A DNA stretch of 64,000 nucleotides from Candidatus Harrisonbacteria bacterium (GTDB taxonomy: Bacteria; Patescibacteriota; Minisyncoccia; UBA6257; 1-14-0-10-44-23). The stretch covers positions 290,965 through 354,964 of the forward strand of contig JAHFLF010000001.1 in NCBI GenBank assembly GCA_023255625.1, read 5' to 3'. Both the position numbers and the translations under genes were made by a program. Numbering within the stretch: the first letter of the stretch is position 1; each line of letters starts with the position of its first letter. Under the pieces are notes generated by a model. It made no database searches, was not told the origin of the DNA, and was given only the letters and a program-made list of their open reading frames with translations. Positions 1-64,000 of the stretch are shown here, piece after piece.

Positions 1-185
1 CCATCGCCGCCGATGATCTTCTGAACGAAGTCTCTGCGATCGACCGTACTCTCACCATGCTCACGAGTAAGATCGGGTCGAGTGACGTAGTGCATATGGG
101 TTTGCATCTCAGCGACCCATTGACCATCAGGGACGACCACGGGCTCGGGACGCAAACGACTACGAATCTCGAAAACCTTGGACAT
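1..185 (-). CDS. hypothetical protein, 5' portion only; the ORF runs off the window edge
   Basis: Minus-strand ORF with ATG at 185..183 preceded by AGAGGTGG SD (rc of 186-200). It lies in a GC-rich block. No recognisable motif. Confidence 0.45.
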   Translation of the reverse strand, partial: MSKVFEIRSRLRPEPVVVPDGQWVAEMQTHMHYVTRPDLTREHGESTVDRRDFVQKIIGGD

Positions 186-304
186 CTGCCACCTCTTTGC
201 GGTAAAAAGTGAATTAGCAAACCTACCGCCAGCCTGCCAATTCCGGAACAGTTTACGTGCCGGAGATGAAAGAAAAAATCTACCATCTTCGATACATAAA
301 TTTG

Positions 305-338
305 TTGTTCGGCCGAGACCCCTGAGGGTCCCGGCCGA
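305..338. terminator. GC-rich hairpin GTTCGGCCGAGACC-CCTGAG-GGTCCCGGCCGAAC downstream of the minus-strand ORF ending at 346
   Basis: Near-perfect inverted repeat seen directly in the sequence. A related hairpin containing CCCGGCCGAACG recurs at 1250-1283. Confidence 0.4.
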
Positions 339-345
339 ACGTGCA

Positions 346-771
346 TCATCGAACTGCGTCTGCTAGGAAGCTGGCCACCTTGTGGCGGTCCCAGTCCCCC
401 ATCGCCCGCAGCTTCTGCTCGAGCTCGCCGCACTTCCCAGGCGCGGCGCGTTCCAGAGACATCGCGATGAGAGTCGCGACGATGATCCCATCGAGCTCGT
501 CGGCGCGCCTGGAGTCGAACATGAGCGCGACGAGCGAGTCGTGATCGAGCGAATTCGAGATCCTAGTGACACAGAGACGGGCGTTGCTTGAGAAGAACAT
601 CTGGTTCGCCTCGCAGAACCAGAATGCCCGGTCGTCCTCCTCACTGATCCGACCGATGTCGTGGTAGACACCGTCCCTCTCGGTGAAGGCGATCCGTACC
701 GCTGCCACCGACGGAACCTGCGGGAAGCAGGCGTAGAGACAGAAGCTCATCTGCTCCGGTGAGTCACTCAT
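346..771 (-). CDS. hypothetical protein (about 141 aa) in GC-rich island
   Basis: ATG at 771..769 preceded by GGAGGTGAGCCG. The start overlaps the upstream gene's stop as ATGA (translational coupling). No known motif. Confidence 0.55.
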   Translation of the reverse strand: MSDSPEQMSFCLYACFPQVPSVAAVRIAFTERDGVYHDIGRISEEDDRAFWFCEANQMFFSSNARLCVTRISNSLDHDSLVALMFDSRRADELDGIIVATLIAMSLERAAPGKCGELEQKLRAMGDWDRHKVASFLADAVR

Positions 772-974
772 CGGCTCACCTCCTCCGGCCGCTTCTCCAT
801 GTAGAGAATCGCCAGCGCGTGGAGCTTGTCGTAGAGTTCGCCGCCGACGCTGCTCGTGCAGTTCACGACGGTGATGCCGGAGCCCATCTTCTCCAGCCAC
901 CCGTTGACCTCGGCTTCGAGGTCAACGGGATTCCCACCCTTCCCCATCCAGTCGTAGAACACCCTGATCTTCAT
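768..974 (-). CDS. small hypothetical protein (68 aa, MKIRVFYDWMGKGGNPVDLEAEVNGWLEKMG...)
   Basis: ATG at 974..972 preceded by AGGAG. Its TGA stop overlaps the ATG of the downstream gene. Confidence 0.5.
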   Translation of the reverse strand: MKIRVFYDWMGKGGNPVDLEAEVNGWLEKMGSGITVVNCTSSVGGELYDKLHALAILYMEKRPEEVSR

Positions 975-1249
975 CGTACATCTCCTGTCAGTTGTGGCCG
1001 CCTTCTGGGGTCGGCCACTCCTACTCCTCGGTTGTGTGGTTGCCCACACTCCGAAGTTGAGGAGCGTACGCTGCGGGCACCATGCCCGGTCCGTCATCGT
1101 CGTGTGGTTGTAGTCTTAGGGCCCGAAGGCCCTATCTACATAAGCTCCACTTCATTTCGCACCCCCTTTCTGTATGAAAAGTGCGTTTCCCTAATATATC
1201 ACAAAATATATATTTGTCAATATTTTAAAAAATAAGATAGCAAAATCGA

Positions 1250-1283
1250 ACGGCCGGACCCTTGTGGGGGCCCGGCCGAACGC
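1250..1283. terminator. imperfect GC hairpin CGGCCGGACCC-TTGT-GGGGGCCCGGCCG after the minus-strand gene ending at 1296
   Basis: Inverted repeat. It shares the CCCGGCCGAACG 3' arm with the hairpin at 305-338. Confidence 0.35.
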
Positions 1284-1295
1284 TGTTGTCGCCTG

Positions 1296-2306
1296 TCACG
1301 CGGCGACGAGGTCTTGCGGCTTGATCCTCCAGCCGTGACGCAGGAGGAACTTCCGGACAAGGAAACGACCGCGGTGCTGCACGGCCGAACCGTATCCGGC
1401 GTATCTGTGCTCGCGCATCATCTGCCAGAGCTTCTGGTGATGCGACACGAGCCGAGGATCGGAGAAGATCTTGCGAATCCACTCCTTGTCCCCCGCTGCC
1501 GCAGGCTCCTCGATGTCCATCATCTGCAGGAGGATGTCAGCAGATCTGGCGTAGTTGCCCTTCAGGACCGGCTCGATGGCCAGCTCCCTGTCAGTGCGCC
1601 AGTTAGAGTCGCTCACCTGCTGGCGGATGAGCACGGCGGGCTTGATACCGTACTTCTCTCGCCAAGACTTGATATAGCCGGCGAGTGTCCGGCCCATGAT
1701 GCCAGCTCCCCGCTCGAGAGTGCCGATGCACTGCCCAACGATGTACCGACCTTCGGATTCCATCGTCTCCGGATTGCTGCCCATGCCCTCGCCCGCCTTG
1801 TAGCCATTCTCCTTGAGAATGTCGGCGAGCCTCTTGGACATCCACTCGCCCTCGCAGGCCTCCGGGAGCATCCCGAGCCAGGTGATCACGGCGTTGAGAC
1901 TCTGCATCGGAACCCGAATGGTCCCGAGTGCCTCACGCCGCTGCCGCTCGAACCTCTTCTTCCACCGACGATTCCGCCGGTGGAAACGCTTCAGCGCCAG
2001 CTCACGCTCCGGCGACATGTACGACCGCGCCGCCTGAACCTCCTCGGAAGCCTCCTCCCAGGGAGTATCCGGATCCGCAGACCTCGCCGCATCGACGAGA
2101 TCCTCGGCCGCCTGCTCGCGCCGTTCGCGGAGGTAGTGCCTCCACTCCAGCGTCGGCAGGTGGTCACTCGGACCCACCTCGAAGACCTTCCACCGGACCG
2201 TACGGCCCCGGCGCATGGCCTCGACCTTCATGGCCCGCAGCACCTCGCGGTTGCTCGGCCACTCGCCCTCGAACGCCTCGTCGTGAAGATCCTTGTACAT
2301 CAGCAT
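1296..2306 (-). CDS. hypothetical protein (336 aa), GC-rich island
   Basis: Long ORF. ATG at 2306 is preceded by GGAGGAGCTACG. The antisense ORF 1314..2414 has no SD. Function not recognised. Confidence 0.55.
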   Translation of the reverse strand: MLMYKDLHDEAFEGEWPSNREVLRAMKVEAMRRGRTVRWKVFEVGPSDHLPTLEWRHYLRERREQAAEDLVDAARSADPDTPWEEASEEVQAARSYMSPERELALKRFHRRNRRWKKRFERQRREALGTIRVPMQSLNAVITWLGMLPEACEGEWMSKRLADILKENGYKAGEGMGSNPETMESEGRYIVGQCIGTLERGAGIMGRTLAGYIKSWREKYGIKPAVLIRQQVSDSNWRTDRELAIEPVLKGNYARSADILLQMMDIEEPAAAGDKEWIRKIFSDPRLVSHHQKLWQMMREHRYAGYGSAVQHRGRFLVRKFLLRHGWRIKPQDLVAA

Positions 2307-2562
2307 CGTAGCTCCTCCATGGTTGTTGCCATGTTCCTCGGTGTAGCGAACTACACCGAAGCGAGGAACATACGAACCCAGGGCGACATGCCCCGGAATT
2401 GTTCATCGGTGTAGAGTTGAGAGGTATTACATCTCAGCTCAACCCACCGGCAGCGGAACCATTCCGCATAGCCACTTCATGCCGCCTCCTTTCTCCGTTT
2501 ATTTGGCGGTAAAATATATTATAGCATAATTTATATAGATATGTCAAGCATTTCTATGTATT

Positions 2563-2619
2563 AGTGTACTAGTACACTGTAACAGGAGAAAGGGCTATTC
2601 AGCAGCGTACTAGTACATG
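2563..2619. promoter_or_regulatory. two trp-operator-like palindromes: AGTGTACTAGTACACT (2563-2578) and GCGTACTAGTACATG (2604-2619)
   Basis: Perfect 16-bp and near-perfect palindromes built on a GTACTAGTAC core, the same core as the E. coli TrpR operator half-sites. They sit at the junction of the GC-rich block and the AT-rich backbone. Confidence 0.4.
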
Positions 2620-2644
2620 AATACATGGCAGATTTTAGACCGCG

Positions 2645-3040
2645 CTACAAATTTTCGTACTGCCGGATGTCACAGGTCTCGTGCCAATTTTTTATTGAGG
2701 CCAGCGGGTCTTTTATAGCAATGGCGACAAGATCAATCCGATACCCCAGCTTTTCGTTAACATACTGCGGATAGCGATTTGCAAACCCCTGTGCTAGTCG
2801 CCGCACACGCAACCGCTTCTCTTCATTAAAATGCATCTCTGGAATAAACATTGAGACTGGCCCGGCCAGCGTTTTCACTTCCACAAACACCAAAACCCCT
2901 TTTTGACCCCGCGCAATCACATCAATCTCGCCAACATGTTTCACGCGGTGATTTCTAACCAAAATCCGATATTTCTTTTCTTTCAGGAACTCACAGCATA
3001 TATCCTCCCCTATTTTGCCGATTTCGCTCTTGGTACGCAT
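2645..3040 (-). CDS. yraN: YraN/UPF0102 family endonuclease
   Basis: 131 aa with the GEIDVIAR...LVFVEVKT pattern typical of UPF0102 (Holliday-junction-resolvase-like fold). Confidence 0.65.
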   Translation of the reverse strand: MRTKSEIGKIGEDICCEFLKEKKYRILVRNHRVKHVGEIDVIARGQKGVLVFVEVKTLAGPVSMFIPEMHFNEEKRLRVRRLAQGFANRYPQYVNEKLGYRIDLVAIAIKDPLASIKNWHETCDIRQYENL

Positions 3041-3106
3041 AAATTTATACTATCATATCTCTAAAAAATGTGTTATACTGTATAACATGAAATAAAACCG
3101 GTATGG

Positions 3107-3134
3107 ATACCGTTACGGCAAACATATTTCACGG
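3107..3134. repeat. left arm of a 28-bp inverted repeat (ATACCGTTACGGCAAACATATTTCACGG) enclosing the LAGLIDADG ORF
   Basis: Its reverse complement recurs at 3696-3724 with one mismatch. Seen directly in the sequence. Confidence 0.8.
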
Positions 3135-3136
3135 TT

Positions 3137-3598
3137 ATGAACCTAACGAATGAATACATTAGAGGACTTATAGACGGTGAGGGCTGCTTTTCTTTTTGTA
3201 CAAGCAGTTTCGTAGTAAGAAATGAGACTCTCTACCGCGGAAAGGTACCTGCATTCCAAATTTCAATGCATGTTAGAGACAAGGATCTTATTGAAGGAGT
3301 GCGGGATCATCTTGGCCTGAAAAATAAAGTCTATGTTTATAAATCTTCACAAAAAGATGGAATAAAAAGAGGAGATAAGGCAACCCTAATAGTCAGGAAG
3401 GCTTGTGACCTGAGAATGATAATAGTTCCATTTTTCTATGGTAAATTGCGCGGTCACAAGGGAAAGCAATTCAAGGAGTGGCTAGAAAAAATTGGATCAG
3501 ATGAAAGAGTTGGTGAAAAATTCAAAATTATCCATAGACTCTATAAATGCGGATATTGGGAGAAAATCCAGAATATACCGGAAAAATTCAGGAGTTAA
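3137..3598 (+). CDS. LAGLIDADG-family homing endonuclease (single-motif type)
   Basis: N-terminal YIRGLIDGEGCF is a textbook LAGLIDADG motif. 153 aa, basic C-terminus. Confidence 0.7.
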   Translation: MNLTNEYIRGLIDGEGCFSFCTSSFVVRNETLYRGKVPAFQISMHVRDKDLIEGVRDHLGLKNKVYVYKSSQKDGIKRGDKATLIVRKACDLRMIIVPFFYGKLRGHKGKQFKEWLEKIGSDERVGEKFKIIHRLYKCGYWEKIQNIPEKFRS

Positions 3599-3647
3599 AA
3601 ATTGTTTTACACTTTTCGTGAAACAAATTCGTGATTCAGCAAACAGG

Positions 3648-3656
3648 TTATCCACA
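3648..3656 (+). promoter_or_regulatory. perfect DnaA-box 9-mer TTATCCACA inside an AT-rich iteron-like region
   Basis: Exact consensus DnaA box. It is surrounded by repeated GTTTTAC(G/A)C and GTGAAACAA motifs across 3600-3930. Confidence 0.35.
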
Positions 3657-3695
3657 GAATCTTCGTAAAACAAATAATGTTTTACGCTTTTTGAA

Positions 3696-3724
3696 CCGTG
3701 AAATTTGTTTGCCGTAACGGTATG
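3696..3724. repeat. right arm of the 28-bp inverted repeat enclosing the LAGLIDADG ORF
   Basis: Reverse complement of 3107-3134. Confidence 0.8.
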
Positions 3725-4086
3725 ATATGGAATTCCTGTTCAAATCAAAAACGATGTTTGCCAGAATGTTTCACACTCTTTTAGAGTATTTTGCAAATCC
3801 CCGTTCAGAACAATTGTTTCGCATCTTTTAAACATTTTTTGCAAGTGTAAAACATCCTGTAAAACAAAACCTGCCCGCCTTTGGAGGGAATGTTTTACGC
3901 TTGTGTTTTACAAAAAATTAGCGTGAAACAACGAATATCCGGCAAAATAATGCGGCAATCCGGCAATTGCCTTATTTTTTGCCGTATTACAAAATTCACA
4001 AAATTATCTTATACCCATATTGGCTTGCTGATCAACATTGCCGCCGTATATACCATCAGATGAAGCATGCTCGCTTGACTATCATG

Positions 4087-4104
4087 CAGCGTACTAGTAC
4101 GCTG
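4087..4104. promoter_or_regulatory. 18-bp perfect palindrome CAGCGTACTAGTACGCTG upstream of the TrpR-like gene
   Basis: Perfect palindrome with GTACTAGTAC core, about 50 bp upstream of the start at 4158. Confidence 0.5.
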
Positions 4105-4157
4105 GTACATAGAGACGGTGTCTTTGAGTAATCAATATTAGTAACCAATAAAATAAT

Positions 4158-4442
4158 ATGAATAACCAATACAAAGAAGAGTTAGTAGAACTGCTGCGCA
4201 CTGCAGCTAAAGACGCGAAACTGTTTGAGGCGGTGCTACGCGACATACTCACGCCGTCTGAATATAGAGAAATTGCTAATAGGTGGCAGATAGTTAAAAA
4301 ACTCGCGATGGGAGAGGACCAGCGCGCGATTGCCCAGGATCTTAAGGTTGGTATCACGACCGTCACTCGCGGCGTCCATGTGCTAGAAAACTCGGGCGGG
4401 GGATTCAACCAAATGCTTAGTAAACTCGTCGCACGAAAATAG
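4158..4442 (+). CDS. TrpR/YerC-YecD family (Trp-repressor-like) DNA-binding protein
   Basis: 94 aa. LTPSEYREIANRWQIVKKLAMGEDQRAIAQDLKVGITTVTRG matches the YerC/TrpR-like HTH family. Confidence 0.6.
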   Translation: MNNQYKEELVELLRTAAKDAKLFEAVLRDILTPSEYREIANRWQIVKKLAMGEDQRAIAQDLKVGITTVTRGVHVLENSGGGFNQMLSKLVARK

Positions 4443-4476
4443 CGCCGCTACCCTTCGGCTCATATGACCACTTGAC

Positions 4477-4510
4477 TATGTTACAGTGTACTAGTACACT
4501 GTAACATAGC
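4477..4510. promoter_or_regulatory. 34-bp perfect palindrome CTATGTTACAGTGTACTAGTACACTGTAACATAG downstream of the TrpR-like gene
   Basis: Perfect palindrome centred on GTACTAGTAC. Could be an operator, a bidirectional hairpin, or a recombination site. Confidence 0.5.
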
Positions 4511-4728
4511 TGATTTATCTTCGTTATTACTTAATATGAACTGCTTGACCATGGCAACTAAAAACTCTGCAGAAATTCTCCGCACCTGGTGGGCCGCCCG
4601 ACATACTCGAAGGGCGCGCTTTGTGTTTGCATAACGATTTTTTATAAAATCTTTCGAACTTAAAACCCGCTCTTGGAGCGGCGTTTCTGTTTTCTGAACG
4701 AGATCAGGGGGCTGGATGGAGGTGCTTC

Positions 4729-5427
4729 ATGCCGAATATTACGCCTGTCGATACCGAGCGATTGCTTAGACCCATCACTTCGGAACGTGAGCGGCTCGAG
4801 CGATCAATTTCGAAGTCTCTGCCGTTTGAGCTCTGGGTCACTGGGATTCTGATGCTCATGTTACTCGGCGTACACGTTTTCTGGCCCGCAGACAAACTGG
4901 ATGCACCAATCGTCGCCCCTGCTGTCGAGTCGCAACAGACCGTCCCAGATTTGGAGACGACGACCCAGGCCAGTCATGAGGTGTGCCGGCAGATTCTGCC
5001 AGAGACGATGCTCGAGGCGGCGATAGAGCCCCAGGAAGAACGAACCTACCTCGTCACCTTCAAGACCAAGAAGAACAGCAATTGGACCGACTTCGGGGCG
5101 ACCAGAGAGACCAAGGAGGTGGATGAGGCGACATACAACAAGCACAAGATCGGGCAGGAGGTTAGCAGAAAGCCCGTCGCCTTCAGCTTCCGTGACTACT
5201 ATGCCGTGACCGTCGTGGAGAAGCAGATCAAGCGGAAGTTCTTCTGGATCGACCGAATGGAGAAGCGTCTGCAGGTTGGCGAGCGTGAGTTCCAAGCCGT
5301 TCTTGCAGAATTACAGTCTTGTGGCCGGGCGCCTAAGTTGCCTGTCGCTGCAGGCAAGATTCATTCCTATACCGTGGAGAAGCCGCTCGCTGAAACCGAA
5401 GGAAGCAACTCCAGAGGTGACAAATGA
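4729..5427 (+). CDS. hypothetical protein with N-terminal transmembrane segment (232 aa), GC-rich island
   Basis: ATG preceded by GGATGGAGGTG. Hydrophobic stretch near the N-terminus. Confidence 0.55.
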   Translation: MPNITPVDTERLLRPITSERERLERSISKSLPFELWVTGILMLMLLGVHVFWPADKLDAPIVAPAVESQQTVPDLETTTQASHEVCRQILPETMLEAAIEPQEERTYLVTFKTKKNSNWTDFGATRETKEVDEATYNKHKIGQEVSRKPVAFSFRDYYAVTVVEKQIKRKFFWIDRMEKRLQVGEREFQAVLAELQSCGRAPKLPVAAGKIHSYTVEKPLAETEGSNSRGDK

Positions 5428-5660
5428 AGAAGTTCCTGAAGTACTTCCTGCTCGCGCTCGTAGCTTCTGCGGTGGCGTACACCGTTCGGGCTGAAGAGCT
5501 CGACTGGAATTGGCAGTTCAAGGTCGTGATGTTCGATCGCATCAGGCCAGGGTCACTGGACCCAAGCTGGTGTGGCTGGACTCACATGGCCGTCTGGAAT
5601 CTCTTCATCGCTTGGTGGTACTACACCTACGAATGGAAGAGGCCCCATCGGTTGTGGTGA
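5424..5660 (+). CDS. small secreted/membrane protein (78 aa), Trp-rich
   Basis: ATG overlaps the upstream stop (ATGA). Preceded by AGAGGTGA. Signal-like N-terminus. Confidence 0.5.
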   Translation: MKKFLKYFLLALVASAVAYTVRAEELDWNWQFKVVMFDRIRPGSLDPSWCGWTHMAVWNLFIAWWYYTYEWKRPHRLW

Positions 5661-5698
5661 TGGAGTTTTAATCAACGGACCGCAAAGAGGTGCTAAAC

Positions 5699-6844
5699 AT
5701 GGATATCAAGCAGGTAATGAAGAGGCATGCGTACCAGAACATGCCGCTCGGATACGATGCTGCGTACGAGTTGGGCATGTTGGCACTGCGTGGGTGTGCC
5801 GGAGACCCACTCGCACAGATCCAGAGCATCGTTGCGCTCTCTGCACTGCACACGCGTGCGACCTATCACGCGGCGGATGACGCCGCCGCGGAACAGATCG
5901 CCGGTGTCTGCGCTACCGTCTTTGATCACGACATCGCGACCTCTACGCTCGGCTTCATCGAGCCGGTCGGGGATGTGATGGACAACTGCGGGATGGGTGG
6001 GGACCTGGTTGTGACGGCGAATGTCTCGACCTTGGCCGCACTGATCGCCGCTGCTGGCGGAATCCGAATGTGCAAGCACGGATCGCCAGCGAATGCCGAC
6101 GGTGGTCGACACGGCAGCTCTGACTTCATCGATCTACTGGGCATAGAACGCTGCCCAGAGGTGGGAATGGTCGAACGCTGCGTCGATGAACTCGGCTTCG
6201 GCTACAGCGAGGCATTGGATACACGCTACAAGCGAATCCACTGCCAGACACACGAGGTAGCGCAACTGCCGCACATGAATGACATCATCGGCCCGGTCAC
6301 CAACCCGGTCCGTCCGACCAAGCTGAAGAGGCGCGTACTCGGCATCAACCACCTTATCCCGCCACGGGTGGTCGCCAAGGCGTTCAGAATTCTCAACACT
6401 CGCGGTATCACCGTGGTCACGCATGGATTGTTCGTTCGCGGATTCACCGATGACAGAACGAGCGCATCCGGCATGGACGAGGTTTCAATCTGTCAGGCCG
6501 GCACTCTTGTCGCTGAACTGAAGGATGGAGAGATCACGGAATACTGGCTGACCGCTGAAGACTTCGGTCTGAAGTCGGTCGCAAGCGCCGCAATCTCGCC
6601 GGCGTCGGGCATGTCAAAGGGGGAATTCTCAATGCGCATCTTGTGCGGCGAGATACAGGGACCCCCGCTGCAAATGGTTCTTGCCAATGCAGCGCTCTTG
6701 TTCAAACTGAACGACCCTGCGCTCACTTACCCGGAGGCGTATCAACGGGCAGAACAGATTCACCGCGACAAGCTCGACCAGAACATCGCCACAGAAGTGG
6801 CTCGGCTCATCCCGAGTCAGAAGGGAGCAATGTGTCTCAACTGA
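5699..6844 (+). CDS. glycosyl transferase family 3 protein, anthranilate phosphoribosyltransferase (TrpD)-like
   Basis: MDNCGMGGD...KHGSPANADGGRHGSSDFIDLLGI resembles the TrpD GTGGD/KHGNR region. ATG at 5699 preceded by AGAGGTG. Substrate unknown. Confidence 0.5.
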   Translation: MDIKQVMKRHAYQNMPLGYDAAYELGMLALRGCAGDPLAQIQSIVALSALHTRATYHAADDAAAEQIAGVCATVFDHDIATSTLGFIEPVGDVMDNCGMGGDLVVTANVSTLAALIAAAGGIRMCKHGSPANADGGRHGSSDFIDLLGIERCPEVGMVERCVDELGFGYSEALDTRYKRIHCQTHEVAQLPHMNDIIGPVTNPVRPTKLKRRVLGINHLIPPRVVAKAFRILNTRGITVVTHGLFVRGFTDDRTSASGMDEVSICQAGTLVAELKDGEITEYWLTAEDFGLKSVASAAISPASGMSKGEFSMRILCGEIQGPPLQMVLANAALLFKLNDPALTYPEAYQRAEQIHRDKLDQNIATEVARLIPSQKGAMCLN

Positions 6845-7668
6845 CGAAGAAAAATGTGGGCATCATGATCGACTACGACGGGGTCGTCGTGTTGCAAACA
6901 ACGCAGCGGCCCACCTGTGACCCCAAGGCGATGTTCGAGCGACTCGCCCGAGCAGGGGTGATCATCATCCCGAACTCTGACACGCCAGTGGATCGTCTCA
7001 TGAGAAACTTCGAGGAAGCTACCGGCATCAAGCCAGCGCACCTCGTCGCAGAGCGCGGAGCAGTAGTCGTGAGCGAAAAAAAGCGCCACTACTACAAGCC
7101 CCAAGGCGACTTGTTCAAGCAGTACCGCAGTGCAATACAAGAAGCGCTGACCAGGGCCGGCATCGAAGTACTCATCAATGATGCGGCGAACTGGGTGCGC
7201 GATGTCCGTACGCATACACCCAACAGTCGCATGGCAATTCTCGACGGCATGCGCGAACTAAGCTTTTGCGCCTTCTTCCGGAGGACTGACGAATCCGGAG
7301 GGCCGTACATCGACCACGAATTCATGCAGGACTGCCTGCACGTCATCGACACCGTGGAGCCGCCAGTCGAGATCGAGAGGCAGACGGACAAATGTTTCGG
7401 GATCATGATCGGTAGCATTCCCGGAGTGAGCAAGACTACCGGTTTCCGGATTCTGCGTGATCTCTTCCGTGAGCCAATGCAGTGGTACATGATTGGAGAC
7501 GGCGAGGGCGACCTGATCGACGCAGATGAAGTAACGCATTGCGCGGTCGGCAATGCACAAGACGCACTGATCCACCGATGCGCGTTCCGAGCAAAACATT
7601 CGTACACCGACGGATTGCTCGAATGCCTCGACTGGATCAGCGCAAAGGAGAATCTATCAGAGCACTAG
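6832..7668 (+). CDS. HAD-superfamily hydrolase (Cof-like)
   Basis: IMIDYDGVVV (HAD motif I DxDG) and MIGDGEGD near the C-terminus. Likely GTG start at 6832 after AAGGGAG. Overlaps the end of the upstream gene. Confidence 0.55.
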   Translation: MSQLTKKNVGIMIDYDGVVVLQTTQRPTCDPKAMFERLARAGVIIIPNSDTPVDRLMRNFEEATGIKPAHLVAERGAVVVSEKKRHYYKPQGDLFKQYRSAIQEALTRAGIEVLINDAANWVRDVRTHTPNSRMAILDGMRELSFCAFFRRTDESGGPYIDHEFMQDCLHVIDTVEPPVEIERQTDKCFGIMIGSIPGVSKTTGFRILRDLFREPMQWYMIGDGEGDLIDADEVTHCAVGNAQDALIHRCAFRAKHSYTDGLLECLDWISAKENLSEH

Positions 7669-7690
7669 GGGGAGCTCGGCTCCCCCTACC
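7667..7690 (+). terminator. hairpin GGGGGAGCTCGGCTCCCCC at the border between GC-rich and AT-rich sequence
   Basis: Perfect stem immediately after the stop of the HAD gene. Confidence 0.4.
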
Positions 7691-7699
7691 CCCAATACA

Positions 7700-8383
7700 A
7701 TGAAAAAAATTACCGTTCTCTCAACCTATAGCCAAGATCTGCACTTTCAAGCAGATGATACTTTTATTAAAAAACGCCTCGGCGGACCAGCATTTTTCTT
7801 AAAAAAAACACTTGATCAGAAAAATATTCCTCATAAGATAAAACATGGGAAATTATACCGTATCGCGATACGGTATACGCACAATGGAGAGGAAAACGGA
7901 ACGGTGCTACATAAGCCGCCTCGTAATAAGACGCCGCAAATAATAAAAACACCCTATCTTATCATCTCAACTATCCTGGATGAGTGGCCGCTGCAGATCT
8001 CGGGGTACAAAGGAATATCTTTTATAGATCTACAAGGATTTGCAAGAGGGGGAAAGCAAATAAAATTTCCGGCAAACGCAAAACCGTTCTGCGTTAAAGG
8101 AACTCGGCAAGAAGTAAAGTATTTGAACCCTGGCGACCTTCGGACGCAAAAAAAAGAATGCTTGATTGTTACAGATGGAGGGAGAGGAGTTAAATTATTC
8201 TTCAAAGGAAAACGATACTCTTTCCATATCAAAAAACCCGTGGAAACAACTAATACCGTGGGGGCAGGAGATACTTTTTTCGGTTGCTTTGTGGCAACAT
8301 TTATACAGACTAACAATCCTATTAAAAGTTGCGAAAATGCTATACGACAAACTAATACATTCCTAAAATCACATGAAAGATAA
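7700..8383 (+). CDS. PfkB-family (ribokinase-like) sugar kinase, short form
   Basis: C-terminal VGAGDTFFGCFVA matches the PfkB signature 2 (DTxGAGD). Confidence 0.55.
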   Translation: MKKITVLSTYSQDLHFQADDTFIKKRLGGPAFFLKKTLDQKNIPHKIKHGKLYRIAIRYTHNGEENGTVLHKPPRNKTPQIIKTPYLIISTILDEWPLQISGYKGISFIDLQGFARGGKQIKFPANAKPFCVKGTRQEVKYLNPGDLRTQKKECLIVTDGGRGVKLFFKGKRYSFHIKKPVETTNTVGAGDTFFGCFVATFIQTNNPIKSCENAIRQTNTFLKSHER

Positions 8384-9197
8384 GCTGGCGAAATTTTCGC
8401 AAATATTCGGAGGAAAAAATAACATAGTTATCGGAGCTATTCATCTTCCTCCTCTCTTAGGTTACGCAGATTACCCAGGTATAAAAGTCGCACTTAAGAA
8501 TGCATTAGCTGACCTGCGGGCATTCGAAAAAGGCGGTGTTCATGGGATTATTTTTGAAAACAATTACGATATACCTCATAAAGAAAAAGTCAGCCCTGGC
8601 ACAATCGCTGGGCTGATGTATGTCGGATCGGTGCTTCGCAAAAAAACAAAATTACCGCTAGGAGTTAGCGTCTTATGGAATGATTACGAGTCGGCATTGG
8701 CCATAGCAAAAACTTTAGATCTCCAGTTTATCCGTATCCCGGTATTTATTGATACCGTGAAGACTAATATTGGTATTATTCAGGGTAAGCCGGAAAAAGT
8801 GATTGCCCTGAAACAAAAAATAGCGGCCGCGAAAATAATGCTTTTTACTGATATTCATGTTAAACATTCAAAGGTCATTTCAAAAATGAACCTGGAAGAA
8901 TCAGCGCAAGCGGCTATGAGCAATGGGTCGGACGCAATCATTGTCACAGGTGCTTGGACAGGGCAGAGTCCGGATATCGCAACATTAGAAAAATTAAGAA
9001 CTAGAATAAAAAAATTCCCGCTGCTTGTCGGCAGCGGATTTAGCGCTCAGAATGCACGCACACTGATGCGCCATGCCACTGGGGCGATAGTCAGTACTGC
9101 TCTTAAAAATGGGCATTCAAAAGCTAATGAACAAAATGTCAAAAGTTATAATCAAAGAATATCATTGGAAAAGGTCAAACAGCTCTTTACTTTATAG
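8373..9197 (+). CDS. BtpA/SgcQ family TIM-barrel protein
   Basis: N-terminal IGAIHLPPLLGY resembles the BtpA family VIGMVHLLPLPG motif. Overlaps the upstream gene by 11 nt. Confidence 0.5.
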   Translation: MKDKLAKFSQIFGGKNNIVIGAIHLPPLLGYADYPGIKVALKNALADLRAFEKGGVHGIIFENNYDIPHKEKVSPGTIAGLMYVGSVLRKKTKLPLGVSVLWNDYESALAIAKTLDLQFIRIPVFIDTVKTNIGIIQGKPEKVIALKQKIAAAKIMLFTDIHVKHSKVISKMNLEESAQAAMSNGSDAIIVTGAWTGQSPDIATLEKLRTRIKKFPLLVGSGFSAQNARTLMRHATGAIVSTALKNGHSKANEQNVKSYNQRISLEKVKQLFTL

Positions 9198-9326
9198 CAG
9201 TCATATGCTATAGTTTTTTTGTTATGAAATTCCAGCCGACCCACAATTTATTTAGTAGTTATTACTACGCCGCATATATAACCACCCGGGTGCGGTAATC
9301 TTTCGTTCTATCCAATAAGTTCTACC

Positions 9327-9352
9327 AACCGCCCCCGAGCGGTTTTTTTGTT
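9327..9352 (+). terminator. rho-independent terminator ACCGCCCCCGAGCGGT followed by a T-tract
   Basis: Stem-loop followed by TTTTTTTGTTTTT. Confidence 0.5.
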
Positions 9353-9499
9353 TTTCGCACCAGCGAAAAACAACCCTGCGTAGCTTGTAGAGCGAAGCAC
9401 GGGTCAGCATTTTCTCGGGGAAAATTGTCCGCACAAGCGTCTTGAATGAAACCCTCATTCACTTGCGCGGACTGGCTCTTTGAGAAAGGAATAGCGAGT

Positions 9500-9706
9500 A
9501 TGCCGCCGTACATGGGGAGTATCGATGGGTCGACTAACGGCGAGCTGCCAAGGCGTTGCTCGCACTGGCCGACTTCTGAGGGTCGTGTCCCGTGCAACAA
9601 CTGCAACGCCTCGATCGGTTGCGGGCAGCCGCACTTCAAATGGCAGTGCGCGGAGTGCAAGCAATGGTTCTGCGTCAGGCCCGACCAATTTGGTCGGGAC
9701 GGGTAG
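9500..9706 (+). CDS. small Cys-rich protein (CNNC...C...CAEC), possible zinc ribbon
   Basis: ORF in GC-rich block. Start uncertain (ATG at 9446 or 9500). Several CxxC pairs. Confidence 0.35.
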   Translation: MPPYMGSIDGSTNGELPRRCSHWPTSEGRVPCNNCNASIGCGQPHFKWQCAECKQWFCVRPDQFGRDG

Positions 9707-9784
9707 TGCGCAAGCCGGCGCGAGCTTCAGGGAGCGTTCGCTCCCGCTCGCGCCGGCCAGAGTTCTTTCCGAGAAGGAGATGCG

Positions 9785-10273
9785 ATGTCGAAAGAGACGC
9801 TGACTCACCAGTTGTTCGCGTTGCAGTGCGGCATGGTCTTGAGGGACTACGACAACCCGATCGAGGACTCCAAGCGGCAGGAGATCAACGTCTCCGATGC
9901 CATCGCTCCGGAAGACCTCGGGTGCGGGATCTTCTTCGAGTTCCCCGGGATGACAGACGAACACGCCCCGAAGGCACTCCGCGGCCAGCAGTTCCTGGCG
10001 GTGGCAGTGCTCGAAAAAGACCGCGTGTTTGTGTCGACGGTCATCGATCCCGACACTCATCGCGAGAAGGGACTCAAGCTCGCAGCCCTGATGTTCGGCC
10101 GGTTCACTCGTCCGTCGGCCGCAAGGCTGGCGAACCCGGACAGCATCTGGCAGTGGGCGGCTCGATCCTCTCGGGCCAGCCTCGACGGCTACGAGAGCGC
10201 CGAGGTGATCGCTCGCGAGACGCCGTGCCACTGCGGGCGCATGCATGCCCCGGCGAACTGCTGGGCGACCTAG
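9785..10273 (+). CDS. hypothetical protein (162 aa)
   Basis: ATG preceded by AAGGAGATGCG. Overlapping ORFs in other frames lack an SD. Confidence 0.5.
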   Translation: MSKETLTHQLFALQCGMVLRDYDNPIEDSKRQEINVSDAIAPEDLGCGIFFEFPGMTDEHAPKALRGQQFLAVAVLEKDRVFVSTVIDPDTHREKGLKLAALMFGRFTRPSAARLANPDSIWQWAARSSRASLDGYESAEVIARETPCHCGRMHAPANCWAT

Positions 10274-10276
10274 CAG

Positions 10277-10843
10277 ATGCACGACACCCTCGGCATCATC
10301 GCTGGCATCCTGACGCTCGCTGGGTTTATCCCGGCGGGCGTCGGGGCAGTACGCGGACCAGTTCGCCCAAGCAGAGCGACTTGGCTCATTTGGGCGGTGG
10401 AGGCCATCTTGATCTACAAGACCTTCGCCGCCGCAACTCCAGACTCAAGCGCTCTCTGGATCCCGCTTGGATTTACCGTTGGAGCCGCAGGGATGTTTCT
10501 CCTGTCTGTTCCGTTCGGTGAAGGCGGGTGGAGCACGCTCGACAAGTGGTGTCTGGCAGGCGCAGGTGCCACGATCATCTTCTGGCACCTCGTTGGACCT
10601 GTCGCTGGACTGCTCGCCGGTATCGCCACCGACATGATCGGAGCGGTGCCGACGGCGGTCAAGACATGGAGAGATCCGAAGAGCGAGAGTCGTGCGCAGT
10701 GGTTGCTTTGGTGGCTCGGTGCCATCTTCAACCTCTGTGCGATCAAGAACTGGCAATCCGTGGAGGCGGCGTATCCGCTTTACGGATTTGTTCTGACAAC
10801 CACGATGGCCGGCGTGATTGCCGGCAGAAGGAATGGTGTCTGA
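10277..10843 (+). CDS. multi-pass membrane protein, paralog of the 46542..47126 product
   Basis: Shares TWLIWA..., K(T/S)W(R/Q)DP(K/W)SE and NLC(A/S) motifs with the AT-rich paralog. Confidence 0.5.
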   Translation: MHDTLGIIAGILTLAGFIPAGVGAVRGPVRPSRATWLIWAVEAILIYKTFAAATPDSSALWIPLGFTVGAAGMFLLSVPFGEGGWSTLDKWCLAGAGATIIFWHLVGPVAGLLAGIATDMIGAVPTAVKTWRDPKSESRAQWLLWWLGAIFNLCAIKNWQSVEAAYPLYGFVLTTTMAGVIAGRRNGV

Positions 10844-11238
10844 TGCCGCCGTATCTGAGAGAGCTTCCGACGTGGTATGGAGATCCGCCGCCGCGTTGTC
10901 AGCACCCCCACCAAAAGCCATCACGTTCGCGTTGCTCATCGTGTGGCTATCCGGGCATCGAGTTCGTCTGTTCGAAGTGCGAAGAGAAGGTCAAATTCGT
11001 ACCAGACGAGCGACGCAAAGAACGCAAGAGTCCTCCAAAGGGCAAATGCGTCTATGAGCACAAAAGCGCCTGTCGCCATGACGGGAAGCTCTATCCGGAT
11101 CGGTGCTTCCATTGCGAGTGCGTGACGATGAAGTACAAGTGCACCACATCTAAAACCTTCATCGAGTCCTCTCGTGGTTCGCCCAACGTCGAGAGGGAAC
11201 CGGGGAAAGGCGAGTTTTCGGGAGCTGAGAGTTATTAG
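10843..11238 (+). CDS. Cys-rich protein (131 aa) with several CxxC motifs
   Basis: ATG overlaps the upstream stop (TGATG). CSSC, CSKC and CFHCEC motifs. Confidence 0.45.
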   Translation: MPPYLRELPTWYGDPPPRCQHPHQKPSRSRCSSCGYPGIEFVCSKCEEKVKFVPDERRKERKSPPKGKCVYEHKSACRHDGKLYPDRCFHCECVTMKYKCTTSKTFIESSRGSPNVEREPGKGEFSGAESY

Positions 11239-11337
11239 CCGGAGGTGTAAGACTCCGGCAAGCAACGCGGCGGCATCGACCCACAAGGTTGATGACCGCC
11301 GCGCTTCATTTTTCAATATTAAAAAACAACAATTTTG

Positions 11338-11409
11338 TGGGCGGTGCAGGGAATGATCCTGCGGCCTACTGCGTGTAAAGCAGTCGCTCTACCACTGAGC
11401 TAACCGCCC
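11338..11409 (-). tRNA. tRNA-Val (anticodon TAC)
   Basis: Cloverleaf read from rc: GGGCGGT acceptor, GCTCAGTGGTAGAGC D-arm, anticodon loop TTTACAC, T-loop. It sits at the right border of a GC-rich block. Confidence 0.8.
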
Positions 11410-11544
11410 ACTTAGTGTGCAAAAGCACACTGTGCGCCTAGGAGGAGTCGGACCTCCGACCAGAATGTATAAGATTCTTGTTTTACCGTTAAACTATGGG
11501 CGCCCATATAGACTAGCGGATTGAGGAAGTTTATTCAATGAGAA

Positions 11545-11577
11545 CTGGGCGAGATCCCTCGGCTTCGGGATGACAGA
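11545..11577. repeat. GGGCGAGAT-hairpin repeat, copy 1 (ACTGGGCGAGATCCCTCGGCTTCGGGATGACAG)
   Basis: Hairpin ATCCC / GGGAT around TCGGCTTCG. Other copies are at 25349-25385 and 50903-50940. Confidence 0.7.
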
Positions 11578-11583
11578 AAAAAA

Positions 11584-13422
11584 CTAAATGGCGAGCGGCT
11601 TAAGGTCAAACTCCTTGATCAGCTCATTAAACTCCTCCTGTTCAATCGTTTCCTTCTCAAGCAAGCGCTTGGCAATTGCATCCAGAATTTTCTTGTGCGT
11701 TATTAGCATCTTCTTGGCCAGATCCTCGGCGCTGTGGAGGAACGCGGAGACCTCGCTGTCTATTTTTGCGCTCATTGCTTCAGATGAACGCTGTTCGTGA
11801 TGAAAATCACGACCCATGAACACCGCCTCCTCGCCATTGGCAAACACAACCGGGCCTATGACATCGCTCATGCCGTACTTGGTAACCATTCGCCGCGCAA
11901 GTTTGCTGGCCTCCTGCAAATCACTGCTCGCTCCGGTTGAAACATCTTTAATCACAATTTGTTCGCTGGCATAACCACCCATCATGGTCGCCATCTCGGC
12001 CATGAACTGTTTCTTGGTTTTCAGCCGATTCTCTTCAGTCGGGAGCTTCATGGTGTACCCACCGGCACGACCACGGCTGATAATTGAGATTTTATGAACT
12101 GGATCAGCGTCTTGTAGACTGGCCGCTACTAGCGCATGACCGGCCTCGTGATAAGCGGTAACATTTTTCTCACGATCGCTAATAATTCTACCCTTGCGCT
12201 CCGGGCCAAGAACCACTTTTTCAATAGACATAAACAAGTTGTCCTGGCTGATTGTTTTTTTCTCCTCACGCGCCGCCAAAATCGCGGCTTCATTTAAGAC
12301 ATTCTCAAGATCAGCGCCGGAAAATCCAGGAGTGCGAACTGCAACTGGACGCAAATTAACACCCTCGGCCAGCGGTTTATTTTTCGCGTGAATCTTTAAG
12401 ATCTCCTCGCGATCAGCAATATCCGGCAGATCAAGCACCACCTGGCGATCAAACCTGCCTGGGCGCAGCAATGCGGAGTCAAGCACATCCGGACGGTTAG
12501 TCGCAGCCAGCACAATCACCTGATTTTCCCGCTCAAAACCGTCCATCTCAACCAGAATCTGGTTCAGAGTCTGCTCTCGTTCATCGTGGCCGCCGCCCAT
12601 ACCGGCGCCACGCTGCCTGCCAACCGCGTCAATTTCGTCAATAAACAAGATTGAAGGCGAATGTTTCTTTGCCGTCGTAAATGCATCGCGAATACGGCTG
12701 GCACCAACACCAACAAACATCTCCACAAATTCAGAAGCCGAGATATAAAAGAAGGGGACGCCACTTTCGCCGGCCACTGCCCGCGCGAGCAGAGTTTTAC
12801 CGCTACCCGGACTGCCCATGAGCAAGACACCACGCGGAATCTTTGCGCCCATGTCTAAAAACTTTTTTGGATTTTTCAAAAAATCAACAATCTCAATTAA
12901 TTCCTGCTTAGCTTCTTTTAATCCGGCAACATCAGTAAAGCTGACTTTTTCTTTTCCGCCCGGCGCAGAAAGTTTTAAATTGGCCTTACCAAAACCTAAA
13001 ACTTGATTTTGGCCGCCTTTAGCCCCGCGCATCATAAACCAGAAAAATCCGAGCAAAACTAAAAGAGGCAAAAGAGATTGAGCGAGCACGCCGATCCAAA
13101 ACTGCACGCCGGACTCTTCTTTAACCTCAAGGGCGACCTGGCGAAGAGCCGATTGATCAACCCCGTAATTCTTCAAAGTTTCCGAAAATCCGGATTCAAA
13201 CTCTTTTTTGGCGGTTGCCTTCGTACCGTCTTTGAGGGTAATCGCTAAGTCGTTGCCGGAAACTTCTATCCTGGTTACTGCCCCGGCATTGATTTTATCA
13301 ACCAGCTCATTGACCGTCAGCGCAGCGGGCTTGGGCTCTCCGCCCATGAAAAATGAAAAAACTAAAGCAACCATGAGCAGAATCGTGGCGACTGCGGTAA
13401 TATTTTTGGAAAATGATTTCAT
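11584..13422 (-). CDS. ftsH: ATP-dependent zinc metalloprotease FtsH
   Basis: Walker [15 protein letters not shown] region, HEAGHAL zinc site, N-terminal TM segments. 612 aa. Confidence 0.9.
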
Positions 13423-13437
13423 AGAGTAATCGCTAAT
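13423..13437 (-). promoter_or_regulatory. conserved motif ATTAGCGATTACTC directly abutting the ftsH start codon
   Basis: The same 14-mer abuts the start codons at 55881 and 59837. Confidence 0.45.
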
Positions 13438-13572
13438 GAACGAATAACTAATAATGCGAATGAAATACGAAACGAAGTACGGACATATTAGCGCAGTGCC
13501 AGCCAGAAATCAAATGAGTCAATCCTCACGATTGACTCATTTGATAGACCATCCATATAAAGAATAGCCGGA

Positions 13573-14748
13573 TTATTTTTTCGGCAGCTGCTTGCTCAAT
13601 TTAATCACCAAAAAAAACTCGTTATAGGCCAATTTGATAGCATTCACCTCGGCTGTAACATAAAACTGAACTGTCTTGGTTGGCTGCTTACCGAGCACGG
13701 CTTCAAGAACGCTGGCTCCAGACGGAATTCCTGCTGTGCTGGTTGGCTGACTCTGGTCGTCTGTCGGATCAGCCGGTTTGAGTAAATTCAGACTATCGAC
13801 AAAAAGAGTTCCGGCGATGGTCTCGTCTCTAAAAATTGGATCAAGAAAGACTAGCTGCCCTTGAACTCGATAAACATCGTGAGCCGAATACTTGAGCGGT
13901 TTGCCATCGCTGGTGATTAGGAGATAATACAAACCGTTTTGCGTTTTAAAAACTGGCAGGCATTTAGTGGCAGCGCTGGCAAAAACTTGCGGAATACAAG
14001 TAAAGTCGCCGTCAACTCCGCCGGTCAGAGTTACGGATTTCATAAAAGATACCTCTGGCGCATTTAACAAATCGCGCAGCAACTCCTGGTTATCAACGAA
14101 AAGTTCGTATGCACTGTTGTAGGCGATTCTGGCCCTCTCTACTTGTTTGCGAGCCACTTCAAGGTGCGGCAACAGAATGTTTGCCTGCACACCATTGCTA
14201 CCTTGCAGATAGCTGACATCAGAACCAACTTTTTCCAAACGGTGCAGCGCAGTAGCAAAAATCTCCTGACCTTGAGCAAGCAGCAGCGCGTCAAAAACCT
14301 GATGCATGGTCGGATCATAGATGTTTTCGCGTAATTGCTTAAAAGAACCGGCAATCTGTTGTAACTGCTCCTCGCCAATAGATGGCCTGGCTAATTGCGC
14401 ACTAACTAAGTCTGCGTAATGTTCAAAGCCGCGCACCCATAATAGAAGTGCATTGATACTAGAAATAAATTGAGGATCGCCGCTCTCAAGAAGCGTGAGT
14501 TTACTGACTGCGTCTTTGGCCTCGGCACTGGTCAGATTGACAATACTCACGGCTGCGGCCAGCCGATCTTTAAATTCAGCCGGAGAAAACACAGAGCCCT
14601 GATCGGCTCGCTCAATACTCTGCTTCGCCGCCTCGCGCGCCTGCTGCACAGCCGGAGATGCGGCAAAAGCCGTCTGAAAAGATAAAAGAGCCGCCAGGAT
14701 AGTGGCAGCAATAATGGCGGCTTGCCGAATAAATCCAGGGGCTTTCAT
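13573..14748 (-). CDS. secreted hypothetical protein (391 aa) with signal peptide
   Basis: N-terminal MKAPGFIRQAAIIAATILAALLSFQTAFA. No recognised domain. Confidence 0.6.
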   Translation of the reverse strand: MKAPGFIRQAAIIAATILAALLSFQTAFAASPAVQQAREAAKQSIERADQGSVFSPAEFKDRLAAAVSIVNLTSAEAKDAVSKLTLLESGDPQFISSINALLLWVRGFEHYADLVSAQLARPSIGEEQLQQIAGSFKQLRENIYDPTMHQVFDALLLAQGQEIFATALHRLEKVGSDVSYLQGSNGVQANILLPHLEVARKQVERARIAYNSAYELFVDNQELLRDLLNAPEVSFMKSVTLTGGVDGDFTCIPQVFASAATKCLPVFKTQNGLYYLLITSDGKPLKYSAHDVYRVQGQLVFLDPIFRDETIAGTLFVDSLNLLKPADPTDDQSQPTSTAGIPSGASVLEAVLGKQPTKTVQFYVTAEVNAIKLAYNEFFLVIKLSKQLPKK

Positions 14749-14753
14749 AAAAA

Positions 14754-15182
14754 TTATGGCTCTTTAGAAAGTTTGTCGAGCGCACTGACCACTTGTTCGG
14801 ACGACTCGGCAAAATTATCTACCTCCTTAATCTGCACCGAGCTAACCAGTTTCGAGGCCTCCTGTAACAGCGCAACCGTATCGGCATCTTTGCTAGCCGG
14901 CGAAATTGTAGCAACCGTGGCGACTCCTGACTGCTGGCCCAAGTAGGATATACCGCCTAAAACAACTAGCAGCATTAGACTGGCCAAAGCAAGAGCGCTG
15001 CCGACTGTAATTGATTCCAGAAAACGAGTACGGAAAGTATTGAAATTGATTGGCTGTTGCTGCTCTGTGAGTAAAATTTTTGCCATTGAACTGGACACAA
15101 AATCAGCCCGCGGTGTAAGCGTTTTATATCGGGAAAAATAAGTTGTGAGTTTCTGGTCAATCATGGCAGTATTCACTAACAC
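14754..15182 (-). CDS. membrane protein, possible anti-sigma factor
   Basis: Immediately downstream of the ECF sigma gene. Single TM helix in the middle. Confidence 0.4.
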   Translation of the reverse strand: MLVNTAMIDQKLTTYFSRYKTLTPRADFVSSSMAKILLTEQQQPINFNTFRTRFLESITVGSALALASLMLLVVLGGISYLGQQSGVATVATISPASKDADTVALLQEASKLVSSVQIKEVDNFAESSEQVVSALDKLSKEP

Positions 15183-15247
15183 GCGAATGAGGACTAATAT
15201 GCTAATAGATTCATTCGCGTATTCGGTTTTTATTAGCGTGTTGGCGA

Positions 15248-15790
15248 TTACTGTAAAATTTCTTGCAATTTTTTCAGTGCTCGGAACTGGATGATACGAA
15301 CTGTGCCCTCTCGCTTTCCCACAATCCCGGCAATCTCGGCGGGGGATAAATCGGCGACAAATCGTAACTGAATTATTTCCTGCTGCTCATCGGTTAATTG
15401 TGCAAGCGCTCCGCGGACAGCTTCGAGGTCAAAATTCAGATCAATCGCCTCCTCAACCGGTGCGCCGAGATCGGCCAACTGATCGAATCCACCCTCCTCG
15501 TCGTCGATACTGGCAGCCACCTTCTTGGTTCTGTAGTAATCGATAACTCGGTTCCTGGCTATCTTATAGAGCCAGCTTCCGAAAGGAAAACCCTGCTCTT
15601 TGAATCCTGGTAGTTTCTGCCAAGCCGATAGGAAGACCTCGTGCATCAGATCTTCGGATTCTTGCCGCGTGGAAACTTTAACGGCTATAAAGCGATAAAT
15701 AGCAGGTGCATAGTGTCCATATAAGACACCAAATGCTTCGCCATCACCCTCTTTAGCACGGGCAATATAAGTTTGTTCAGCTTCTAACAT
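15248..15790 (-). CDS. ECF-subfamily RNA polymerase sigma-70 factor
   Basis: 180 aa with region 2 (DLMHEVFLSAWQKL...YKIARNRVIDYYR) and region 4 HTH. Confidence 0.75.
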   Translation of the reverse strand: MLEAEQTYIARAKEGDGEAFGVLYGHYAPAIYRFIAVKVSTRQESEDLMHEVFLSAWQKLPGFKEQGFPFGSWLYKIARNRVIDYYRTKKVAASIDDEEGGFDQLADLGAPVEEAIDLNFDLEAVRGALAQLTDEQQEIIQLRFVADLSPAEIAGIVGKREGTVRIIQFRALKKLQEILQ

Positions 15791-16225
15791 ATAGAACGAA
15801 TAAGGAGTGCATCAGTTACTCTTATATAATACCTTATTCGAGGGTAGTTTTGAACGGGAACTTGTTTGCGGGCAGCAGTTTTTTAATTTTTGCCGGGCTC
15901 ACCCTGCGGGATGGAAAAAACTAAAAAACTGCTGCCTGGGCACGGGACGCACGGATTTCATTTTTAAAGCCGGGCCCACCGCGAGCGGATGGCTTTAAAA
16001 ATGAAATCCGTGCGTCCCACTAGACAAGTGTTTGACACGATGCTACTATTGCATCATAGTTGCATTAGCAAATGCTCCGAAAGTCTACGCTCCAGTGTCA
16101 TTGCGAGGTATAGGACTGTGGCTCGCACACCAGTGCATTGGTCACACCCGTATGCCCTTGCGGTGCTCCGTGGCAATCCAGAAATTCTCCTTTACTTTAA
16201 AACTTGATAAACTTTATAACTCATT

Positions 16226-16981
16226 ATGACAACCCTAGGATACATTCTCGTCTTTACCTTTCTCGGCAGCATTGTTTCGCTGATTGGCGGCATTCTACTG
16301 CTCTTCAAAAAGAATATTGCCCTGAAACTATCTGACTACCTCGCTGCCTTTGCCGCCGGCACATTGTTGGGTACCGCCTTTTTTGATCTCTTGCCGGAAG
16401 CGCTGGAAACAGATGCGGGGCCAACCACCGTTCTAACCTGGACGCTTATCGGTATTTTAACCTTCTTCTTGTTAGAACGATTCGTGCATTGGTTTCATCA
16501 CCACCACGAACACGCCGACGAACAGCCGGGCACAAAACCAACTGCTGCTTTAATTATTTTAGGCGATAGTGTTCACAATTTTATTGATGGCGTTGCGATT
16601 GCAGTTACATTTTTAATTAATCCGTCGCTCGGCATCATCACGACGCTGGCAGTAGGCGCACACGAAATACCACAAGAGATAGGTGACTTTGGTATTCTGC
16701 TCAAAGCCGGCTACTCGCGCAAAAAAGTGCTCTGGTACAATGTACTTTCCGCGTGTACGGCATTTCTCGGAGCAATTTTAACCTACCTAATTGGGCCGAG
16801 TATCGCCGAGTATTTACCGGTGCTCCTCGCCGTTACCGCCGGCTTCTTTATCTATATTGCGTTATCTGATCTGGTGCCGGAAATCCACGCCTGGGGCAAG
16901 AAAAAACTGGCAGTTACAGAAAGTTTTCTGCTCATCTTCGGCGTTGCCGCAGTCGGAGTGTTGGTGCATTTGTTGGAGTAA
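16226..16981 (+). CDS. ZIP-family divalent metal transporter (ZupT-like)
   Basis: His-rich loop HHHHEHADEQ, HNFIDGVAIA and GAHEIPQEIGDFGIL motifs. Confidence 0.75.
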   Translation: MTTLGYILVFTFLGSIVSLIGGILLLFKKNIALKLSDYLAAFAAGTLLGTAFFDLLPEALETDAGPTTVLTWTLIGILTFFLLERFVHWFHHHHEHADEQPGTKPTAALIILGDSVHNFIDGVAIAVTFLINPSLGIITTLAVGAHEIPQEIGDFGILLKAGYSRKKVLWYNVLSACTAFLGAILTYLIGPSIAEYLPVLLAVTAGFFIYIALSDLVPEIHAWGKKKLAVTESFLLIFGVAAVGVLVHLLE

Positions 16982-16984
16982 TTC

Positions 16985-17100
16985 TTATTCTCCCTTTGTA
17001 AAAGGGAGGGGACCGCAGTAGCGGTGAGGGATTTAGTTCCGCCCCCTAGTTTAAATCCCTCCCGGCTACTGCCGTACTCCCTTTAGGAAAGGGAGAATAA
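16985..17100. repeat. inverted pair of REP/MITE-like elements
   Basis: TTATTCTCCCTTTGTAAAAGGGAG-GGGACCGCAGTAGCGGTG-AGGGATTT followed by its inverted counterpart AAATCCCTCCCGGCTACTGCCGTACTCCCTTTAGGAAAGGGAGAATAA. Confidence 0.8.
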
Positions 17101-17106
17101 ATGTTT

Positions 17107-17138
17107 CAGGGCCGGTTTGCTTTCGCAAACCGGCCCTG
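17107..17138. terminator. perfect hairpin CAGGGCCGGTTTGC-TTTC-GCAAACCGGCCCTG
   Basis: Perfect 14-bp stem at the border of a GC-rich block. Confidence 0.45.
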
Positions 17139-17275
17139 ATGCGTGCGGATCTGCCTTGCCTTGCCGTAGCTTTAGCGAAGGCAGGTTCCCGCGTGGCTCA
17201 CAACTACGCATGTGACGCGTCACCACTTTTGGCCTCTAGGCCCCGCGCAAGTGACGCGCGTTGAAAACGCATCTG

Positions 17276-17667
17276 CTACTGAAAACCGTCCAGCTCGAAA
17301 CGGACAGGCTCCACGGTGGTGCGCAGCCCAAGCGCCTTCTCGACCGTCGTTCTCTCAGCATCCTCGAGAAAGAGGCGCCCGTGCTTCAACTGCCTGCACT
17401 CGGAAGTGTCAGATCTCCTGTAGGCCACCACTGAGTACCATCCCTGACTCCGAACCTCCACCGTGAAAGGGGCGAAGGACGGAGAAACCCAGAAACATGT
17501 GAATGGGGAGTCGAGACCCGACACTGAGTCGGGAATGATCACCCACTCGTCTTTCCCGTTGGGAGCGACAAAGGGATTGAGCTGCTCCAGGGCGGCCCTG
17601 ACCGCCTCCATCTGCTTCTGATCCAATCCCTCGAACCTCAGCCTCTTCCCGATCATCACTGACATGC
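17276..17667 (-). CDS. hypothetical protein (about 130 aa) in small GC-rich island
   Basis: ATG at 17667 preceded by AAGGAGGACGC. Confidence 0.5.
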
Positions 17668-17908
17668 GTCCTCCTTTGCCAGTGCGGTCAACCATTGACC
17701 CCGCCTGACAAGAGTAAGCATGCGCTCAACTTGACATATTTGCAACATTATTTTATACTATATTTATACAGATATTGACTTTATATAATAAAAACATCAT
17801 AATAACGACATCAAAATAAATGACACTTCTTCGCTCTAGTGAGCTACGAAGTGCAAGCAGTTTCCGCTATGGTGAGCTACGGACTGCAGGCACTTTATTA
17901 AAATAACC

Positions 17909-17956
17909 AAATCCCTCCCGGCTACTGCCGTACTCCCTTTAGGAAAGGGAGAATAA
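17909..17956. repeat. REP/MITE-like element, identical to the copy at 17053-17100
   Basis: 48-nt identical copy AAATCCCTCCCGGCTACTGCCGTACTCCCTTTAGGAAAGGGAGAATAA. Confidence 0.85.
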
Positions 17957-17960
17957 TAAT

Positions 17961-18689
17961 ATGGACATTGAAACTGGTTTAAAAAATCTCGGCCTAAAAA
18001 AGTCAGAAATTGCGGTGTATCTATACCTTTTGCGCGCCGGCGCCTCTACGCCGCCGATGATTGCAAAGGGGACGGGAATAGCGCGCACCAACTGTTATCG
18101 CGTACTTACGGCGCTACACGAGAAGGAACTCATCCAAACACAGCCGCTACGCAAACGCCGGGCCTATTTTGTGCGCGACCCGGAGTCATTAGTTTCCGGA
18201 CTGGAGCGAAAAACAGAGTTTGCCCGTCAGATTGTGCCGGAGCTGCGGGATTTTTATACAACGCAAAAAAATAAACCGAAAATCCGCTTTTTTAGCGGCT
18301 GGGAGGAGGTCAAAGAGGTGTTTCGCCTAACACTTGAGGCCAAAAAATTGTTTGCGCTTGGATCAACTGAGACGCTAGCAAAGATTGACCGTAAATTTAT
18401 GGAGTGGCACTGGAACGAGATGCAAAAACGAAAAATTATCTTTGACGACATCCTAACGGCCGATGCAAAAGGGAAAACTGCAGAAGAAATCAAGAGCATC
18501 CGTGGCGCGCTCCAGACCGTCAGATTTCTGCCAGAACAATTCGGCGACCAACCCATGGACATCTTTATCTGGGACGACAATATCGCCTTTATGGCGCTTA
18601 GCGAGCCAATCTTCGCCACGCTCATCACCGACGCGCCGCTCGTCAAAGCAATCAAAATCATGCACCGGGCGCTGTGGGAAAAACTTTAG
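17961..18689 (+). CDS. TrmB-family transcriptional regulator (paralog 1 of 5)
   Basis: N-terminal wHTH (EIAVYLYLLRAGASTPPMIAKGTGIARTNCYRVLTAL) and TrmB-like C-domain. Paralogs at 23945, 33303, 49865 and 61190. Confidence 0.6.
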   Translation: MDIETGLKNLGLKKSEIAVYLYLLRAGASTPPMIAKGTGIARTNCYRVLTALHEKELIQTQPLRKRRAYFVRDPESLVSGLERKTEFARQIVPELRDFYTTQKNKPKIRFFSGWEEVKEVFRLTLEAKKLFALGSTETLAKIDRKFMEWHWNEMQKRKIIFDDILTADAKGKTAEEIKSIRGALQTVRFLPEQFGDQPMDIFIWDDNIAFMALSEPIFATLITDAPLVKAIKIMHRALWEKL

Positions 18690-18790
18690 GGGGCTTGCCA
18701 TTCGAAGCCTAACGTTGATTTACCGTAGAGTAGAGATAGCCCGTGCTTCGCTAAAGCTATGCAGGGCCATTCTCCGCCAAGGCGTAGAAT

Positions 18791-18863
18791 GGAGCGGGCG
18801 ACGGGAGTCGAACCCGTGGCTAGACCTTGGAAGGGTCTCGTATTACCGTTATACAACGCCCGC
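18791..18863 (-). tRNA. tRNA-Gly (anticodon TCC), CCA encoded
   Basis: rc reads GCGGGCG...anticodon loop CTTCCAA...T-loop GGTTCGACTCC...CGCCCGC-T-CCA. Confidence 0.8.
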
Positions 18864-19082
18864 GATAGAGCTAGTCTAACGAAAAATCAGCTTTGGGGCA
18901 ACTAAAAAGTCAGCCCCTAGGCCCGGTAGCATTTTTCGCTTTTTAAGCCATTCGCTTGCGATGAGCCCAGCAAAAAAAGTAAAAACTGCTACCGGACGCC
19001 TTGGGGTTGCAATTGCGGCTCACTTTCGCTACTATACCTCTACATAAATAAGGCATAATACTGCCTTATTTTTATTATAGAC

Positions 19083-19685
19083 ATGCTCAAAAATACCTCG
19101 CAAACAACCAAATGGGCTATCGGCAGTGCGGCTCTTGTCGTAGTTATCCTGCTCTATGTCCTCTGGGCAAACCCAAGCACCCCGCCAGCCGACTTTTTAG
19201 AGGCGCGGATTGCTGCTGTAGGTGCAGTGAACAACTTGGCGCAACTTGTCGATAACTCTCTGGCCAACTTAGAAAAAGTTGATACCTTCACCAAAAACGA
19301 AAATGATATCGAGGCACAAAATCTAATCGGTTTTGAATTCCAGCAACGCGCCGAAAAACAGAATGCGGCGCTCCGGCTGGCCCTACAGCTTGATCAGATG
19401 GCAAAAACCGCGCCGTCAATTAGATCATCTCGCGCTCGCACTTATGCAGTACAAAGTATTACGAGCGGCGTGGCCATGGTCTCCAGAATCATCAGCTACA
19501 ATAACAATCTCGACCAACTCTTTACGGCAATTCAGCAAAAAATCCAATACAAAAACCAGCCGAATCCAACCAATATCCGAGCTCTCTCTGCTAATCTTAA
19601 TGCCGACGCAAAAGCGATTAATGGATTGAGTAAGGAGTTTAATGACGCGCTCGCACAGTTTGATAAGGAGTACGGGATCAAGTAA
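19083..19685 (+). CDS. hypothetical protein with N-terminal TM anchor (200 aa)
   Basis: ORF with hydrophobic N-terminus. Confidence 0.5.
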   Translation: MLKNTSQTTKWAIGSAALVVVILLYVLWANPSTPPADFLEARIAAVGAVNNLAQLVDNSLANLEKVDTFTKNENDIEAQNLIGFEFQQRAEKQNAALRLALQLDQMAKTAPSIRSSRARTYAVQSITSGVAMVSRIISYNNNLDQLFTAIQQKIQYKNQPNPTNIRALSANLNADAKAINGLSKEFNDALAQFDKEYGIK

Positions 19686-19769
19686 TAATAGTTGGTTGGT
19701 TAATTAGTTAGTTGGTTGCTTAGTATAAAGCAATAAAACGGGCTATTATTATATAGAGGATTCAAAAAC

Positions 19770-19838
19770 GGAGAGTAGTATAATGGTAGTATACTTGCTT
19801 TGGGAGCAAGAAGTCCGAGTTCGATTCTCGGCTCTCCG
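19770..19838 (+). tRNA. tRNA-Pro (anticodon GGG)
   Basis: GGAGAGT acceptor, anticodon loop TTGGGAG, T-loop TTCGATT. Short D-arm. Confidence 0.65.
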
Positions 19839-19855
19839 ACACTTCAACCTGCTCA

Positions 19856-20257
19856 GTGCAAGCCAACACTCATATGAAATGGACTCCGAACGGCTTTCTG
19901 AAAATCTGTGGCCCCCTGATCTTTCTTGTCGGCCTTGCTGGTCTTTTTGGTTTTATCGGGCCGAGCTGGCGAGTTACTGAAGCTGACAATCTACTCCATG
20001 CAATAACCGGCTTTGTCATGTTTATTGCCGGGCTCACGCTGCCCGCGGCAACGCAAAAAAGGGTTACTATACTTTTTGGTATCGTGACGCTTGGTGTCGC
20101 GCTGTATATCATCACTGGGGTGCTCTTTGCTGATATACCATTTACTGAACCAGCAAACCTTATTGTCCACGCAGTTATCGCAACCTGGGCTCTGGCAGTC
20201 GGGGCGAGAAGATCTTCTGGCCTTATTGCGCAGCAAGCGGAGACAAAGGTATTATAG
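19856..20257 (+). CDS. small membrane protein (133 aa)
   Basis: Three or four hydrophobic helices. Confidence 0.5.
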   Translation: MQANTHMKWTPNGFLKICGPLIFLVGLAGLFGFIGPSWRVTEADNLLHAITGFVMFIAGLTLPAATQKRVTILFGIVTLGVALYIITGVLFADIPFTEPANLIVHAVIATWALAVGARRSSGLIAQQAETKVL

Positions 20258-20271
20258 TATTCATGCTCGCG

Positions 20272-20335
20272 TCCTCGTAGTTCAACTCCGACGCTCACAG
20301 TAGTAAGGTCGGAGCCCCGACCTACTGCGTCGGGG
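20272..20335. repeat. about 64-bp direct repeat, copy 1 (nested hairpin GACGC-tca-CAGTAG-AGGTCGG-agcc-CCGACCT-CTACTG-CGTC)
   Basis: Repeated at 20695-20758 with two mismatches. The two copies flank the GIY-YIG gene and tRNA-Arg. Confidence 0.8.
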
Positions 20336-20346
20336 TGAATAGAATT

Positions 20347-20613
20347 ATGATCGGATATGTTTACATATTGCGAGCTGCCGATGACCGCTTGTATGTCGGC
20401 AGCACCAGCAATTTAGAATATCGTATGCGCCAACACATAGCTGGTCATACGCAAACAACTCGCAATATGAAAAAATTTGCGCTTGTTTTTAAGCAAGAGA
20501 CGGCTAATTTGAAAATAGCCCGTGCTGCTGAACGAAAGCTCAAAAAACTAAAACGCAAGGATTACCTAGAAAAAATCATCAAAGACGGCTATATTAAGAT
20601 ATTACCCCCATAG
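20347..20613 (+). CDS. GIY-YIG nuclease superfamily protein (YhbQ/UPF0213-like)
   Basis: GYVYILRAADDRLYVGSTSNLEYRMRQH carries the GIY...YIG motif. The 3' end overlaps tRNA-Arg. Confidence 0.65.
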   Translation: MIGYVYILRAADDRLYVGSTSNLEYRMRQHIAGHTQTTRNMKKFALVFKQETANLKIARAAERKLKKLKRKDYLEKIIKDGYIKILPP

Positions 20614-20674
20614 TTCAATGGATAGAACAAAACTCTTCTAAGGTTTTGATGTAGGTTCGATTCCTACTGGGGGT
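20604..20674 (+). tRNA. tRNA-Arg (anticodon TCT)
   Basis: ACCCCCA acceptor, anticodon loop CTTCTAA, T-arm GTAGG-TTCGATT-CCTAC. Confidence 0.7.
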
Positions 20675-20694
20675 ACAAAATGATAAGATTGGGT

Positions 20695-20758
20695 AGTTCA
20701 ACTCCGACGCTCACAGTAGTGAGGTCGGAGCCCCGACCTACTGCGTCTGGGTGGATAA
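20695..20758. repeat. about 64-bp direct repeat, copy 2
   Basis: See 20272-20335. Confidence 0.8.
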
Positions 20759-20808
20759 GACAAGGGGTTTCTAACCCCTCAATCTAGGTTCGATTCCTAG
20801 CGGGGACA
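20757..20808 (+). other. tRNA-like 3' fragment (anticodon-arm-like AGGGG-TTTCTAA-CCCCT, T-arm CTAGG-TTCGATT-CCTAG, CGGGGAC-A-CCA) with no adjacent 5' half
   Basis: Canonical T-loop and encoded CCA. The only candidate 5' acceptor strand (GTCCTCG) lies at 20274-20280, immediately before repeat copy 1. Confidence 0.4.
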
Positions 20809-20868
20809 CCATGGATAGTTAATCGGTTAGTCAGTTAGTTGGTTAGTTGGTAAAACGAAAAACTAATT

Positions 20869-21354
20869 ATGCAAAAAGGTGTTGATTTCATCGGCGTATC
20901 GGTTTCGTACTTTTGCCACGACGGCAAGGGGAATTATTTATTCCAAAAACGGGGATCCGGGGCTCGCGATGAGAACGGCAAGTGGGACTGTGGTGGCGGG
21001 GGATTGGAGTTCGGCCAAACAGTCGAGGAGTGCCTGAAGGCGGAAGTCAAAGAGGAATACTGCGCTGATATTTTGGATTCGGAATTCATTGGATACTACG
21101 AGGCATTTCGTACTATCAAAACACAAAATCCCTCACCGCAAGGCGGTCCCCTCCCTTTAGAAAAGGGAGAAGGAAAGCCAACGCACTGGATTGCTCTCCA
21201 CTTTAAAGTCTTGGTTGATCCAAAACAGGTCAAGAATGGAGAGCCGCACAAGTTTGACGAGATTAAATGGTTCCGACTTGATAATTTACCGCCAGCATCA
21301 GAACTTCACTCACAGCTGCCGGCGGAGATTGAGAGGTATAGGGGGAAATTGTGA
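20869..21354 (+). CDS. NUDIX hydrolase carrying an in-frame REP-like repeat insertion
   Basis: Nudix box GGGGLEFGQTVEECLKAEVKEEYC. Residues NPSPQGGPLPLEKGEGK are encoded by a copy of the repeat family at 21126-21172. Confidence 0.65.
   Translation: MQKGVDFIGVSVSYFCHDGKGNYLFQKRGSGARDENGKWDCGGGGLEFGQTVEECLKAEVKEEYCADILDSEFIGYYEAFRTIKTQNPSPQGGPLPLEKGEGKPTHWIALHFKVLVDPKQVKNGEPHKFDEIKWFRLDNLPPASELHSQLPAEIERYRGKL
21126..21172. repeat. REP/MITE-like element inserted in frame in the NUDIX gene
   Basis: AAATCCCTCACCGCAAGGCGGTCCCCTCCCTTTAGAAAAGGGAGAAGG. Confidence 0.7.
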
Positions 21355-21488
21355 ATTTGACCAAATCCTATCCATAAACTAGTATCAAGATATGATTCAG
21401 GAAAAGGCACAAAATTTTGTTTTCAACATGGTCCCGCCGGGCTCGCTCAAAGGGCGAGCTTTGCTTTTCTGAACTTCAGAACTTCATT

Positions 21489-21520
21489 CAGGAAATCAGC
21501 GCCCGCTCTTTGAGCGGGCG
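21489..21520 (+). terminator. terminator GCGCCCGCTC-TTTGA-GCGGGCG followed by TTTTCGTTTT
   Basis: Stem-loop followed by a T-tract. Confidence 0.5.
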
Positions 21521-21570
21521 TTTTCGTTTTGGTTCGCTAGAAAACCGAAACAACACAACGGAGGTGGTTT

Positions 21571-21732
21571 ATGTCGGCCTGGGAGATGCATTCGGCGGAG
21601 CGTCCGGACATGAAGTTCAAGTGGTGGGACGTGGTGACGACGCCCCTCGTGCTCGTCGTGTTCGCCATCCCGCTGACCTTCTGCTGGACGATGGAGGGAG
21701 TCAGGAGGATCCGGAAGCAGCCGGTGTCATAG
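21571..21732 (+). CDS. 53-aa hydrophobic peptide in a GC-rich mini-cassette
   Basis: ACGGAGGTGGTTT SD 7 nt before ATG. One predicted TM helix. Followed by hairpin GCAGCCGGGGAG-TCGTC-TTCCCCGGCTGC (21745-21775). Confidence 0.45.
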   Translation: MSAWEMHSAERPDMKFKWWDVVTTPLVLVVFAIPLTFCWTMEGVRRIRKQPVS

Positions 21733-21846
21733 ACCTGACAAGCAATGCAGCCGGGGAGTCGTCTTCCCCGGCTGCAGAAAACTCAATATTACACTAACAG
21801 ACGGCCGTTTCTTAGTGCAATATTCAATTAATTATCAATAATTTAT

Positions 21847-22182
21847 ATGAAACAAATTACCTGGGCGGATTTTGAGAAGGTGGAGCTGCGGGTCGGGACA
21901 ATTATGACGGTTGAGGATTTCCCTGAGGCAAAAATTCCTGCCTATAAAATCGCTGTTGATTTTGGTGAATTTGGCATAAAGAAATCCAGTGCCCGAATTA
22001 CCGTCCTTTATACGAAAGGGGAATTGGTGGGGAAGAAGGTGATCGGCGTGATTAATTTTCCCATCAAAAAGATTGGTCCGTTTGAGTCCGAGGTATTAAT
22101 CTGCGGATTTTACCGCGAAGACGGCTCGGTTGTGCTCGCCGTGCCAGACAAGGAGATTGGCAATGGAGCTCGAGTCTGTTGA
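21847..22182 (+). CDS. csaA: tRNA-binding protein CsaA (EMAP/Trbp111-like domain)
   Basis: 111 aa. The EKVELRVGTI...IPAYKIAVDFGE pattern matches the MetRS C-terminal-like tRNA-binding domain. Confidence 0.6.
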   Translation: MKQITWADFEKVELRVGTIMTVEDFPEAKIPAYKIAVDFGEFGIKKSSARITVLYTKGELVGKKVIGVINFPIKKIGPFESEVLICGFYREDGSVVLAVPDKEIGNGARVC

Positions 22183-22195
22183 GCAGCCTATTTCG

Positions 22196-22410
22196 AGCCG
22201 CGTTGCCAGGTAGTTTCGCTCGTATGGCTATCTTTTGAGGAAAGGACAATATGCTTAAGCATAGGCCTTTACTCGAAAGTAGTTCAGACGACGAAACTAA
22301 CGGCAACCACTTCGGGATCTGACATATTTTTGCCATTTCATTGTCGAATCGTCCTCGAAGTAGCTGAAGCTACTCCTTGCGGCGATTCTTCGCGACCTGA
22401 CAAAAATATG
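22196..22410 (+). ncRNA. candidate structured noncoding element, copy A (the second copy is at 50629-50835)
   Basis: Conserved blocks GAGGAAARGACAATATGC...GCATAGGC and CATTGTCG..TCGTCCTCGAAGTA-hairpin-TACTCCTTGCGGCGA. The internal hairpin is GTAGC/GCTAC here and GTACG/CGTAC in copy B. Confidence 0.4.
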
Positions 22411-22473
22411 TCTTGATCGCGGCCGGAAAAGGTTACTCAACAGACTCTGGCTGGGGTAGATCTAGACCCCATC

Positions 22474-23898
22474 TTAAACTTCCTTTCGTCGAATCAAAAT
22501 ACAAAACAAAGTGCTTATCGCCACTATCAGTAGCGATGACCCGACAATCCAAATTGGCCTATCGGCAATATTCGAATAGACGAATAGTGGAATGCCCACG
22601 ACAAAAGATGTCAGTACGCCCCAAAAAACGCCGCGTTCACCCAAATTTTTCCAGTACAGGCTCAAAATTGTCGGCACCATGACGCACGCCGCGATAGTAT
22701 TAAATATCCACCATAGCTGCTTCAGTCCAAAACCGGGAATATATACTGCTGCCAAAGATATTAAGAGCCCTGCTATCGTCATACCGACCATAGATTGTCT
22801 GGCCACCCGCACAGCTTCTATATCATTTTTTGGTTTTGCGATATCAGTGACCCAGAGTGAGCTCGCGGCAGATAATCCCGCGTCTAAAGCTGAAGATAGG
22901 CCCGCCAAAAGCATAATGACAAATAGAGACACTGCCCAGAGCGGCAGAAGTTGTGCAACAGCCTGCACCCCGATCATGGACACATCAATTCCTTGAGGTA
23001 GAACGATATGAAGTGCGGGATTCGCCGCAAGAAATCCAAGCGTGGACAAACCAATAGGTACGATACCAAAGAGAATTGAACCGAAAACAAATGCCTTAAT
23101 GACTTTGCCTTCTTTGATTGCGAATGCTCGTTGCCAATTTGATTGGTCTGAAATAGAACCTGCGATAAGTCCGATTGCGGTAACAATGCCGAAGGAGAAG
23201 GCGACCCCCGGATCAAAAATATTCCCTATATTCGCTATGCCGTGAAAGCCGGCAGCAATGGCTTGAAACCCTCCTGCGGCATGCCACGCAAGCGGAAATA
23301 TGACGGCACCAATCACATAGATCAATCCTAATTGCACAAAGTCAGTAATAATGGATGCTTGGAAACCGGAGATCAAGGTATAGATCAAAACAATGGCGGC
23401 GAGCAAAGGCATAATAATGGTTAGAGGTATACCCGTAAGCAAGGCCAATAAGCTACCGCCGGCAAAAAGCTGAACTACCACTGCCATCAGCTGATAAAAA
23501 AGATATGGAAAAAGAAAAACTTTGTGCACCCGCTCGCTTCCCAAACGGTACTTAATGTACTGTGTAAATGTGTAACCTGCCGGCAACTTTGCCCGGATTC
23601 GCGGAGCCAAAACCGCAAAGATGGCTAGGGCGAGAATATTCGGCAGAGTAAACCAGAAGATGCCCGCCAATCCGTTTTGATATGCAACCTGTACTGACAC
23701 AAAAAGAGCTGGTGCCCAGATCCAAGAGGAGGCGATACTGAACCCTCCTAATACCCAACCTACCTCACGATTAGCAAGCAGGAAACCCTCTTTGCTCTGC
23801 CAGCCTTGTTTCCGCGAGAAAAAATATGTGAAAAGGGTGATTCCTACGCCAAAAATCGCGAGAAACCAATATCCGGTGCTTTGTGATACGAAGCTCAT
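22474..23898 (-). CDS. sodium:solute symporter (SSS) family transporter
   Basis: About 13 TM helices. The N-terminal GWQSKEGFLLANREVGWVLGGFSIASSWIWAPALF region is typical of SSS family. ATG at 23898. Confidence 0.6.
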   Translation of the reverse strand: MSFVSQSTGYWFLAIFGVGITLFTYFFSRKQGWQSKEGFLLANREVGWVLGGFSIASSWIWAPALFVSVQVAYQNGLAGIFWFTLPNILALAIFAVLAPRIRAKLPAGYTFTQYIKYRLGSERVHKVFLFPYLFYQLMAVVVQLFAGGSLLALLTGIPLTIIMPLLAAIVLIYTLISGFQASIITDFVQLGLIYVIGAVIFPLAWHAAGGFQAIAAGFHGIANIGNIFDPGVAFSFGIVTAIGLIAGSISDQSNWQRAFAIKEGKVIKAFVFGSILFGIVPIGLSTLGFLAANPALHIVLPQGIDVSMIGVQAVAQLLPLWAVSLFVIMLLAGLSSALDAGLSAASSLWVTDIAKPKNDIEAVRVARQSMVGMTIAGLLISLAAVYIPGFGLKQLWWIFNTIAACVMVPTILSLYWKNLGERGVFWGVLTSFVVGIPLFVYSNIADRPIWIVGSSLLIVAISTLFCILIRRKEV

Positions 23899-23944
23899 AT
23901 AAATTAAAATAAAGTTAGTAAACTTGACCTTTGCCTGAACATAC

Positions 23945-24730
23945 ATGATAATGAGTGAGTGGCAAATACCACCACTCAATAGATATATGTACCAAGAAAT
24001 TCTTGAAGAATTAGGTCTATCGCAAAATGAAGCGAAGATCTACGAAGGCCTGATTGAAATCGGCCAGGCTTCGGTACCGGAAATATCCCTGAAAATAGGA
24101 GTTCATAAGCGTAATGTGTACGACATTATCCCCAAACTTTTAAAACGCGGCCTGATATATCAGATTGCGGATAGCAAGGAAAATACCTATGCTCCGGTCG
24201 CGCCGAATAAACTCTCTGACCTAGTTTGGGAAAAAGAAACAAAACTCAATAGCATTCTTCCAGGGCTCAATAGACAATTTAAAAAAGCCGCAACAGAAGA
24301 AGCGGTGTACATCTATAAAGGTGTTGAGGGATTTAAAAATTATCTTCGCGACATCTTAGCCACAGGGGAAGACGTCTTTTTTATAGGAGCTAAAGGAGGA
24401 TGGTTTGACGCTGACTTGCAAATTTTCATTAAAAAATTCTTAAAGCAAGCTCGCGAAAAAAAAATTAAATATCACCATATTTTTGATGCTGAAGTGAAAA
24501 CGCTGGCTCCCGACCTATTAAAAGCATTGGGGCAGCCATATCGTTTTTTACCGCCGGAATATTCCACAACCGGCGCTATCGATATCTTCGGAGACCATAT
24601 TGTAACCTTCTCTGGGCTAACGTTAAAAAATATTACGGAAGATGCAACTCTGGTCGTGATACAGAATAAAGAATTGGCGGATTGCTACCGAACCTGGTTC
24701 CGGTTTATTTGGGACCATTGCAGAAAATAA
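23945..24730 (+). CDS. TrmB-family transcriptional regulator (paralog 2)
   Basis: wHTH (EAKIYEGLIEIGQASVPEISLKIGVHKRNVYDIIPKL) and TrmB C-domain. Confidence 0.6.
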   Translation: MIMSEWQIPPLNRYMYQEILEELGLSQNEAKIYEGLIEIGQASVPEISLKIGVHKRNVYDIIPKLLKRGLIYQIADSKENTYAPVAPNKLSDLVWEKETKLNSILPGLNRQFKKAATEEAVYIYKGVEGFKNYLRDILATGEDVFFIGAKGGWFDADLQIFIKKFLKQAREKKIKYHHIFDAEVKTLAPDLLKALGQPYRFLPPEYSTTGAIDIFGDHIVTFSGLTLKNITEDATLVVIQNKELADCYRTWFRFIWDHCRK

Positions 24731-24767
24731 AACAATAAATGATGTGACTGGGCGAGAAGCGAAGATT

Positions 24768-26210
24768 CTACCCAATCATTCTATTCTTGAGATGCAGGGT
24801 GCGCGTGATAGCGATTTTGTCTAGAAAATATCTATCATGCGAGACAACCAGGAGTGCGCCACCATATTCGCGGAGCGCCTCTTCGATCACTTCACGCGCT
24901 TGTAGATCAAGATGATTGGTTGGCTCGTCCAGCACGAGCAGTTCATTTTCTTGATGAGTAATCTTGGCAAAAATCAGCCTGACCCGCTCGCCGAAGCTCA
25001 AGATTGCGACCTTCTTAAACACTTCCTGCCCGCTCAAGAGGAAGGCGCCAAGAATAGCGCGTGGACTTTTTGACGCACAGTTCAGTCGGTCGGTGCTTAA
25101 AAATTCCTCTAAAACCGTCTTATTAGGGTCAAGGATTTCCTGCTGCTGTGAAAAATAGCCGATTCGTACCTTTTCGCCAACAGTAACCTCGCCTTTGTCC
25201 GGGGCAAGCTCGCCGGTAATAATTTTGAGCAGCGTTGTCTTGCCTGAACCGTTTTCTCCGGCGAGCAAAACTCGTTCTTTGCCACGCAGCTCAAAGGTAA
25301 TATCCCAGAGCACAGAAACTGGCTTCCGGGTGAGTACCCCGGAATGACAAGCGGGGCGAGATCCCTCGGCTTCGGGATGACGGGGAGGGGATACGGGGGT
25401 GTTGCCGAAAGACTTTTTGATTCCCGAAAGCCGCAATATAAGTTTTGATTCAGCGGTCTGCCCATGCAATTCTAACGCTCTCATCTTCTTTTGACTGCCT
25501 GGCCTCACAAGTTCTTGATCATAAATTTCGCGCTGAAGGCGCTTTTCCATCGCTTGAATCATCTTTCCTTTGGCAGGGTCGCCGTGGAGAGTTGCCTCCT
25601 GGCGTTTGAGCGTAAGCCACAGCTCCATACGCCGCTTCTCGCGCTGCTGCCGCTCGTAGGCCTCCTGCTGCTGGGCTAGCGCTAGCCCTTTCTGGGCAAC
25701 ATACTCCGTGTAGCCACCTTGATACGCCACAAAAGCGTGATTAACAGGATCAATTTCCAGAATAGTGTCCACGACTGTATCCAGCAGTCTGCGGTCATGC
25801 GAGACGAGCAGCACACCGCCTTTGAATTTTGTTAAGAAGTCTTCAAGCCACTCTACCCCCTGCGCATCAAGATGATTGGTCGGCTCGTCAAGCAAGAGAA
25901 GCGTTGGTTTAGTGAGGAACAATTGCGAAAGCGCCAATCGTGTTTTTTGACCGCCGCTTAACTGACTGACGAGCGCATCGCCGGGCTGGAAGGGAAGTCC
26001 CTGTGGCAGATACCCAATTCGCTCCTGCTGGATGTCTACCGCGCCGCCGTCAGGTTCAATTTCGCCCAGAAGTATTTTAAGCAGAGTAGATTTTCCGGAG
26101 CCGTTCGGACCAATCAACCCAATTTTGTCGCCCTTATGGATAACAAACGACACCTGTTCAAAGAGCGGTTCGCCGAGAATATGCTTTGTAAGATTTTTGA
26201 TAGTAATCAT
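24768..26210 (-). CDS. ABC-F family ATPase (two ABC cassettes) carrying an in-frame repeat insertion
   Basis: Two Walker A motifs (GPNGSGKST, GENGSGKTT) and two signatures (LSGGQKTRLAL, LSFGERVRLIF). An extra segment NTPVSPPRHPEAEGSRPACHSGV is encoded by the GGGCGAGAT-hairpin repeat. Confidence 0.8.
   Translation of the reverse strand: MITIKNLTKHILGEPLFEQVSFVIHKGDKIGLIGPNGSGKSTLLKILLGEIEPDGGAVDIQQERIGYLPQGLPFQPGDALVSQLSGGQKTRLALSQLFLTKPTLLLLDEPTNHLDAQGVEWLEDFLTKFKGGVLLVSHDRRLLDTVVDTILEIDPVNHAFVAYQGGYTEYVAQKGLALAQQQEAYERQQREKRRMELWLTLKRQEATLHGDPAKGKMIQAMEKRLQREIYDQELVRPGSQKKMRALELHGQTAESKLILRLSGIKKSFGNTPVSPPRHPEAEGSRPACHSGVLTRKPVSVLWDITFELRGKERVLLAGENGSGKTTLLKIITGELAPDKGEVTVGEKVRIGYFSQQQEILDPNKTVLEEFLSTDRLNCASKSPRAILGAFLLSGQEVFKKVAILSFGERVRLIFAKITHQENELLVLDEPTNHLDLQAREVIEEALREYGGALLVVSHDRYFLDKIAITRTLHLKNRMIG
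25349..25385. repeat. GGGCGAGAT-hairpin repeat, copy 2, inserted in frame in the ABC-F gene
   Basis: GCGGGGCGAGATCCCTCGGCTTCGGGATGACGGGG. Flanked by G-rich sequence that is absent from normal ABC-F genes. Confidence 0.7.
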
Positions 26211-26516
26211 AGTTTTGTTTAAATTTGTTCAAAATTAATACACCCCAACGCGCGTGCATTGGGGTGTATCGGAATTCTTGTTCTAATTACTATATTTCCG
26301 AAATTTTTCCCAATGCAAAATAAGCCTGGGCGATTGCTCCCTTAAAATTTTCCGGACAAATGTAGGCGGGGGATGTCATAAATAACGATTTTGACTATAG
26401 CAGAGGGGGATGAAATAGGCAAAAATGCGTAGAAGATTGGCACTGGGACTAAATTGTGTTGTGTTTGCATTTAGAAATTAAAGTGATAAACTGAGCTAAA
26501 TTAAAGTTTAAAAAAT

Positions 26517-26888
26517 ATGAATCATGAACGAGGTGAGTCGGTTCAGTTTGTCGTCAAAGAAATAACCGACCTAGATGCGGAAAGCGTGCGCGAAGAATTC
26601 AGAGTGAAAGGTGTTGACCTAGGGGTTGAAGCAATAATGCAAGCAGTCGAAATTGACAAATTTATTAGCAAGATGAGGGAGGGCCAAGGGGGGCGTAAAT
26701 ATCTCGTTGCCTGGGTGGGCGAAAGATCGCCACGAGGCCTCACAGTTGAGGGCAAAACCATAGGTTGGACGCAACACGGCACGATCAGAAGTGTAGATAA
26801 TGAAGAGATTGGAACGTATGATAGACTCATTGACGAACGGAGTCCCAATGGACACAAAGAAGCTATGGTAATCTACATGAACGAGTAA
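26517..26888 (+). CDS. hypothetical protein (123 aa)
   Basis: ORF followed by a clean terminator. No motif recognised. Confidence 0.5.
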   Translation: MNHERGESVQFVVKEITDLDAESVREEFRVKGVDLGVEAIMQAVEIDKFISKMREGQGGRKYLVAWVGERSPRGLTVEGKTIGWTQHGTIRSVDNEEIGTYDRLIDERSPNGHKEAMVIYMNE

Positions 26889-26902
26889 GCGCAACACACA
26901 AA

Positions 26903-26932
26903 AACCGCCGAAAGGCGGTTTTTGGTTGAAAT
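26903..26932 (+). terminator. rho-independent terminator AAAACCGCC-GAAA-GGCGGTTTTTGG
   Basis: Perfect stem with GAAA loop and T-tract. Confidence 0.65.
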
Positions 26933-27275
26933 GACAATAAATGATTGGAATAAGTGAGAAGCGCAGATTTTGATGCAGTTCTAGGCGCGGGAGGGCGGTT
27001 TGTGAGCCGTACTTTTATATAAGTACGGTGAGCAAACCGACGGGACCCGCAACAACGAACTGCTCAAAATATGCATTTCTCACACACAATAACTCTGTAG
27101 TTGCCCCAAATTACGATTCCGGTTCTTGCGATTCCTCCGAAGGAGGATCCGCCTATGGCGGAAAAGTGTCGTGACTTAGAGCTCCACGACCAACACTCTT
27201 TTTCTATCAATCCAGTATATAAATATACTGAAGTGTCGCTTTTTCCTAATCTCCATTTACAGAGAAAGAAAAAAG

Positions 27276-29180
<1,905 letters not shown>

Positions 29181-29630
29181 TAATAAGTAATTTGAAATTC
29201 ATCTAGCCGAAGCCAGATGAATAACAAACACTCTTGTTTTGGGACAACTACACAATTATTGTTGCATACTTTATATCTGCTTGAAGGATATAAAGATTTT
29301 GATTTCCTAATCATTCATTTATCTTTATAGTTTTTAGTATCTTTCGATACAAACATTTTCAAAGAACGAAAGGTATACTCAATTCACTTTTTGAAGTGAA
29401 AATAATACACCCGTCTCGGCGACCTATCGTATGATCTGCAATACGACGACGAGACGGATGCGCTGGTCTGATATATGTTTTTCCGCCAGAGGCGGATCCG
29501 CCTTCGGCGGACAATTTGTACGAATTTCGCGGGATGTTTCGCTGGTTCGTTTGTACTGCCTTAAGCCAGTACTAATGTGGCTTCTAGTATAGTCGACCGA
29601 ATAATAAAGTCAAGACCTTATTAACGAAGC

Positions 29631-29667
29631 CGGGTTTGCCGCGCAGCTGCGCGGCAAACCCGGGCCA
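29631..29667. terminator. perfect hairpin GCCGGGTTTGCCGCGCAGC-TGCGCGGCAAACCCGGGC
   Basis: 18-bp perfect palindromic stem between the 16S leader and doxX. Confidence 0.5.
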
Positions 29668-29700
29668 AAAATCACCAAATAATTCTTCGGTTACTTTAGA

Positions 29701-30093
29701 TTACATCGAGCGCGGCCGATCAATCGAGTGCTTGCCGCCGCCGGTGCAAAACAAACTAAAACAGACAGCAAGCATGACTAATGGGAGCGTCGCCATCTGA
29801 AATCCCTGCTGAAGCGAAAGCAAAGTCGCGACCAGCATGATGATACCGAGCAACTTAGCCGCGACCCGAGTCCAAAGCCCGGCGATGAGCGCGATGCCGC
29901 CGACTAATTCAATAATCGCCACCAGATAGGCAAAAAAGTTTGCCGCCGGAATGCCGGCCTGGCCGAAAAATCCAATCGTCGCCTGCATGTCCTGAAACTT
30001 CGTCCAACCGCTGTAGACAAAAATAATACCGGCTACCACCCGCAAGACAACCGGTGCCCAACTTGACCACCGCTGACCCCAATGCTCCGCCAT
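29701..30093 (-). CDS. DoxX-family membrane protein
   Basis: Four TM helices. The WAPVVLRVVAGIIFVYSGWTKF pattern is typical of DoxX. Confidence 0.55.
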   Translation of the reverse strand: MAEHWGQRWSSWAPVVLRVVAGIIFVYSGWTKFQDMQATIGFFGQAGIPAANFFAYLVAIIELVGGIALIAGLWTRVAAKLLGIIMLVATLLSLQQGFQMATLPLVMLAVCFSLFCTGGGKHSIDRPRSM

Positions 30094-30265
30094 TCTGTGC
30101 AACATAAATTTTTAATTTTGAAATTAAATATAATGAATACTAGGAATAAGTATACCTGAAATACAAAAGTTAAAAACTTGACTGCTCCAATATTTATAGT
30201 ATGATGTTAATCAACATCGCGCATCCCGTGTAAGGGTGCAAGATGAGCCCGGAGGGAATCGGATC

Positions 30266-30463
30266 ATGGCCTTCCAAGATTATCCGCATGCGGGAAGGGT
30301 GTTCAAGTGTCCACCAGATGTCGGAGAAGAAGCAGCGCAGGCCGCCAAGGACTTCTTCAAGGCAGCGGAGAGAGGGTTCAGTTGTCGGGTTACCCCAGCG
30401 GTGGGGAACCCGCTCAACAACGCTCAACACGAAGGCGACCACGAAGGCGTTCTCACCGACTGA
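30266..30463 (+). CDS. 65-aa acidic small protein in a GC-rich mini-cassette
   Basis: GGAGGGAATCGGATC before the ATG. Followed by hairpin CACCCTCGTCACC...GACGAGGGTGACG and TTTTT. Confidence 0.45.
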   Translation: MAFQDYPHAGRVFKCPPDVGEEAAQAAKDFFKAAERGFSCRVTPAVGNPLNNAQHEGDHEGVLTD

Positions 30464-30641
30464 TCTCCGCACCGCGTCTCACCCTCGTCACCCTTGCCCG
30501 GCGACGAGGGTGACGAATTTTTAAAAGGATTGACCTTATCAAAAAAATCCGTATACTATCCGTATCAATAAGTAGCTAGCCACCCCAGAGAGATAGGCGC
30601 AGTAACGCCATCTCACGGGGTGAAAATTTAGTAAAATTTTC

Positions 30642-30899
30642 ATGAAACCCGACCTCCACCCGACATACTTCGCAAGCGCCATCGCCACCTGCGGCTGCAG
30701 CAAAAAATACACACTCGGCTCAACCGTAGAGAATATTGAAGTTGAAATCTGCGGTAACTGTCACCCGTTCTACACCGGCAAAGAAAAATTGATTGACACC
30801 GCTGGTAAGGTTGAGAAGTTTAAGCAGCGCCGCACCAAAGCCGAGACAGCTCCTGTCAAAGTCAAAAAAGTCCGCGTAGCCAAAAACAAAAAAGCGTAG
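30642..30899 (+). CDS. rpmE: 50S ribosomal protein L31
   Basis: MKPDLHP...CGC...ICGNCHPFYTGKEK matches the L31 zinc-ribbon pattern. Confidence 0.8.
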   Translation: MKPDLHPTYFASAIATCGCSKKYTLGSTVENIEVEICGNCHPFYTGKEKLIDTAGKVEKFKQRRTKAETAPVKVKKVRVAKNKKA

Positions 30900-30960
30900 A
30901 GCTACGAATAACGAATCAATCCGCCGGCTGGCGGAACGAAAGTACGAATAATTTTATAAA

Positions 30961-30986
30961 ACCGCCCTAAAGGGCGGTTTTGTGTT
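30961..30986 (+). terminator. terminator AAACCGCCC-TAAA-GGGCGGTTTTGTG
   Basis: Stem-loop and T-tract after rpmE. Confidence 0.6.
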
Positions 30987-31021
30987 GCTCAAAGCACGAA
31001 AAATCAGTAAGATGAGCATAT

Positions 31022-33331
31022 GTGTCATTTGAAAGACCATCGGAAAAGCCGCAGAGCGCCGAAAGAAGCGAAGGTGCAATTGAAAGGACGCGGCTTTTAG
31101 CGCAGCTGCAAGAGTTAAAAGCTCAACTACTAGCAAACGGAGGTCCTGCCCTAGTGGCCAAAGCCGCCGCTTTCATGGCTGGAGAAGTGACTGCGGCAAA
31201 ATTCTGCCGACGAAGCGAATTACTGCCTCAAGAAGAAGAGCTCCGTAGCACAGCAATTAATGCGCTCGTGCGAGAAGACATTATTAGCGGAGATCAAAAC
31301 CCTGATACCGGCGAGTTCGTGTTCGTCATTGACCCAACAAAAATCAATGGTATCAGCCGCGATAAGTTGCTGAAATACGTTGGTGGGATCGGATATGATG
31401 GCTCCGGCAATCAACTGAAAAAATCCGAAATAATTGCACGCATATTCCGCGACATCCAATCAATCACTCCGGGGCAGCAGGAAGAAGGAGACCTCAATCC
31501 CAAACCATTCCTATATATTCCAAAAAACGCAAAGGACGCGCTTGACCCGGCCAAAATCAAAAAAGCAGAATTTCAAACGACGCTCTGGGACATTGCCGGA
31601 AATAAAGAAGATGGTAATGAGGAATACCCTGTTGCCGATGGTCCGGGGGCCAATGCGCTTGAGACTCGTCTCGCGACGATTATCTTCCATCCGTCATACG
31701 GTGATGGATATCGCGATAAAAGCGGCGTTCTTCTGGTTCGTGATCCGGCCACGCGTGAGTACAAAAAATTCTCTACCGGCACCTTGAGTGACTACAATAT
31801 CAGCGGAACTCGACTTAGTGTTCGCGGCGGCAAGGTTGTACGCAGCAGTCGCCAAGGCCTTGCAGAGATGGCTCCCAGTCTCATCCGGAACGGCGCTCTG
31901 CGTAAAGAAGATTTAATGGCTATTAGAGGTACAAAAACCGGCGTCTATGACAGACGCCCCTCAAAACGAGGTATTAAAAAGTTAGTCATGTTTAACGGGG
32001 TGCGACACTATGTCGGCCCGCATGCCGAGGGTGCGGCGGCCGTACTATTAAGCCCGACAACCGCCGGCATTATAGAAAAAGATGCCTCCGGCAAAGAAAT
32101 GCTGACGCGAGTCTTCAATGCCTTTGATTCAAGCCAATTTGAATTGAAACAAAAGGAAAAGTTCCATGATTCAGGAGTTGATGAAACAAAACCCCGCCCG
32201 TTTGACCTTGCAGAATTTAGCGGCCCTAAAAAAGATGGCGAGTCAGAAGAGCTGTATGCAAATCGCCGCGCAGTCGTAGACTATGTTGAATTCATGAAAA
32301 TAAAAGATGATCTTGCGAAAATAGGTATTCCGGTTGATTCCGGCAATATTGAAACCGAAACCAACCTTGCCCGCGCTGTGCGTATCCTGTCGCAGACAAA
32401 TCGCTATGAAATATTTCTTGCCTTTGCAAAGAAAACGGGCGAATCCGGTATAGCTGCCATCATAACCGCCGGAGATGACGCTCCGTATGTTGAAGCAATC
32501 CTGAAAATTGGCGAGAAATTATCGGCCGATAAGGCACGCGAATTTTTTGAAGAAACCGACCAAGAGAAAATCTTAGAATCTCTTCATGAAAACTCCGGCG
32601 ACAAAACAATCGTAGCACTTCGAGAAAACATTAGGCGTACAAACAGAGAGCTATTCATCCGTTGTGCGGCGAGCGAAACAGCGATCAAAAACCCGCGCGA
32701 AACTAAAAAGATACTCGACCGCGCGAAAGCGGAGATTCGGCTGTTTGAAAATATGCTCCGAATCATTGAAGAAACTGAACAGCTACCGTCAGAATATCTC
32801 CGCGGAACTGAAATGGCGATTACTGAAACCGGCGAACTCTCCGACCTGGATCTTGCGAACATGCTTAAGCAATTTGAGGAGACTCGGAAAAATGACCTGG
32901 ATGAAAAGGGGAAGCCGATTTACGATGCTGAACATCTTGAGGGCCTCGTACAAGATTTCAAACAAAAACTAGAAAATCCCAAAGCGCGATTTTATACTGT
33001 TCGCCAAGGTGGCGCCATCATTGCCTTTGTTCGCTTTGAAGACCTACCGAACGATCATGTCTACGCCGGATCATTCACGACAAGCAAAGATTTGCGCGGC
33101 GAAAAGCTCGGCTCCGCGCTCATGCGAACTGCGTTTGCACAAGAAAACGCCGACAGAACCCTAGAGGCAATTGTTTTTTCCGGAAATCCACGGCTGATGG
33201 AATACCATACTCAAAAGCTCGGCCACGAAATCCATTATGACCAGCCACTCAAAATCGGCGGTGCGTTGTATTACCGGATGACTCGCGAGCCGCGCAAGCA
33301 AGCTACGGTTTCGCTTGGGGCGGCCGCATAG
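31022..33331 (+). CDS. large hypothetical protein (769 aa) with a C-terminal GNAT-like acetyltransferase fold
   Basis: The C-terminal IIAFVRFEDL...RGEKLGSALMRTAF resembles GNAT motif A. About 650 N-terminal residues are unrecognised. Start uncertain (GTG at 31022). Confidence 0.5.
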   Translation: MSFERPSEKPQSAERSEGAIERTRLLAQLQELKAQLLANGGPALVAKAAAFMAGEVTAAKFCRRSELLPQEEELRSTAINALVREDIISGDQNPDTGEFVFVIDPTKINGISRDKLLKYVGGIGYDGSGNQLKKSEIIARIFRDIQSITPGQQEEGDLNPKPFLYIPKNAKDALDPAKIKKAEFQTTLWDIAGNKEDGNEEYPVADGPGANALETRLATIIFHPSYGDGYRDKSGVLLVRDPATREYKKFSTGTLSDYNISGTRLSVRGGKVVRSSRQGLAEMAPSLIRNGALRKEDLMAIRGTKTGVYDRRPSKRGIKKLVMFNGVRHYVGPHAEGAAAVLLSPTTAGIIEKDASGKEMLTRVFNAFDSSQFELKQKEKFHDSGVDETKPRPFDLAEFSGPKKDGESEELYANRRAVVDYVEFMKIKDDLAKIGIPVDSGNIETETNLARAVRILSQTNRYEIFLAFAKKTGESGIAAIITAGDDAPYVEAILKIGEKLSADKAREFFEETDQEKILESLHENSGDKTIVALRENIRRTNRELFIRCAASETAIKNPRETKKILDRAKAEIRLFENMLRIIEETEQLPSEYLRGTEMAITETGELSDLDLANMLKQFEETRKNDLDEKGKPIYDAEHLEGLVQDFKQKLENPKARFYTVRQGGAIIAFVRFEDLPNDHVYAGSFTTSKDLRGEKLGSALMRTAFAQENADRTLEAIVFSGNPRLMEYHTQKLGHEIHYDQPLKIGGALYYRMTREPRKQATVSLGAAA

Positions 33332-34100
33332 ACAAATCAGCAGCCACAAACGGTTGCGCCTTTTCCCATTGCGCCTCAAACAGTGTTCGGTGCATCTGGC
33401 TAATGTATGGATCATCAATAATCACGCCGATGCGGCCGCGCTCATTAAAGCTCAAAAAACTCACTTTATTTTCATAAATTTGTACGATACTGCTAAACGG
33501 AACTTGCGGCGGCGGAATGAGGCGGATAGAGACAATCTGTTTGCTTAATTTTTCTTGGAGCGAACGAATATATTTTGTGTCCGGGCCGATAATCCGTTTG
33601 TGGATGCCGCGTTTTACGCGCTCATTAATATACCGCGCATTTTCTGCCGGTAGATACTTGTCCATAACCTCGTGATCAAGATAGGTTAAGACCTCCCCAC
33701 CTGAAACAAGCGTATCATCAGCCAAAATCCTGATTGCGCTATCGCCCTCGTAATACTGCACACCCGGCTTACCGGAAATCAAATTAAAATCTGATGTTAA
33801 GTTGGCGATAATGCCGCCGAGCGCCTCTTGCGCGACTTTGGCCGATTGCTCTTTCTGCTCCGCAAGCTCTTTCAGCCGAAGCGGATGCGTCGGCTCAAAG
33901 CGCAATACTTTTGCCTTTGTATTTTTTGCGACTAACCCGAGCGCAACGAGCTCATCGAGCACCTTGTAAGTGAGCCCGCGCTTGAGTCCTGATTTTTCGC
34001 TGATTTCACCAGCGGCAAGCGCGCCGTGCTTAAGCAACACCTCGTAAATTTTGGCCTGATCAGCGCTCAATCCGGCTTTAGATAAAGTTTGTTCGTACAT
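33303..34100 (-). CDS. TrmB-family transcriptional regulator (paralog 3)
   Basis: wHTH (QAKIYEVLLKHGALAAGEISEKSGLKRGLTYKVLDEL) and TrmB C-domain. Confidence 0.6.
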   Translation of the reverse strand: MYEQTLSKAGLSADQAKIYEVLLKHGALAAGEISEKSGLKRGLTYKVLDELVALGLVAKNTKAKVLRFEPTHPLRLKELAEQKEQSAKVAQEALGGIIANLTSDFNLISGKPGVQYYEGDSAIRILADDTLVSGGEVLTYLDHEVMDKYLPAENARYINERVKRGIHKRIIGPDTKYIRSLQEKLSKQIVSIRLIPPPQVPFSSIVQIYENKVSFLSFNERGRIGVIIDDPYISQMHRTLFEAQWEKAQPFVAADLSMRPPQAKP

Positions 34101-34113
34101 CGGGCAGTAGAAA

Positions 34114-34386
34114 TTATTTTTGAATGCTTTTTAAAAATTCCATCGTAGCATTCACGGCGGCGTTATCGGTTGGCAGCAATACTAAGCGCTCGCCAAGCTG
34201 TTTATATAATGGCGTGAAAAATTCATCCGCCCATGATGGGGTAAATGTAAAAATTCCGCTAAAATCTATTTCAAGAATCTCTGTTTCCGCTACATTTCGC
34301 AGGTCGGCCTGAAAGGCCTTAAAGGCTTCGCTACCGGATTGGCGCGAGATTAGTGTCGTTCCAAATTTTTTTAGTTCAATACGCAT
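34114..34386 (-). CDS. small STAS-like (DUF4325-type) protein
   Basis: 90 aa. The MRIELKKFG...EILEIDFSGI pattern is typical of STAS-like partners of GHKL ATPases. Confidence 0.4.
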   Translation of the reverse strand: MRIELKKFGTTLISRQSGSEAFKAFQADLRNVAETEILEIDFSGIFTFTPSWADEFFTPLYKQLGERLVLLPTDNAAVNATMEFLKSIQK

Positions 34387-34411
34387 AGAAATTGTTATTG
34401 TTTATCATAAA

Positions 34412-35131
34412 CTAATACATAATTACTGCAAAACACCCTCTGATAGTTTCTGCGCCTCGTGTGAATCGTAGCTCTCCCTTTTCTGTGTCTACGCGCACTT
34501 CGGCATCGCCATTCTTGAAATAGAGATTAATTTTATTTTCCAAAATAACTTTGCGGACAAATTTTAATCCGTTGCCGCGCGCCTCCGGCGCGCGCCCGGA
34601 AACGACTTCTGTAAATGCGACCTGCACGGCCTCCAGATGGCTGGCCAGTTGCGGCCGCACTTGGCGCAGTGTAGCGAGAATCCCCACGCCTCGGTCCGCC
34701 AAAACAATTCGTCTTTTGGCAAGATCATATCCGAAAAAAATGCCGGCAGTATCAGGCCATTTACCCAGGTTATGCGCAAACGAATTGTCGCCAATCTCAC
34801 TCGCGGCTGCTGTTATGAGAAATCCCAACTTTTCCAGGCCATCTGTAGCAGCGAGAAAAGTTTCCAGCTTGCTGATTCTTCCTTGGAACACGGAGCTATT
34901 GGCGCAATAAAACTGACTAGAAAGGTCACCGCCGTCTTTTGCCCATTCATAAGCAGTTTTCTGTATATCGCCGGCGAAAAGGTTCAGATCCGCCTGGTGA
35001 TAATAACGATGAGTGCCTCCTTCTTTGCGGATAGCTAACAGTTTTCCGGATTTGTCCCACCGGCGCAAAGTATCAATAGACACGCCTAAAAATTCCGCCG
35101 CTTCAGCAATATTTAGTAAGTTTTCTTCCAT
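34412..35131 (-). CDS. MerR-type HTH fused to a GHKL (histidine-kinase-like) ATPase domain
   Basis: N-terminal LLNIAEAAEFLGVSIDTLRRWDKSGKL (MerR/excisionase HTH). C-terminal EIGDNSFAHN (N-box) and LADRGVGI (G1-box). ATG at 35131. Confidence 0.55.
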   Translation of the reverse strand: MEENLLNIAEAAEFLGVSIDTLRRWDKSGKLLAIRKEGGTHRYYHQADLNLFAGDIQKTAYEWAKDGGDLSSQFYCANSSVFQGRISKLETFLAATDGLEKLGFLITAAASEIGDNSFAHNLGKWPDTAGIFFGYDLAKRRIVLADRGVGILATLRQVRPQLASHLEAVQVAFTEVVSGRAPEARGNGLKFVRKVILENKINLYFKNGDAEVRVDTEKGELRFTRGAETIRGCFAVIMY

Positions 35132-35213
35132 ACCTACAAAGCATAGCATCTTAGAATAAACTATGCAAATAATTAGCAAAACTATGCAAAGTATATAAAA
35201 CTATGCATTTAAA

Positions 35214-35259
35214 ATACTCCCTTTCATAAAGGGAGTACGGCAGGGCCGGGAGGGATTTT
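35214..35259. repeat. REP/MITE-like element copy (CTCCCTTTCATAAAGGGAGTA-CGGCAGGGCCGGG-AGGGATTTT)
   Basis: Same family as 16985-17100. Confidence 0.7.
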
Positions 35260-35913
35260 GATTGATTAATTTTATCAATATTTTCACAGAAATATGACAT
35301 TTTGGGGCATATCTAGGAAGTCCTAAAAAGCTAGTATTCATAAGGATTTTAGCCCATTTTAGGATTATATTTTGCCACATGTACTTGACAGATTTGTCAA
35401 ATGGTGCTATAGTGTCTTTGTAAGATGACAAATGGAAGGAGAGCGGCGCTAGGCCGGATCCGCGCCAAATGAAGTCTTACAAAGCCGCAGCACCAGAGAT
35501 TGCACGGCAATCACGGTGCAGGGCAGGCATTTGAAATAGAAAGCGTTAGTCGAATATCGCTAGATGTATGGTTTCCACCCCTGATCCGGACACTCAACGG
35601 ACGGTATCTGCGCCGGTAAGGCAGAAAAGAGGAGGGAGTGGTCACTGAAAAGCAAACATCTAATTGTATTCTGTTGCCCTTAGCGACCTGGGAAGTCGAG
35701 CTGGAGAGCTCGACCGAAGGGTAAATAGGCAACACAACGGCTACATATCACTTAATTCATAGAGGAGAGAGTGATAAGGAGATCCGCTGGACACAAGAAC
35801 CTAAACCCGTCTTGCGTCCAGAAATCTCTTTTTGGCGTAGAGCCAGATCGAGCGAACCTTGAAAACTAAACCCAGCACTAACTTTTGCCTAACCCAGCAC
35901 TAACTTAAATAAG

Positions 35914-36168
35914 TTAATGCTGGGTCAAGCTTTGCCGCAAACGGAGTTTTAACTTCGCCAGCGCCCAGCCATGGTACTTAAGTTGCTTCTCGCGCTCTCG
36001 AGCGTCAGCTTCAACGCGATAGGCCTCGTAGTATATCAGTTCCCACTTATGCCCTCGCGTAGAAAAAACCTTGCCGTTGTTATGTGCGGCAAAGCGAACT
36101 CGCAAATCGTTTGTACTTCCAGTGTACAACTCATTGAGTTCATTACGAATTACATAAACATAATGCAT
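35914..36168 (-). CDS. GIY-YIG nuclease superfamily protein (YhbQ-like), second copy
   Basis: MHYVYVIRNELNELYTGSTNDLRVRFAAHN carries the GIY-YIG motif. Flanked by inverted ACCCAGCACTAACTT copies. Confidence 0.65.
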   Translation of the reverse strand: MHYVYVIRNELNELYTGSTNDLRVRFAAHNNGKVFSTRGHKWELIYYEAYRVEADAREREKQLKYHGWALAKLKLRLRQSLTQH

Positions 36169-36300
36169 GCAGTGATTCTATCACTGCATGCAGGCAAAAG
36201 TTAGTGCTGGGTAAATAGAAACGAATTGTGAGTAGGCGATACTCGGGGATTATATACCGGAGTGCCTATCAGCAACGTTCGCGGATTCCTGTGATTGAAT

Positions 36301-36447
36301 GATTCTCCCTTTCCTAAAGGGAGTACTCCGACGTTACGTCGGAGGGAGGGATTTAAGTCCTCCAAAAAACCAATTGATTCGCAGACCCGGCTTTTCTTAT
36401 TCTCCCTTTCCTAAAGGGAGTACCGCCACTAGGCGGGGAGGGATTTT
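36301..36447. repeat. two tandem REP/MITE-like elements (36301-36355 and 36396-36447) at the left border of the largest GC-rich island
   Basis: GATTCTCCCTTTCCTAAAGGGAGTA-CTCCGACGTTACGTCGGAG-GGAGGGATTT and CTTATTCTCCCTTTCCTAAAGGGAGTA-CCGCCACTAGGCGG-GGAGGGATTTT. The central hairpins differ but keep their pairing. Confidence 0.8.
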
Positions 36448-36594
36448 CTCTCTTCTGCAAAAGCCGGATAAGCGAGTCCGTTGATCGCGCACAAGGTGTG
36501 CGCGGAAGCGAACTCAACTCGTGCATCTTAATGGTAGAGATGCAGCAGAGTAGGATTTTCCCCCTAGGCGAAAAGGGGAAAGGAGAAATATACC

Positions 36595-37326
36595 ATGCGT
36601 CGTAATCCAGAAAGTTGCGTTGCGCGCGCCCTGCGCGCGCAGGGCGACCTCGCGAAGCGCGAGGCGGCCCAGAAGGCCGCGGCGGCTCGTGCCGCCGCGG
36701 AAGCTCGGCGGAGCGCCCTGCTCCGCGAGCACTCCGTCCTCGCCAGTTGGCGGGGCGGGTTCGAGGAGGCGGCACGCCGCTTCCTCCTGTGCGCCGCCAA
36801 AGGCGGCGCATTCCACGCGGACGCCGCCGCCTGGCTCGCCGGTCTCTCCGAGGGAGTGGTGGTCTCGGGCTGGGATGTCCAGCGCGCTGCCACTTTGATG
36901 GTGGCCGAGACCGAGGCGCTGGAAGCCGTCGGTAGCATCCGCCGCGTGCCGCGTACGCCGGCAGAGCTCGATGCTCTGCTGACCGCGGCTTGGCCGGTCG
37001 CGGTCGCCCGGGACGGGCGGACCGAAGGATACAACGGCCCGGCCAACGGTTTCGACCGTTGGAACGGGCAGTTGACGCCGCCCGAGGGGAAATCCTACCT
37101 CGGTGGCGAGGTCGCCGACGCCGGCTTCGTCTGGAACGCGGGTGGGCGTTCCACCCCCGGACTCCGTCCGCTCGCGGACGGTCGGTGGGAAGTGTTGGTC
37201 GCCGTCCCGCGGTGGTACCTGGAGGGGGACTCGACGGCGCTCAACGCCGTCGGGGGCTACTGCTCCATGGGCGCGCCGCTCCCGCGGTCCCAGTGGGACT
37301 GGCGCTGCGAGCCCCTGCGCTCGTAG
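36595..37326 (+). CDS. hypothetical Ala/Arg-rich protein (243 aa), island gene 1
   Basis: AAAGGAGAAATATACC before the ATG. Overlapping alternative-frame ORFs are probably GC artefacts. Confidence 0.5.
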   Translation: MRRNPESCVARALRAQGDLAKREAAQKAAAARAAAEARRSALLREHSVLASWRGGFEEAARRFLLCAAKGGAFHADAAAWLAGLSEGVVVSGWDVQRAATLMVAETEALEAVGSIRRVPRTPAELDALLTAAWPVAVARDGRTEGYNGPANGFDRWNGQLTPPEGKSYLGGEVADAGFVWNAGGRSTPGLRPLADGRWEVLVAVPRWYLEGDSTALNAVGGYCSMGAPLPRSQWDWRCEPLRS

Positions 37327-37723
37327 TCGCCACCCCTCACCCGTTTTGAAGCAACGGGAACGATGAGGTAACGCTTCAAGAGAGGAGGTGAGTCGTAAGG
37401 GGTCTTTTCATCCTGGTTTTCGCCATCAAGCAAAACCAAGGAGTTTTCGGGAATCAGTCCCGACGAGTATCAGCTTCTGAGCGGCTGATACTTTAGAATG
37501 GTTAGCTCTTCGCGCTGGTGGGGGAGGTCAGACTCGTTCTGATCTCTCCCCACCGCAAATTTTATGAATTCGTATCAGGATTTTTCTGGATTCCCGCTTT
37601 CGCGGGAATGACAGACAGAAAATTGATATGAGTTCGTAAGGTACGGGCTCAAGAATCACTACCACGCGTTGCTGTCATGGGCAGCGCGTTGGTTTCGCCC
37701 TGACGGGCAATTGGAGGTTTACC

Positions 37724-38212
37724 ATGACCGAGCCGACATACACAGGGGAAGCGATGAGCTTTCGGAAGCGGCTGCCGGAGCCGCTGGCTGGGTTGGTCCG
37801 AGACCTCTCGGACCAACGGACACGGTTCGCCGCGTTCCAGTTCTCCGGGTGGCTGATCGGCGCCTTGGAGGCGGTGTCCCCCCGGAAGTTGGTTCCGGGG
37901 CCGGAGTACATCAAGGACGAAAAGGTCAACGCCAGGCGGGAGCTGGCGTTGTCGGCGGCACGGAGTGCACACGAACTTCTCGAGTGGTACCAAGACATGG
38001 GCTGCAGGGGGCGCCTGTGGGTATCTCGTCTTCTCCCCACGCGCGCCGAGTATGGGAACATCTCTGCCTCCCTGAGGGACGGCATGGAATTCCTCCGTCA
38101 GGAGGATGTCGTCGTTGCGCTCAATCGCGCGATGGAAGAGGCGAAGAATGCCTCGGATCAGGAGGTTGACCTCCCTGCGCGCAAGAAGGAGAGATTCGCT
38201 CGGCCGAGCTGA
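37724..38212 (+). CDS. hypothetical protein (162 aa), island gene 2
   Basis: TGGAGGTTTACC before the ATG. Confidence 0.5.
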   Translation: MTEPTYTGEAMSFRKRLPEPLAGLVRDLSDQRTRFAAFQFSGWLIGALEAVSPRKLVPGPEYIKDEKVNARRELALSAARSAHELLEWYQDMGCRGRLWVSRLLPTRAEYGNISASLRDGMEFLRQEDVVVALNRAMEEAKNASDQEVDLPARKKERFARPS

Positions 38213-38544
38213 CCGAGCGGCGTAAAAATACCAGAATGGCTCTCTGGCAGTGAGTTAAAATCCAGTAGCTCATGCGAATGTAATCCGCTCATCGGATACT
38301 GGTTCAGCGTGCGAACAAGACTCGCGCACGCTGGAAAGGGTTTCAGGAGTCAGCCTTGGTGAGGGGTCGGCAGCGATGTCGGCCCCTCCCAGAAAAACTG
38401 CGTATTCGCGGGTGGAAGTTTCAAACGGAAATTTTTACGCGCGAGTCCGTTGTAACCGGATTCGAAAAGAGAAAACCGCTATCGCATCCTTCGTGGTAGG
38501 AGGTGCGATGAGCTTCGTCCTTCGGGACAAAAGGAGTGACTACC

Positions 38545-38865
38545 ATGAGTCTAAGGGGAGACGACAGCTATCTCGGACCATTCCACCGTCAGCGCACCCC
38601 GGCCGAGGCGGCGGCTGACGCGCCGCATGAGCTCCTCCGGAAGCAGGAGCTTGACGCCGCCGAAAGGATGTACCGCGCGGCGACTGCGGCCGAGTCGCCG
38701 CGGAAATCCAGGAGTGTCGTAGATCTCCTGGATCAGGGCTGCGCGGCGACTGCGGCGGAGAGGGAGTACCTCGCCGCCCGACATCGGGCCGAGAGACGCT
38801 TCGGCAACCGGAACATCCCGGGGGCTGACGGAGGGCCGGGTGGTGGCCAAACGCCCGACGCGTAG
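38545..38865 (+). CDS. hypothetical protein (106 aa), island gene 3
   Basis: AAAAGGAGTGACTACC before the ATG at 38545. Confidence 0.5.
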   Translation: MSLRGDDSYLGPFHRQRTPAEAAADAPHELLRKQELDAAERMYRAATAAESPRKSRSVVDLLDQGCAATAAEREYLAARHRAERRFGNRNIPGADGGPGGGQTPDA

Positions 38866-39156
38866 CCGGGCAGGTCAGCCGAAAACGCCGGGTTAGCCAC
38901 CGGCGTAAATATTCCCAGAGTGGCGCTCTGGGCTGGATGACAAAATACACCCTGTCATCCTGTGGGTTTCTCCGGCGCTGTTAAACGCCGGTGATAAGGG
39001 TAGCGCGTGGCGGAGGAGTGGGAAGACCCCACCCTCCGCCGCACAAAATTCAAACAAAGATTTTTGCGATGGACATTTACATTATGCGTTCCTGGGGACG
39101 CTTGGTCTATCGCAGAAACCTCTGCTTGAAAGACAGCTGGGGAGAAAGAGTGGTTT

Positions 39157-39375
39157 ATGGAGCTGTGGGAGGTCAGTGTCACAGTCCTGTCACCAAGGAG
39201 GGGGACTGTGAAGGCAGAGGTGAAGTCTTCCGAGGCAGAAGTTCTAGATCTTTGCAGAAATTACCCTGCAAGGTATTTAGGACTTAAAATTTCCGTGGCG
39301 AAGATGGAGTCAGAAGGGGTTCAGTGTACTGACCCGCTCTTCTGCGTCATCGACATATCCCCGGGAGGTGATTAA
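39157..39375 (+). CDS. hypothetical small protein (72 aa), island gene 4
   Basis: GGGGAGAAAGAGTGGTTT before the ATG. Confidence 0.4.
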   Translation: MELWEVSVTVLSPRRGTVKAEVKSSEAEVLDLCRNYPARYLGLKISVAKMESEGVQCTDPLFCVIDISPGGD

Positions 39376-39386
39376 TCCGCGTCCTG

Positions 39387-39770
39387 ATGATCACGGGACG
39401 GTTCGCTGGTCAGGTGCGGGAGATCCCGCCGACCACCGACCCGATGGAGCTCTTCGGCTTCTGCGCCCGGGAAAACTGGGCGTGGGAGGTGGAGTGGGCT
39501 TCGGCAACGAGCACACAGGAGAAGTTCGTCTGGGGGCGTGCTGACATGGTCGGCCGTTGCCTGCGAGCGCTCCTGCATGGCCGGCCGGTTTTCCTCAGCG
39601 GTAAGAGATATGCCGCCAAAGGAACCGATGCGGCTGGCGTAGTTGCCGGACAGCTCGAAGACGCCATCGTTAATTCCGGCACCAACGTTCGCGTTGGCTC
39701 AGATGACGAGGATGGCGTCGTCATTGAGCTCTGCTCGGACGAAGAGCCCGGCAGTTCTGCGCGCAACTGA
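39387..39770 (+). CDS. hypothetical protein (127 aa), island gene 5
   Basis: GGGAGGTGA upstream. Acidic C-terminus. Confidence 0.4.
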   Translation: MITGRFAGQVREIPPTTDPMELFGFCARENWAWEVEWASATSTQEKFVWGRADMVGRCLRALLHGRPVFLSGKRYAAKGTDAAGVVAGQLEDAIVNSGTNVRVGSDDEDGVVIELCSDEEPGSSARN

Positions 39771-39849
39771 CAAAGCGCGCTATCTCAAAACCTCTGCTTG
39801 AAACACAACGGAGGAGAAAGGTTAGCCGTTGCGGAACCGGAGGGCTAAG

Positions 39850-40137
39850 ATGGAGCGGCTACGAAAAGTAGCCGCAAAACTGTGTCTGAGAGTTCGACTC
39901 TCAGAACAGTATTGTGTCAGCTACGACACAATCATGCGGTTCGACAGGGTAGTTCACGCGGAAGGCGTGAGATTTATCCTGGCGTTTCCAGGGAGCGTAG
40001 TTGCGGTCTTCTTCAGCAGTAAGACGCTTTGGTCAATTGTTGAAGAAGCTGGCGCCCTTTTGGCGGTATACGATAGCGTTGACACTATCAACCGCCTTCT
40101 TAAGGAAGAGGAGGAAGAGGAGGAATTGGAGGGATGA
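39850..40137 (+). CDS. hypothetical protein with poly-Glu tail, island gene 6
   Basis: CCGGAGGGCTAAG before the ATG at 39850. Ends with EEEEEEELEG. Confidence 0.4.
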   Translation: MERLRKVAAKLCLRVRLSEQYCVSYDTIMRFDRVVHAEGVRFILAFPGSVVAVFFSSKTLWSIVEEAGALLAVYDSVDTINRLLKEEEEEEELEG

Positions 40138-40387
40138 GATAGTCGTCCCTTCCAAACAATTAGCGTTTTCCGGGCGGTGCGCACACAACGCGCCGCCCGG
40201 AGAGAATTAAAATTTACCCGATAACGGGCTGGAAGTGAGTATCGTGGGCTCCGCGTAGAGGTCGTGAGTTTGAAAAGCCGGGCGAGGCGTTTAGCCGAGC
40301 CCGGATAAATCTCTCTCCTCTAAGCGACCTCTGCGCGGATTTTGCGCGACTTGCTTCCGGCCCAGTGTCGGGTATTTTGACGGAAAT

Positions 40388-40425
40388 TAACAAAACCCCG
40401 GGCGGCCAGCTGGCCGCCCGGGGTT
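40388..40425. terminator. bidirectional hairpin AAAACCCCGGGCGGCCAGCTGGCCGCCCGGGGTTTTGGTTT at the right border of the island
   Basis: 16-bp perfect stem flanked by A-tract and T-tract. Confidence 0.6.
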
Positions 40426-40439
40426 TTGGTTTGGAAAAT

Positions 40440-41540
40440 TTAAATTTTAATATACCGAGTTCCTCGCCCTTGTCCAATTCTCTCCAGAAGTTTCAACTTC
40501 ACCAGACGAGTCAATGCTTGCTTAACAGTTTCTCTCTGAATTGTACCGGAAAGTCGCTCGACAACCTCCGCTACACCCATTTCTTGACCCGGCGAGAAAA
40601 GTTGATACACTGCTTTTTGTTTTCCAGAGAGAAGTTTTTCTGGTTGGTCCGCGTCCATAATCTTTCGCGCTCGCGCACACTGCTCTATAAGCGCGGTAAG
40701 AAAATAATCAATCCATGACGAGATGTCTTCGTTTTCTGTGCCGTGATTTTTTTGGGTTGCACGAAGCGCGAGGTAATAATCTACTTTGGTCTGCTCAATA
40801 ATTTCATCAAGCGAGACATATGGAACATAACTATATCCAGCTTGAAGAAGCAGGAAATGAGTAAGTGCTCTACTGACTCGACCGTTGCCATCCGCGAATG
40901 GGTGAATAGCTAGGAATTCAAAGATAAAATTTGCAATCACGAGCAGCGGATGAATCGTGCGGTCTTTAAGTCGCTCGTTGGTCCATTCTATGGCTGTGAG
41001 CATTTCTCCTTTAACGAGATATGAATGAGTAGGATTAAAAAGCACTACATTTTCTTTTTGTTCGTTTGTCAGGACGACTGCGTTATCGCCGTCTTTGTAT
41101 TTACCTTTGTGAAATTTATCTTTCGCAGAAAATTGGAGGAGGATACTATGAAACTGTTGTATCCAACCTTCGGTTAACTTCATTGTTCTCCAGCTATCAA
41201 AAATCCGCCCAATGAGATCGGCGTAACCCGCTACCTCTTCTTGGTCTCGTCCTTTCGGTACATTTACTTTGAGCCCGCGCAAAAAGCGGGCAATTTCTTC
41301 GTCGGTCATTTTTGCACCCTCAATACGCGTCGAAGCGCCGGTCGAGGTGATAATCACAAACGATTTAAGACGCCCGAGTATTTGCGGACTAAGACGCTGG
41401 CTGCCTTGCCAGAGACCTTGAAATTGATCTATTTTTGCGATTCTAGCGAGAATATCTTGAGACAAAGGTATTCTTTTTTCAAAACGCTGCGTATTATTGA
41501 TATTTCTGTTGTTTTTCATAATGTATTGACTATATACCAA
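40440..41540 (-). CDS. Fic/DOC family protein (AMPylator-like) with C-terminal wHTH
   Basis: Canonical Fic motif HPFADGNGRVSRAL. Confidence 0.8.
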   Translation of the reverse strand: MVYSQYIMKNNRNINNTQRFEKRIPLSQDILARIAKIDQFQGLWQGSQRLSPQILGRLKSFVIITSTGASTRIEGAKMTDEEIARFLRGLKVNVPKGRDQEEVAGYADLIGRIFDSWRTMKLTEGWIQQFHSILLQFSAKDKFHKGKYKDGDNAVVLTNEQKENVVLFNPTHSYLVKGEMLTAIEWTNERLKDRTIHPLLVIANFIFEFLAIHPFADGNGRVSRALTHFLLLQAGYSYVPYVSLDEIIEQTKVDYYLALRATQKNHGTENEDISSWIDYFLTALIEQCARARKIMDADQPEKLLSGKQKAVYQLFSPGQEMGVAEVVERLSGTIQRETVKQALTRLVKLKLLERIGQGRGTRYIKI

Positions 41541-41698
41541 CTATATCCGATAGTACACGATTATATCCAATAAAGCAACTACGATTATTCTCTGGATGCT
41601 TTCTAGCCCACCGCCAGTTTTTTAGATCTGAAAATCAGTGAATTCGAGCTGTTTTATACCTGTATTCACTGATTATTGTGATTTTATGACGAATACCG

Positions 41699-42205
41699 CT
41701 ATTTCTTGGCCCTACCAACCAGTGGCACGAGACACGCGGCAGCAATCAGCGCGCCAACGGTGTTGCTAGTCAAATCCAGCCAGGTGTCGGTTGCAGAAGG
41801 GGAGAAAATAATGCCGGTCGTACTTTGGAGAAAGAATTCAAGAAGTTCGTTGCCAACACCAAGGGCGGTAACGATGAGCAGAGATAGAATTATAAATCTA
41901 GAATTATGAATTAAAGTTTTAGAGTCGCGCCCAGCCAAAAAACAGGTGAAGAAGGCAAGAAAGCCGCCGCCAACCGCATGCAAAAAACGGTTGCCAAGAT
42001 CCTGGTCGGGGATGGCATAACTTATGGCAAACGCTAAAGCACTGGCAATCACAAGATATATAATAGACCGGACTGATTGTGCACTCATGCGCGGCTTTGG
42101 AGCTCCAAAAAATGCGGGAAAGGCACGGAACAAAACTATATAGGCGACACAAAAAAGAACAATGAGAAGTAAAAGGTAAAGGATGTCGGAAAGGTGCAGG
42201 GGCAT
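41699..42205 (-). CDS. membrane protein (4-5 TM), unknown function
   Basis: Hydrophobic ORF. ATG at 42205. Confidence 0.45.
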   Translation of the reverse strand: MPLHLSDILYLLLLIVLFCVAYIVLFRAFPAFFGAPKPRMSAQSVRSIIYLVIASALAFAISYAIPDQDLGNRFLHAVGGGFLAFFTCFLAGRDSKTLIHNSRFIILSLLIVTALGVGNELLEFFLQSTTGIIFSPSATDTWLDLTSNTVGALIAAACLVPLVGRAKK

Positions 42206-42532
42206 CGTATTGCTGATTTTACGCCGACGCACTCCAAAAGTCTACGCTAATAAATACGCGGCTTCCGACAAGATGAGCAGGGATACCTTTTACTGCTCCC
42301 TTTGTCGGAAGCCGCGTATTTATTTACCAAAATAAAAAGGTGCGGGTTCGGCTGAAGGGGACAGTAAAAAGTCTCCCTGTCCATCTCAGCCGAACCCGCA
42401 CCGTCTTTACTCGCTATTTTTCCTCCCCAGGATTTTTGATTTTGCCTTGAAGCGCGGCGCAAAACTGATTTCGCAGCCATTCGCTTGCGATGGGCCCGGC
42501 TGCAAAATTAGTTTTGCGCCGCGCTCTCCGCT

Positions 42533-45028
42533 CTACCCGCATCGACTAAATCCACAGGATCCACAGGACATACACCCCTCCTTCAGAGTCAAATTTCCGC
42601 CGCAGTCTGGACAGCCCGGCATCATACCGAAATTGGCAATCGTTTGTTTCTTCGCCGCTCCTTCGCCAGAACTGGCGACTCTCTGTCCTTCCCCGGCAGA
42701 AACTGGCGCACTGATTAATTCATTAATCGTTCCCTCCGAAACCGTCTTCTGTCCTCCGGTAACATGCTCTTCTAGAATCTGCGCAATCGCATCAGGGAGG
42801 GAAAGAATTGTTCCCCGATTTGTCATGACCGGCATCGGCCCGCGGATACCCTTCATCTGCTTAATTATCTCCTCGACTTTAATGTGGCTGCGTAGAGCAA
42901 TGGAAATAAGCCGGCAAAGCGCTTCGGATTGTTCCTGGAAAAATCCGCCGCTCTTGCCCAGAGTCGCGAAGACCTCAATCGGTGCACCATACTCGTCATC
43001 ATTCACCGTAACGAAGAGAATGCCGTAACCGGTCTTCACTTTATAAGTCTTGCCGGAGACAACATCTGGCCGCACTCGCGGGGTCAACTTGCCGGCGTCA
43101 ATCGCCAAGTTCAGCGGCTTTTCAATCTGCTGCACTACTTTTTCTTTTGTGCCAAAACCCTCGGTCGTTGATTTGATATTTTCACCGGCTCCGATATTCA
43201 ATACCTGCACCTCGCGACTACCGTCGCGATAAAAAGTCATCCCTTTGCAACCTTGTTTCCAAGCCAGCACATAACCGGCCGCCACCTCCTCACGCGTCGC
43301 GCTGTTTGGAAAGTTAATCGTCTTACTAATTGAATTATCAACATGCTTCTGAAATGACGCCTGCATCTGGATATGATCTTCGGCTGCAATATCCATGGAA
43401 ACCACAAATGTATCGCGCAAATCTTTAGGCAGGGTCGAGAGGTTCTGGATGCTGCCGGTCTTGAGGAGCTCGTCCATAATACCGCTCTTATTAATATCAA
43501 TCTTGCGATCTTTGAGCGCCTGTTCGAAAACCGGATTTAAATACTTATATTGCAAACCGTCTTTATCCTGCTTGGTAAAGTACAAGGCAAAGTTTGGTTC
43601 TATGCCGCTAGAGCAGTCGGTAAACATCGAGATCGAACCGGTCGGCGCAACGGTCGTGAGCGCGGCATTACGCATCTTAATCCGTTTTTTGCCAAACACA
43701 CTGTCTTTCCAAAGTCCGAATGCACCTTTTTCTTTGGCGAGCACCTGGCTCATTGCATGGGCCTCGTCGTTAATAAAGCCCATTACTTTTTCGCCCAGAT
43801 CGCGGCCCTGCTTAGAGTTATATTGCACGCCGAGCTTATAGAGCATGTCGGCAAAACCCATAATTCCCAACCCGATTCTACGCGTAGACTGGGCCCGATC
43901 AGTCACTTTCTGAACCGGATGCGCATACAAATCAATCACATTATCGTGCAAACGAACTGCAGTACGGGTTACCTTGCGTAGCCGTTGCCAATCAATCTTT
44001 TCTCCCTTCACAAAAGCAGAAAGATTTATTGAACCAAGATTACAGACATCATAGTGATGCAGGAACTGCTCACCGCACGGGTTAGTCGAATCAATCGCGC
44101 CGAGTTGAGGCAGAGGATTAGTCTTGTTGGCAGCATCCAGGTTCACTACACCGGGCTCGCCATTAAACCAGGCGCCCTCAACGAGTTCGTCAAAAAGTTG
44201 CTTGGCCGTCATGTCTAATTCCTCGAAACCATTTACCGAACCGTTGCCGGAGCGTAACACCCGGTGCGGCTTCATCCGCTTGCCATTCCAACGAGCGAGC
44301 CAGGGCTCATTTGGTTTTTCCGTAACGGCTTTCATAAACTCATCGGTGATGCCGACGGAAATATTAAAGTTGCGGATACTGCCTTCAACAGTTTTGCAGT
44401 GAATGAAATCCAGAATATCCGGATGATCCACCGGCATGATGGCCATGTTCGCACCGTGGCGTCCCTGCTGCTTAATAATTCCAAATGCAGTGTTGTAAAT
44501 TTTTAGAAATTCAACCGGGCCGGAGGACATGCCGTTGGTGCGCTTCGTCGGCGTACCGGCCGGACGCAGATGACCGAAAGAAAAGCCCAGCCCACTGCCG
44601 GCCTGCTGCAAAAGTGCGGCTTCTTTTAAAGTCTGAAAAATATCTTCGAGCGTATCTAAGACGGGGAGCACAATGCAGTTGGCAATAATCGGCGTACCGG
44701 CGCCGACATTGGTCAAAGTGCGGCCGGCCGGTGTGTGCTCCTTGTTGGCCATGATCTCAAAAAAATCTTGCTCGATTTTTTTGACCTGCGAATCGGTTTT
44801 TCCGTATTTTTCTTTTTCAATCTGCGCCAACCCGCCGGCAACACGGTGAAAAAGTTCCGCCGGAGTCTCCTGCGTGCCGTCTTCGCGTTTGGCGAGATAG
44901 CGTTTCTTCATCATTTTCAGAGCGTTCTCGGAAAATGACTGATTTATTTTTTTATCAAATTCTTTTTGTGAATTCACGGCTGATTTTTTTGCTACGAATA
45001 CTCTTTTCGCGACAGCTTTCTTCTTCAT
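42533..45028 (-). CDS. nrdJ: class II (adenosylcobalamin-dependent) ribonucleotide reductase NrdJ with C-terminal zinc ribbon
   Basis: Long RNR core with C-terminal CPDCGG...CMSCGSCGFSRCG. ATG at 45028. Confidence 0.8.
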   Translation of the reverse strand: MKKKAVAKRVFVAKKSAVNSQKEFDKKINQSFSENALKMMKKRYLAKREDGTQETPAELFHRVAGGLAQIEKEKYGKTDSQVKKIEQDFFEIMANKEHTPAGRTLTNVGAGTPIIANCIVLPVLDTLEDIFQTLKEAALLQQAGSGLGFSFGHLRPAGTPTKRTNGMSSGPVEFLKIYNTAFGIIKQQGRHGANMAIMPVDHPDILDFIHCKTVEGSIRNFNISVGITDEFMKAVTEKPNEPWLARWNGKRMKPHRVLRSGNGSVNGFEELDMTAKQLFDELVEGAWFNGEPGVVNLDAANKTNPLPQLGAIDSTNPCGEQFLHHYDVCNLGSINLSAFVKGEKIDWQRLRKVTRTAVRLHDNVIDLYAHPVQKVTDRAQSTRRIGLGIMGFADMLYKLGVQYNSKQGRDLGEKVMGFINDEAHAMSQVLAKEKGAFGLWKDSVFGKKRIKMRNAALTTVAPTGSISMFTDCSSGIEPNFALYFTKQDKDGLQYKYLNPVFEQALKDRKIDINKSGIMDELLKTGSIQNLSTLPKDLRDTFVVSMDIAAEDHIQMQASFQKHVDNSISKTINFPNSATREEVAAGYVLAWKQGCKGMTFYRDGSREVQVLNIGAGENIKSTTEGFGTKEKVVQQIEKPLNLAIDAGKLTPRVRPDVVSGKTYKVKTGYGILFVTVNDDEYGAPIEVFATLGKSGGFFQEQSEALCRLISIALRSHIKVEEIIKQMKGIRGPMPVMTNRGTILSLPDAIAQILEEHVTGGQKTVSEGTINELISAPVSAGEGQRVASSGEGAAKKQTIANFGMMPGCPDCGGNLTLKEGCMSCGSCGFSRCG

Positions 45029-45317
45029 AATGGGAAAGGGATAATTAAAATAATAAAATTTTCGATGAAGAAAAAATATGCACTGGAAATCATCAGGAAT
45101 TTTTTCGTTCCTCAATTCTACTCCCCGTTCTCAAGACCTGGCAAGAGTGGATAACTCAAAAATGTTCAAGCTAAAAAAGATTTTTAACAAGTGTCAACGA
45201 CGCCAACCTAAAAATCGCTTCACAAACCAAAAAATCAGCTCCGCGGGGCTGATTTTTTGGGCCTTTTTCTTAGTTTCGACCAATTAACCAACTAACCAAC
45301 TAACTGATGAACTAATT

Positions 45318-45675
45318 CTGGTGCCGCGGGTCAGAATCGAACTGACAACCACTTCCTCTTCCAAGGATATTCTCTGCATTACTGCAAAGTTTGGACTATA
45401 TCATCTCCCCAGAGGGGAGTCGGGCGCTATCTGCGAGGTTATTGTTGGGACTCACTCGCTAGTCTCTACACCTGCCTCCGCTAAAGCTACTGCAGGCAAG
45501 CCTTCTTCAACGATTTGGCTTGCTTGCAATCCGTAGCCTCCCGGCGAAGGATTGGCTCGGGATTTTCCTCTCACAAGGAGTTCCCCCGAATTCACCCAAT
45601 TATTCAATCCATATTACTATGGAAGGCCCCAAAGAGTTATCAATAGGGAAATGCTCTACCATTGAGCTACCGCGG
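45318..45675 (-). tRNA. tRNA-Phe (anticodon GAA) interrupted by a 283-nt group I intron between U33 and G34 (exons 45644-45675 and 45318-45360)
   Basis: Exon 1 GCCGCGGTAGCTCAATGGTAGAGCATTTCCCT. Exon 2 GAAGAGGAAGTGGTTGTCAGTTCGATTCTGACCCGCGGCACCA. Intron carries group I R-like (TAGAGACTAG) and S-like (GATATAGTCC) elements, a GGGG internal guide, and ends in G. Confidence 0.7.
45361..45643 (-). mobile_element. group I intron within the tRNA-Phe anticodon loop, with no homing-endonuclease ORF
   Basis: See the tRNA-Phe entry. The 5' exon ends in U and the 3' exon follows a G. Confidence 0.6.
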
Positions 45676-46377
45676 CAGCGGCGCGAACTGCTTCAAACCC
45701 TCAATCCACCCCATAATTTTATAGAACAGTTGAGTATTGTTGATTCTAATTTGAATGACCCCAAAAGGCAAGCGATTAAAGGGTCTTTTACCTTTGCTAG
45801 ATAAACTTACGAAAATATGCACTTTGCCAAAACGACTCTTGGGAATCTTAGTAATCTTTGACCAATAACTAATTGCTTCATCTTCTTGAATATGTTTAAA
45901 GATTCTTAAATCTGCAGTGATCTTTTCTTCTGGTACATTGCAAATCTCGCGGATAAATCTTAGAAACATCTGCACCAACAACGGATCAGAATTTGTAAGA
46001 CTTATTGAGTGTGCTGTTATTTCACGACCCTTAACTTTTCTCACTCTTTTATAACCTTCCGCCCAGTAAAGCGCGATTCCGACAATAAACAAATTTTCTC
46101 TTGATACCTCACGAATCTCAGATTGAGCCAATTCCAAAATATCATCTCTCCGCTTAATGGCTAGGGCTGTCTGCTCCTTATTTCTTTTTATAAAACCAGC
46201 AAGGGATTTTTCGCGGCTCCGGACTGCAATTTTTTTCCGGGCCTCATCAGAAAGGGGAACTTCTTTCAACCATAAAGAAAGGGTTGATTTAGAAATCCCT
46301 AGCAACAGTTTTTGAATCTGACCATAACTCAGACCTTCTAACCTCAACTGAATCGCACGATTTTTATCTTTCCTCAT
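45667..46377 (-). CDS. hypothetical HTH-domain protein (236 aa) immediately upstream of, and slightly overlapping, tRNA-Phe
   Basis: N-terminal GLSYGQIQKLLGISKSTLSLWLKE HTH. Basic. Function unknown. Confidence 0.45.
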   Translation of the reverse strand: MRKDKNRAIQLRLEGLSYGQIQKLLLGISKSTLSLWLKEVPLSDEARKKIAVRSREKSLAGFIKRNKEQTALAIKRRDDILELAQSEIREVSRENLFIVGIALYWAEGYKRVRKVKGREITAHSISLTNSDPLLVQMFLRFIREICNVPEEKITADLRIFKHIQEDEAISYWSKITKIPKSRFGKVHIFVSLSSKGKRPFNRLPFGVIQIRINNTQLFYKIMGWIEGLKQFAPLPR

Positions 46378-46468
46378 CTATATAGTGTATCATAGTCGTT
46401 CTATTTATTACAAATAAAACAAAGACTTCACATTTTGCCTTACTTTCTGTATAGTATTCCAGTCAGAT

Positions 46469-46540
46469 GGTGCCCATAGTTTAGTGGTAAAACTCTTCCC
46501 TGTGGCGGAAAAAATACGGGTTCGATTCCCGTTGGGCACC
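46469..46540 (+). tRNA. tRNA-His (anticodon GTG) with encoded G-1
   Basis: G-1 plus GTGCCCA acceptor, anticodon loop CTGTGGC, discriminator C73. This is the tRNA-His signature. Confidence 0.75.
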
Positions 46541-46541
46541 C

Positions 46542-47126
46542 ATGAAAATTTTATTTGCCGTTTTGTCAGTCATCATCGGGCTTTCGGCCTTTGGTACATA
46601 CATCAAAGATATATTCCTGAAGCGGACGAAGCCGCACGCCTACACCTGGCTTATTTGGGCGCTCACACAGGGGACTGCGACCGCTGGTCTTTTATACGGT
46701 AATGGGGGCCTTGGCGCGATTGAGCTTGTTATTGGAACAATGCTCGTGCTTGTTGTTTTCGTTTTTTCTCTTAGGCACGGAACCAAAAATATCACAAAGA
46801 GCGATACGGCCGTCTTAATACTGGCGCTGCTGGCAATCTTTGTCTGGTGGCAACTCCATAACCCGGTCGCCGCAGTCCTGATGGTCTCGGCGATAGATGC
46901 CTTTGGCTATATTCCGAGTTTTAGAAAATCATGGCAAGACCCATGGAGCGAGACGCTGCTCTCATGGGGACTATTTTCAGTTGGCAATCTATGCTCGCTA
47001 GCCGCGCTCACTGAATACAACCTGCTAACAGTAACTTATCTCATAACTATTTCTAGCTTCAACATCATGCTTATGATCCTCTGTCTATTGCGAAGAAGAA
47101 AGGTTGCGCGTCTGATTACACCTTAA
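46542..47126 (+). CDS. multi-pass membrane protein, paralog of the 10277..10843 product
   Basis: Shared motifs with the GC-rich paralog (TWLIWAL, KSWQDPWSE, NLCS). Confidence 0.5.
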   Translation: MKILFAVLSVIIGLSAFGTYIKDIFLKRTKPHAYTWLIWALTQGTATAGLLYGNGGLGAIELVIGTMLVLVVFVFSLRHGTKNITKSDTAVLILALLAIFVWWQLHNPVAAVLMVSAIDAFGYIPSFRKSWQDPWSETLLSWGLFSVGNLCSLAALTEYNLLTVTYLITISSFNIMLMILCLLRRRKVARLITP

Positions 47127-47134
47127 AATCTCAC

Positions 47135-48202
47135 TTATCTTGCTCGCAAGACAGATTCACAAATAGCGCTGTCGGTTTTGAAGAGGGCGCAGGTGGCGGT
47201 CAGTTCATCGTTGCTAATTCCGGAAAGCGTAGCGTAGCCAAGCACGCCTTCATAAAATGCCCGTTTTTGTTCTGTTGGCAATCCGTCGACATACATTTCG
47301 GAACTTTCCAAATGTTGGCCCTTGAATTTACTCATCATGGTAATGCCGAGCCCCTTGAGACAAAATTGGGCGTCGGAATTACTAAGACCACTGCGCGCGC
47401 AGGTCTGCACCGCGCCCGGATAATCTTTGACATGTGTGCGGAGGTACCCGAACGGGGCATACAGAAAACAGGTGGGCTTCTCGTCGTCTTTGGCGGCGAT
47501 GCACGGGGCGAGCGGCTTTTGGATATCCCAACCAAACGAGCTGGCTGGCGCCTGGGCATTGCCCCAAAATAACTCCATCCAGACGCCCTCAAAACAGCGG
47601 TACATGTCTTTTGAGTGCTGAATATTCCGGCAGTCAGTGAGCGCGGCCTCTGCGTGGCGATCGTCGCTAAACATAAGCGCGTGGCCGATACCGTGATAGC
47701 AGCTTTCGCGATGAGCATCCGGCACCTGGGCGCAGAGAATATCCGGCGCGGCTTTAAATTTTGGCTCGTGTAACGCCAACTCTTCAACAATGCCGTGCAT
47801 ATACCCACCGGCGCAGATGTACTCCACCAAGGTGTGTTTGAGGTGCTCGGGATTATTAAAAGTCATGGCATCTAAAAACCCGTACAGCTCGTATGCTTTG
47901 TGGCCGATGTCATGCCCGACATCATGGCAGTTAAGGGCAAGTGCCTTGTCAGCCCCTATCACATCAACGACTTTAAAAATAGAATTTGGGTCGTGCGGGT
48001 CTAACATGGCAATCAATTTATCGCGCACCGCCTGCTGCGCCGGCAGGGTTTTGGAGATGTCGGGTAGCGGCTTCGCTGGAATGACTGACTCATCATTTTT
48101 TGGAACCTGCGCCACCGGTTTGGTTTGCAAAAATAACGCCGTTCCAAAGATTGTAAGCGCCGCTCCAACAAAAATTAGGCAGACAGATGGCTTTAATTTC
48201 AT
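47135..48202 (-). CDS. secreted Cys/His-rich protein (355 aa) with signal peptide
   Basis: Signal-peptide-like N-terminus. Many Cys and His residues. Confidence 0.5.
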   Translation of the reverse strand: MKLKPSVCLIFVGAALTIFGTALFLQTKPVAQVPKNDESVIPAKPLPDISKTLPAQQAVRDKLIAMLDPHDPNSIFKVVDVIGADKALALNCHDVGHDIGHKAYELYGFLDAMTFNNPEHLKHTLVEYICAGGYMHGIVEELALHEPKFKAAPDILCAQVPDAHRESCYHGIGHALMFSDDRHAEAALTDCRNIQHSKDMYRCFEGVWMELFWGNAQAPASSFGWDIQKPLAPCIAAKDDEKPTCFLYAPFGYLRTHVKDYPGAVQTCARSGLSNSDAQFCLKGLGITMMSKFKGQHLESSEMYVDGLPTEQKRAFYEGVLGYATLSGISNDELTATCALFKTDSAICESVLRAR

Positions 48203-48301
48203 ACCCGTGAGTGTATATTCTTTTCGTCAAAAACAAAACCGCTCGTCCACAACCTTGGTAGATCGGGACGAGCGGGTACTGCTTCGTTCATGGGGCGGGA
48301 A

Positions 48302-49669
48302 CTACCGTTCAAAAGACGCGTGCCGATTGATGAACTGTGCAATCTTACGGCCGAGCCACCATCTCGGCACGGGCACGAGCGGACTCGTACGGCAGAGTCG
48401 GAACGGGGTCAGGAGCAAGACAATAAGAAGATAGGCGATGTTCGCGCGCCACCGTTGCGGCCAGAGCGGGTGCGTCTCTTTGCAGGCGAGCATTGTATAG
48501 TCGAGCCGTATGAGCAACTTGGGATTCTTGCGAAACTCCTCAACCTGGGGATTGTCGTCTGGCCACTCACCGCTCGGCGTGTATGCCCTGGCGCAATAGG
48601 GACGTATGACCACGCCTCGCAGAGCGTGGCGAAACACGAAACGAAGCGTCAGGAAAACATCGCGAAACATATCGGCTGGGAAACCGACAACGGTGAGCAT
48701 CTCCGGCTCAATACCCGCCTCCTGCATCAGTCGCAGAAACTCCTCCGCTTCAGACAGCGTGTTGTGCCCCTTGTTCACACGACGGAACGCCGCCTCACTC
48801 CCACCGTCAGCCCCGAACCCGACAGTCTCAAGTCCGTACGACCGAAGTCGCGTTGCTAGCTCGAGATCTTTCCTGCACTCACGAACCGTCCACTTGGAGG
48901 TGGCAAGACCGCGCAGGTGCAAGACGATGCCGTGTCGCCTCGCGATTCGACTCACAGCAGCAAGACACAGTTCAAGCTTGTCAACGCTCTGAAAGACATC
49001 AAGGTTGGTCAGGTAGGCCGTGAAGGTAGAGTGACCAATAGAGACGAGGGACGAACAGATGTACTCCACCTCCTCCTCGAGCGCACGCAAGCTTCGGTAC
49101 TGCTCCGGCCGATTCTTCGCGGCCGCACAAAAGCTGCAATTGAACATGCAGCCGTTCGCTAGAAAGAGCGCGAACTCGCTAGTGAGATATAGGCGGCGCT
49201 GCGCCTCCGTCAGTTGCATGAGCATCCGCACCGACGAGGTGTCGAAGGCGGAACGCAGACTGCCCGGTGCAAGATCGAGGGCCTGCTCGCATGCCTGATC
49301 CGTCGTCACGGGAACAACCTGACCAAGCCGACTGAACCAGTTCGTGAAATCAGCGGGGCAATGCAGGTTGTTGATGCCCTCGCCTCCCACAAGCACAAGC
49401 TGCTGATACCCCATGAAGCGCACTCTCGCAATGTCGCGCATAACATCAGGGATGTAAGGCGTGCCAATCACGCTCCAACCAACGAAGTTAGAGCGGTCAA
49501 GCTCTGATCGAACTTCTGGCGACTCAAGGTCGGTGTGGTTCAGGTCAAAAAACGAAACCTCAATACCGGCCTCAAGCAACCGACTCCCGAGATTCATAAG
49601 ACCTCCCGGGAGATACGTCTTAACCCGACCGTGCGGGTAGCGCGGCTCAAATAGGGTAATACGACGCAT
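48302..49669 (-). CDS. radical SAM domain protein
   Basis: CMFNCSFCAAAKN (CxxxCxxC). N-terminal region could be a B12-binding-like domain. GC-rich. Confidence 0.6.
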   Translation of the reverse strand: MRRITLFEPRYPHGRVKTYLPGGLMNLGSRLLEAGIEVSFFDLNHTDLESPEVRSELDRSNFVGWSVIGTPYIPDVMRDIARVRFMGYQQLVLVGGEGINNLHCPADFTNWFSRLGQVVPVTTDQACEQALDLAPGSLRSAFDTSSVRMLMQLTEAQRRLYLTSEFALFLANGCMFNCSFCAAAKNRPEQYRSLRALEEEVEYICSSLVSIGHSTFTAYLTNLDVFQSVDKLELCLAAVSRIARRHGIVLHLRGLATSKWTVRECRKDLELATRLRSYGLETVGFGADGGSEAAFRRVNKGHNTLSEAEEFLRLMQEAGIEPEMLTVVGFPADMFRDVFLTLRFVFRHALRGVVIRPYCARAYTPSGEWPDDNPQVEEFRKNPKLLIRLDYTMLACKETHPLWPQRWRANIAYLLIVLLLTPFRLCRTSPLVPVPRWWLGRKIAQFINRHASFER

Positions 49670-49864
49670 GGCGCTCTCCTTTTGGGTGGACTTACATTTT
49701 CAGTTGTACTACGGGAACTTCCCGTAACCTAGGTTTTCGTAGAATACGCGATAGATTGGTTATTGTCAATGCCTTATGGCGTAAATAACCCTTATTTAAT
49801 AAGGGTTAATAGGATTTCGTTAAAGCCACTTGACACAATATTTGCTATGCGCTAGAATGAATTT

Positions 49865-50617
49865 ATGAAAAAAATAACTAAAACCATAGCCGGATTATCG
49901 GCTCGCCAGACAGAGGTTTATTGTGTTTTATTAAAACTAGGAAAGGGGACTGTTGCCGAGGTCATGCGCGAGGCAAAGATGAACCGCACAACCGGTTACA
50001 GTGTTTTAGATTCACTGGTTGGCAAAGGGCTCGTGACGATTTCAGGGAAGGAGCCAAAGCAGGAATATGTCGCTGAATCACCAGACAATTTACTCAAGTA
50101 TCTGAATCATGAGGCAGAGGAGGCGCAGGCGCGAGCCAAAGAAGTTGAAAATCTAATTCCAGAATTAAAATCTATCCACAATGTTGCCGGCCGGCCAAAG
50201 GTGATGTTTTATGAGGGCGAGGAGGGGCTGGAGCGCGTTTATGAAGACACGCTGACCTCGCATGAGCCAATTCGGGCGTATGCCAATTTTGAGGATGCAA
50301 CAAAAACACTGCCTCACTACTTTCCGGAGTATTTCCGACGCCGTGCAGAGAAAAGAATTTCAATCCGCGGCATCGTGCCCGACAACCTTGCGGGCCGCCA
50401 AAATGCAGAGCGCAACCGGGAAGAATTGCGCGAAATGGCACTTGTGCCGACAAATAAATATTATTTCTCTCCAGAAATCAACATCTACGACGACAAAATC
50501 ATGATCGCTTCATGGAAGGAAAAACTTGGTATCATTATCCAAAGCAAAGAAATCGCTGATGCGATGAAATCTATCTTTGAGCTCGCCTGGGCAGAAGCTA
50601 AGCGTCTATCTCGCTAA
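49865..50617 (+). CDS. TrmB-family transcriptional regulator (paralog 4)
   Basis: wHTH (QTEVYCVLLKLGKGTVAEVMREAKMNRTTGYSVLDSL) and TrmB C-domain. Confidence 0.6.
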   Translation: MKKITKTIAGLSARQTEVYCVLLKLGKGTVAEVMREAKMNRTTGYSVLDSLVGKGLVTISGKEPKQEYVAESPDNLLKYLNHEAEEAQARAKEVENLIPELKSIHNVAGRPKVMFYEGEEGLERVYEDTLTSHEPIRAYANFEDATKTLPHYFPEYFRRRAEKRISIRGIVPDNLAGRQNAERNREELREMALVPTNKYYFSPEINIYDDKIMIASWKEKLGIIIQSKEIADAMKSIFELAWAEAKRLSR

Positions 50618-50628
50618 AACTTTGCCCC

Positions 50629-50835
50629 GCGTTGCGAAGCCCGTTTTGCCGTATGCTAGGCGCGAGGAAAAGACAATATGCCCAAAGCATAGGCTTTTCT
50701 GAACAACAACGCAGACGGGCAAACGGGCTTCAACCCGAAGGGCTCTGGCCAATTTCCGTCATACCATTGTCGGCTCGTCCTCGAAGTACGTAAACGTACT
50801 CCTTGCGGCGAGCCTTCGCGGTCTGACAGAAATTG
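50629..50835 (+). ncRNA. candidate structured noncoding element, copy B
   Basis: See 22196-22410. The hairpin GAAGTACG-TAAA-CGTACTCC covaries with copy A. Confidence 0.4.
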
Positions 50836-50902
50836 ACCTAGAGCTCGGGAAAAAGATTTTAGCGAGATAGACGCTGAACGGATTGATGTAAGAAATAAAA
50901 GA

Positions 50903-50940
50903 GTTGGGCGAGATGCTTCGGCTTCAGCATGACAGAGGGG
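50903..50940. repeat. GGGCGAGAT-hairpin repeat, copy 3, with compensatory stem (ATGCT/AGCAT in place of ATCCC/GGGAT)
   Basis: GTTGGGCGAGATGCTTCGGCTTCAGCATGACAGAGGGG. Confidence 0.7.
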
Positions 50941-51049
50941 TCCCGATCTGCTACAATATCTACATAAAATGTATCGCATACGGCGATGCTTTTTTATTAG
51001 CTTTCTCGCCTCTCACTACTCCCTACAACCTACGCCCTAATCCTTATCT

Positions 51050-51676
51050 ATGTCTGGCATTGAATATTTTATCCATAGCAACATAGCCCTGGTTTACATA
51101 ATCATCTTCTTCGGTGTGATTATTGAGGGTGAGGGGATAGTGCTCTTCTCCAGCGTCTTTGCCTGGCAGGGACTTCTGAACTGGCCGCTCCTAACCCTGG
51201 TTATCATAACCGGGACGATCTCTGGCGACTTACTCTGGTACGGGGCAGGAAGATATCTGAAAGGAACAAAATTTGGCTGCTGGCTGGACAAAAGGTATGA
51301 AAAATATGGGGGCGCCCTTTTGGGCGACAAGGTGATGGCCCGCTACCACTGGTATGCGATTCTGAACAAATTCATGTACTTTACGACCAAACCGACTATT
51401 TTCCTGGTCGGCTGGCATGACTTCAATTTTAAAAAATTCCTAAAAATCACCAGCTACTCAACGGTAATCTGGACTCTGACTATGCTGCTTTTAGGTTCAA
51501 TTTTCGGCTACACAATCCATCTGATCGGTTTTAAAAAAATCGTCCACCGCGTTGAAATCTTCGCGGTCTTACTCTTTGTGGGCATCTTTATATTAGAATG
51601 GGGGATTAAAAAACTGGTCACAAAGCGCGTTCTGCGTATCGGCCCGACTAGCCCAATAAACCAACCAGAAAAATAG
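51050..51676 (+). CDS. DedA/TVP38-family membrane protein
   Basis: The VIIEGEGIVLFSSVFAWQG...GDLLWYGAGRYL pattern is typical of DedA. Confidence 0.6.
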   Translation: MSGIEYFIHSNIALVYIIIFFGVIIEGEGIVLFSSVFAWQGLLNWPLLTLVIITGTISGDLLWYGAGRYLKGTKFGCWLDKRYEKYGGALLGDKVMARYHWYAILNKFMYFTTKPTIFLVGWHDFNFKKFLKITSYSTVIWTLTMLLLGSIFGYTIHLIGFKKIVHRVEIFAVLLFVGIFILEWGIKKLVTKRVLRIGPTSPINQPEK

Positions 51677-51766
51677 CGCCGGGAATCAAAATACCGTTTG
51701 CTGCAGGGCGCCGTAAAGTTCCCTAGGCGCATCGCAGCAAACGATATTTTGATTGTAAAACCAAAC

Positions 51767-52846
51767 CTATTTTTCTTTCTCCAAATCCTCTTCGCTCGTA
51801 TCCTGCCCGCCGCCCGCGTCCGGCGTGACGAGGGCATTTTTAATCATCTCTTTTGTCTTCTTTTCAACTTCCTTAAGCAACTTTTTGTCTTCTTTGAGCT
51901 TGTTCATCGTGTTCTCAATACCGGTTGCCAGCTTCTGCCCTTCAAATGTATATGTTGCGCCGGCGCGGGTGATAACCCCGTACTTTACGGCGGTCATTAT
52001 CACATCGTTCTCATAGCTGATACCGGTGCCGTACATGACATCAAATTCAGCAATCTTAAACGGCGGAGCAACTTTGTTTTTGACAACTTTTGCCTTCACC
52101 CGATTGCCAACAATGTCGTCACCCTTTTTGATTTGCGCTAATCGGCGAATATCAAGACGCACGGAGCAGGCAAACTTAAGCGCATTACCACCCGGCGTCG
52201 TCTCCGGATTACCAAACATCACGCCAATCTTCATACGAATCTGGTTGATGAAGATAACCAGCACATTGTACTTAGCCGTAATCGCCGTGAGTTTGCGCAG
52301 CGCCTGACTCATCATGCGGGCCTGGAGACCCATAAACTGCTGGCCCATCTCGCCCTCAATTTCGGCCCGCGGTGTCAGAGCGGCAACCGAGTCAACAACA
52401 ACAATGTCCACCATACCTGAACGGACAAGGCTCTCTAAAATATTAAGCGCGTCCTCACCATTATCTGGCTGGCTGATAAGCAAATCTTTAATCTTCACAC
52501 CAAGCCGCTGGGCATACTCCGGGTCAAGCGCGTGTTCAGCATCAATAAACGCGGCGCGACCACCTGTCTTCTGCGCCTGCGCAACAACATTCAGTGCCAG
52601 CGTTGTCTTGCCCGAGCTCTCCGGCCCGTAAATCTCAACAATACGGCCCTTTGGTAACCCGCCCACGCCAAGCGCGGCATCAAGAGAAAATGAACCGGTT
52701 GAGATAACCTCAACATTCACATTGCTCGCCTCACCCATGGTCATGACCGAGCCCTCGCCAAACTTACCCTGCAAATCCTCAACCAGCGCGTGAATATCTT
52801 TATATTCCGGCCGAACCTTCTCCTCCTTGTCGCCTTTTTTAGCCAT
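51767..52846 (-). CDS. recA: recombinase RecA
   Basis: [24 protein letters not shown] Walker A and the conserved RecA core. Confidence 0.9.
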
Positions 52847-52908
52847 ATTTTTAAATAAAATTTATTACTTTAAGTGTACTACATTTGTCGAAAGTTCACA
52901 CCCGGAAT

Positions 52909-53601
52909 CTATTGCACCGTAGTTGTGGCGGATGGAGCACCCAATAAGTTGGCCGTTGTCGAACTCTGATCAAAATACACCTGCCTAGTTTCTTTAATCT
53001 CCCGGCCCAGGAACCGTTTACTTGAAAATTCAATTATATTAATTTCCGGCAAAAGTTGATACTCCTTAAGAAAGGAGCCATCGGTTGCCACAGGAACATG
53101 CTGACCATTAACTAGCAGAGCATCGCCCGGATCGGTGCGCCCGGAGAGCAGAATTGTTGAGGAGGAAACAATAAACGGAGTTGGTTCGGCCGGCGGGACA
53201 ATAATCGTTAGATGCGGCTGGCCCAAAAAACCAGTTCGGCTGACAAAAAATCCAAACACAATCAGGACTAAAATACCGCCGCCGACTAAATACTCGCGCC
53301 GATGTGAGGGAAGCGAAAATCGGTTGCCCGGTAACCTGTCTCCAGCGCCAGAATGCATTGCGGCAAATTCTTCGCGATACTTTTCTGTCAATAAATCCGG
53401 AGAAATACTTAAACTCTCGGCAATTTTGACAAGATGGGGCCGGATATATGGAAATGCCGGCAACCGATCGGTTTCCCCGGAAATTAGCTGCTCAATGTAA
53501 TTTTCCGGCGTGCCAGTTTTCCGAGACAGCTCGACTGGGGTGATACCCTTGGCCTCGCATTGGTCAACAATTATATCGCGTAATTTACGGGGGTCGGTCA
53601 T
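52909..53601 (-). CDS. HTH (XRE-like) domain plus single-TM protein, RodZ-like architecture
   Basis: N-terminal HTH, central hydrophobic helix, extracellular C-terminus. Confidence 0.45.
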   Translation of the reverse strand: MTDPRKLRDIIVDQCEAKGITPVELSRKTGTPENYIEQLISGETDRLPAFPYIRPHLVKIAESLSISPDLLTEKYREEFAAMHSGAGDRLPGNRFSLPSHRREYLVGGGILVLIVFGFFVSRTGFLGQPHLTIIVPPAEPTPFIVSSSTILLSGRTDPGDALLVNGQHVPVATDGSFLKEYQLLPEINIIEFSSKRFLGREIKETRQVYFDQSSTTANLLGAPSATTTVQ

Positions 53602-53712
53602 GGGTAACTAATAACTTAAAACTTATGCCTGATGACTTATAACTTATACCAAAAAATCAGAATGCACAACTTTTCTGGCTTCGTTATGAGTTATTAGTTT
53701 GAAGTTATGAGT

Positions 53713-55065
53713 TTAATTAGCCGTAATCGCCGCGATGTCATCCTCAAACTTATTCATTCGTGCAAGAGTGGCGCTGCCGTAAGTCGAAAGAAAGCTATTT
53801 TTGTACCAGTTACCACCGGCATAATAACGGGCAGCGGCGCATTTTATTTGACCGCCACCAGAGCCATATATAGGCCCAGTGCAAGCGTTCATAGCATCTT
53901 TCAGATAAAGCGCTGTCCCAACGAAAGCATCGCTATTGACCCATGGCGAAGGCGGGTTGTGCCCGGTGATTGCACTGATTCTGTCCCGGAAAAGCATCCA
54001 AGTTGTCGGAATAAATTGTGCCGCCCCCATCGCCCCGCCAAAAGCGCCGTCTACTTTAATCGCGCAGGAGACAAGCGTCTTCTCCGGATCAAGACCGAGC
54101 TCGGCGGTAATTTTCAAAAACGGAGTAATATCGTCGCGCTTACCTGTGCGCGGAATTCCGGGCGACATCGCCGTCTTGTAGCTGCATTTACCAACATTTC
54201 TGCCAAGCCCGGACTCGCGGTCGAGAACTGCCAATAGAAAAGCGGCTGAGACACCGGTGGCTTTTTCGGCAGTTTTTGCCAAATCATAGGCCTCCTCAAA
54301 AGTCATCTCGCCACCGCCGAGTAATTCGAAAATGCGGCTGCGGATTTTGGCCGCCTCGGCGCGTTTCTGGGCGGCCAGTTTTTGGAACTCGCTCTCTTTG
54401 CCCTTGGTCTGCACGAGCAAATTATCTTTTTCTTGCTTAGTTGAAACCGCATTCTGCCGCTGCCTATCTTGAAGTTCCTTGAGGGCTAAAGTTTCGGATT
54501 TTTTGGCGACTAAATCCTCTTGTGCATCTAACAATTCATCTTTCAAATTATTAACCTCCTGGATTGTTTCGGTAAGCGTGTCTTGGATAGCCAGCAAATT
54601 ATTAATATCGGCAAAAAAATTGGTCAGATTTGGATTATTCAATAAAATCGTAATTAAGCTGACCTGCTCCTGTTCATTCATTGCCTGCAAAGCATCCATC
54701 ATGGCCAGCCGGCTGCGATCCAGCTTCTGCTGCATGGCCGTAACCTGTTGCTGATTGGTCACGATTTCACTGCTTAACCGGGTTAAAGAAAGGGTTACAG
54801 CTTTAATCTGCAAATTAATCTTATCTATTTTCGCGTTCAAGCTGGAAATTTCGCCCTTGAGTGAGGTGCCTTGCTTACGATACTGTTCGATAAGTGCTTC
54901 ATTTTGCGCAATCTGATTTTCCAAATCCAGAAGATCTGATTCAAGCTGCGCCCGCTCTTCCGGCGATATCTGCGCGTGAATCGGCGAATACGAAAAAAAT
55001 CCGGCGACTATTGCCGTGAGGACAACGAAAGTTACTAAACGGTTAGGAAAAAATCCTGCTTTCAT
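53713..55065 (-). CDS. secreted coiled-coil protein with C-terminal lytic transglycosylase (MltB-like) domain
   Basis: Signal peptide and long coiled coil. The C-terminal GAMGAAQFIPTTW resembles the MltB-family motif. Confidence 0.55.
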   Translation of the reverse strand: MKAGFFPNRLVTFVVLTAIVAGFFSYSPIHAQISPEERAQLESDLLDLENQIAQNEALIEQYRKQGTSLKGEISSLNAKIDKINLQIKAVTLSLTRLSSEIVTNQQQVTAMQQKLDRSRLAMMDALQAMNEQEQVSLITILLNNPNLTNFFADINNLLAIQDTLTETIQEVNNLKDELLDAQEDLVAKKSETLALKELQDRQRQNAVSTKQEKDNLLVQTKGKESEFQKLAAQKRAEAAKIRSRIFELLGGGEMTFEEAYDLAKTAEKATGVSAAFLLAVLDRESGLGRNVGKCSYKTAMSPGIPRTGKRDDITPFLKITAELGLDPEKTLVSCAIKVDGAFGGAMGAAQFIPTTWMLFRDRISAITGHNPPSPWVNSDAFVGTALYLKDAMNACTGPIYGSGGGQIKCAAARYYAGGNWYKNSFLSTYGSATLARMNKFEDDIAAITAN

Positions 55066-55152
55066 ATATAGAGCTGTTTATAGTATAACAAGAATGCCCC
55101 GATTGCGGGGCATTCTTGTAAAACATGAGAGAAGTTAATCTCTATTTCTCTA

Positions 55153-55881
55153 TTACTTTTTGGCCGGAGCTTCAGACCCTGGCTTACCGGCTGCCGGCTT
55201 AACTGCAGCCGCGGGAGTGCCATCTGCCGAAACTTCAGTTGTTGCAGCTTGCTCCTTCTTTTCCTCTCCTTCAGTCTTGATTTCGCTAACATCTGCGCCT
55301 TTGGCCGCGAGTGCCTGCTCCTGCTCTTCGGTCATACGAGCAGTAATTGTAGCAACAACAAACTCTGGCTTAACCAGCACGCGCACCCCGCTCGGAACTT
55401 GCAAATCGCTGACATGCAAAGAAGTTCCGACATCAATAAGTGCCTTCAAATCAACCTCAATGGTGTGCGGGATATCTGCCGGCAATCCTTCTACCTCTAA
55501 TTCTGAAAGCGAACGCACCAGCACGCCGCCTTTTTCTTTAACACCGGCCGGCTCACCGATGAAGGAAAGGGGAACCTTAATACGCATCTTCTCATCCATA
55601 CGCACCCGATAAAAATCAACTGCAACAATCACATCAGTAATCGGATTGTACATCACATCATGAATAAAAACCGGATGCTTCTTGCCGCCAACATTCAAAT
55701 CAACAATCGAGGTCTCACCGGCATGGCGAAGCACTTTGCGGAGATCTTTCATCGAGACCGCAACATGTTCGTTTTTAATGCCGTGGCCATAAAGTTCCGC
55801 CGGGACCATGCCGTCCTTGCGAAGTCCTTTTACTGCTCTACCAAGCTGTGTGCGCGGCTGCGCACTTAATTCCATCGCCAT
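55153..55881 (-). CDS. rplY: 50S ribosomal protein L25 (Ctc form)
   Basis: The TQLGRAVKGLRKDGMVPAELYGHG pattern is typical of L25/Ctc. ATG at 55881 immediately after the ATTAGCGATTACTC motif. Confidence 0.75.
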   Translation of the reverse strand: MAMELSAQPRTQLGRAVKGLRKDGMVPAELYGHGIKNEHVAVSMKDLRKVLRHAGETSIVDLNVGGKKHPVFIHDVMYNPITDVIVAVDFYRVRMDEKMRIKVPLSFIGEPAGVKEKGGVLVRSLSELEVEGLPADIPHTIEVDLKALIDVGTSLHVSDLQVPSGVRVLVKPEFVVATITARMTEEQEQALAAKGADVSEIKTEGEEKKEQAATTEVSADGTPAAAVKPAAGKPGSEAPAKK

Positions 55882-55886
55882 AGATG

Positions 55887-55900
55887 AGTAATCGCTAATA
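55887..55900 (-). promoter_or_regulatory. ATTAGCGATTACTC motif upstream of rplY
   Basis: Identical 14-mer to those at ftsH and thyA. Confidence 0.45.
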
Positions 55901-55988
55901 ATGCGAATTAAAAAATAATAGTGCGAATAGGGCGCGAGCCCATTCAATAGAGTTGAATACTACACAAAATCAAGAAAAATGGCAAATT

Positions 55989-56798
55989 CTAAGGTTGCCG
56001 CACCTTACGCCAGGACTCCAAAATCTTTTCGTGCAGTGATGTGCCGTTACTCATCAGAAAGACAGTATTCGTATCGTCTTGCTCCGGATTCCCATTAATA
56101 TCAGTAATTTTCGCGCCGGCCTCGCGACCAATAATCTTGCTCGCAACGACATCGTACGCTTCATTGCCATCATTAATGATTGCCTCAAGCTTGCCGCAGG
56201 CAACAAGACACGCGTCAGCAGCGCCAGACCAATTACTCAAGACTCGTTTAAGATGGAGATTGTCATACAGTGCCGAAGTGACTATGCCGGCCTGCTGCGC
56301 ATAATTTCCATAGCCCGCCGTAAAAGAAAGAGCGGCATGCGTCGCATCACTTTCATTATTCACACGAATCGGTGCACCATTTAAGAATGCCCCCTTGCCA
56401 TCTTCTGCGTAGTAAGCCGCATCAATCATCGGATGATAAATAAGCCCGGCGATTGCATGCTTCCCGCGCAACAATGTTATCAAAATCGTAAAATTCGGAA
56501 TTCCGGAAACAAAATTATTAGTACCATCTAATGGATCAACAACGATTGTATATTCAGAACCATTAAGCGTCTCACCACGCTCTTCAGAAAGAATATCAAA
56601 CTCCGGATAGGCCTTTTCCAGAATTGCCAGAATTGCAGTTTCCGACTCCACATCAGCTTTTGTCCGAAAATCAGCTGCACTCGTTTTTGCAATTGTCTCT
56701 AAATTTTTGCCGAAATACTCACGTACGATTTTTCCGCCCGCTTTGGCGGCTTCCAAAAATACGGGAATATATTGCATCTGCGGATTAATTTTCATCAA
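55989..56798 (-). CDS. inositol monophosphatase family protein (SuhB-like)
   Basis: VVDPLDGTNNF and WIIDPIDGT-like motifs of the IMPase fold. Confidence 0.65.
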   Translation of the reverse strand: MMKINPQMQYIPVFLEAAKAGGKIVREYFGKNLETIAKTSAADFRTKADVESETAILAILEKAYPEFDILSEERGETLNGSEYTIVVDPLDGTNNFVSGIPNFTILITLLRGKHAIAGLIYHPMIDAAYYAEDGKGAFLNGAPIRVNNESDATHAALSFTAGYGNYAQQAGIVTSALYDNLHLKRVLSNWSGAADACLVACGKLEAIINDGNEAYDVVASKIIGREAGAKITDINGNPEQDDTNTVFLMSNGTSLHEKILESWRKVRQP

Positions 56799-57525
56799 AC
56801 AAAATTGCTAAATCGCGGCTTAGCCGTACGAGCATTAAACGATAATCTGTATCAGCACGATAATCAAAAATAGCCAGGGCCGTTGGATCGGCAAAGTCAG
56901 GCGCACCAGCAAAAAGTACAATTACTTTTTTTGTGGCTAATTCACTTTGCAGTGGTTTCAGCGAAATATTCACCTTCGTAAGAGCAGGAATGAGTTCGGC
57001 GGGCGGGCTGTCTACATAATAAAGGTCAAGCGGGAAAGGAAATTTGCCACCGCCCTGTTTGCCAGCATCGCGTTTCTTTTTATACTCCTCCTGCGCATTT
57101 TCAAGCAAAAAAAACTTTGTTACACCAACGGTTTTTGCGGCCTCCCAGCACGACATACAGGCCCAATAATGACCGGCAAGATACAGCTCGCCGCCTGTCG
57201 CATCTAAACCCTTTTCTTTTATTTCTCTGGCGGCGTTCGGTTCGGCATGATTACTAAAATGGCAGTGATCTGGGCAAAATTCATAATCAGTACCACTTTT
57301 GCTTCCCATCGCGATGCGTGGGCAAAAAGTTTCGTGCGCCGATCCATTGTGCGTGGCCGCAAGCACTTTTCCGTTTTTTACGACAACTGCAGCGGTTGGA
57401 TTACTTACCTCCGGGTGCTCCTGCCGCATCTGCTCACAGATTGCGAGTGCCTGCGCCATAAACGGATTACTCGCAGGAACAGTTGCCTGGGTGCCCCACG
57501 AGGGAATAATTTCATCAAGAATCAT
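56785..57525 (-). CDS. CMP/dCMP deaminase zinc-binding family protein with C-terminal extension
   Basis: HAEPNA...ACMSC zinc-binding motifs (HAE and CxxC). Confidence 0.55.
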   Translation of the reverse strand: MILDEIIPSWGTQATVPASNPFMAQALAICEQMRQEHPEVSNPTAAVVVKNGKVLAATHNGSAHETFCPRIAMGSKSGTDYEFCPDHCHFSNHAEPNAAREIKEKGLDATGGELYLAGHYWACMSCWEAAKTVGVTKFFLLENAQEEYKKKRDAGKQGGGKFPFPLDLYYVDSPPAELIPALTKVNISLKPLQSELATKKVIVLFAGAPDFADPTALAIFDYRADTDYRLMLVRLSRDLAILFDEN

Positions 57526-57634
57526 AAATTTTCAATTTCTAAGTTTCAATTTTCAAACAATGATTTAATTTCGGAATTTCTAAATTGAGAATTGTTTAGA
57601 AATTAGAAATTGAGAATTAGAAATTATTTTGCCG

Positions 57635-58291
57635 TTATGCCTTAAATTGCTCCTTAATCTTCGCTATCTCGCCGCTCTTAATAAACTCAAGTTCATCTTC
57701 GCTGTCGGTGCGCGCCTCAAGACCGTGTGCGGTTGAGTCATGATACTTTGCCTTTGCCCCGCCGTGCATCTGCGCCTCAACCATATCCATGCCGTTACTC
57801 ATCGTGTGGAATACAAGCTGGCAGGCGCGCTCACCCGGATACAAACGCAACGGGGCGGGCGTGGCATTCATAATCGGAATTGTCAGATGGCCATGGTAGC
57901 CGATATCAACAAGTCCGCTTTCAATAATAAAGCCGCGGCGGATCATGGAGCTACGCGGGTACAGAAGGGCAATCAAGTTGTCGGCTTTAAAACTAACCTT
58001 CTCTAGTGTTGAAGCGATAACAAATTCGTTCGGCAAGAATTCAAAATACTGGCCCGGCTTTAACTTTACTAATTTAAAATGATTTTGATTGGCCCGCTTT
58101 TCTAAATAATCCGGTCGCATCACCACGCGGCCGGCGTCAGTCATCTGCCACTGTTCAGGGATATAAAAAGTCCAGCCAATTCTTAAATCCAGCGAATTCG
58201 GCTGCACCTGAAATTTGTCTGCGCCCGGCTCAAGCACTAATTTGCCGGAGGCGATATGCTCTAAAATATCTTTTTTATTCAAAATTGCCAT
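57635..58291 (-). CDS. dcd: dCTP deaminase family protein
   Basis: ILNKKDILEHIASGKL...PNSLDLRIG matches the Dcd N-terminus. Confidence 0.6.
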   Translation of the reverse strand: MAILNKKDILEHIASGKLVLEPGADKFQVQPNSLDLRIGWTFYIPEQWQMTDAGRVVMRPDYLEKRANQNHFKLVKLKPGQYFEFLPNEFVIASTLEKVSFKADNLIALLYPRSSMIRRGFIIESGLVDIGYHGHLTIPIMNATPAPLRLYPGERACQLVFHTMSNGMDMVEAQMHGGAKAKYHDSTAHGLEARTDSEDELEFIKSGEIAKIKEQFKA

Positions 58292-58352
58292 GAGAGTAAA
58301 TAGTCTTTAACAAAAAAAGAATACCATGCAACGCTTACTCCTTACAAATCCC

Positions 58353-58991
58353 TCAGCGAAGATGTAATTCTGTTTTGCGTGGGTGGCCCCGCTGGTCTGT
58401 AAAAGTAAAAAATCCGCAGTACACCGCGGTGAAATTAAGAACGGCGTGCGCGATAGAAGAAGCTATCAAATTCGGATACAAGGTATATAAAATCGCAAAA
58501 AATAATCCGGCAACTAATCCCAGAAAGAAACTAAAAAGCGGACGCGGATAAATAGTATGCACATATCCGAAGATAAGCGCAGTGACTAAAATCGCTGCGG
58601 TTGCGGGGATAACGGCCTGCAATCGAGAGAGGATAAAGCCCTGAAACAAAAACTGCTGGGCAATACTAATCGGAATGAACAGAAAGAGAAAATGGGGGTC
58701 CTGATGCCAACTGGTTGCGAATGTATTTTTCATTTTTCGCCCCAAAAATCTTAAAAATAAAATCGCCGCGAGGGCCGCAACGACGTACACTGCCATGGCC
58801 GAATAAAAAGTATCTAGGCGCATACCAAGCTGATTAAACGAAAGGCCGTGTACAAACACCAATGCAACGACGCCCAAGAAAACAAAAGCCAATAGAACGA
58901 GCCGAAACTTACGCGGCAAGATTTTAAAGCGGATTAAAGAAATCGGCAAAATCGAGATTAAAAAAATCTCTAACAGAATCTGAAACAGCAT
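58353..58991 (-). CDS. CPBP-family (CAAX-protease-like) intramembrane metalloprotease
   Basis: Multi-TM with FGYVHTIY and HAVLN motifs (FxxxH, HxxxN). Confidence 0.45.
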   Translation of the reverse strand: MLFQILLEIFLISILPISLIRFKILPRKFRLVLLAFVFLGVVALVFVHGLSFNQLGMRLDTFYSAMAVYVVAALAAILFLRFLGRKMKNTFATSWHQDPHFLFLFIPISIAQQFLFQGFILSRLQAVIPATAAILVTALIFGYVHTIYPRPLFSFFLGLVAGLFFAILYTLYPNLIASSIAHAVLNFTAVYCGFFTFTDQRGHPRKTELHLR

Positions 58992-59006
58992 CTTGTAAGT
59001 ATACTC

Positions 59007-59837
59007 CTACAAAACAATTTTCATTCCTTTTATCGGCCCCAGCGGATTATACTGCTCCGTCAGCTTATTCGTTATCTCGTCCACCAGTTGTTCATCTCCT
59101 TTTTCGGCGCGGTCAAAATAATTTGGCTGTGCATCAAACAACACCTCGCGGTGAGTATTGGTACGGCCGGCAATCTCCCATGCCTGATCGTAATGAATGT
59201 CGTAAATGTGCGCGTTTGAAATCGTGTGCGTGAGCGTACCGGCCTGCAAACCAAGTTTTGCCGCCAAAATATGCTGGAGCAGCGCAAAGCCGGCAACATC
59301 GTGCGGGCAGCCAAGCATCATGTCGTTAGAGCGCACCACATTGTGCAAATGCAGCTTGTTGCCGAATACATTGACGGTAAACACAAACGGGCAGGGGACA
59401 TTCTTTTTCGGTGTGCCAATACCAAGACCGTCGTCAGCCGCGTCCCAGGTCATGACCACGCCGTGCCGACTGCCCGGCTCCTTCTCAAGTAGTTTCAAAA
59501 GTGCGCCAAGCTGGTCGCGACCAAAGTGTTTGCGCCAGCGATATCCGTAGGCCGCCGGGATTGTCCCGTCCGGCTCCATAAAGTCCTTCCAGATTGGCGT
59601 GAACTTGTTTACAAAGTCATCGGGCTTGTTGCTGCCCATCACAAACCAAATCTGTTCAGCGACAAAAAGTTTGATTGGAATTTTACGCAATGTCAGCAAA
59701 GGGAATCCGGCGTCCAAATGAAAAGTAACGCCCGGCAAAATCTTTGTCCTGTGCCCGGTGCGCTCGTTAAGCTCCTCGTAACCGCGATTCATGATGTCTA
59801 GAATCGCGTTTTGGTATTGCTGGTCGAATTGAGTCAT
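59007..59837 (-). CDS. thyA: thymidylate synthase (ThyA family)
   Basis: PCPFVF, VRSNDMMLGCPHDVAGFALL and WRKHFG motifs of the ThyA fold. ATG at 59837 after the ATTAGCGATTACTC motif. Confidence 0.7.
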   Translation of the reverse strand: MTQFDQQYQNAILDIMNRGYEELNERTGHRTKILPGVTFHLDAGFPLLTLRKIPIKLFVAEQIWFVMGSNKPDDFVNKFTPIWKDFMEPDGTIPAAYGYRWRKHFGRDQLGALLKLLEKEPGSRHGVVMTWDAADDGLGIGTPKKNVPCPFVFTVNVFGNKLHLHNVVRSNDMMLGCPHDVAGFALLQHILAAKLGLQAGTLTHTISNAHIYDIHYDQAWEIAGRTNTHREVLFDAQPNYFDRAEKGDEQLVDEITNKLTEQYNPLGPIKGMKIVL

Positions 59838-59853
59838 TGGAGTAATCGCTAAT
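59838..59853 (-). promoter_or_regulatory. ATTAGCGATTACTC motif upstream of thyA
   Basis: Third copy of the 14-mer abutting a start codon. Confidence 0.45.
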
Positions 59854-59935
59854 ATCGCGAATTGTAGCAAAATATCGCAAATTAAGAAAACATAGTATCA
59901 TTAGCGATATTCCTGGCCCTTAATTAGCGTTATTA

Positions 59936-60421
59936 GTGAATACTCTCATGATTGCAATCATCGCCGCAGTGGCAAAAAATAATGTAATAGGTATTAAGAA
60001 CCGGCTTCCGTGGAACTTACCGGAGGATCTCAAACGATTCAAAGAACTTACGGCCGGAAAAACAGTGATGATGGGCAGCAAAACCTTTGAATCTATTGTT
60101 TCTATGCTTGGCAAACCGCTCCCAAACCGTACCAATGTCGTTCTCGCGCGCGAGGCCAACTATAAAGTTCCGGAGGGTGTGATCTTGCAAACCAGCATTC
60201 CCGATGCACTCAGAAATTACGGCAGCTCAGACATTTTCGTTATCGGCGGCGGCGAAATTTACCGCCAAACAATTGATTTAGCCGACACGCTCTACATCAC
60301 GCATATCGATAAAGAGGTAGAGGGCGACACGCACTTTCCAATAATTGACCCAAAAAAGTGGCATCAAGTTAGTAATGACCCGCACGACGGCTACAGCTTC
60401 GCGGTCTACAAACGGATCTGA
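59936..60421 (+). CDS. folA: dihydrofolate reductase
   Basis: MIAIIAAVAKNNVIGIKNRLPW...GKTVMMGSKTFESI is the classic DHFR N-terminus. Confidence 0.8.
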   Translation: MNTLMIAIIAAVAKNNVIGIKNRLPWNLPEDLKRFKELTAGKTVMMGSKTFESIVSMLGKPLPNRTNVVLAREANYKVPEGVILQTSIPDALRNYGSSDIFVIGGGEIYRQTIDLADTLYITHIDKEVEGDTHFPIIDPKKWHQVSNDPHDGYSFAVYKRI

Positions 60422-60503
60422 CCATCCCGCGCCCGATTCTTCCATCAGTATACTAAACTGACGGCCGTCAGTTTAGTATACTGAACGCAAAACGCAAGAA
60501 AAA

Positions 60504-61112
60504 TTATGCGAGGTGTTCGAGTGTTCCGGTTCCGCCAACCTCAACAATCTCAACAAAATCTGCCAGCTTGCGCATAGCCAAATCTTCAATGAGTTTCCGG
60601 GGAATGGCAACCTTGCCAACCCACACGCTCTGCTGTAACTGCTCAAGACCAATCCGTTTTAAAACTGCCCGCAACCATGCTCTATCATTTCTGCTTTTTT
60701 CGGGAATATCATACACGACGATAACGACTTTCTTGCCGGGCGACAACTCGTAGCCAAAACCAGGCAGATTATGCTTCCGCTCGTACTTAAGACGGCGCAG
60801 TTTTTCACGACCTACCTTTGTTAAACGTAATCTTACTTTACCCTTGATAGTTTCTTTAGAAAGCATTCCTTGTTTAGATAGGTAGCGGACCATCATAGAA
60901 TACCGATGATACTGCTGTCGAGGCGCCGCTTCAAAATGTACCGTATTGCGACCAAATGCCCGCTCAATCTCTCCGGCAGACGCTCCATAACCGGCCTCCA
61001 AAATCGCGCCCACCATCGCCGGTACTGTCATTGCCGCATCTTCAAGGGTATTTAAAATACGAAAAATAACATCGCCGCTACCGCGCCTTTTGTTGTTAGT
61101 TCTTTTGTTCAT
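60504..61112 (-). CDS. PaaX-like winged-helix regulator
   Basis: N-terminal wHTH. The C-terminal VVIVVYDIPEKSRNDRAWLRAVLKRIGLEQLQQSVWV resembles the PaaX middle domain. Confidence 0.4.
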   Translation of the reverse strand: MNKRTNNKRRGSGDVIFRILNTLEDAAMTVPAMVGAILEAGYGASAGEIERAFGRNTVHFEAAPRQQYHRYSMMVRYLSKQGMLSKETIKGKVRLRLTKVGREKLRRLKYERKHNLPGFGYELSPGKKVVIVVYDIPEKSRNDRAWLRAVLKRIGLEQLQQSVWVGKVAIPRKLIEDLAMRKLADFVEIVEVGGTGTLEHLA

Positions 61113-61189
61113 ACAACAGATAAAGTATACTAAAATGACGGCCGTCAGTTTAGTATATCATAGATATGGCGAGATAGGATGGTTGGTAA

Positions 61190-61996
61190 TCAAAGTTGGG
61201 ATTTGAGTTCGCGGTCTGGCGTTGAGATCTGCCAGAGGGCTTCAAAATAGTTGCGGTGGGCGGCGGCGATGTCGACACTTTCGATGATCAGACCGAACAT
61301 TTCGGCCTTGGAGGAGAGAATCATCACCTTGTTACCATAAACAAATGTAGTGGTGGCAAAATCCATGCCGTCCGGAGAAATGCGCATGTCACGCAGGTTG
61401 CCGGCGCTGCTCGGATAGGTACCGGGTGAGCGACTGACGCTCGGATGAATCACGCGCAGGTGGATTCCTTTTTTGACGCGCTTCTCAACCGCGCGATCAA
61501 CGTAATCCCGACCGAGCACCTCCCACGTTGCTTTGGCGGAAAAAATCCCAAACAACTGTTTGTCCGGCGTGGTGAGCGAATCCTCATACGCTGTTTTATA
61601 ACCCTCAATGCCTGGGTAAAATAAAATCTTTGGTTTAAATTCAGTTCGTCCGTTAAATACTTCCAGTTGCGGGATTAATTCGTCTAATTCAATTTCTTGC
61701 TCACGCAATAATTTTTTAAGCATTTTTGGCGGCTGCGCCACGTAGATGTGCCGTTTGCCATCCATAGAAATACTCACTAAACCTTTGGCGATAAGCGCGT
61801 GAATCGCGTCATAGGCATTTGTCCGACCCAACTTTGCCTGAGCGGCAACTTTTTGCAGGGGAGCAGGACCGGTTTTCAAAGCAGCAATATACAGCCGTGA
61901 CTGCTTGTGGGTCAGACCGTACTTTTGCAGTGACTCCTCGAAGTCGCCTGATTTGTATACTTTTTTCATACAATCTAATATACCATATTTGAACAT
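61190..61996 (-). CDS. TrmB-family transcriptional regulator (paralog 5)
   Basis: wHTH (QSRLYIAALKTGPAPLQKVAAQAKLGRTNAYDAIHAL) and TrmB C-domain. Confidence 0.6.
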   Translation of the reverse strand: MFKYGILDCMKKVYKSGDFEESLQKYGLTHKQSRLYIAALKTGPAPLQKVAAQAKLGRTNAYDAIHALIAKGLVSISMDGKRHIYVAQPPKMLKKLLREQEIELDELIPQLEVFNGRTEFKPKILFYPGIEGYKTAYEDSLTTPDKQLFGIFSAKATWEVLGRDYVDRAVEKRVKKGIHLRVIHPSVSRSPGTYPSSAGNLRDMRISPDGMDFATTTFVYGNKVMILSSKAEMFGLIIESVDIAAAHRNYFEALWQISTPDRELKSQL

Positions 61997-62112
61997 AAAA
62001 TTACAAGATTTGTACTAAAATATACAACTTTTTCAGTCTTTTTTTGACATATCTTGCCAAGTTAGTAAAGTTGTGTTGTTCTCGCAATTTCGCGGAACGA
62101 ACGGGGGGCGTC

Positions 62113-62796
62113 ATGGGAAATGCGTTCTTTGAAGAGTATCGTGCCTTTGAGAACGAGCTGGTTGAGCGTTTCAACCTGCATCCGTTCTTCGTCTCGTTCG
62201 GCTCGCTCCCGAACGAGGCGGTCATGGCGGCCCTTCTCCAGCTTGGTTTCATCTCGCTGGAGTTCGTCCGCTGGTACGAGCGGGCGAAACTCGGAATGAC
62301 CTCCGAGGAGGCAAAGGAGCTCATCCGCTGCATCCTGCGCGACGAGATCCCGAGTCGACTGCCGACGCACCAGGACGATCGGCTCGCTGACCTCTTGGCC
62401 ATGGGAGCGGCCAAGGAGCGAGTGCTGAACGAACCGGCGAGTGAGCGGACAGTGCAAACTGTTCGGACGCTCTACGAGCTCGTTCGCTATCCGCAGGAGT
62501 CATATGACCTGCGGGTGCTGGTATATCTCCGTATCTTCGGAGAGATACTGGTTGCGGAAACCTATGGACATGTAGTGCGGTCCATGGGGGAACGTTTCGG
62601 ATTGCAACCGGAGTGTTCGCGGTTCTACGAGCCGCACTACCGGCACGACGACAAAGACGAGGGAGGCCACAGCGTGAAGTTCGAAAGGGAGCTCGAAAAG
62701 CTCATCACGGACGAACACATGTTGGCGCTTGCCAAGTCCGCATCGGAGGCCGCCTTTACGGATCGCTACAAATTCTACGACCAGTTCGTGGAATAG
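62113..62796 (+). CDS. hypothetical protein (227 aa) in GC-rich island
   Basis: ATG at 62113 after GGGGGGCGTC. Followed by GC hairpin 62885-62925. Confidence 0.45.
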   Translation: MGNAFFEEYRAFENELVERFNLHPFFVSFGSLPNEAVMAALLQLGFISLEFVRWYERAKLGMTSEEAKELIRCILRDEIPSRLPTHQDDRLADLLAMGAAKERVLNEPASERTVQTVRTLYELVRYPQESYDLRVLVYLRIFGEILVAETYGHVVRSMGERFGLQPECSRFYEPHYRHDDKDEGGHSVKFERELEKLITDEHMLALAKSASEAAFTDRYKFYDQFVE

Positions 62797-62977
62797 CTAC
62801 ATCACCTGAAGCGTGTCACATACGCTGCGGCTAGAGCCGCGAAAGTTGTGAGCGTCACCTGGCAGTGGTGAGCCCTCGGGAAGCAGAGCCCGAAACGCAC
62901 GCGCCCCGGGCAGGAATGTCCGGGGCGCAGTGATTTTTACAACTTATTAAGTTAACTCTAGAATCCTATCTACGATA

Positions 62978-63400
62978 TCAAATTCCTGATTCTAAATTTT
63001 TTACGTCTCTCTCGACTTCTTCGCGAATCTTTTTTGCCAACTGAGCAGAAATCTCAGCTATTTTCCCATTTGCAACTTGCCGAACAGCCTGTGCTAGTTG
63101 AGCAAAATCATCAACGGTGTAGCCAGGATAATACCCTTGAACGGTTGGGTCCATATCCTTGGCGCCCTCGAAATCCTTGATAAGACCTGTCATTGCACTT
63201 TTGAACCTGTTGAGGTTGCCGCTATATCTCTGTCCCTCTTTTTGAAGATCCTCCGTCATAGCTGCTTCAAGATAATGAGCGTTGCCCTGCAGTATCTTGT
63301 CAGCTTGTTTATGTATATCTATTGGCGTAATAACTTGTTCCTGAGCGCCCCCCCCAGCAGGTGCTTGCTTCACTTTGAATGCGTCATCTTCAATGCCCAT
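62978..63400 (-). CDS. hypothetical protein (140 aa)
   Basis: ORF only. Confidence 0.4.
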   Translation of the reverse strand: MGIEDDAFKVKQAPAGGGAQEQVITPIDIHKQADKILQGNAHYLEAAMTEDLQKEGQRYSGNLNRFKSAMTGLIKDFEGAKDMDPTVQGYYPGYTVDDFAQLAQAVRQVANGKIAEISAQLAKKIREEVERDVKNLESGI

Positions 63401-63414
63401 ATTTTAATGAATTA

Positions 63415-64000
63415 TTAATTAATCTTATTAAACAACTTTAAACGGGCCAGTGCAACTGCTTTGACGTCAACGAAGGCGGGTTTAAGCAGATTATATGGTG
63501 CGACTTCGCTTGGCAGATCATGCAATCCTTTTTCGATACCGGTGCGCAAGGCTCGCCGCAATTCGGTTGAAATGTGAATAATGCTGACGCCGACATCAAT
63601 CGCTTTTAAAAATTCTTCGTCTGGGGTGCCGCTGCCGCCATGCAATACCAGCGGCACTTTGGCGGCGCGCCGAATTTCCTTGATACGCTTAATGAAAAGA
63701 TGTTTCGTGAAGGTTCCCGAATCTTTGAACATCCCGTGCACATTGCCGACGGCGGGCGCAAGCATATCAACCCCCGTAAGCTCCACGAACTGAGCGGCCT
63801 GCTCGGGCTTCGTAATAGTATCCTCAGTAATCTCCACGCCATCCGGCAGCTTATCGTGCACCTGCGAACCGGCCCCGATAAAGCCAATCTCGCCCTCTAT
63901 TAATACCTTCTTGTTTTTGCTGGCGCGGGCATACTGGACAATTTCTCGAACCATCGCAACATTGTCCGCAAAAGGCTTATCTGCCTCATCAATAATCACT
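63415..64000 (-). CDS. fba: class II fructose-bisphosphate aldolase, C-terminal part only; the gene continues beyond the window
   Basis: The LVLHGGSGTPDEEFLKAIDVGVSIIHISTELR and MLAPAVGNVHGMFK motifs are typical of class II FBA. Confidence 0.75.
   Translation of the reverse strand, partial: VIIDEADKPFADNVAMVREIVQYARASKNKKVLIEGEIGFIGAGSQVHDKLPDGVEITEDTITKPEQAAQFVELTGVDMLAPAVGNVHGMFKDSGTFTKHLFIKRIKEIRRAAKVPLVLHGGSGTPDEEFLKAIDVGVSIIHISTELRRALRTGIEKGLHDLPSEVAPYNLLKPAFVDVKAVALARLKLFNKIN

Follow-up and report, generated by a model that had tools for sequence, protein, structure and literature searches.

A Short Hairpin Repeat in a Small Patescibacteria Genome and Its In-Frame Copy in an ABC-F ATPase Gene

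Results

Insertion in the ABC-F Gene

The stretch of DNA analyzed here, 64 kb in length and referred to as the window, contains an ABC-F ATPase gene with an additional segment in its second cassette. The gene, the segment, and the hairpin elements described below are listed in Table 1. An alignment of 26 ABC-F sequences was used to define the segment. The 27 extra residues lie between KSFG and SVLWD, and they are present in the protein of the window only; 25 of the 25 aligned orthologs are without them. The nearest ortholog (69% identity by BLASTP) is encoded on the syntenic contig L009, where the empty site reads TTC GGT GTT CGT / TCG GTG CTC TGG, with the slash marking the site. The insertion that was first proposed from the sequence-only reading of this DNA, with the reading frame intact and a hairpin repeat within it, is confirmed by the ortholog alignment that had been suggested as a check; the repeat is antisense to the gene. 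Its size was underestimated as about 20 residues; 81 nt are inserted, and the repeat makes up only 28 of them. The segment had been placed between the first β-strand and the Walker A loop. That placement stands, and it is narrowed to the β1-β2 turn in the second ATPase domain, approximately 20 residues before Walker A. In ABC domains, this turn is solvent exposed and comes after the aromatic A-loop residue.

Table 1. Features of the Window (Positions Numbered from Its First Nucleotide)
Feature	Position	Strand	Remarks
Copy 1 of the 28-nt repeat	11547..11574	+	Intergenic; 57 bits
REP-like doublet, CTCCCTTTnnnnAAGGGAG + CACCGCnnnnGCGGT, 48-nt copy	21127..21174	+	In frame in the NUDIX gene (ORF 20869-21354)
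ABC-F ATPase gene, 480 aa	24768..26210	-	Walker A, signature, Walker B, and H-loop intact in both cassettes
In-frame insert in ABC-F, 81 nt / 27 codons	25317..25397	-	Peptide PVSPPRHPEAEGSRPACHSGVLTRKPV; boundaries uncertain by a few nt
Predicted tryptic peptide of the ABC-F insert			HPEAEGSRPACHSGVLTR
Second hairpin unit in the ABC-F insert	25324..25351	+	TTCCGGG-tgagtac-CCCGGAA then TGACAAG; perfect 7-bp stem
Copy 2 of the 28-nt repeat	25354..25381	+	Within ABC-F, antisense; translated RHPEAEGSRP; 55.7 bits
Hairpin of the wider set	37590..37615	+	Intergenic; ATTCCCGC-tttc-GCGGGAAT then GACAGA; A-T foot
Copy 3 of the 28-nt repeat	50906..50933	+	Intergenic; TrmB-family gene and VTT-domain gene on either side

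The GC content of the insert is 0.65, compared with 0.50 for the remainder of the ABC-F gene. The 53 nt that lie outside the repeat consist of a second hairpin and a G-rich tail, for which no further copy was found in any of the sequences compared, and the event in ABC-F was therefore not a simple insertion of one repeat unit. Codons for PVS occur at both junctions. The DNA of these codons is not identical, so no target-site duplication can be called.

The ABC-F protein is identical on three contigs. The window and the ENA assembly L008 agree over 13,662 nt with zero mismatches, and the window and a Logan assembly agree over 3,816 nt, again with zero mismatches. The identity of these two other assemblies excludes the assembly error that had been raised as an alternative explanation of the insert. 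In the AlphaFold model (mean pLDDT of 83), residues 271-295 have pLDDT values below 50 and no secondary structure, and the coil of the insert falls between strands 257-268 and 298-309. Judged from the sequence comparisons, the insertion is in frame and specific to the lineage. It is probably translated as a disordered 27-residue surface loop and, from the intact frame, would be kept in both the mRNA and the protein.

The 28-nt Hairpin Repeat

The window contains three copies of the motif GGGCGAGAT-NNN-TCGGCTTC-NNN-ATGAC, all on the plus strand, and zero copies are expected from dinucleotide shuffles. The three copies reported in the sequence-only reading are thereby recovered. Copy 1 is located 10 nt beyond the stop codon of ftsH (identified by a Pfam match) and upstream of a tRNA-Ile gene, both of which are on the minus strand. 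The sequence of copy 2 is GGGCGAG-ATCCC-TCGGCTTC-GGGAT-GAC. A minus-strand ORF at 50656-50979 covers copy 3. This ORF is not called as a gene in the public assemblies, and copy 3 is therefore treated as intergenic. No gene is called across the element in L018, and one assembly calls a 57-aa plus-strand ORF that starts within it. The region of copy 3 is identical in an independent assembly.

The repeat unit consists of a 5-bp stem with an A-T/T-A foot, the invariant 8-nt loop TCGGCTTC, and the invariant flanks GGGCGAG (5') and GAC (3'). The 18-nt stem-loop is contained in the 28-nt conserved unit, a size in line with the 20-50-nt palindromes of REP elements. The stem is ATCCC/GGGAT in copies 1 and 2 and ATGCT/AGCAT in copy 3, where both sides have changed. 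This compensatory change, noted from the beginning, holds in an alignment of five copies, three from the window and two from the sister genome described below. All 25 of the 25 stem cells are paired, compared with 24-44% pairing in control registers slid by 1-3 columns. Changes on both sides are found in two of the five stem pairs (C-G to G-C once and C-G to U-A twice). In the four full copies, the substitutions within the 28-nt core are all compensatory and all confined to the stem. The predicted fold is weak, with energies of -3 to -5 kcal/mol and z-scores of -0.2 to -1.2 relative to shuffles, so the case for the hairpin rests on covariation and not on folding stability.

A covariance model was built from the three copies of the window and the two copies of the other genome and was searched without filters. 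True copies score 48-57 bits, and the next-best site of the window scores 11 bits. In the approximately 135 kb searched there are exactly five clean copies, three in the window and two in the overlapping sister loci L001/L010, together with one degenerate copy at 23 bits; the other next-best matches are at or below 16 bits. The density is three copies per 64 kb, two of which are intergenic. A partial copy that had been proposed at 24746-24768 was not upheld. It scores 7.4 bits (E of about 8), compared with 48-57 bits for the true copies, and shares only a 10-11-mer at chance level.

Additional features of the repeat were surveyed. All copies in both genomes lie on the same, C-rich strand. A stop codon occurs in only one of the six reading frames of the core. 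The curated covariance models of Rfam 15 gave no match to positions 25250-25470 at E values up to 10. The hallmarks of an intrinsic terminator are missing from copies 1-3, since the fold is weak and the hairpin, read in the direction of transcription, is not followed by a T-run or U-run. There are no terminal inverted repeats beyond the 5-bp stem, and no target-site duplication can be defined. The tetranucleotide GTAG is absent from all copies; the 3' flank reads GAC(A/G), and the stem is preceded by (T)CTGTC when the opposite strand is read. No transposase was found in a Pfam scan of 40 ORFs of the window or among the genes tabulated for L008, L010, L014, and L016, and no RAYT/TnpAREP gene was seen in the same set, which covers approximately 80 kb of the window's own contig of at least 600 kb.

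Copies in a Related Genome

A scan of one genome per species turned up the motif in only one further genome, which is a MAG labeled Saccharibacteria (L001/L010). Scanning of viral contigs gave zero matches. Six matches were obtained in metagenome contigs; these are high-GC coding sequences with no complementary stems and were rejected as chance matches. The ABC-F and MnmA relatives bear the names Kuenenbacteria, Paceibacterota, and Parcubacteria. The EF-P protein of the sister MAG (L010) is 90% identical to that of the window organism, and third-codon positions in conserved residues are approximately 50% identical between the two genomes. The repeat cores are identical at 26-28 of 28 positions across both genomes. 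Cores that are nearly identical where neutral sequence would have diverged by about half argue for a constraint on the sequence of the family or for a recent transfer.

The sister MAG holds two copies. The intergenic copy in L010 is fused to a hairpin, ATGACGC-tagtt-GCGTCAT, in which its own 3' flank is folded back. The other copy is located in mnmA in antisense, has a third compensated stem (ATCCT/AGGAT), and is also present in an independent assembly. It is read in the same frame as the copy in ABC-F, and both encode RHPEAEGSRP. The coincidence of orientation and frame in the two genic copies has a chance of approximately 1 in 5 with n = 2 and is recorded as unexplained. A profile from a padded alignment of RHPEAEGSRP was compared with 5.8 billion proteins, which provided 11 word-sharing candidates and none with E ≤ 10.

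In mnmA the site is a loop whose length varies from ~6 to ~18 residues in an alignment of 24 sequences. The question of this loop was settled by the close orthologs and by the DNA of L014, the solved MnmA structures being too distant for the purpose. L014 is the syntenic sister of L010, with an mnmA gene that is 88% identical in protein and 77% identical in DNA. Relative to L014, 39 nt in mnmA replace 21 nt, and the event is a replacement and not a clean insertion. No copy is present in the 21 kb of L014, where both copies of L010, the intergenic one altogether, are absent. The mnmA gene of the window's own genome (P0126, locus L016) does not contain the motif, and there is no full copy in L016. 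The nearest relatives are without the copies, and the gains are therefore independent and recent in both lineages. Copies of the repeat have been gained recently and independently in two related genomes.

A Wider Hairpin Set and a Second Family

Hairpins with an A-T foot that are followed by GAC were counted in the window. Nine are found, compared with 2.6 ± 1.5 in shuffled sequences, and 0 of 200 shuffles reach nine. The more generic class, in which TGAC or GACA comes after a hairpin, shows no enrichment relative to shuffles, and only the narrower class is enriched. A cluster of three hairpin units is located in the spacer beside mnmA in L016. One unit is a degenerate 28-nt core with an A-T/T-A foot that ends in GATCGA. 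Head to head with it is a unit with the stem ATTCT/AGAAT, and the third is a perfect 9-bp palindrome, ATCCTCGGG-tcaag-CCCGAGGAT; both of these carry the A-T/T-A foot and the GACAGA tail. The 28-nt family is one recently amplified lineage of this wider set, whose hairpins have the A-T foot and GACAGA tail in common, and its core may derive from the 9-bp palindrome through a deletion in one arm.

A second, REP-like family, CTCCCTTTnnnnAAGGGAG, is represented by seven copies in the window, with zero expected, and is usually paired with a second hairpin. One such doublet is located in the NUDIX gene, where it had been described in the sequence-only reading as a further in-frame insertion. This description is borne out, since the protein has 16-17 residues here that 10 distant homologs lack. 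The doublet is common to the window and L009, and the event in NUDIX consequently predates that in ABC-F. A resemblance of the D8 repeat to a site in the radical-SAM gene (49098-49132) was rejected; the site is native sequence directly after the CxxxCxxC motif and not an insertion.

Discussion

Origin of the Repeat and of the ABC-F Insert

The 28-nt hairpin probably belongs with the short, non-autonomous palindromic repeats of which REPs and MITEs are examples, here in a CPR/Patescibacteria genome of small size. It is read as a REP-like element on the basis of its anatomy, which is that of the small non-autonomous palindromic repeats. Such a repeat would gain copies at new sites over time. In a single event, the repeat unit, the second unrelated hairpin, and the G-rich tail would have been placed in the β1-β2 turn of ABC-F. 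The length of the insert is a multiple of three, its frame is open, and the turn is exposed, and for these reasons the ABC-F gene would have stayed functional. A conserved trans-acting enzyme that recognizes the hairpin could have kept the loop and flanks nearly invariant. The putative enzyme would probably bind single-stranded DNA hairpins, as do the REP-associated and IS200/IS605-type tyrosine transposases.

Other origins of the hairpin and of the insert were considered. An artefact of assembly or sequencing, or an intron- or intein-like segment that is removed before translation, would suit the foreign GC content of the insert and nothing else. It is extremely improbable given the identical protein on three contigs, the match to L008, the lack of an Rfam hit, and the length of 81 nt, which is far below the size of a self-splicing intron or intein. 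Retention of the hairpin for a role in RNA, such as a 3'-end stabilizer or processing site of the type formed by REPs in E. coli, with the ABC-F copy being incidental or regulatory, is distinctly unlikely. The covariation of the stem around an invariant loop and flanks in two genomes with saturated silent sites speaks for such a role, as do the position of copy 1 just after ftsH and the common orientation relative to transcription of four of the five copies. The weak fold, the missing U-run, and the negative Rfam search argue against it, as does copy 3, which is oriented in the opposite direction relative to its neighboring genes. The copies are, moreover, not at orthologous sites in relatives, and a spreading repeat fits better than a fixed regulatory site.

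Spread without a transposase is a live alternative, though rather unlikely. Hairpin DNA would here be patched into breaks by repair-linked template switching or ectopic gene conversion, and this is suggested by the mosaic structure of the ABC-F insert (one repeat unit with 53 unique bases that include another perfect hairpin), the fold-back adjoining the intergenic copy of L010, the replacement in mnmA, and the negative Pfam scan of the 40 window ORFs. By itself it does not explain an invariant loop and flanks across ~50% silent-site divergence, nor the A-T foot and GACAGA tail that are common to different hairpins. In a more far-reaching proposal, the hairpins would be substrates of an as yet undescribed mobilization system that recognizes hairpins, is specific to this clade of Patescibacteria and unrelated to RAYT and IS200/IS605, has fixed the loop and flank over long divergence, builds mosaic inserts with fold-backs, and repeatedly remodels surface loops of core proteins in one preferred orientation and frame (RHPEAEGSRP). 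This is quite unlikely; if true, ultra-small genomes would have in such a system a source of new protein loops.

Reading Frame of the Genic Copies

The reading of the repeat as a REP-like element leaves the question of how the genic copies came to be in frame. An insertion mechanism that preserves the frame of the host gene had been proposed from the window alone, and three of three genic events (ABC-F, NUDIX, and mnmA of the sister genome) are indeed in frame. The two genic 28-nt copies are also both antisense and in the same frame. The proposal is not supported by the remaining evidence and is very unlikely. The window has 11 hairpin-repeat copies, nine of them outside genes, at an ORF coverage of approximately 80% (P of ~2e-5), and this strong depletion points to removal of most genic insertions by selection. 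The three events are also unlike in size and form: 81 nt were added to ABC-F, 53 of them unrelated to the repeat, 39 nt took the place of 21 nt in mnmA, and 48 nt were added to NUDIX. With five of six core frames open, a frame shared by two copies is expected about one time in five, and the pattern requires no more than the survival of events that are in frame. Insertions that put an essential gene out of frame are unobservable. All three genic events are in surface loops, and the sites in ABC-F and mnmA are disordered or hypervariable. If only the in-frame insertions in tolerant loops survive selection, a frame-keeping mechanism is not needed. The in-frame status of the copies most plausibly reflects selection acting on random insertions.

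Comparison with Known Repeats

The palindromic elements of Rickettsia (RPEs; Ogata et al. 2000, 2002) include copies that are translated in frame within genes, as summarized in PMC10969869. RPEs are like the present repeat in that palindromic repeats occur both in intergenic regions and in frame in unrelated housekeeping genes, in that the extra peptide is translated (here as predicted from the intact frame only) at sites compatible with the fold, and in that the host genome is small and reduced (PMC10969869). The differences are a length of ~100-150 bp for RPEs compared with the 28-nt unit and dozens of genic copies compared with the one genic copy per genome seen here (PMC10969869). The two have no sequence relation, and the host phylum also differs (Patescibacteria-type versus Rickettsia).

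REP and REPIN elements are mobilized by the RAYT (TnpAREP) tyrosine transposases (PMC8266576, PMC3116915). They have a motif at the foot of the stem and compensatory stems, are mostly intergenic, and keep the sequence of the family across diverged relatives (PMC8266576, PMC3116915). The present repeat resembles them in the size of the hairpin, the conserved flank at the stem foot, the compensatory variation of the stem, and the conservation of the family sequence across diverged relatives (PMC8266576, PMC3116915). A mostly intergenic location, often just after stop codons, and the occurrence of clusters and head-to-head doublets may be further likenesses, with two of the three window copies being intergenic and one doublet found here, in L016 (PMC8266576, PMC3116915). 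[quoted passage not shown] The present repeat lacks GTAG, has a 5-bp stem with a conserved loop of 8 nt, and is of low copy number in the sequence examined; no RAYT gene was seen in the sequence covered, and REPs are by definition extragenic.

The MITEs (ERIC, QMITE1, and the Anabaena MITEs) are likewise non-autonomous and occasionally form in-frame fusions with host genes (PMC10969869). They are usually 50-500 bp in length with terminal inverted repeats and target-site duplications, neither of which can be defined here (PMC10969869). The subterminal hairpins of IS200/IS605 are similar in that a hairpin with an adjacent short conserved motif acts as single-stranded DNA; the copies described here share one strand. 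They differ in that the copies of the present repeat are solitary, with no IS body and no tnpA or tnpB seen.

Significance

The genomes of CPR/Patescibacteria are tiny and are usually thought to be poor in repeats. In the paper collection searched, neither REP-like elements nor in-frame insertions of them are described for CPR or Saccharibacteria. The survival of an occasional palindromic repeat within a gene as an extra surface loop is a phenomenon that is already known. The novelty lies in the group of hosts, in the very small size of the unit with its invariant loop, and in the evidence that two related genomes gained copies recently.

Short palindromic repeats are, on the reading favored here, active in CPR/Patescibacteria genomes, where they are able to extend surface loops in core proteins of translation and tRNA modification. 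Some of the many lineage-specific insertions in CPR proteins may have arisen from such repeats. The conservation of the loop and flank relative to saturated silent sites provides a handle for finding the enzyme that would recognize the hairpin. For annotation, inserts of this kind are not to be taken for frameshifts or assembly errors.

Hairpin Units in the Window's Own Genome and in a Sister Genome

The spacer adjoining mnmA in the window's own genome (L016, 7227-7344) contains three hairpin units, all with A-T feet. The GACAGA end is found in two of the three units. Two are arranged head to head, as are the two hairpins of a REPIN doublet. In the sister genome, the intergenic copy of the 28-nt repeat (8865-8902 of locus L010, which is 3802-3839 of the overlapping locus L001) is fused with a fold-back hairpin, ATGACGC-tagtt-GCGTCAT, made from the 3' flank of the copy itself. 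The entire segment of ~50 nt, copy and fold-back together, is absent from its close relative L014.

Protein-Coding Genes

In the first cassette of the ABC-F protein (24768-26210), a stretch of ~30-50 residues, which in many orthologs separates the Q-loop from the signature motif, is missing at residues ~75-80. The same deletion is found in several others. The NUDIX ORF (20869-21354) carries a 48-nt REP-like doublet in frame at 21127-21174, which adds 16-17 residues and is shared with the syntenic relative L009. Seven copies of this doublet family are present in the window.

At least five TrmB-family helix-turn-helix paralogs are located within the 64 kb. The GC content is 0.59 at 36001-40000, compared with ~0.47 in the surroundings, and the hairpin at 37590 falls within this block. 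No Pfam match was obtained for the three ORFs scanned there.

Positions of TrmB-family paralogs and RNA features in the window
Feature	Position	Strand	Remarks
TrmB-family paralog	17961-18689		
TrmB-family paralog	23945-24730		
TrmB-family paralog	33303-34100		
TrmB-family paralog	49865-50617		
TrmB-family paralog	61190-61996		
16S rRNA gene	27274-29184	-	1,911 nt; model 1,533 nt
Group I intron	45372-45644	-	Rfam match, 60.9 bits

RNA Genes and the Group I Intron

Given its length relative to the model, the 16S rRNA gene contains ~380 nt of inserted sequence. Two tRNA-Arg(TCT) genes are adjoined by a 65-nt repeat (20277-20341 and 20693-20757; 95% identity), and the second of these genes (20745-20811) is atypical, with a score of 32.8 bits. 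The group I intron is flanked by the ribonucleotide reductase ORF (42533-45115) and an ORF at 45667-46377, for which a Pfam scan returned no match. The intron may divide the reductase gene in two.

Other Repeats and Palindromes

A repeat of ~110-150 nt occurs twice (22314-22422 and 50740-50848; 74% identity) and contains a covarying hairpin, GTAGCTgaagCTAC in comparison with GTACGTaaACGTAC. The two arms of an inverted repeat, each of 19 nt, lie on either side of the second copy, at 50601-50619 and 50857-50875. A LAGLIDADG endonuclease ORF (3137-3598) is surrounded, between 2554 and 4506, by four palindromes of 31 nt with the sequence CTATGTATTAGTGTACTAGTACACTGTAACA or variants of it. The ORF at 60504-61112 is flanked by two near-identical, perfect 34-nt palindromes, AGTATACTAAACTGACGGCCGTCAGTTTAGTATA (60447-60480 and 61124-61157), which look like operator sites.

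Follow-up and report, generated by a model that had tools for sequence, protein, structure and literature searches.

Loss of the anti-Shine-Dalgarno (anti-SD) sequence from the 3' end of 16S rRNA is rare. Among about 20,600 taxids surveyed, 128 had no consensus anti-SD, including Bacteroidetes, Mycoplasma, Carsonella and Hodgkinia, mostly endosymbionts together with some Bacteroidetes, and organisms of this kind were generally without SD motifs and never had a matched variant SD (Amin et al. 2018, PMC6107228). The anti-SD CCTCCT was also reported to be detected in just 48% of Parcubacteria 16S, overlapping with the group that lacks uL1; the main text of that paper scores the presence or absence of CCTCCT, and a replacement is not described there (Tsurumaki et al. 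2022, RNA 28:1041, PMC9297842). In the 'blind' ribosomes of Bacteroidia, CCUCC is kept and hidden under bS21, bS18 and bS6 (PMC7797042, PMC13000453).

In this study, a 16S rRNA locus within a window of 64 kb (the whole stretch of DNA analysed) was found to be a further case in the anti-SD-less Parcubacteria set already reported by Tsurumaki et al. 2022. It shares with that set the phylum-level group (by FtsH), a 16S with large insertions, the disappearance of CCUCCU after helix 45 and a loss that is clade-wide rather than confined to one genome; it differs in having a same-length AUUAAAC tail in five lineages, together with CUUCC variants and a relative with a canonical tail. As in the bacteria of Lim 2012 and Amin 2018 (some Flavobacteriia, Mycoplasma, Carsonella and Hodgkinia; PMC6107228), an intact helix 45 is followed by a non-CCUCC tail, and genes without SD are accompanied by no compensating variant SD; unlike them, the locus belongs to a different phylum, comes from no insect endosymbiont and, with a GC of 49% for the window overall, is not extremely AT-rich. 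While the Hodgkinia tail drifts freely, the replacement tail here is conserved between species, and in contrast to the sequestered anti-SD of Bacteroidia the sequence itself is gone, no CCUCC being present in the tail. We saw no earlier description of a conserved replacement tail of the same length, of CUUCC variants or of a long trailer with this much structure, and we regard these as modest additions.

The window belongs to a cellular genome, encoding FtsH, RecA, class II ribonucleotide reductase, ThyA, bL25, a sigma-70 factor and seven tRNAs. The rplK-rplA region, with the uL1 gene, lies outside it. FtsH is 64-73% identical to its best named relatives (Candidatus Harrisonbacteria, Patescibacteria group and (Candidatus) Paceibacterota) and up to 84% identical among metagenomic proteins, which would place the organism in the Parcubacteria (Paceibacteria, CPR) near Candidatus Harrisonbacteria, a placement by the similarity of one protein rather than by phylogeny. 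The 16S gene is full length and bona fide, with a recognisable helix 45 that is paired and has a GGAA loop (Table 1), and has large insertions, a trait typical of CPR, and at the 515 region the CAGCAGCAGCGG variant, which we take to be another. 16S genes of CPR bacteria are rich in insertions and introns. Four insertions were identified here, of 39 nt, 140 nt, 115 nt and about 160 nt, and each of the three large ones forms an almost perfect hairpin (z -9 to -12), so that the large expansion segments with tandem micro-repeats described in an earlier reading made from the sequence only (the sequence-only reading) are real; that reading was also correct that no 23S follows the 16S, no 23S rRNA match being obtained by Rfam search anywhere within the 64-kb window. 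Insertions 2 and 3 have a repeat family (AAGTTCATCAAGT) in common, with 7 of the 8 window copies lying in these two, as well as a 29-nt stretch that is 90% identical; they resemble paralogous hairpin elements that may be mobile. At the site of insertion 3, the related locus L044 has a different insertion. The gene is probably the sole copy in its genome (about 0.6 Mb, of which the 64-kb window was covered).

Table 1. Coordinates of the 16S rRNA gene, its insertions, its 3' end and the flanking precursor elements in the window
Feature	Position	Strand	Basis
Processing stem, 5' strand in 16S leader (AUGCAACAAUAAUUGUGUAGUUGUCCCAAA)	29238..29267	-	cofold and duplex with 27110-27071
16S rRNA gene with four insertions	27274..29184	-	Rfam SSU_rRNA_bacteria RF00177, 1372.6 bits, model positions 1-1533
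Insertion 1, 140 nt, hairpin arms 4x AAUUUUC with 4x GAAAUUA	28828..28967	-	model alignment, fold z = -9.2
Insertion 2, 115 nt, hairpin with AAGUUCAUCAAGU-type repeats	28446..28560	-	model alignment, fold z = -9.8
Insertion 3, about 160 nt, hairpin, repeat family common with insertion 2	about 27617..27775	-	fold z = -11.8
Spurious 79-aa ORF within the 16S gene	27376..27615	-	
Helix 45, CACGCGUAGC-GGAA-GCUGUGCGUG, intact, GGAA loop	27287..27310	-	alignment to SSU model
13-nt 3' tail GGAUCAAUUAAAC, in place of GGAUCACCUCCUU, without CCUCC core	27275..27287	-	3' alignment to model
Structured 3' trailer of pre-16S, about five hairpins	27111..27274	-	fold; two hairpins homologous in L042
GGAUCCUCC-UUCG-GGAGGAAUC hairpin with CCUCCUU, this lineage only	27130..27150	-	sequence, fold, comparison with relatives
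Processing stem, 3' strand (UUUGGGGCAACUACAGAGUUAUUGUG...GCAU)	27071..27110	-	cofold and duplex, -39.9 kcal/mol

Alignment of the 3' end to the Rfam model confirmed that the anti-SD is absent from the place where it belongs: beyond an intact helix 45, whose stem has the same sequence in L037 and L042, the model consensus is GGAUcACCUCCUU and the window reads GGAUCAAUUAAAC, a 13-nt tail without CCUCC(U), as in the cases recognised by Lim 2012 and Amin 2018. Related 16S loci were found via protein homologues of the 79-aa in-gene ORF followed by contig retrieval, with L001 obtained via a pattern scan. Nine such loci were retained (L001, L042, L043, L037, L040, L045, L039, L041 and L044), making ten with the window (W), and L038, an unrelated canonical bacterium, was left out together with L046 and L047, which end before the tail. 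The scan of the genome collection with GTCGTAACAAGG-N10-GGAA-N10-GGATCADD, in which the normal second gap would be N9, gave one locus, L001. When metagenomes were scanned with GTAGCGGAAGCTG-N{6,7}-GGATCA, a pattern one base longer than the window-type helix 45, 33 of 34 matches were chance hits in coding DNA, and in the viral contigs scanned the tail and helix 45 patterns had no match.

Table 2. Tails after helix 45 in the window and the nine related loci
Locus	Tail after helix 45
W (window) and L001	GGAUCAAUUAAAC
L042	GGAUUAAUUAAAC
L043	GGAUCAUUUAAAC
L037	GGAUUUAUUAAAU
L040	GGAUCACUUCCAU (CACUUCCA type)
L045	GGAUCACUUCCAA (CACUUCCA type)
L039	GGAACCAUUUACU (GGAACCAUUUAC)
L041	GGAAGUUCGAGAU (GGAAGUUCGAG)
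L044	GGAUCACCUCCUU, canonical (keeps CACCUCCUU)

CCUCC is missing from the tail in eight of the nine relatives (Table 2), a trait common to relatives and not a sequencing error, and on these comparisons we take anti-SD loss to be a feature of the clade. Four relatives (L001, L042, L043 and L037) carry an (A/U)UUAAAC or AUUAAAU tail, CACUUCCA is found in two, a further two end in different tails without CCUCC, and the last is canonical. Over 315 conserved columns of the 16S 3' domain, identity to the window is 90% for L042, 87% for L043, 87% for L037 and 89% for L044, and the conserved 3' domain differs by 10-13% among W, L042, L043 and L037, L001 having too little 16S for the comparison. With the window included, the AUUAAA(C/U)-type tail thus occurs in five lineages, and the bases right after it are unrelated (UUUUUUC, UACUACA, AAAAAGU, UAAAAAU and UUAUUCG). 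Since the tail is kept and the next bases are not, the mature 16S 3' end probably lies at or near ...AAAC, where conservation stops, which would give 13 nt as in the canonical tail; likewise, the retention of the tail across lineages 10-13% apart with unrelated flanks suggests constraint on the new tail, and hence some retained function, which our best explanation leaves unspecified. A bolder proposal, toward which we lean only a little and which we consider rather unlikely as a whole, is that GGAUCA-AUUAAAC is no decay debris but a functional module under selection at the 3' terminus of the 30S subunit in the Harrisonbacteria-related clade, and that with the CUUCC intermediates and the canonical-tail relative it marks a traceable, stepwise change, within a free-standing bacterial lineage, to initiation wholly independent of SD. 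The role of such a module might be to signal maturation or define the 3' end, to provide a platform for protein binding, or to tether A/U-rich leaders weakly.

Several observations were made on the relatives themselves. The tails of L040 and L045 read GGAUCACUUCCA, with CUUCC in place of CCUCC; this variant, one step away from the canonical core, may represent a stage in the decay of the anti-SD or may be able to pair with GGAAG. In L041 (3385-3420) a cold-shock-domain gene starts about 30 nt beyond helix 45 and has a perfect GGAGGA at SD distance, the L041 tail being without CCUCC. The 16S of L044, with its canonical CCUCCUU tail, has an intron (about 600-1390) that encodes a LAGLIDADG protein and is inserted between GAAGUCGU and AACAAGG, at about position 1506, just before helix 45.

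Downstream of the tail lies the hairpin sequence GGATCCTCCTTCGGAGGAATC, in which CCTCCTT occupies 27146-27140 on the minus strand, 135 nt after GGATCA, just where the sequence-only reading had placed it within a UUCG hairpin; in the trailer fold the CCUCC is fully paired with GGAGG under the UUCG loop. The trailer as a whole is strongly structured (27114-27274, minimum free energy -52.8 kcal/mol, z = -4.1 against shuffles), and two of its hairpins, UCGUGGAGC...GUCACGA and CGCC-loop-GGCG, are common to W and L042. CCTCCT occurs 53 times on both strands of the window, from which about 0.07 occurrences are expected on one strand of a 165-nt trailer, and the downstream hexamer is not beyond chance. 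A CRISPR-DR58 match that covers the hairpin, with E=0.064 and a score under the gathering cutoff, was dismissed because the window has no other copy of the sequence. A direct repeat, AAGAGUGUU(U/G)G, was also noted in the 16S leader (29224-29238) and in the 3' trailer (27189-27203), and GGUGU(U/C)G is found in the trailers of L037, L043, L001 and L044 as well; the AAGAGUGUU(U/G)G repeat may be a boxA-like antitermination element or a protein-binding element.

The trailer is bracketed by a long leader/trailer complementarity with energies of -39.9 kcal/mol in W, -37.9 kcal/mol in L037 and -44.6 kcal/mol in L039. The stems of these three loci differ in sequence and keep complementarity (UAGUUGUCCC/GGGGCAACUA, UAGUUAUCC/GGAUAACUA and UAGUUGUCCCG/CGGGACAACUA), so that changes on one strand are matched on the other across species, and the ..CAACUA 3' strand is also present in L001, L042, L045 and L044. 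In these respects the duplex resembles the bacterial RNase III stems of pre-16S, which likewise enclose the 16S in a long leader/trailer duplex, and it is the classic pre-16S processing stem, a presumed substrate of RNase III. In E. coli, the 16S 3' trailer up to the processing stem is 33 nt. The distance from the 16S end to the stem is longer here, about 60-190 nt among the relatives, and in comparison with usual pre-16S spacers the trailer is dense in hairpins; CCUCCUU happens to fall within one of them. RNase III, RNase J and PNPase are retained in CPR bacteria (PMC12641178), and since the hairpin lies inside the processing stem, it can be read as spacer within the precursor, which would be trimmed off during maturation.

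Translation initiation signals were surveyed by counting SD-like 4-mers at -20 to -5 of ATG-start ORFs of at least 100 aa, with starts assigned by a crude longest-ORF rule and genes divided into backbone (GC <0.53) and GC-rich (GC >=0.55). SD-like 4-mers precede 2 of 31 backbone genes, against a background of about 10% (window only), and 2 of 32 genes in the relatives' loci; upstream SD enrichment is therefore absent from these samples, which represent the window and related loci rather than a genome. Of the 15 GC-rich genes, 7 have the motif (Fisher p = 0.003 against backbone genes), and the leaders of the GC-rich genes pair with the canonical tail better than shuffles do (z = -2.9). Both the near absence of SDs on backbone genes and the SDs on island genes had been remarked upon in the sequence-only reading, and the counts bear them out. 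Backbone leaders are A/T-rich and G-poor, with T at -1 in 66%, and in about 9 of 35 genes a -10-like hexamer has its end 4-12 nt ahead of the ATG, which is no more than suggestive of leaderless or short-leader mRNAs for some genes. A ribosome of this kind would be unable to form the SD helix, and SD motifs would have been lost correspondingly from backbone genes; initiation would then be SD-independent, on A/U-rich, G-poor, unstructured leaders, with some genes leaderless or with very short leaders. By analogy with Bacteroidia, SD-independent initiation on A-rich, unstructured leaders seems the most likely working mode here. The SD motifs on GC-rich genes would be unexpected if SDs were useless, unless these genes were imported. 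Patches with a GC of 0.55-0.73, where the backbone has about 0.47, were noted at about 1-2400, 4700-7600, 9600-11200, 36000-40000 and 48300-49700, and their ORFs are mostly without Pfam match, some perhaps mis-called. One gene of these patches, encoding a radical SAM protein (48302-49669), is probably an old resident and not a recent import, because its 71% homologue lies on a 20,900-nt NCBI contig in a relative and an 84% FtsH homologue on an NCBI contig of that same length.

Taken together, we consider it likely that the lineage lost the CCUCC anti-SD core, that the same-length tail GGAUCAAUUAAAC took over, that the downstream CCUCCUU belongs to a lineage-specific trailer hairpin and is no displaced exon, and that initiation is SD-independent. 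The sequence-only reading had left the choice between a ribosome with no anti-SD and a 3'-terminal intervening sequence; the former gained support from the loss in eight of nine related 16S genes and the 2/31 backbone count, and the latter did not hold up. It supposes that GGAUCA (27282) and CCUCCUU (27146) are brought together by excision of the intervening 135 nt, and joining the two motifs does recreate GGAUCACCUCCUU, in a group whose 16S genes abound in insertions and introns, with three hairpin insertions in this gene, a LAGLIDADG intron near 1506 in L044 and a CCUCCUU located within the precursor and upstream of the processing stem. However, neither CCUCC nor CUCCU was found in any of the eight relatives without an anti-SD, over the 300 nt of downstream sequence recovered for seven of them and the 86 nt recovered for L043, so a conserved downstream exon is lacking there, and the hairpin is missing from the homologous trailer of L042, the nearest one. 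Intron families gave no match at 26900-27640 by cmscan at E<=1, the SSU and the sub-threshold CRISPR-DR58 being the only matches, and known self-splicing introns are, to our knowledge, all longer than 135 nt. Hairpin-type intervening sequences, as established for enterobacterial 23S, are excised without ligation; excision of this type would detach CCUCCUU and not join it, and the interval consists of several independent hairpins with no single helix closed at the insertion point. The CCUCCUU is moreover locked in a stable hairpin, and AUUAAAC, which would be intron under this model, is the part that is conserved. Given no intron match, relatives without the motif and a chance probability of about 0.07 for CCTCCT in the trailer, splicing of this kind is left without support beyond coincidence and is in our judgement highly improbable, and with the failure of a hidden, splicing-restored anti-SD the most surprising part of the finding is gone. 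Hardly more credible is an extended mature 3' end, in which the 30S keeps its trailer and the hairpin with CCUCC is opened for the SD-bearing GC-rich genes as a cryptic, conditional anti-SD. The good pairing of those genes' SDs with a canonical tail and the position of the hairpin within the processing stem agree with it, but the hairpin is unique to this genome, its CCUCC is entirely occupied by GGAGG, and the variation of the trailer in length among relatives is as expected for discarded spacer; we know of no precedent for a cryptic, conditionally exposed anti-SD in a retained trailer.

The other two alternatives concern the tail itself. A re-coded anti-SD, in which AUUAAAC pairs with a GUUUAAU-like A/U-rich motif of mRNA leaders as an alternative SD system, would agree with a tail that is conserved in five lineages when its flanks are not, and the leaders are A/T-rich, with TAATT, AATTT and ATTAA among the most enriched 5-mers. 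Nevertheless, the duplex energy of backbone leaders with the real tail is no better than that of shuffled leaders (z = +0.57), and k-mers complementary to the tail are no commoner in the leaders than same-sense ones (28 vs 30 for 5-mers, 8 vs 11 for 6-mers); with no excess of pairing or of k-mers, there is thus no sign of a re-coded SD. A helix of 6-7 bp made of A and U only would also be weak, and no variant anti-SD with a matching variant SD was found by Amin et al. (PMC6107228), so that we hold such a system to be improbable, if somewhat less so than the other alternatives. Metagenomic assembly of rRNA genes is difficult, and the analysis covered 64 kb of the genome, which might point to a misassembled 3' end or to a decaying copy with a functional CCUCC 16S elsewhere. 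Against this stand the same ORF and locus in three assemblies (the 79-aa ORF is on record on contigs of 601,890, 104,414 and 68,161 nt, from NCBI and two ENA assemblies), with the independent assembly L036 identical to the window base for base over the 16S 3' region, tail and trailer, which makes misassembly unlikely; the tail is also present in four other species, the gene matches the full model at 1372 bits and has helix 45 intact, and one rRNA copy is reported as usual in CPR bacteria (PMC9297842). An artefact or pseudogene therefore deserves very little credence, and loss of the anti-SD with a replacement tail remains the preferred explanation. Parcubacteria offer a large environmental clade for the stepwise study of a rare loss, with canonical, CUUCC and AUUAAAC tails side by side in this locus and its relatives, and SD use should not be assumed in this lineage by gene callers, in RBS-based start prediction or in the heterologous expression of CPR genes.

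Other features were noted elsewhere in the window. A tRNA gene at 45319-45676 (minus strand) has its anticodon loop broken by a 283-nt group I intron (Rfam RF00028 match at 45372-45644, 60.9 bits), and ARAGORN finds this tRNA with the intron option alone, calling it 'Asn(att)', an uncertain identity given that the anticodon depends on the splice site. At 3137-3598 (plus strand) lies a LAGLIDADG_1 homing-endonuclease ORF with a GC of 0.37, outside any detected rRNA gene or intron. In addition, four regulators that are paralogous to one another are encoded within 32 kb, at 17961-18689, 23945-24730, 33303-34100 and 49865-50617; they are about 240-265 aa long and all carry a TrmB domain at the N terminus.

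Follow-up and report, generated by a model that had tools for sequence, protein, structure and literature searches.

A predicted autoregulatory gene pair of Patescibacteria, an HTH-GHKL protein and a small STAS-like protein, related to CapK/CapS

The anti-sigma serine kinase SpoIIAB phosphorylates SpoIIAA. A GHKL kinase gene followed by a STAS gene also forms the CapK/CapS system, a two-gene autoregulated operon for which the kinase-substrate biochemistry has been described (Chambers et al., EMBO J 2026, PMC13373217). CapK is an HTH-STAS-GHKL protein of 368 aa, the HTH of which is dispensable and has no known role, while CapS is a STAS-wHTH protein that acts as a dimeric repressor on palindromic sites and in which Ser54, an absolutely conserved residue of the STAS helix, is the demonstrated phospho-site (PMC13373217). 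The signal for CapK is ssDNA at the STAS-GHKL interface, and in Proteobacteria and related groups the CapKS genes precede immune operons (PMC13373217). The VapK/VapS/VapC system comprises a GHKL kinase and a small STAS-only protein in which a Ser/Thr is conserved (PMC13373217). BldC, a stand-alone domain of 68 aa, binds contiguous AT-rich repeats of roughly 9 bp head-to-tail (Schumacher et al. 2018, PMC5859096).

Genes A and B and their predicted domains

The whole 64-kb stretch of DNA analysed (the window) contains two neighbouring ORFs, A and B, for which a fusion of a MerR/excisionase-type HTH with a GHKL domain and a STAS-like DUF4325 partner had been predicted (Table 1). Both ORFs are real genes judging from the homologue search, which yielded 4171 homologue clusters for A and 976 for B at about 60-66% identity. 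The coordinates of A were retained from the original prediction, and its length was corrected from 240 to 239 aa according to the ORF. A TTG start for A at 35179 in the ORF listing was rejected, because the resulting extension spans the operator and the promoter and homologues begin at MEE, their N-terminus being kept as MEE(K/N)LL.

Table 1. Coordinates of the pair, its predicted domains and its promoter elements in the window
Feature	Position	Strand	Basis or remark
Gene A, HTH-GHKL protein	34412-35131 (stop codon included)	minus	ORF: ATG at 35131, 239 aa
MerR/BldC/excisionase-type winged HTH, aa 5-52 of A	34976-35119	minus	Pfam MerR and HTH_17, BldC PDB matches
C-terminal module of A, aa 60-239	34415-34954	minus	Conserved N-terminal extension (W63, F74-x-C76), then GHKL/Bergerat fold
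N box of A, E112-I-G-D-N116-S-F-A-H-N121	34769-34798	minus	E112, N116, H120 and N121 invariant in 60 diverse homologues
G1 box of A, D146-R-G-V-G150	34682-34696	minus	D146, G148 and G150 invariant; codons checked on the sequence
G2-like box of A, R185-G-N-G-L-K190	34562-34579	minus	R185, G186, G188, L189 and K190 invariant
Gene B, 90-aa STAS-like (DUF4325) protein	34114-34386	minus	Pfam, linkage, hhalign to CapS STAS
Ser51 codon of B, motif T/S-P-S51-W-x-D-E	34234-34236	minus	Predicted phospho-acceptor; alignment to CapS Ser54
TrmB-family HTH gene	33303-34100	minus	Starts 13 nt past B; Pfam TrmB, E 1.3e-12
Operator repeat 1 (distal), ATGCATAGTTTTA	35196-35208	minus	PWM 17.4; 19 bp from repeat 2
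Operator repeat 2, TTGCATAGTTTTG	35177-35189	minus	PWM 18.6; 21 bp from repeat 3
Operator repeat 3 (proximal), TTGCATAGTTTAT	35156-35168	minus	PWM 16.0; TTGCAT at 35163-35168 is the predicted -35 hexamer
Predicted -10 hexamer TATGCT	35140-35145	minus	Sequence; 8 nt before ATG; position inferred

The N-terminal domain of A (aa 5-52) scored above the curated cut-offs of Pfam MerR (PF00376; 43.2 bits, cut-off 28.2) and HTH_17 (41.5 bits, cut-off 27), and A also exceeded that of PF13411 (35.1 bits, cut-off 21.6); the domain is kept in thousands of homologues. The solved structures closest to it in a PDB sequence search were those of BldC (6AMA/6AMK, E about 4e-5). The NCBIfam model HTH_BldC (NF033787) gave 30.5 bits against a cut-off of 77, the HTH of A being fused to 180 further residues, and the only PADLOC match of A was to the HTH (mad1). 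A carries no C-terminal coiled-coil/effector domain of the MerR type; the HTH is followed by a linker or extension of roughly 25 aa and then by the GHKL domain, which leaves no room for a STAS domain.

Residues E112/N116, D146xGxG150 and G186xG188 of the GHKL domain did not vary among 31 close homologues or among 60 diverse ones, and the G2-like box was aligned to ARGLGLK of CapK. An AF2 model of full-length A, based on a shallow alignment of sequences ~60% identical, was discarded (pLDDT 53.9). The C-terminal domain, modelled in AF2 on a 60-sequence diverse alignment, gave a confident GHKL model with the Bergerat alpha/beta sandwich, and its nearest structures were the anti-sigma Ser kinases SpoIIAB, RsbW and SiaB, and also UsfX. 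Searches of PDB sequences with A (single sequence and two profiles) returned HTH matches only, and Pfam, NCBIfam and PADLOC returned nothing for the C-terminal domain; HATPase_c_2 of Pfam was absent from A at E <= 1, and divergent relatives of A produced sub-threshold matches to HATPase_c_2/HATPase_c (E 0.002-0.02). When compared with CapK over the segment bounded by the N and G2 boxes, A gave a moderately supported alignment (hhalign probability 77%, E 2e-5, 109 columns, 27% identity).

B lies downstream of A, separated by 25 nt in the window, and generated a hit on Pfam DUF4325 (PF14213) with 27.3 bits (E 2.9e-6, gathering cut-off 23), a label that was precomputed for many B homologues. The two best matches of the B profile among PDB sequences were CapS and VapS. 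hhalign matched B to the STAS domain of CapS with E 1.6e-5, and in this ungapped alignment Ser51 of B takes the position of CapS Ser54. Ser51 was invariant in 27 homologues, and likewise in the partners of divergent kinases. At the level of sequence profiles, A and B are homologues of CapK and CapS, and by analogy B is predicted to be a substrate or antagonist of A. In 88 of 89 loci the gene directly after A is B, the median distance between the two being about 14 nt. A DUF4325 gene likewise comes after kinase variants with other N-termini, whether a wHTH, a STAS domain (the STAS-GHKL relatives of A, P0390) or none at all.

Operator repeats and the promoter of gene A

The region upstream of A contains 2-4 direct repeats with the consensus (T/A)TG(C/T)(A/G)TAG(A/T)TT and a spacing of 20-21 bp. 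At least two sites were present in 73 of 81 unique upstream regions and at least three in 44 of the 81, all on the gene strand, compared with a background of 0.008 sites per 120 nt; the 20-21 bp spacing was observed in 94 of 122 site pairs. When the flanks of 89 loci were searched, each of the site clusters was located at an A promoter. In the window the predicted -35 and -10 hexamers are separated by a 17-nt spacer, and an operator repeat serves as the -35 in the same manner in 58 of 78 loci. The gap between the -10 and the ATG was 6-9 nt in 32 of these 58 loci, and the A-B mRNA is predicted from the sequence to be leaderless or near-leaderless. Repeats in other lineages cover the spacer, the -10 or the 5′UTR as far as the ATG. 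The operator, made up of direct repeats, is not a MerR-like palindrome in a 19-20-bp spacer, and across loci the promoter spacer measures 16-18 nt.

The recognition helix of A reads S18-x-D20-TLRRWD26, and D20 was regarded as the specificity residue based on its covariation with the operator. Asp at residue 20 was accompanied by the operator dinucleotide CA in 37 of 39 loci, Asn by NG in 15 of 15, and Gln or Met by TA in 16 of 16. Residue 20 and the dinucleotide shared 1.46 bits of mutual information out of 1.65, against 0.69 for the runner-up among the 239 columns; parsimony on a tree from the C-terminal domain counted about 18-20 switches. This covariation with two bases of the operator makes it very probable that the repeats of the promoter are read by A itself. 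Computation strongly supports a readout in which residue 20 of the recognition helix would contact operator bases 3-4, with A-D20N predicted to prefer TG(N)GTAGATT and A-D20Q to prefer TGTATAGATT.

No second target was found by site clusters or single-site enrichment within the window and about 525 kb of flanks. A metagenome-wide pattern scan detected the same arrays elsewhere, ahead of solo B genes, hsdM, an EcoRI-type methylase gene, mazE-radC and rpoB. The REP-like repeat noted in the original prediction next to the locus is real, a hairpin CTCCCTTT-N3-AAAGGGAG at 35216-35236 being present in 7 copies in the window against 0.01 expected. As a part of the module it was rejected: it is a window-wide repeat, and it lies outside the module because homologous loci lack it.

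Proposed mechanism and alternative explanations

At least 571 species-level genomes of Patescibacteria carry the pair, with about 46-66% identity across CPR classes, and it is essentially confined to this group. Its neighbourhood was surveyed at genome loci for up to two of the nearest called ORFs per side, with Pfam on both sides and PADLOC downstream only. A conserved third gene was rejected, the commonest family accounting for 4 of 139 downstream and 3 of 130 upstream neighbours. The TrmB-family gene is probably co-transcribed with A-B in the source genome and does not belong to the conserved module, as the genes downstream of the pair vary among loci.

We favour, as the fairly probable reading, a self-contained signalling module of A and B that represses itself, a CapK/CapS-type variant whose DNA-binding domain sits on the kinase. 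The winged HTH of A would bind 2-4 direct repeats two helical turns apart in its own promoter, a step with strong computational support. The positions of the sites suggest that A represses rather than activates, with A on the repeats that overlap the -35 excluding RNA polymerase; as the repeats overlap the promoter core, A would auto-repress a leaderless A-B transcript. Judging by homology, the GHKL domain of A would bind ATP and B and phosphorylate B at Ser51, in the way that SpoIIAB phosphorylates SpoIIAA and CapK phosphorylates CapS. Whether B is bound, or phosphorylated and released, may then set the oligomeric state or the DNA affinity of A, and a cellular signal acting on the kinase (the ATP/ADP ratio or, as with CapK, a nucleic-acid ligand) may lead to de-repression. 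Fresh unphosphorylated B may reset the switch, and such a reset by newly made B would make a phosphatase unneeded. The outputs would be the A-B operon and co-transcribed genes (here the TrmB-family gene), and in some genomes unlinked promoters with the same repeat arrays.

A defence or stress controller, or a TA-like module resembling CapKS/VapKSC, that senses DNA damage or phage and controls variable defence genes is an unlikely alternative, for which the evidence points both ways. The profile homology to CapK/CapS and VapS would suit it, as CapK/CapS and VapK/VapS, the nearest characterised relatives of A-B, are immune regulators; so would the tight autoregulated two-gene operon, which is typical of TA loci. 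R-M, Fic/SoFic, AbiE, HicA and GmrSD genes are neighbours at some loci, and on some metagenome contigs A-type arrays precede the R-M methylase genes (hsdM, EcoRI-type) and mazE-radC. However, the pair has no conserved effector or toxin gene beside it, and its neighbours include many housekeeping genes (ribosomal proteins, SHMT, DnaB, rpoC) mixed with R-M, TA and Fic genes; the spread and identity given above have the look of a core gene. A also lacks the ssDNA-binding STAS domain of CapK. Carriage by phages or plasmids was rejected, as searches of 2.9 M viral contigs, of phage genomes and of plasmids gave no homologue. The defence-island association hinted at in the original prediction is thus weakly supported, by the relatives and the arrays and not by the neighbours or the mobile-element collections.

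Classical partner switching, with A as an anti-sigma factor for a remote sigma factor, B as the anti-anti-sigma factor and an HTH that is autoregulatory only, is quite unlikely as well. It would account for the structural proximity of A to SpoIIAB, RsbW and UsfX and for the conserved Ser in a STAS-type partner, and a sigma-70 gene lies about 6 kb upstream at one locus. Against it, neither a sigma factor nor a PP2C gene is conserved near the pair, no such family recurring among 269 neighbouring genes at about 80 loci; A is without a HATPase_c_2 match, and B belongs to DUF4325 and not to the canonical STAS class. Moreover, the GHKL clade of A is repeatedly fused to MerR-type or wHTH domains, each with an operator at its own promoter, which argues that its partner is DNA rather than a sigma factor. 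The pair is likewise not an ordinary anti-sigma/anti-anti-sigma pair with a mis-called HTH, given the Pfam scores, the conservation of the HTH and its cognate operator. The HTH-GHKL fusion, the STAS linkage and the partner-switching-like module with its own DNA-binding domain have all held.

It is improbable that the GHKL domain of A is a dimerising ATPase, a clamp like those of MORC, MutL or GyrB, that bridges or compacts HTH-bound DNA, with B as a non-phosphorylated regulator. Foldseek ranked Hsp90 and GyrB ATPases first, a point against the kinase reading, though with poor TM-scores. That A would be a kinase, as opposed to a protein that binds or hydrolyses ATP alone, is predicted by homology. 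An excisionase or recombination-directionality factor of a mobile element, with the repeats as arm-type sites, is hardly credible. In its favour, the HTH_17/excisionase-type domain falls barely under the TIGR01764 cut-off, Xis proteins bind direct repeats and the genomic contexts are variable. However, the neighbours, about 270 genes in all, include no recurrent integrase or recombinase family, and the repeats fall on A's own promoter. A also combines the HTH with a conserved GHKL domain and has a STAS protein as its partner, and viral and plasmid collections lack the family.

The auto-repressed module may be extended to a bolder picture, which is possible though doubtful: an ancient, largely vertically inherited core regulator of Patescibacteria, a "transcription-factor kinase" whose occupancy of promoters would depend on the cycle of phosphorylation of its STAS substrate. 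Through it a global cue, either energy charge or damage to nucleic acids, would act on a small, genome-dependent regulon comprising the pair itself, R-M methylases, radC, rpoB and extra STAS paralogues, and a one-residue code, D/N/Q20 for CA/NG/TA, would insulate paralogues.

Comparison with described systems

Patescibacteria (CPR) represent much of bacterial diversity; their genomes are tiny, with few recognisable regulators, most of them are uncultured, and to our knowledge almost nothing is known about their gene regulation. The present analysis yields a widespread conserved regulator together with its DNA motif, operator phasing and predicted specificity residue. New here are the spread of the pair, the phased operator, the residue-20 code and the CapK/CapS homology. 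The predictions for A-B are open to in vitro tests on purified proteins, without culturing CPR. The principle of CapK/CapS, in which a GHKL kinase acts through a STAS protein on transcription, would be extended to a wiring with a DNA-binding kinase, and the HTH of A may hint at a role for the so far unexplained HTH of CapK. If true, the one-residue code lets paralogous copies share a genome without cross-talk.

Compared with the anti-sigma pairs SpoIIAB-SpoIIAA, RsbW-RsbV and SiaB-SiaC, A-B has neither a sigma factor nor a PP2C partner, and the DNA-binding domain resides on A. A is too divergent for the Pfam HATPase_c_2 model, and its partner B is of DUF4325, whereas theirs are canonical STAS or DUF1987 proteins. 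The HTH of A resembles BldC in lacking the MerR coiled coil and in its predicted use of direct repeats in variable number (2-4 for A), but the repeats of A are 20-21 bp apart and of another motif, those of BldC being contiguous and roughly 9 bp long, and the HTH of A is fused to a kinase.

A-B resembles VapK-VapS in pairing a GHKL kinase with a small STAS-only protein in which a Ser/Thr is conserved. It differs in that A has an HTH in place of the STAS domain of VapK and B lacks the C-terminal inhibitory helix of VapS. No VapC/PIN toxin gene follows B, the next gene in the window being TrmB-like, and the PIN (VapC) family was absent from the recurrent downstream neighbours.

The likeness to CapK-CapS comprises the kinase-then-STAS operon, an N-terminal HTH on an anti-sigma-like GHKL kinase, the conserved Ser (B Ser51, CapS Ser54) and autoregulation, which is predicted for A-B. 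Neither motifs of the A-B family nor CPR names were found in the supplements of the CapK paper (PMC13373217). A is an HTH-GHKL protein of 239 aa without an internal STAS domain, in contrast to the 368-aa HTH-STAS-GHKL protein CapK, so the CapK signal cannot be assumed for A; its MerR/BldC-type HTH also differs from that of CapK. B has no DNA-binding domain, whereas CapS carries a wHTH, and the A-B operator consists of direct repeats with a predicted readout by the kinase, whereas the sites of CapS are palindromes. A-B has no fixed neighbour and occurs essentially in Patescibacteria only, whereas CapKS lies upstream of immune operons in Proteobacteria and their relatives. Taken together, and as far as sequence comparison can tell, A-B is a CapK/CapS-type variant in which the DNA-binding component is the kinase.

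Gene A, gene B and their distribution

The features of the A-B locus, where gene A encodes the HTH-GHKL protein and gene B the small STAS-like protein downstream of it, are listed in the table. A longer, TTG-initiated A reading frame (35179) was rejected, as the homologues all start with MEE(K/N)LL and the extension would overlie the promoter. Residues 5-52 of A scored 43.2 bits against Pfam MerR (curated threshold 28.2) and also exceeded the Pfam thresholds for HTH_17 and MerR_1. The top NCBIfam model for this HTH was HTH_BldC, with a score under its cut-off, and the closest solved structures by sequence were the BldC entries 6AMA and 6AMK (E ~4e-5). The C-terminal 180 residues generated no match in the domain-model libraries searched, and PDB searches with A, by sequence and by profile, returned HTH proteins only and nothing for the C-terminal domain. 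B scored above the Pfam threshold for DUF4325 ('STAS-like'; 27.3 versus 23 bits).

Features of the A-B locus, of the surrounding window and of compared loci (L numbers; window coordinates unless a locus is given)
Feature	Position	Strand	Remarks
Operator repeat	35196-35208	minus	ATGCATAGTTTTA
Operator repeat	35177-35189	minus	TTGCATAGTTTTG
Operator repeat	35156-35168	minus	TTGCATAGTTTAT
Promoter, -35	35163-35168	minus	TTGCAT, embedded in repeat
Promoter, -10	35140-35145	minus	TATGCT
Gene A	ATG 35131 to stop 34412	minus	239 aa
Gene B	34386-34114	minus	90 aa; starts 25 nt past A
TrmB-family HTH gene	34100-33303	minus
Palindromic hairpin copies	16989, 17076, 17932, 21150, 35216, 36304, 36401		each 21 nt
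Sigma-70 promoter	35385-35413	plus	TTGACA-17-TATAGT, upstream TG
GIY-YIG gene	35914-36168
GC-rich stretch	~36300-40300		~4 kb
Fic-domain gene	40440-41540
16S rRNA gene	27274-29184	minus	1911 nt
Group I intron	45372-45644	minus
tRNA-Arg(TCT), first	20604-20676	plus
tRNA-Arg(TCT), second	20745-20811	plus	Rfam score 32.8 bits
Palindromic wHTH-GHKL operators	L092:1280-1440, L093:2840-3000		e.g. GTTGACAGTTGAC/TGTCAACTGTCAAC
Array before solo B (DUF4325)	L097:7999-8300, L112:6968-7290		B directly behind array
Array before B	L163:1111-1600		B ~190 nt downstream, past short A remnant
Array before A without HTH	L144
Array before type I R-M hsdM	L113		5 sites
Array before EcoRI-type adenine methylase	L190		3 sites; Pfam E 5e-122
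Array before mazE-like gene, then radC	L167		3 sites
Array before rpoB	L155, L185		4 sites; rpoB 256 nt downstream
Array before 211-aa protein without assigned function	L182

Full-length A, modelled by AlphaFold from a shallow alignment, gave a poor model with a pLDDT of 53.9; residues 60-239 modelled with a diverse alignment reached pLDDT 94.8 and pTM 0.90. Structural matches of this domain were SpoIIAB (1l0o_A; 122 residues, 2.4 Å; score 12.4), RsbW (9.8), mycobacterial UsfX/RsbW (9.7), the RsbW domain of Rv1364c (9.7) and SiaB (9.2), and Foldseek placed Hsp90 and GyrB on top with low TM-scores. The N box (E112-x-G-x-N116-S-F-x-H-N), G1 box (D146-R-G-x-G150) and G2 box (R185-G-N-G-L-K190) were invariant among the aligned homologues (31 close, 60 diverse). 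The 'RsbW-like GHKL' domain of the original prediction was correct, the sequence models missing a fold whose structure is nearest to SpoIIAB/RsbW. Computational support is strong for a GHKL domain that binds ATP and belongs to the SpoIIAB/RsbW/CapK type, its catalytic motifs all being intact.

At E <= 1e-3, searches with A gave 4171 homologue clusters, the best 120 of which were all ~239 aa, showed 60-66% identity and carried only Patescibacteria/CPR names; the 976 clusters for B followed the same pattern. At least 571 loci in one-genome-per-species GTDB contigs contained an A relative, and among those listed were Parcubacteria-type lineages, Microgenomates (Woese-, Levy- and Roizmanbacteria), MAGs labelled Saccharibacteria, and Peregrini-, Berkel-, Doudna-, Kerfeld-, Uhr-, Magasanik- and Jacksonbacteria. 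A B homologue was located directly 3′ of A on the same strand in 88 of 89 loci, the sole exception being a contig end, and the median gap was ~14 nt. There is strong computational support for A and B as an obligate pair. The C-terminal domain of A had no tblastn match in phage-genome and plasmid collections, and matches of the A profile in 2.9 million viral contigs were confined to the HTH.

A survey of genome loci, covering the closest called ORFs (two at most) to either side of the pair, found no conserved neighbour, the commonest Pfam family occurring in 4 of 139 downstream and 3 of 130 upstream ORFs. The neighbours included housekeeping genes (ribosomal proteins, SHMT, DnaB, RpoC) and accessory genes (R-M, Fic/SoFic, AbiE, PIF1/RecD-like helicases). 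In the window genome, the TrmB-family gene is probably a co-transcribed output of A-B, as it starts 13 nt downstream of B and no terminator was detected between them. TrmB was not recurrent among A-B neighbours overall; TrmB-family HTH genes adjoin the kinase-STAS pair in the window and around L093, a relative with a winged HTH (wHTH) fused to GHKL.

Phased operator repeats and residue 20 of A

The weight matrix of the operator, refined on 81 non-identical upstream regions, reads (T/A)TG(C/T)(A/G)TAG(A/T)TT(T). Two or more sites were present in 73 of the 81 regions and three or more in 44, with an opposite-strand site in just 3. Neighbouring sites were 20-21 bp apart in 94 of 122 pairs, 10 bp in 8 and 41 bp in 5. 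The background rate was 0.008 sites per 120 nt, and every site cluster in all the fetched flanks lay at an A promoter. At 58 of 78 loci, the -35 hexamer is supplied by the TTGxxx of a repeat and is followed after 16-18 nt by a -10-like hexamer; the interval from this -10 to the ATG is only 6-9 nt at 32 of these 58, implying that the mRNA is leaderless. The remaining lineages have a canonical TTGACA-17-TATAAT promoter, and their sites abut the -35, lie in the spacer or -10, or occupy the 5′UTR to the start codon. Since every layout places the sites on core promoter elements, their occupation would be expected to repress transcription.

Across 73 loci, operator bases 3-4 can be predicted from residue 20 of A, which lies in the recognition helix (S-x-[D/N/Q]-T-L-R-R-W-D). 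Aspartate was accompanied by CA in 37 of 39 loci (95 of 102 sites), asparagine by NG in 15 of 15 (42 of 42 sites), glutamine by TA in 13 of 13 (34 of 36 sites) and methionine by TA in 3 of 3. The mutual information between residue 20 and the bases was 1.46 of a possible 1.65 bits, and the next-best of the 239 columns reached 0.69. In a phylogeny of the C-terminal domain only, residue 20 and the operator bases each change ~18-20 times, so the association does not reflect one inherited event. There is strong computational evidence that the HTH of A binds the phased repeats at its own promoter in a direct and base-specific manner.

One MAG, DeMMO2_29 (JAGVFQ01), carries two A-B modules of different class, L029 (N20/NG) and L039 (D20/CA), which suggests insulated paralogues; L012 and L063, 5 kb apart on one contig of CAYZMA01, share a specificity class, suggesting a recent duplication. 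DnaA-box-like words (TGTGGATAA / TTATCCACA and near variants) were observed just upstream of the operator in L064, L082, L059 and L067, about 60-110 nt before A in several Q20/TA-class loci, and between the operator array and rpoB in L155.

Candidate targets beyond the operon and other window features

No strong operator sites beyond the three repeats were found in the 64-kb window, where the few weaker single matches were intragenic or in a convergent gap, and in ~525 kb of flanks the operator words of each locus were not enriched (51 observed versus 69.6 +/- 8.9 expected). An unbiased search of metagenome contigs for pairs of TGCATAG(A/T)TT words with a 20-21-bp spacing retrieved at least 120 loci. 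Among the 120 listed, an A homologue was immediately downstream in 69, the contig end was too near to judge in 6, and a downstream A homologue was absent in 45. Many of these 45 were tandem repeats of no relation or fortuitous matches in other organisms, and several were unambiguous phased arrays carrying a -10 element ahead of other genes (table). As such arrays precede non-A genes, some genomes at least probably contain trans targets of A. The B genes behind arrays in L097, L112 and L163, none with an intact A beside it, may be extra STAS substrates under A control in trans, and the genes at L113, L190, L167, L155/L185 and L182, behind phased arrays of 3-5 sites, are candidate regulon members, notably the R-M DNA methyltransferases. 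The arrays of L134 and L149 had no obvious target gene.

The 'REP-like repeat' of the original prediction corresponds to the palindromic copy at 35216-35236, one of seven copies of CTCCCTTT-N3-AAAGGGAG in the window (0.01 expected). These copies form an intergenic family of hairpins in the window genome, of the REP-like or terminator-like kind. Directed away from gene A, the near-consensus sigma-70 promoter on the plus strand falls within a spacer at 35.2-35.9 kb that is poor in ORFs, with neither gene nor known RNA downstream. The GC-rich stretch (about 0.59 versus about 0.47), flanked by the GIY-YIG and Fic-domain genes, contained no long conserved ORFs, no Pfam matches on its ORFs and no Rfam match at E <= 0.1; foreign DNA, an assembly chimera and an uncharacterised RNA are candidate explanations. 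From its span, the 16S rRNA gene carries a ~380-nt insertion, and 16S rRNA insertions are typical of CPR. The group I intron is 16 kb from this gene, and no 23S rRNA was reported by Rfam within the window. The two tRNA-Arg(TCT) genes are 70 nt apart, and the second may be a degenerate copy, being short and poorly scored.

The wider GHKL clade and relation to CapKS and VapKSC

An exhaustive profile search gave 3171 representatives, 110 of them below 1e-30. The GHKL module, with the signature GEIGNNSFDHNLGxW...ADRGxG...SGRxPExRGNGLKFV, occurs as a stand-alone protein (~190-200 aa), with a MarR/ArsR-like winged HTH (~252-271 aa), with an N-terminal STAS-like stretch (P0390) and, in one case, with a cytidylyltransferase. 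A search seeded with a stand-alone member returned three architectures intermixed at ~40% identity, almost entirely from Patescibacteria, with a few MAGs labelled Saganbacteria or Deltaproteobacteria. A 92-101-aa gene followed every GHKL variant placed on a contig; three of four loci had a Pfam DUF4325 match, and in the fourth, L093, no Pfam match was recorded for the downstream product, yet it aligns with B. As every variant placed on a contig retains such a gene downstream, the GHKL clade plus DUF4325 is the constant core, and the kinase gained a DNA-binding domain more than once. The two wHTH variants inspected carry palindromes over their own -35 or -10, not direct repeats; thus, different DNA-binding domains on the same kinase are each paired with a matching autoregulatory site.

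The top two PDB sequence matches of the B profile, both weak, were 9Z71 (E 0.2) and 9Z7O (E 0.7), the CapS and VapS entries of Chambers et al. (EMBO J 2026, PMC13373217). In that work, ssDNA-activated CapK (HTH-STAS-GHKL) phosphorylates Ser54 of CapS (STAS-wHTH), which breaks the CapS dimer, releases it from palindromic operators and de-represses adjacent immune operons, and VapK phosphorylates VapS, freeing the VapC toxin; deletion of the CapK HTH was without effect and no role was assigned to it, and neither CPR nor DUF4325 is mentioned (PMC13373217). With CapK and CapS sequences from the source data of that paper, hhalign aligned the C-terminal domain of A to CapK (probability 77%, E 2e-5, 109 columns, N box through G2 box) and B to CapS without gaps (probability 79%, E 1.6e-5), placing B Ser51 on CapS Ser54. 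Among B homologues, Ser51 (motif T/S-P-S-W-x-D-E) did not vary, nor did it in the partner proteins of divergent kinases. A-B is homologous to CapKS/VapKSC and probably works similarly.

In the mechanism that we consider most likely, the HTH of A on the phased direct repeats would repress the A-B transcript, as the site positions suggest. By homology, A may bind B and phosphorylate Ser51; the bound or phosphorylated state of B might govern A multimerisation on the repeats, leading to de-repression, and B resynthesis could reset the switch, given that no phosphatase is linked to the pair. A CapK-like ssDNA input is not assumed, because the ssDNA site of CapK involves the STAS domain, which A lacks; ATP/ADP sensing, as in RsbW, would be an alternative input signal.

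An ordinary anti-sigma pair was rejected for A-B, and the original prediction of an HTH-GHKL fusion with a STAS-like partner, forming a partner-switching-like module with its own DNA-binding domain, was confirmed and extended. BldC binds direct repeats head-to-tail (PMC5859096), and A resembles it in having direct-repeat operators and no MerR coiled coil; unlike those of A, however, the BldC repeats are contiguous and their motif is different (PMC5859096). In contrast to CapKS, an internal STAS domain is missing from A, whose HTH is also of a different kind, and a wHTH is missing from B; the operators consist of direct repeats with the kinase as the predicted binder, and no fixed operon lies downstream. 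As the defining architectural features, when tested, were absent, strict membership of CapKS or VapKSC was rejected; Pfam places neither CapS in DUF4325 nor CapK in HATPase_c, indicating related but distinct families. A-B is notable for occurring widely across CPR, for an operator that is cleanly defined and for a recognition code that depends on one residue.

Follow-up and report, generated by a model that had tools for sequence, protein, structure and literature searches.

The six small ORFs in a GC-rich block of the 64,000-nt stretch of DNA analyzed here (the window) are, at a probability that we put at roughly 0.55, the cargo of a ~5-kb unit (35282-40428) that serves, in groundwater Parcubacteria, as a lineage-specific platform for accessory genes that can be exchanged. 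A sigma-70-type promoter is followed by a structured leader, by cargo ORFs with structured spacers between them and by a conserved trailer, and a palindromic putative terminator closes the unit. Its components are as follows.

35282..35414, plus strand: conserved upstream region with sigma-70-type promoter (promoter scan; comparison with relative L012)
35420..35869, plus strand: structured non-coding leader, 5' part (L012 blocks, RNAalifold)
35870..36212, minus strand: GIY-YIG mini-element within the leader (Pfam, inverted repeat, empty site in relatives)
36213..36292, plus strand: leader, 3' part (directly follows 35869 in relatives)
36293..36447, plus strand: two tandem REP-like elements (hairpin CTCCCTTTCCTAAAGGGAG, second hairpin, then GGAGGGATTT)
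36448..36594, plus strand: ORF1 5' untranslated region with three hairpins (comparison with relative L002)
36595..37326, plus strand: ORF1, 243 aa (73% GC, GC3 0.84, orphan)
37327..37723, plus strand: structured spacer S1 (homology to a spacer of relative L004, folding)
37724..38212, plus strand: ORF2, 162 aa, orphan (exhaustive HMMER search)
38213..38284, plus strand: two-hairpin post-stop module, diverged copy after ORF2, holding the first 30-nt motif
38545..38865, plus strand: ORF3, 106 aa (gene call, GC3 periodicity)
38896..39040, plus strand: two-hairpin post-stop module (38896-38972), then GC-rich hairpin (39009-39040) (L012 homology, covariance model R1)
39107..39148, plus strand: repeat D2 (AAACCTCTGCTTGAAA...) upstream of ORF4 (second copy at 39780-39820; homologue at L004 17965-17941)
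39157..39375, plus strand: ORF4, 72 aa (gene call, SD-like GGAG)
39387..39770, plus strand: ORF5, 127 aa, acidic C terminus, pI 4.8 (12 nt after ORF4)
39780..39820, plus strand: repeat D2', the second D2 copy (repeat search)
39850..40137, plus strand: ORF6, 95 aa, poly-Glu C terminus (gene call, SD GGAGG)
40195..40390, plus strand: conserved trailer (alignment to the island ends of L012 and L004)
40391..40428, no strand assigned: perfect palindrome with 19+19-nt arms, separating the island from the convergent SoFic gene

The initial annotation placed the start of the island right after the REP-like elements; the promoter and leader already begin at ~35282/35385. The strong promoter comprises TTGACA (35385-35390), a 17-nt spacer and TG-TATAGT ending at 35413, and it scores 11/12, with TG, in the promoter scan. 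Over 35282-35414, the sequence around the promoter shares 75% identity with L012 22094-21963, without a change in either hexamer. The 5' part of the leader (35420-35869) contains no ORF and gave no Rfam match at E<=5; two blocks within it, 35599-35670 and 35775-35829, match L012 at 81-91% identity. Positions 36234-36267 of the 3' part are 100% identical to L012 21483-21450 and lie inside a conserved leader hairpin of the RNAalifold comparison. The mini-element that separates the two parts contains a GIY-YIG gene at 35914-36168 (Pfam GIY-YIG 1.5e-15) and is bounded by terminal inverted repeats that are perfect over 21 bp. It was inserted into the leader, since L012 has an empty site at that position, as does L011. 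Just downstream of the conserved leader sits the REP-like pair, which was correctly recognized as such: it belongs to a family of direct repeats with five exact-core copies in the window against zero expected by chance, and a variant is found at the same place in L002. At the opposite end of the unit, a 17-mer of the trailer, AAATCTCTCTCCTCTAA (40307-40323), is invariant and present in one copy in the window and one each in L004/L005 and L011/L012. The closing hairpin, first described as 16 bp long, is indeed perfect, with arms of 19 nt, and is a candidate bidirectional intrinsic terminator with a terminator-like score on the minus strand and a T-rich tail on the plus strand as read from the sequence. 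At the equivalent place, L012 and L004 have terminator hairpins that differ in sequence.

Judged by their sequences, all six ORFs on the plus strand are genuine coding genes, with gene-caller starts at 38545 for ORF3 and 39850 for ORF6. Periodicity of the form GC3>GC1>GC2 is found in ORFs 1, 2, 3 and 5 (ORF3 measured from a start at 38536). The coding status of ORF1 follows from comparison with its L002 homologue: indels always span whole codons, conservation is lowest at the third position and dN/dS is ~0.54. That homologue, 52% identical, is the only one among 5.8 billion proteins, and a HMMER search of 1.84 billion representatives with ORF2 recovered only itself and two weak matches to much longer proteins. 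None of the six proteins has a match in PADLOC, Pfam, PHROGs, NCBIfam or PDB, in agreement with the initial view that they lack a recognizable motif, and ORF5 has no relatives in viral contigs or PDB. The AF2 models of ORF1 and ORF2 are unusable (pLDDT 39 and 41). The ORF1 coding sequence is itself hyper-structured (z = -6.7). Across the whole 1047-nt blastn match around ORF1, L002 is 68% identical to the window; the 5' untranslated region is more conserved than ORF1, and the changes in its hairpin arms look compensatory by eye.

The block is GC-rich as first noted, with stretches of ~72% (36600-37300), ~63% (37700-38200), ~69% (38550-38900) and ~63% GC (39400-39700), although to call the genome AT-rich was an overstatement, since the window has ~47% GC. 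The individual ORFs range from 51 to 73%, ORF4 and ORF6 being just 51%, and the cargo genes of the scaffold lineages described below are GC-rich, with GC3 up to 0.85-0.90. So sharp a change in composition, together with short Logan contigs that end at the REP element and inside S1, could reflect an assembly chimera in which a GC-rich organism was joined to a CPR contig. The probability of this is next to negligible: identical proteins with the same neighbors are encoded on contigs of 104 kb and 602 kb that were deposited separately, equivalent islands lie within 633-kb, 151-kb and 130-kb contigs of relatives, and native-type sequence is found on both sides of the island.

The contrast in Shine-Dalgarno (SD) use is sharper than originally claimed. 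AGGAG, GGAGG or, for ORF4, GGAG is found ahead of the ATG in 6/6 island ORFs, versus no SD in 12 of the 13 native genes checked in the window. The same split is repeated in L004, L003 and L012, and overall most cargo genes are preceded by an SD-like box. The 3' end of the resident 16S rRNA is GGAUCA-AUUAAACU, and the CCUCC anti-SD is absent. Loss of the anti-SD has been reported for about half of the Parcubacteria (PMC9297842), and the present genome resembles those described by Tsurumaki et al. (2022; PMC9297842) in having a 16S rRNA without CCUCC and native genes without SD. Islands of SD-led genes inside such genomes are not described there, and no report of them was found in the literature searched. 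The combination of SD-led, strongly folded messages with a ribosome lacking the anti-SD is a point against our interpretation of the unit as a platform.

Comparison of three lineages (the window genome with L002, L004/L005 and L011/L012) shows a common non-coding scaffold in which compensatory base-pair changes occur and which appears to be under purifying selection. The window, L012 and L004 have the leader, the two-hairpin module and the trailer in common, and S1 is shared by the window and L004. S1 is homologous, at 80% identity and right up to the start codon, to the spacer that separates genes C and D in L004, yet tblastn and blastp found no protein similarity. The spacers are as dense in hairpins as first noted (37327-37726, minimum free energy -170.5 kcal/mol), and the folding of S1 is stronger on the plus strand (z = -7.9) than on the minus strand (z = -6.1). 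A recurring post-stop motif of 30 nt also proved real. Its copies occupy 38902-38931 and, shorter by one base, 38219-38247, and it forms hairpin 1 of the larger two-hairpin module, whose conservation in L012 and L004 includes compensatory changes. The copy within 38896-39040, a region 80% identical to L012 14271-14149, scores 102 bits with covariance model R1, and the same model recovers the 38213-38284 copy, on which it was not trained (18.2 bits, E 0.058). Compensatory-change counts, each resting on two or three sequences, are suggestive of conserved folding: 80 pairs, 12 compensatory and 0 broken, for the leader versus L012; 86 pairs, 8 compensatory and 0 broken, for S1 versus L004; and double changes in 18 of 38 pairs across four copies of the two-hairpin module. 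In the 64-kb window, the leader, S1, two-hairpin and trailer modules are confined to the island, in one or two copies each, and their order is the same in the three lineages.

The cargo proteins, as far as sequence comparison reveals, are unrelated between the three lineages. There are six genes of 72-243 aa in the window, at least five of 142-332 aa in L004 and seven of 120-589 aa in L012, the last including Csx3-AAA (PADLOC, 7.6e-59), Csx3/CARF (4e-20) and the Pfam families HD, bpMoxR and VWA. An alternative is a vertically inherited operon whose proteins evolve too fast for detectable orthology, leaving only the regulatory RNA recognizable, with no exchange of cargo. The weak constraint on ORF1, whose flanks are visibly better conserved than its coding sequence, and the collinear order of the modules would fit such an origin. 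However, gene numbers and lengths differ between the window, L004 and L012; the Csx3-AAA, MoxR, VWA and HD proteins of L012 belong to old, well-defined families that cannot be diverged small proteins; and modules are duplicated around single cassettes. We therefore regard a purely vertical operon as quite improbable.

A recent import from a GC-rich, SD-using donor, possibly a host bacterium, would make the high GC and the SD boxes un-ameliorated and functionless here. It would be consistent with the elevated GC of the cargo, with SD boxes confined to the cargo of a genome that lacks the anti-SD, and with the absence of the block from three relatives (L003, L006 and the P0009 contig) whose RNR is ~83-85% identical. 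We consider such an import unlikely. Apart from the L002 orthologue of ORF1, neither ORF1 nor ORF2 has a homologue elsewhere among the organisms searched; that orthologue, from a second sample, lies in the same CPR-type flanks; and the SD boxes lie inside spacer modules that are themselves conserved between lineages. Both ORF1 orthologues have a GC3 of 0.84 at a dS of ~0.72, and the high GC is thus maintained rather than un-ameliorated. Together with a non-coding framework that is both lineage-specific and conserved, this argues against the suggested origin in a high-GC host.

In L003, L006 and the P0009 contig, RNR, DUF2238 and rpmE are contiguous and the whole 10.8-kb segment is absent, so that these are not ordinary conserved genes of the locus; the scaffold is also absent near RNR in L007-L009, L038 and L039. 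Small co-directional orphan genes of foreign composition beside a homing-type GIY-YIG gene might be what is left of a prophage, a plasmid or another classical mobile element, and relative L006 has an integrase and a resolvase near RNR. A remnant of this kind is very unlikely, since the proteins have neither a PHROG match nor relatives in IMG/VR, PLSDB or INPHARED, and the neighboring genes scanned in the 10.8-kb segment yielded no integrase and no replication or structural gene. The earlier notion of a horizontally acquired cassette thus survives as an accessory block, but not as a phage or plasmid remnant or a simple recent high-GC import.

The unit may be expressed as a single transcript, given one consensus promoter and one terminator; the promoter scan found no promoter consensus inside the spacers. 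The folded modules may act as RNA, in processing, in stability or in masking of start regions. Cargo may be gained and lost through recombination at the repeated modules, which would account for the two copies of the two-hairpin module that flank ORF3 and the two of D2 that flank ORF4-ORF5. Any such recombination is not recent because the module duplicates have diverged, and no circular or empty-site intermediates of cargo exchange were seen. By association, the six orphan proteins may have conflict-type functions, serving inter-genomic conflict as defense, anti-defense or toxin-type proteins, because the L012 scaffold carries Csx3-AAA, Csx3/CARF-like, HD, MoxR AAA+ and VWA proteins and the island here abuts SoFic (1.4e-43) and a protein with a mad1-type HTH (3.8e-13). 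The bpMoxR family was defined within MoxR-vWA ternary conflict systems (PMC7159879). The defense or toxin role first entertained is thus favored by the neighborhood, and the six proteins themselves have no known-defense signature.

Among known systems, the PeSL of the hyperplastic regions of T4-type phages reportedly bracket small orphan ORFs with stem-loop motifs, and the motifs are said to be kept while the ORFs vary between relatives. The island is alike in its conserved composite non-coding motifs around small orphan ORFs that differ between relatives, and in repeated motifs around single cassettes, as expected if recombination at the motifs shuffles genes. It differs in lying in a cellular CPR chromosome rather than a phage, in modules that are far longer (70-400 nt, multi-hairpin), in spacers without a promoter consensus, in one common leader and trailer that frame the whole array, and in cargo unlike its host in GC content and SD use. 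The PeSL regulatory cassettes are the subject of Arbiol et al. (2010; PMC2839356) and Comeau et al. (2014; PMC4122927).

Defense islands and variable-gene hotspots at conserved chromosomal positions share with the island a single locus whose cargo differs between related genomes, a block that is absent in close relatives, and the presence of defense genes, here the neighboring SoFic and in L012 Csx3-AAA, MoxR and VWA. Hotspots are normally set by flanking core genes, whereas here the cargo lies inside a conserved non-coding framework of promoter, leader, spacers and trailer. Integron arrays and CALINs likewise have co-directional small, mostly orphan ORFs, one upstream promoter and a folded element after each ORF, and the post-stop repeats could be read as attC sites of an integron-like cassette array. 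This is extremely doubtful: R''/R' core sites are absent from every spacer, no IntI-type integrase was found among the neighboring genes scanned, and the modules are sequence-conserved, multi-hairpin and, at 290-400 nt, much longer than attC. The REP/BIME of enterobacteria and the BOX elements of pneumococci are modular hairpin-forming intergenic repeats, and the element at 36293-36447, with its five dispersed copies, is alike; the leader, S1, two-hairpin and trailer modules, in contrast, are not dispersed but belong to the island.

The island is built on a lineage-specific non-coding scaffold of promoter, leader, spacers, trailer and terminator that, judged by comparison among relatives, is evidently under purifying selection. 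In three lineages this scaffold carries unrelated, GC-rich and mostly Shine-Dalgarno (SD)-led sets of cargo genes. The features of the island in the window are the following.

35282-40428, plus strand, the whole unit
35385-35413, plus strand, predicted promoter
35870-36212, GIY-YIG mini-element, with its gene at 35914-36168 on the minus strand
36293-36447, pair of REP-like elements
36595-37326, plus strand, ORF1
37384-37726, plus strand, S1, the structured spacer between ORF1 and ORF2
37724-38212, plus strand, ORF2
38213-38284, stem-loop module after the ORF2 stop codon
38545-38865, plus strand, ORF3
38896-38972, stem-loop module after the ORF3 stop codon
39107-39148, repeat D2
39157-39375, plus strand, ORF4
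39387-39770, plus strand, ORF5
39780-39820, repeat D2'
39850-40137, plus strand, ORF6
40391-40428, terminator palindrome

The block had been described as far more GC-rich than its flanks, and the composition profile bears this out, with ~72% GC at 36600-37300, ~63% at 37700-38200, ~69% at 38550-38900 and ~63% at 39400-39700, against ~47% for the window. That window mean makes the genome moderate in GC and not AT-rich, as the initial annotation had it. All six proposed plus-strand ORFs are present, the gene caller of a public assembly placing the starts of ORF3 and ORF6 at 38545 and 39850, and ORFs 1, 2, 3 and 5 display the GC3>GC1>GC2 periodicity typical of GC-rich coding DNA. Among 5.8 billion proteins there is a single homologue of ORF1, 52% identical and encoded by L002, a 1.3-kb contig of a different sample. 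Because every gap in this alignment consists of whole codons, codon position 3 is the least conserved (0.56 versus 0.70-0.71 at the other positions) and dN/dS is ~0.54 at dS ~0.72, ORF1 is a protein-coding gene under weak purifying selection.

The six proteins are otherwise orphans. None has a match in Pfam, PHROGs, PADLOC or NCBIfam scans, in agreement with the first impression that they held no recognizable motif. Homologue searches covered ORF1 and ORF2, and ORF3-6 were covered by family scans and exact-sequence look-ups. ORF2, searched exhaustively with HMMER, matched itself and, weakly, two much longer proteins, and nothing else; comparison of ORF1 and ORF5 with PDB sequences gave compositional noise only. 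AlphaFold2 models were unusable (pLDDT 39 for ORF1, from a 2-sequence alignment, and 41 for ORF2). No clear signal peptide or membrane helix was found in any of the six, ORF6 being borderline at 1.61 in a 19-residue hydropathy window. Scans of GTDB genomes with the ORF1 alignment and a conserved 23-mer gave no match. The first DNA-pattern scan of metagenomes also gave none, although the pattern is present in the JGI contig L004, so the metagenome collection is incomplete for this lineage.

Near-perfect GC hairpins follow one another along the ORF1 coding sequence (minimum free energy -452 kcal/mol, z = -6.7 over 36595-37326), and its folding far exceeds what composition explains. Its GC content bears on the proposal that the cassette was imported from a high-GC host. 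GC3 is 0.84 in both ORF1 orthologues despite dS ~0.72, and cargo GC3 in L004 and in a second related contig, L012, is 0.62-0.90, where native genes of these contigs have 0.48-0.69; these values argue against a recent, un-ameliorated import. They point to high cargo GC being kept up by selection or biased conversion.

L004 is a 633-kb contig whose RNR is 82% identical to that of the window. A separate GC-rich island on it reaches 72% GC and contains five or more orphan genes, with transcription running towards RNR, as in the window, and neither tblastn nor permissive blastp found protein similarity between the two islands. The 130-kb and 151-kb contigs L011 and L012 (RNR 72% identical) have a 7-kb GC-rich island in the equivalent position. 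The L012 cargo encodes a Csx3-AAA protein (PADLOC 7.6e-59), a Csx3/CARF-like protein (4e-20), an HD protein, a MoxR AAA+ protein of the bpMoxR family (8e-20), a VWA protein (1.2e-8) and two further proteins of unknown function. The bpMoxR and VWA proteins belong to ternary conflict systems (Kaur et al. 2020, PMC7159879). Just past the L012 island terminator, at 13698-13940, a tRNA gene lies after three direct repeats of ~60-nt period, which include the tRNA 5' end and resemble integration scars.

These are not ordinary genes conserved at the locus. RNR, DUF2238 and rpmE are directly adjacent in L003, L006 and the P0009 contig, the three relatives (RNR ~83-85% identical) for which that side of the contig exists. 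Because the rpmE-DUF2238 segment is missing there, the 10.8 kb at 30900-41698 is by this comparison an accessory segment. It contains genes for a 725-aa acetyltransferase, TrmB, DUF4325 and a MerR-like protein with a mad1-type HTH, the island, and a SoFic-type Fic protein (1.4e-43); the MerR-like and Fic proteins are neighbors of the island.

The non-coding parts of the island behave differently from the cargo. In L002 the hairpins of the ORF1 5' untranslated region and the 3' region are visibly better conserved than the coding sequence; nucleotide identity over the whole 1047-nt blastn match is 68%, with proteins at 52%, and several hairpin arms differ at both partners, which looks compensatory by eye. 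S1 is homologous, up to the start codon, to the spacer between genes C and D of L004 (80% identity over 158 nt). RNAalifold predicts 86 pairs for the two, which have accumulated 8 compensatory double changes and 21 one-sided ones without a single pair being broken. S1 is much more stably folded than shuffled versions of it (z = -7.9), and its plus strand gives a lower energy than its minus strand (-170.5 versus -145.9 kcal/mol), which fits a role at the RNA level.

At the head of the island, L012 22094-21450 is homologous to window positions 35282-35414, 35599-35670, 35775-35829 and 36234-36267. This region includes a long, ORF-free leader. The sole strong sigma-70-type promoter near the island predicted by the promoter scan (TTGACA, 17 nt, TG-TATAGT) is at 35385-35413, and none was detected inside the island spacers. 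The leader fold is conserved between the window and L012 (80 pairs, 12 compensatory, 0 broken), and within it the SD-like box GAGGAGGGAGUGG pairs with UUUCCACCCCU. We considered that the leader might be a housekeeping RNA (RNase P, tmRNA, 6S or SRP) used as an integration target; this is supported by neither Rfam nor ARAGORN and is also opposed by the absence of the leader from the same locus in L003 and L006. A search of 35000-40700 with Rfam 15 at E<=5 gave no credible match for the leader, spacers or trailer, and in the L012 island nothing credible emerged apart from the neighboring tRNA.

The 30-nt motif reported after two of the stop codons is present in two copies, the first one base shorter. 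L012 14271-14149 is 80% identical to window 38894-39017, which comprises the 30-nt motif, a second hairpin and TGTGGGTTT. There are four copies of this two-hairpin module in three genomes, with double changes in 18 of 38 pairs, and when a covariance model was built without the post-ORF2 copy, that copy was its best new match (E 0.058). A homologous trailer ends all three islands, and its invariant 17-mer, AAATCTCTCTCCTCTAA, occurs once per locus; the terminator hairpin that follows differs in sequence in each lineage. In the window it is indeed the perfect palindrome that had been noticed at the island end, with arms of 19 nt (40391-40428) and not 16 bp. Because the L012-homologous head and the shared trailer and terminator mark its ends, the unit spans 35282-40428, and it begins with promoter and leader upstream of the REPs, not after them as first supposed. 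New RNA families may be represented by the leader, S1, the two-hairpin module and the trailer. By eye, leader positions 35760-35771 (TAGAGGAGAGAG) and the core of the trailer 17-mer (40311-40322) are perfectly complementary, the L012 equivalent being 8 nt long (GAGGAGAG); this could represent 5'-3' RNA pairing or a terminal inverted repeat pair.

Mobile and repeated elements are found in and around this frame. The GIY-YIG mini-element (343 bp, an 84-aa gene and perfect 21-bp terminal inverted repeats) is an insertion in the leader, as alignment with the uninterrupted site in L011 and L012 indicates. The 15-mer ACCCAGCACTAACTT occurs four times, only in this mini-element. The REP-like pair that had been placed at the island start belongs to a family of five exact-core copies on both strands of the window, with 0 expected by chance; within the island, 36293-36447 alone is REP-type, its short palindromic unit recurring between genes in either orientation, and variants are found at 16982-17034 and 21125-21171. 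The stem-loop modules at 38213-38284 and 38896-38972 bracket ORF3, and D2 and D2' bracket ORF4-5.

Other GC-rich ORFs of the window (GC3 0.69-0.85) are at 346-900 and 1296-2306 (both minus), 9785-10273 and 10277-10843 (both plus) and 17276-17695 (minus). They have no Pfam or PHROG match, and the blocks 346-2306, 9785-11238 and 17276-17695 contain none of the island's modules or proteins. SD boxes precede at least the 9785 and 17276 ORFs, and REP copies at 17074-17095 and 17930-17951 flank the latter. Two tRNA-Arg(TCT) genes lie at 20604 and 20745 (region 20300-20811), the second only 67 nt long and scoring 32.8 bits in Rfam against a threshold of 29; their surroundings include a GIY-YIG-like fragment (20356-20490) as well as short repeats that also occur in L009. 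Between RNR and an HTH gene, the minus strand carries a group I intron at 45372-45644 (60.9 bits in Rfam). In L003, L006 and L008 the sequences that flank it here, 45321-45375 and 45645-45678, directly adjoin each other, so these relatives have no intron at that site.

The source organism is a CPR bacterium. Its 16S gene (27274-29184, minus strand) is 1911 nt long versus a 1533-nt model, with an insertion of ~380 nt, the nearest source-named RNR proteins (~61-65% identity) are labelled Paceibacteria, Liptonbacteria, Harrisonbacteria, Colwellbacteria or Patescibacteria, and the related contigs originate from groundwater. The SD boxes noted in the initial annotation are real: AGGAG, GGAGG or GGAG is found upstream of the ATG in all six island ORFs, in each case as a GGAGG-type box at the canonical 5-10 nt from the start codon. 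Twelve of 13 native genes checked, all within the window, lack one (DoxX, rpmE, TrmB, DUF4325, MerR-like, GIY-YIG, Fic, DUF2238, RNR, the HTH gene, RecA and FtsH). L004, L003 and L012 show this division too, with SD boxes before cargo genes but not before native ones.

The usual bacterial 16S tail is GGAUCA-CCUCCUU. In the Rfam alignment the resident tail is GGAUCA-AUUAAACU, without the anti-SD CCUCC. About 125 nt downstream of the 16S end, at 27139-27159, the hairpin GGAUCCUCCUUCGGAGGAAUC has CCUCC paired with GGAGG; the absence of the anti-SD refers to the tail in that alignment, whatever the extent of the mature rRNA relative to this hairpin. The anti-SD motif has been lost in about half of Parcubacteria (Tsurumaki et al. 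2022, PMC9297842). Many native genes in the window, L003 and L004 have, as read by eye, a TATAAT-like box only 7-13 nt before the ATG, which suggests that native mRNAs are leaderless in this anti-SD-less lineage. There is thus a paradox: SD-led, strongly folded, GC-rich genes persist (GC3 ~0.84) in an anti-SD-less lineage whose native genes are SD-less. The ribosome here cannot read the SD canonically, and how, where and when the cargo is translated bears on initiation in reduced genomes; the answer may also inform symbiont-host or symbiont-phage conflict. Two features of the island may be relevant here, the pairing of the leader's SD-like box in the conserved fold and the complementarity between the leader and the trailer 17-mer.

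We propose that the unit 35282-40428 would be transcribed as one RNA and that its modules would work at the RNA level. Cargo would be swapped by recombination at the repeated modules, since the two-hairpin module is duplicated around ORF3 and the D2 box around ORF4-5, and the six orphan proteins may have a conflict-type role. A bolder reading, to which we give less than one chance in ten, is that the scaffold is a dedicated platform for foreign-grammar cargo, GC-rich and SD-led behind long folded leaders, that is normally silent and is translated only when SD recognition is supplied or the RNA is unfolded. The trigger could be an infecting element, or a CU-rich partner RNA, for which the invariant 17-mer of the trailer is an example; alternatively it could be the ribosomes of an SD-using host, once nucleic acid has passed to that cell from the episymbiont. 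If true, silent cargo would make the island a novel type of switch in CPR bacteria, acting on gene expression conditionally or across cells. The scaffold with its cargo is a reproducible CPR architecture: conservation is higher in the non-coding RNA modules than in the intervening proteins, and one framework holds unrelated gene sets. It provides a handle for finding accessory or defence genes, most of which are orphans in this phylum.

Several known systems offer comparisons. An integron attC site is a single imperfect palindrome of ~55-141 nt with core sites R'' (RYYYAAC) and R' (GTTRRRY) after each cassette, and an adjacent IntI tyrosine recombinase belongs to complete integrons only, a CALIN not requiring one. 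A core-site search found an R''-R' pair in none of the five spacers, which speaks against an integron or CALIN array; in contrast to attC, the island's modules measure 290-400 nt and form several hairpins. Among the genes around the island no integrase came up in Pfam scans or in precomputed Pfam hits, the families there being TrmB, DUF4325, MerR, GIY-YIG, Fic, DUF2238 and acetyltransferase. The suggested phage or plasmid remnant likewise found no support, with no hallmark genes (integrase, replication or structural) among the genes scanned around the island, no phage or plasmid similarity and no match in viral-contig scans. A MoxR-vWA ternary conflict system (PMC7159879) is composed of a MoxR AAA+ protein, a VWA protein and a third component. 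The first two are present in the L012 island and missing from the window island. As for a defence system, also suggested at first, the six proteins have no PADLOC 2.0 match at E<=1, whereas the neighbors do match (SoFic and the mad1-type HTH). ORF4 and ORF5 are adjacent (12-nt gap), yet neither matches Pfam, NCBIfam or PADLOC, and we do not regard them as a type II toxin-antitoxin pair.

In a PeSL-type cassette, individual orphan ORFs are flanked by a repeated composite motif of promoter plus stem-loop. The PeSL regulatory cassettes of T4-type phages (PMC2839356, PMC4122927) are the closest architectural precedent for the island. PeSL cassettes reside in T4-type phage genomes, whereas the island is chromosomal, together with rRNA, RNR, RecA and rpmE and without phage matches. 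In the island, ORF3 and ORF4-5 are enclosed by repeated stem-loop modules, and no sigma-70-type promoter was detected in the spacers. The likeness concerns how the island may work and not membership of the same family.
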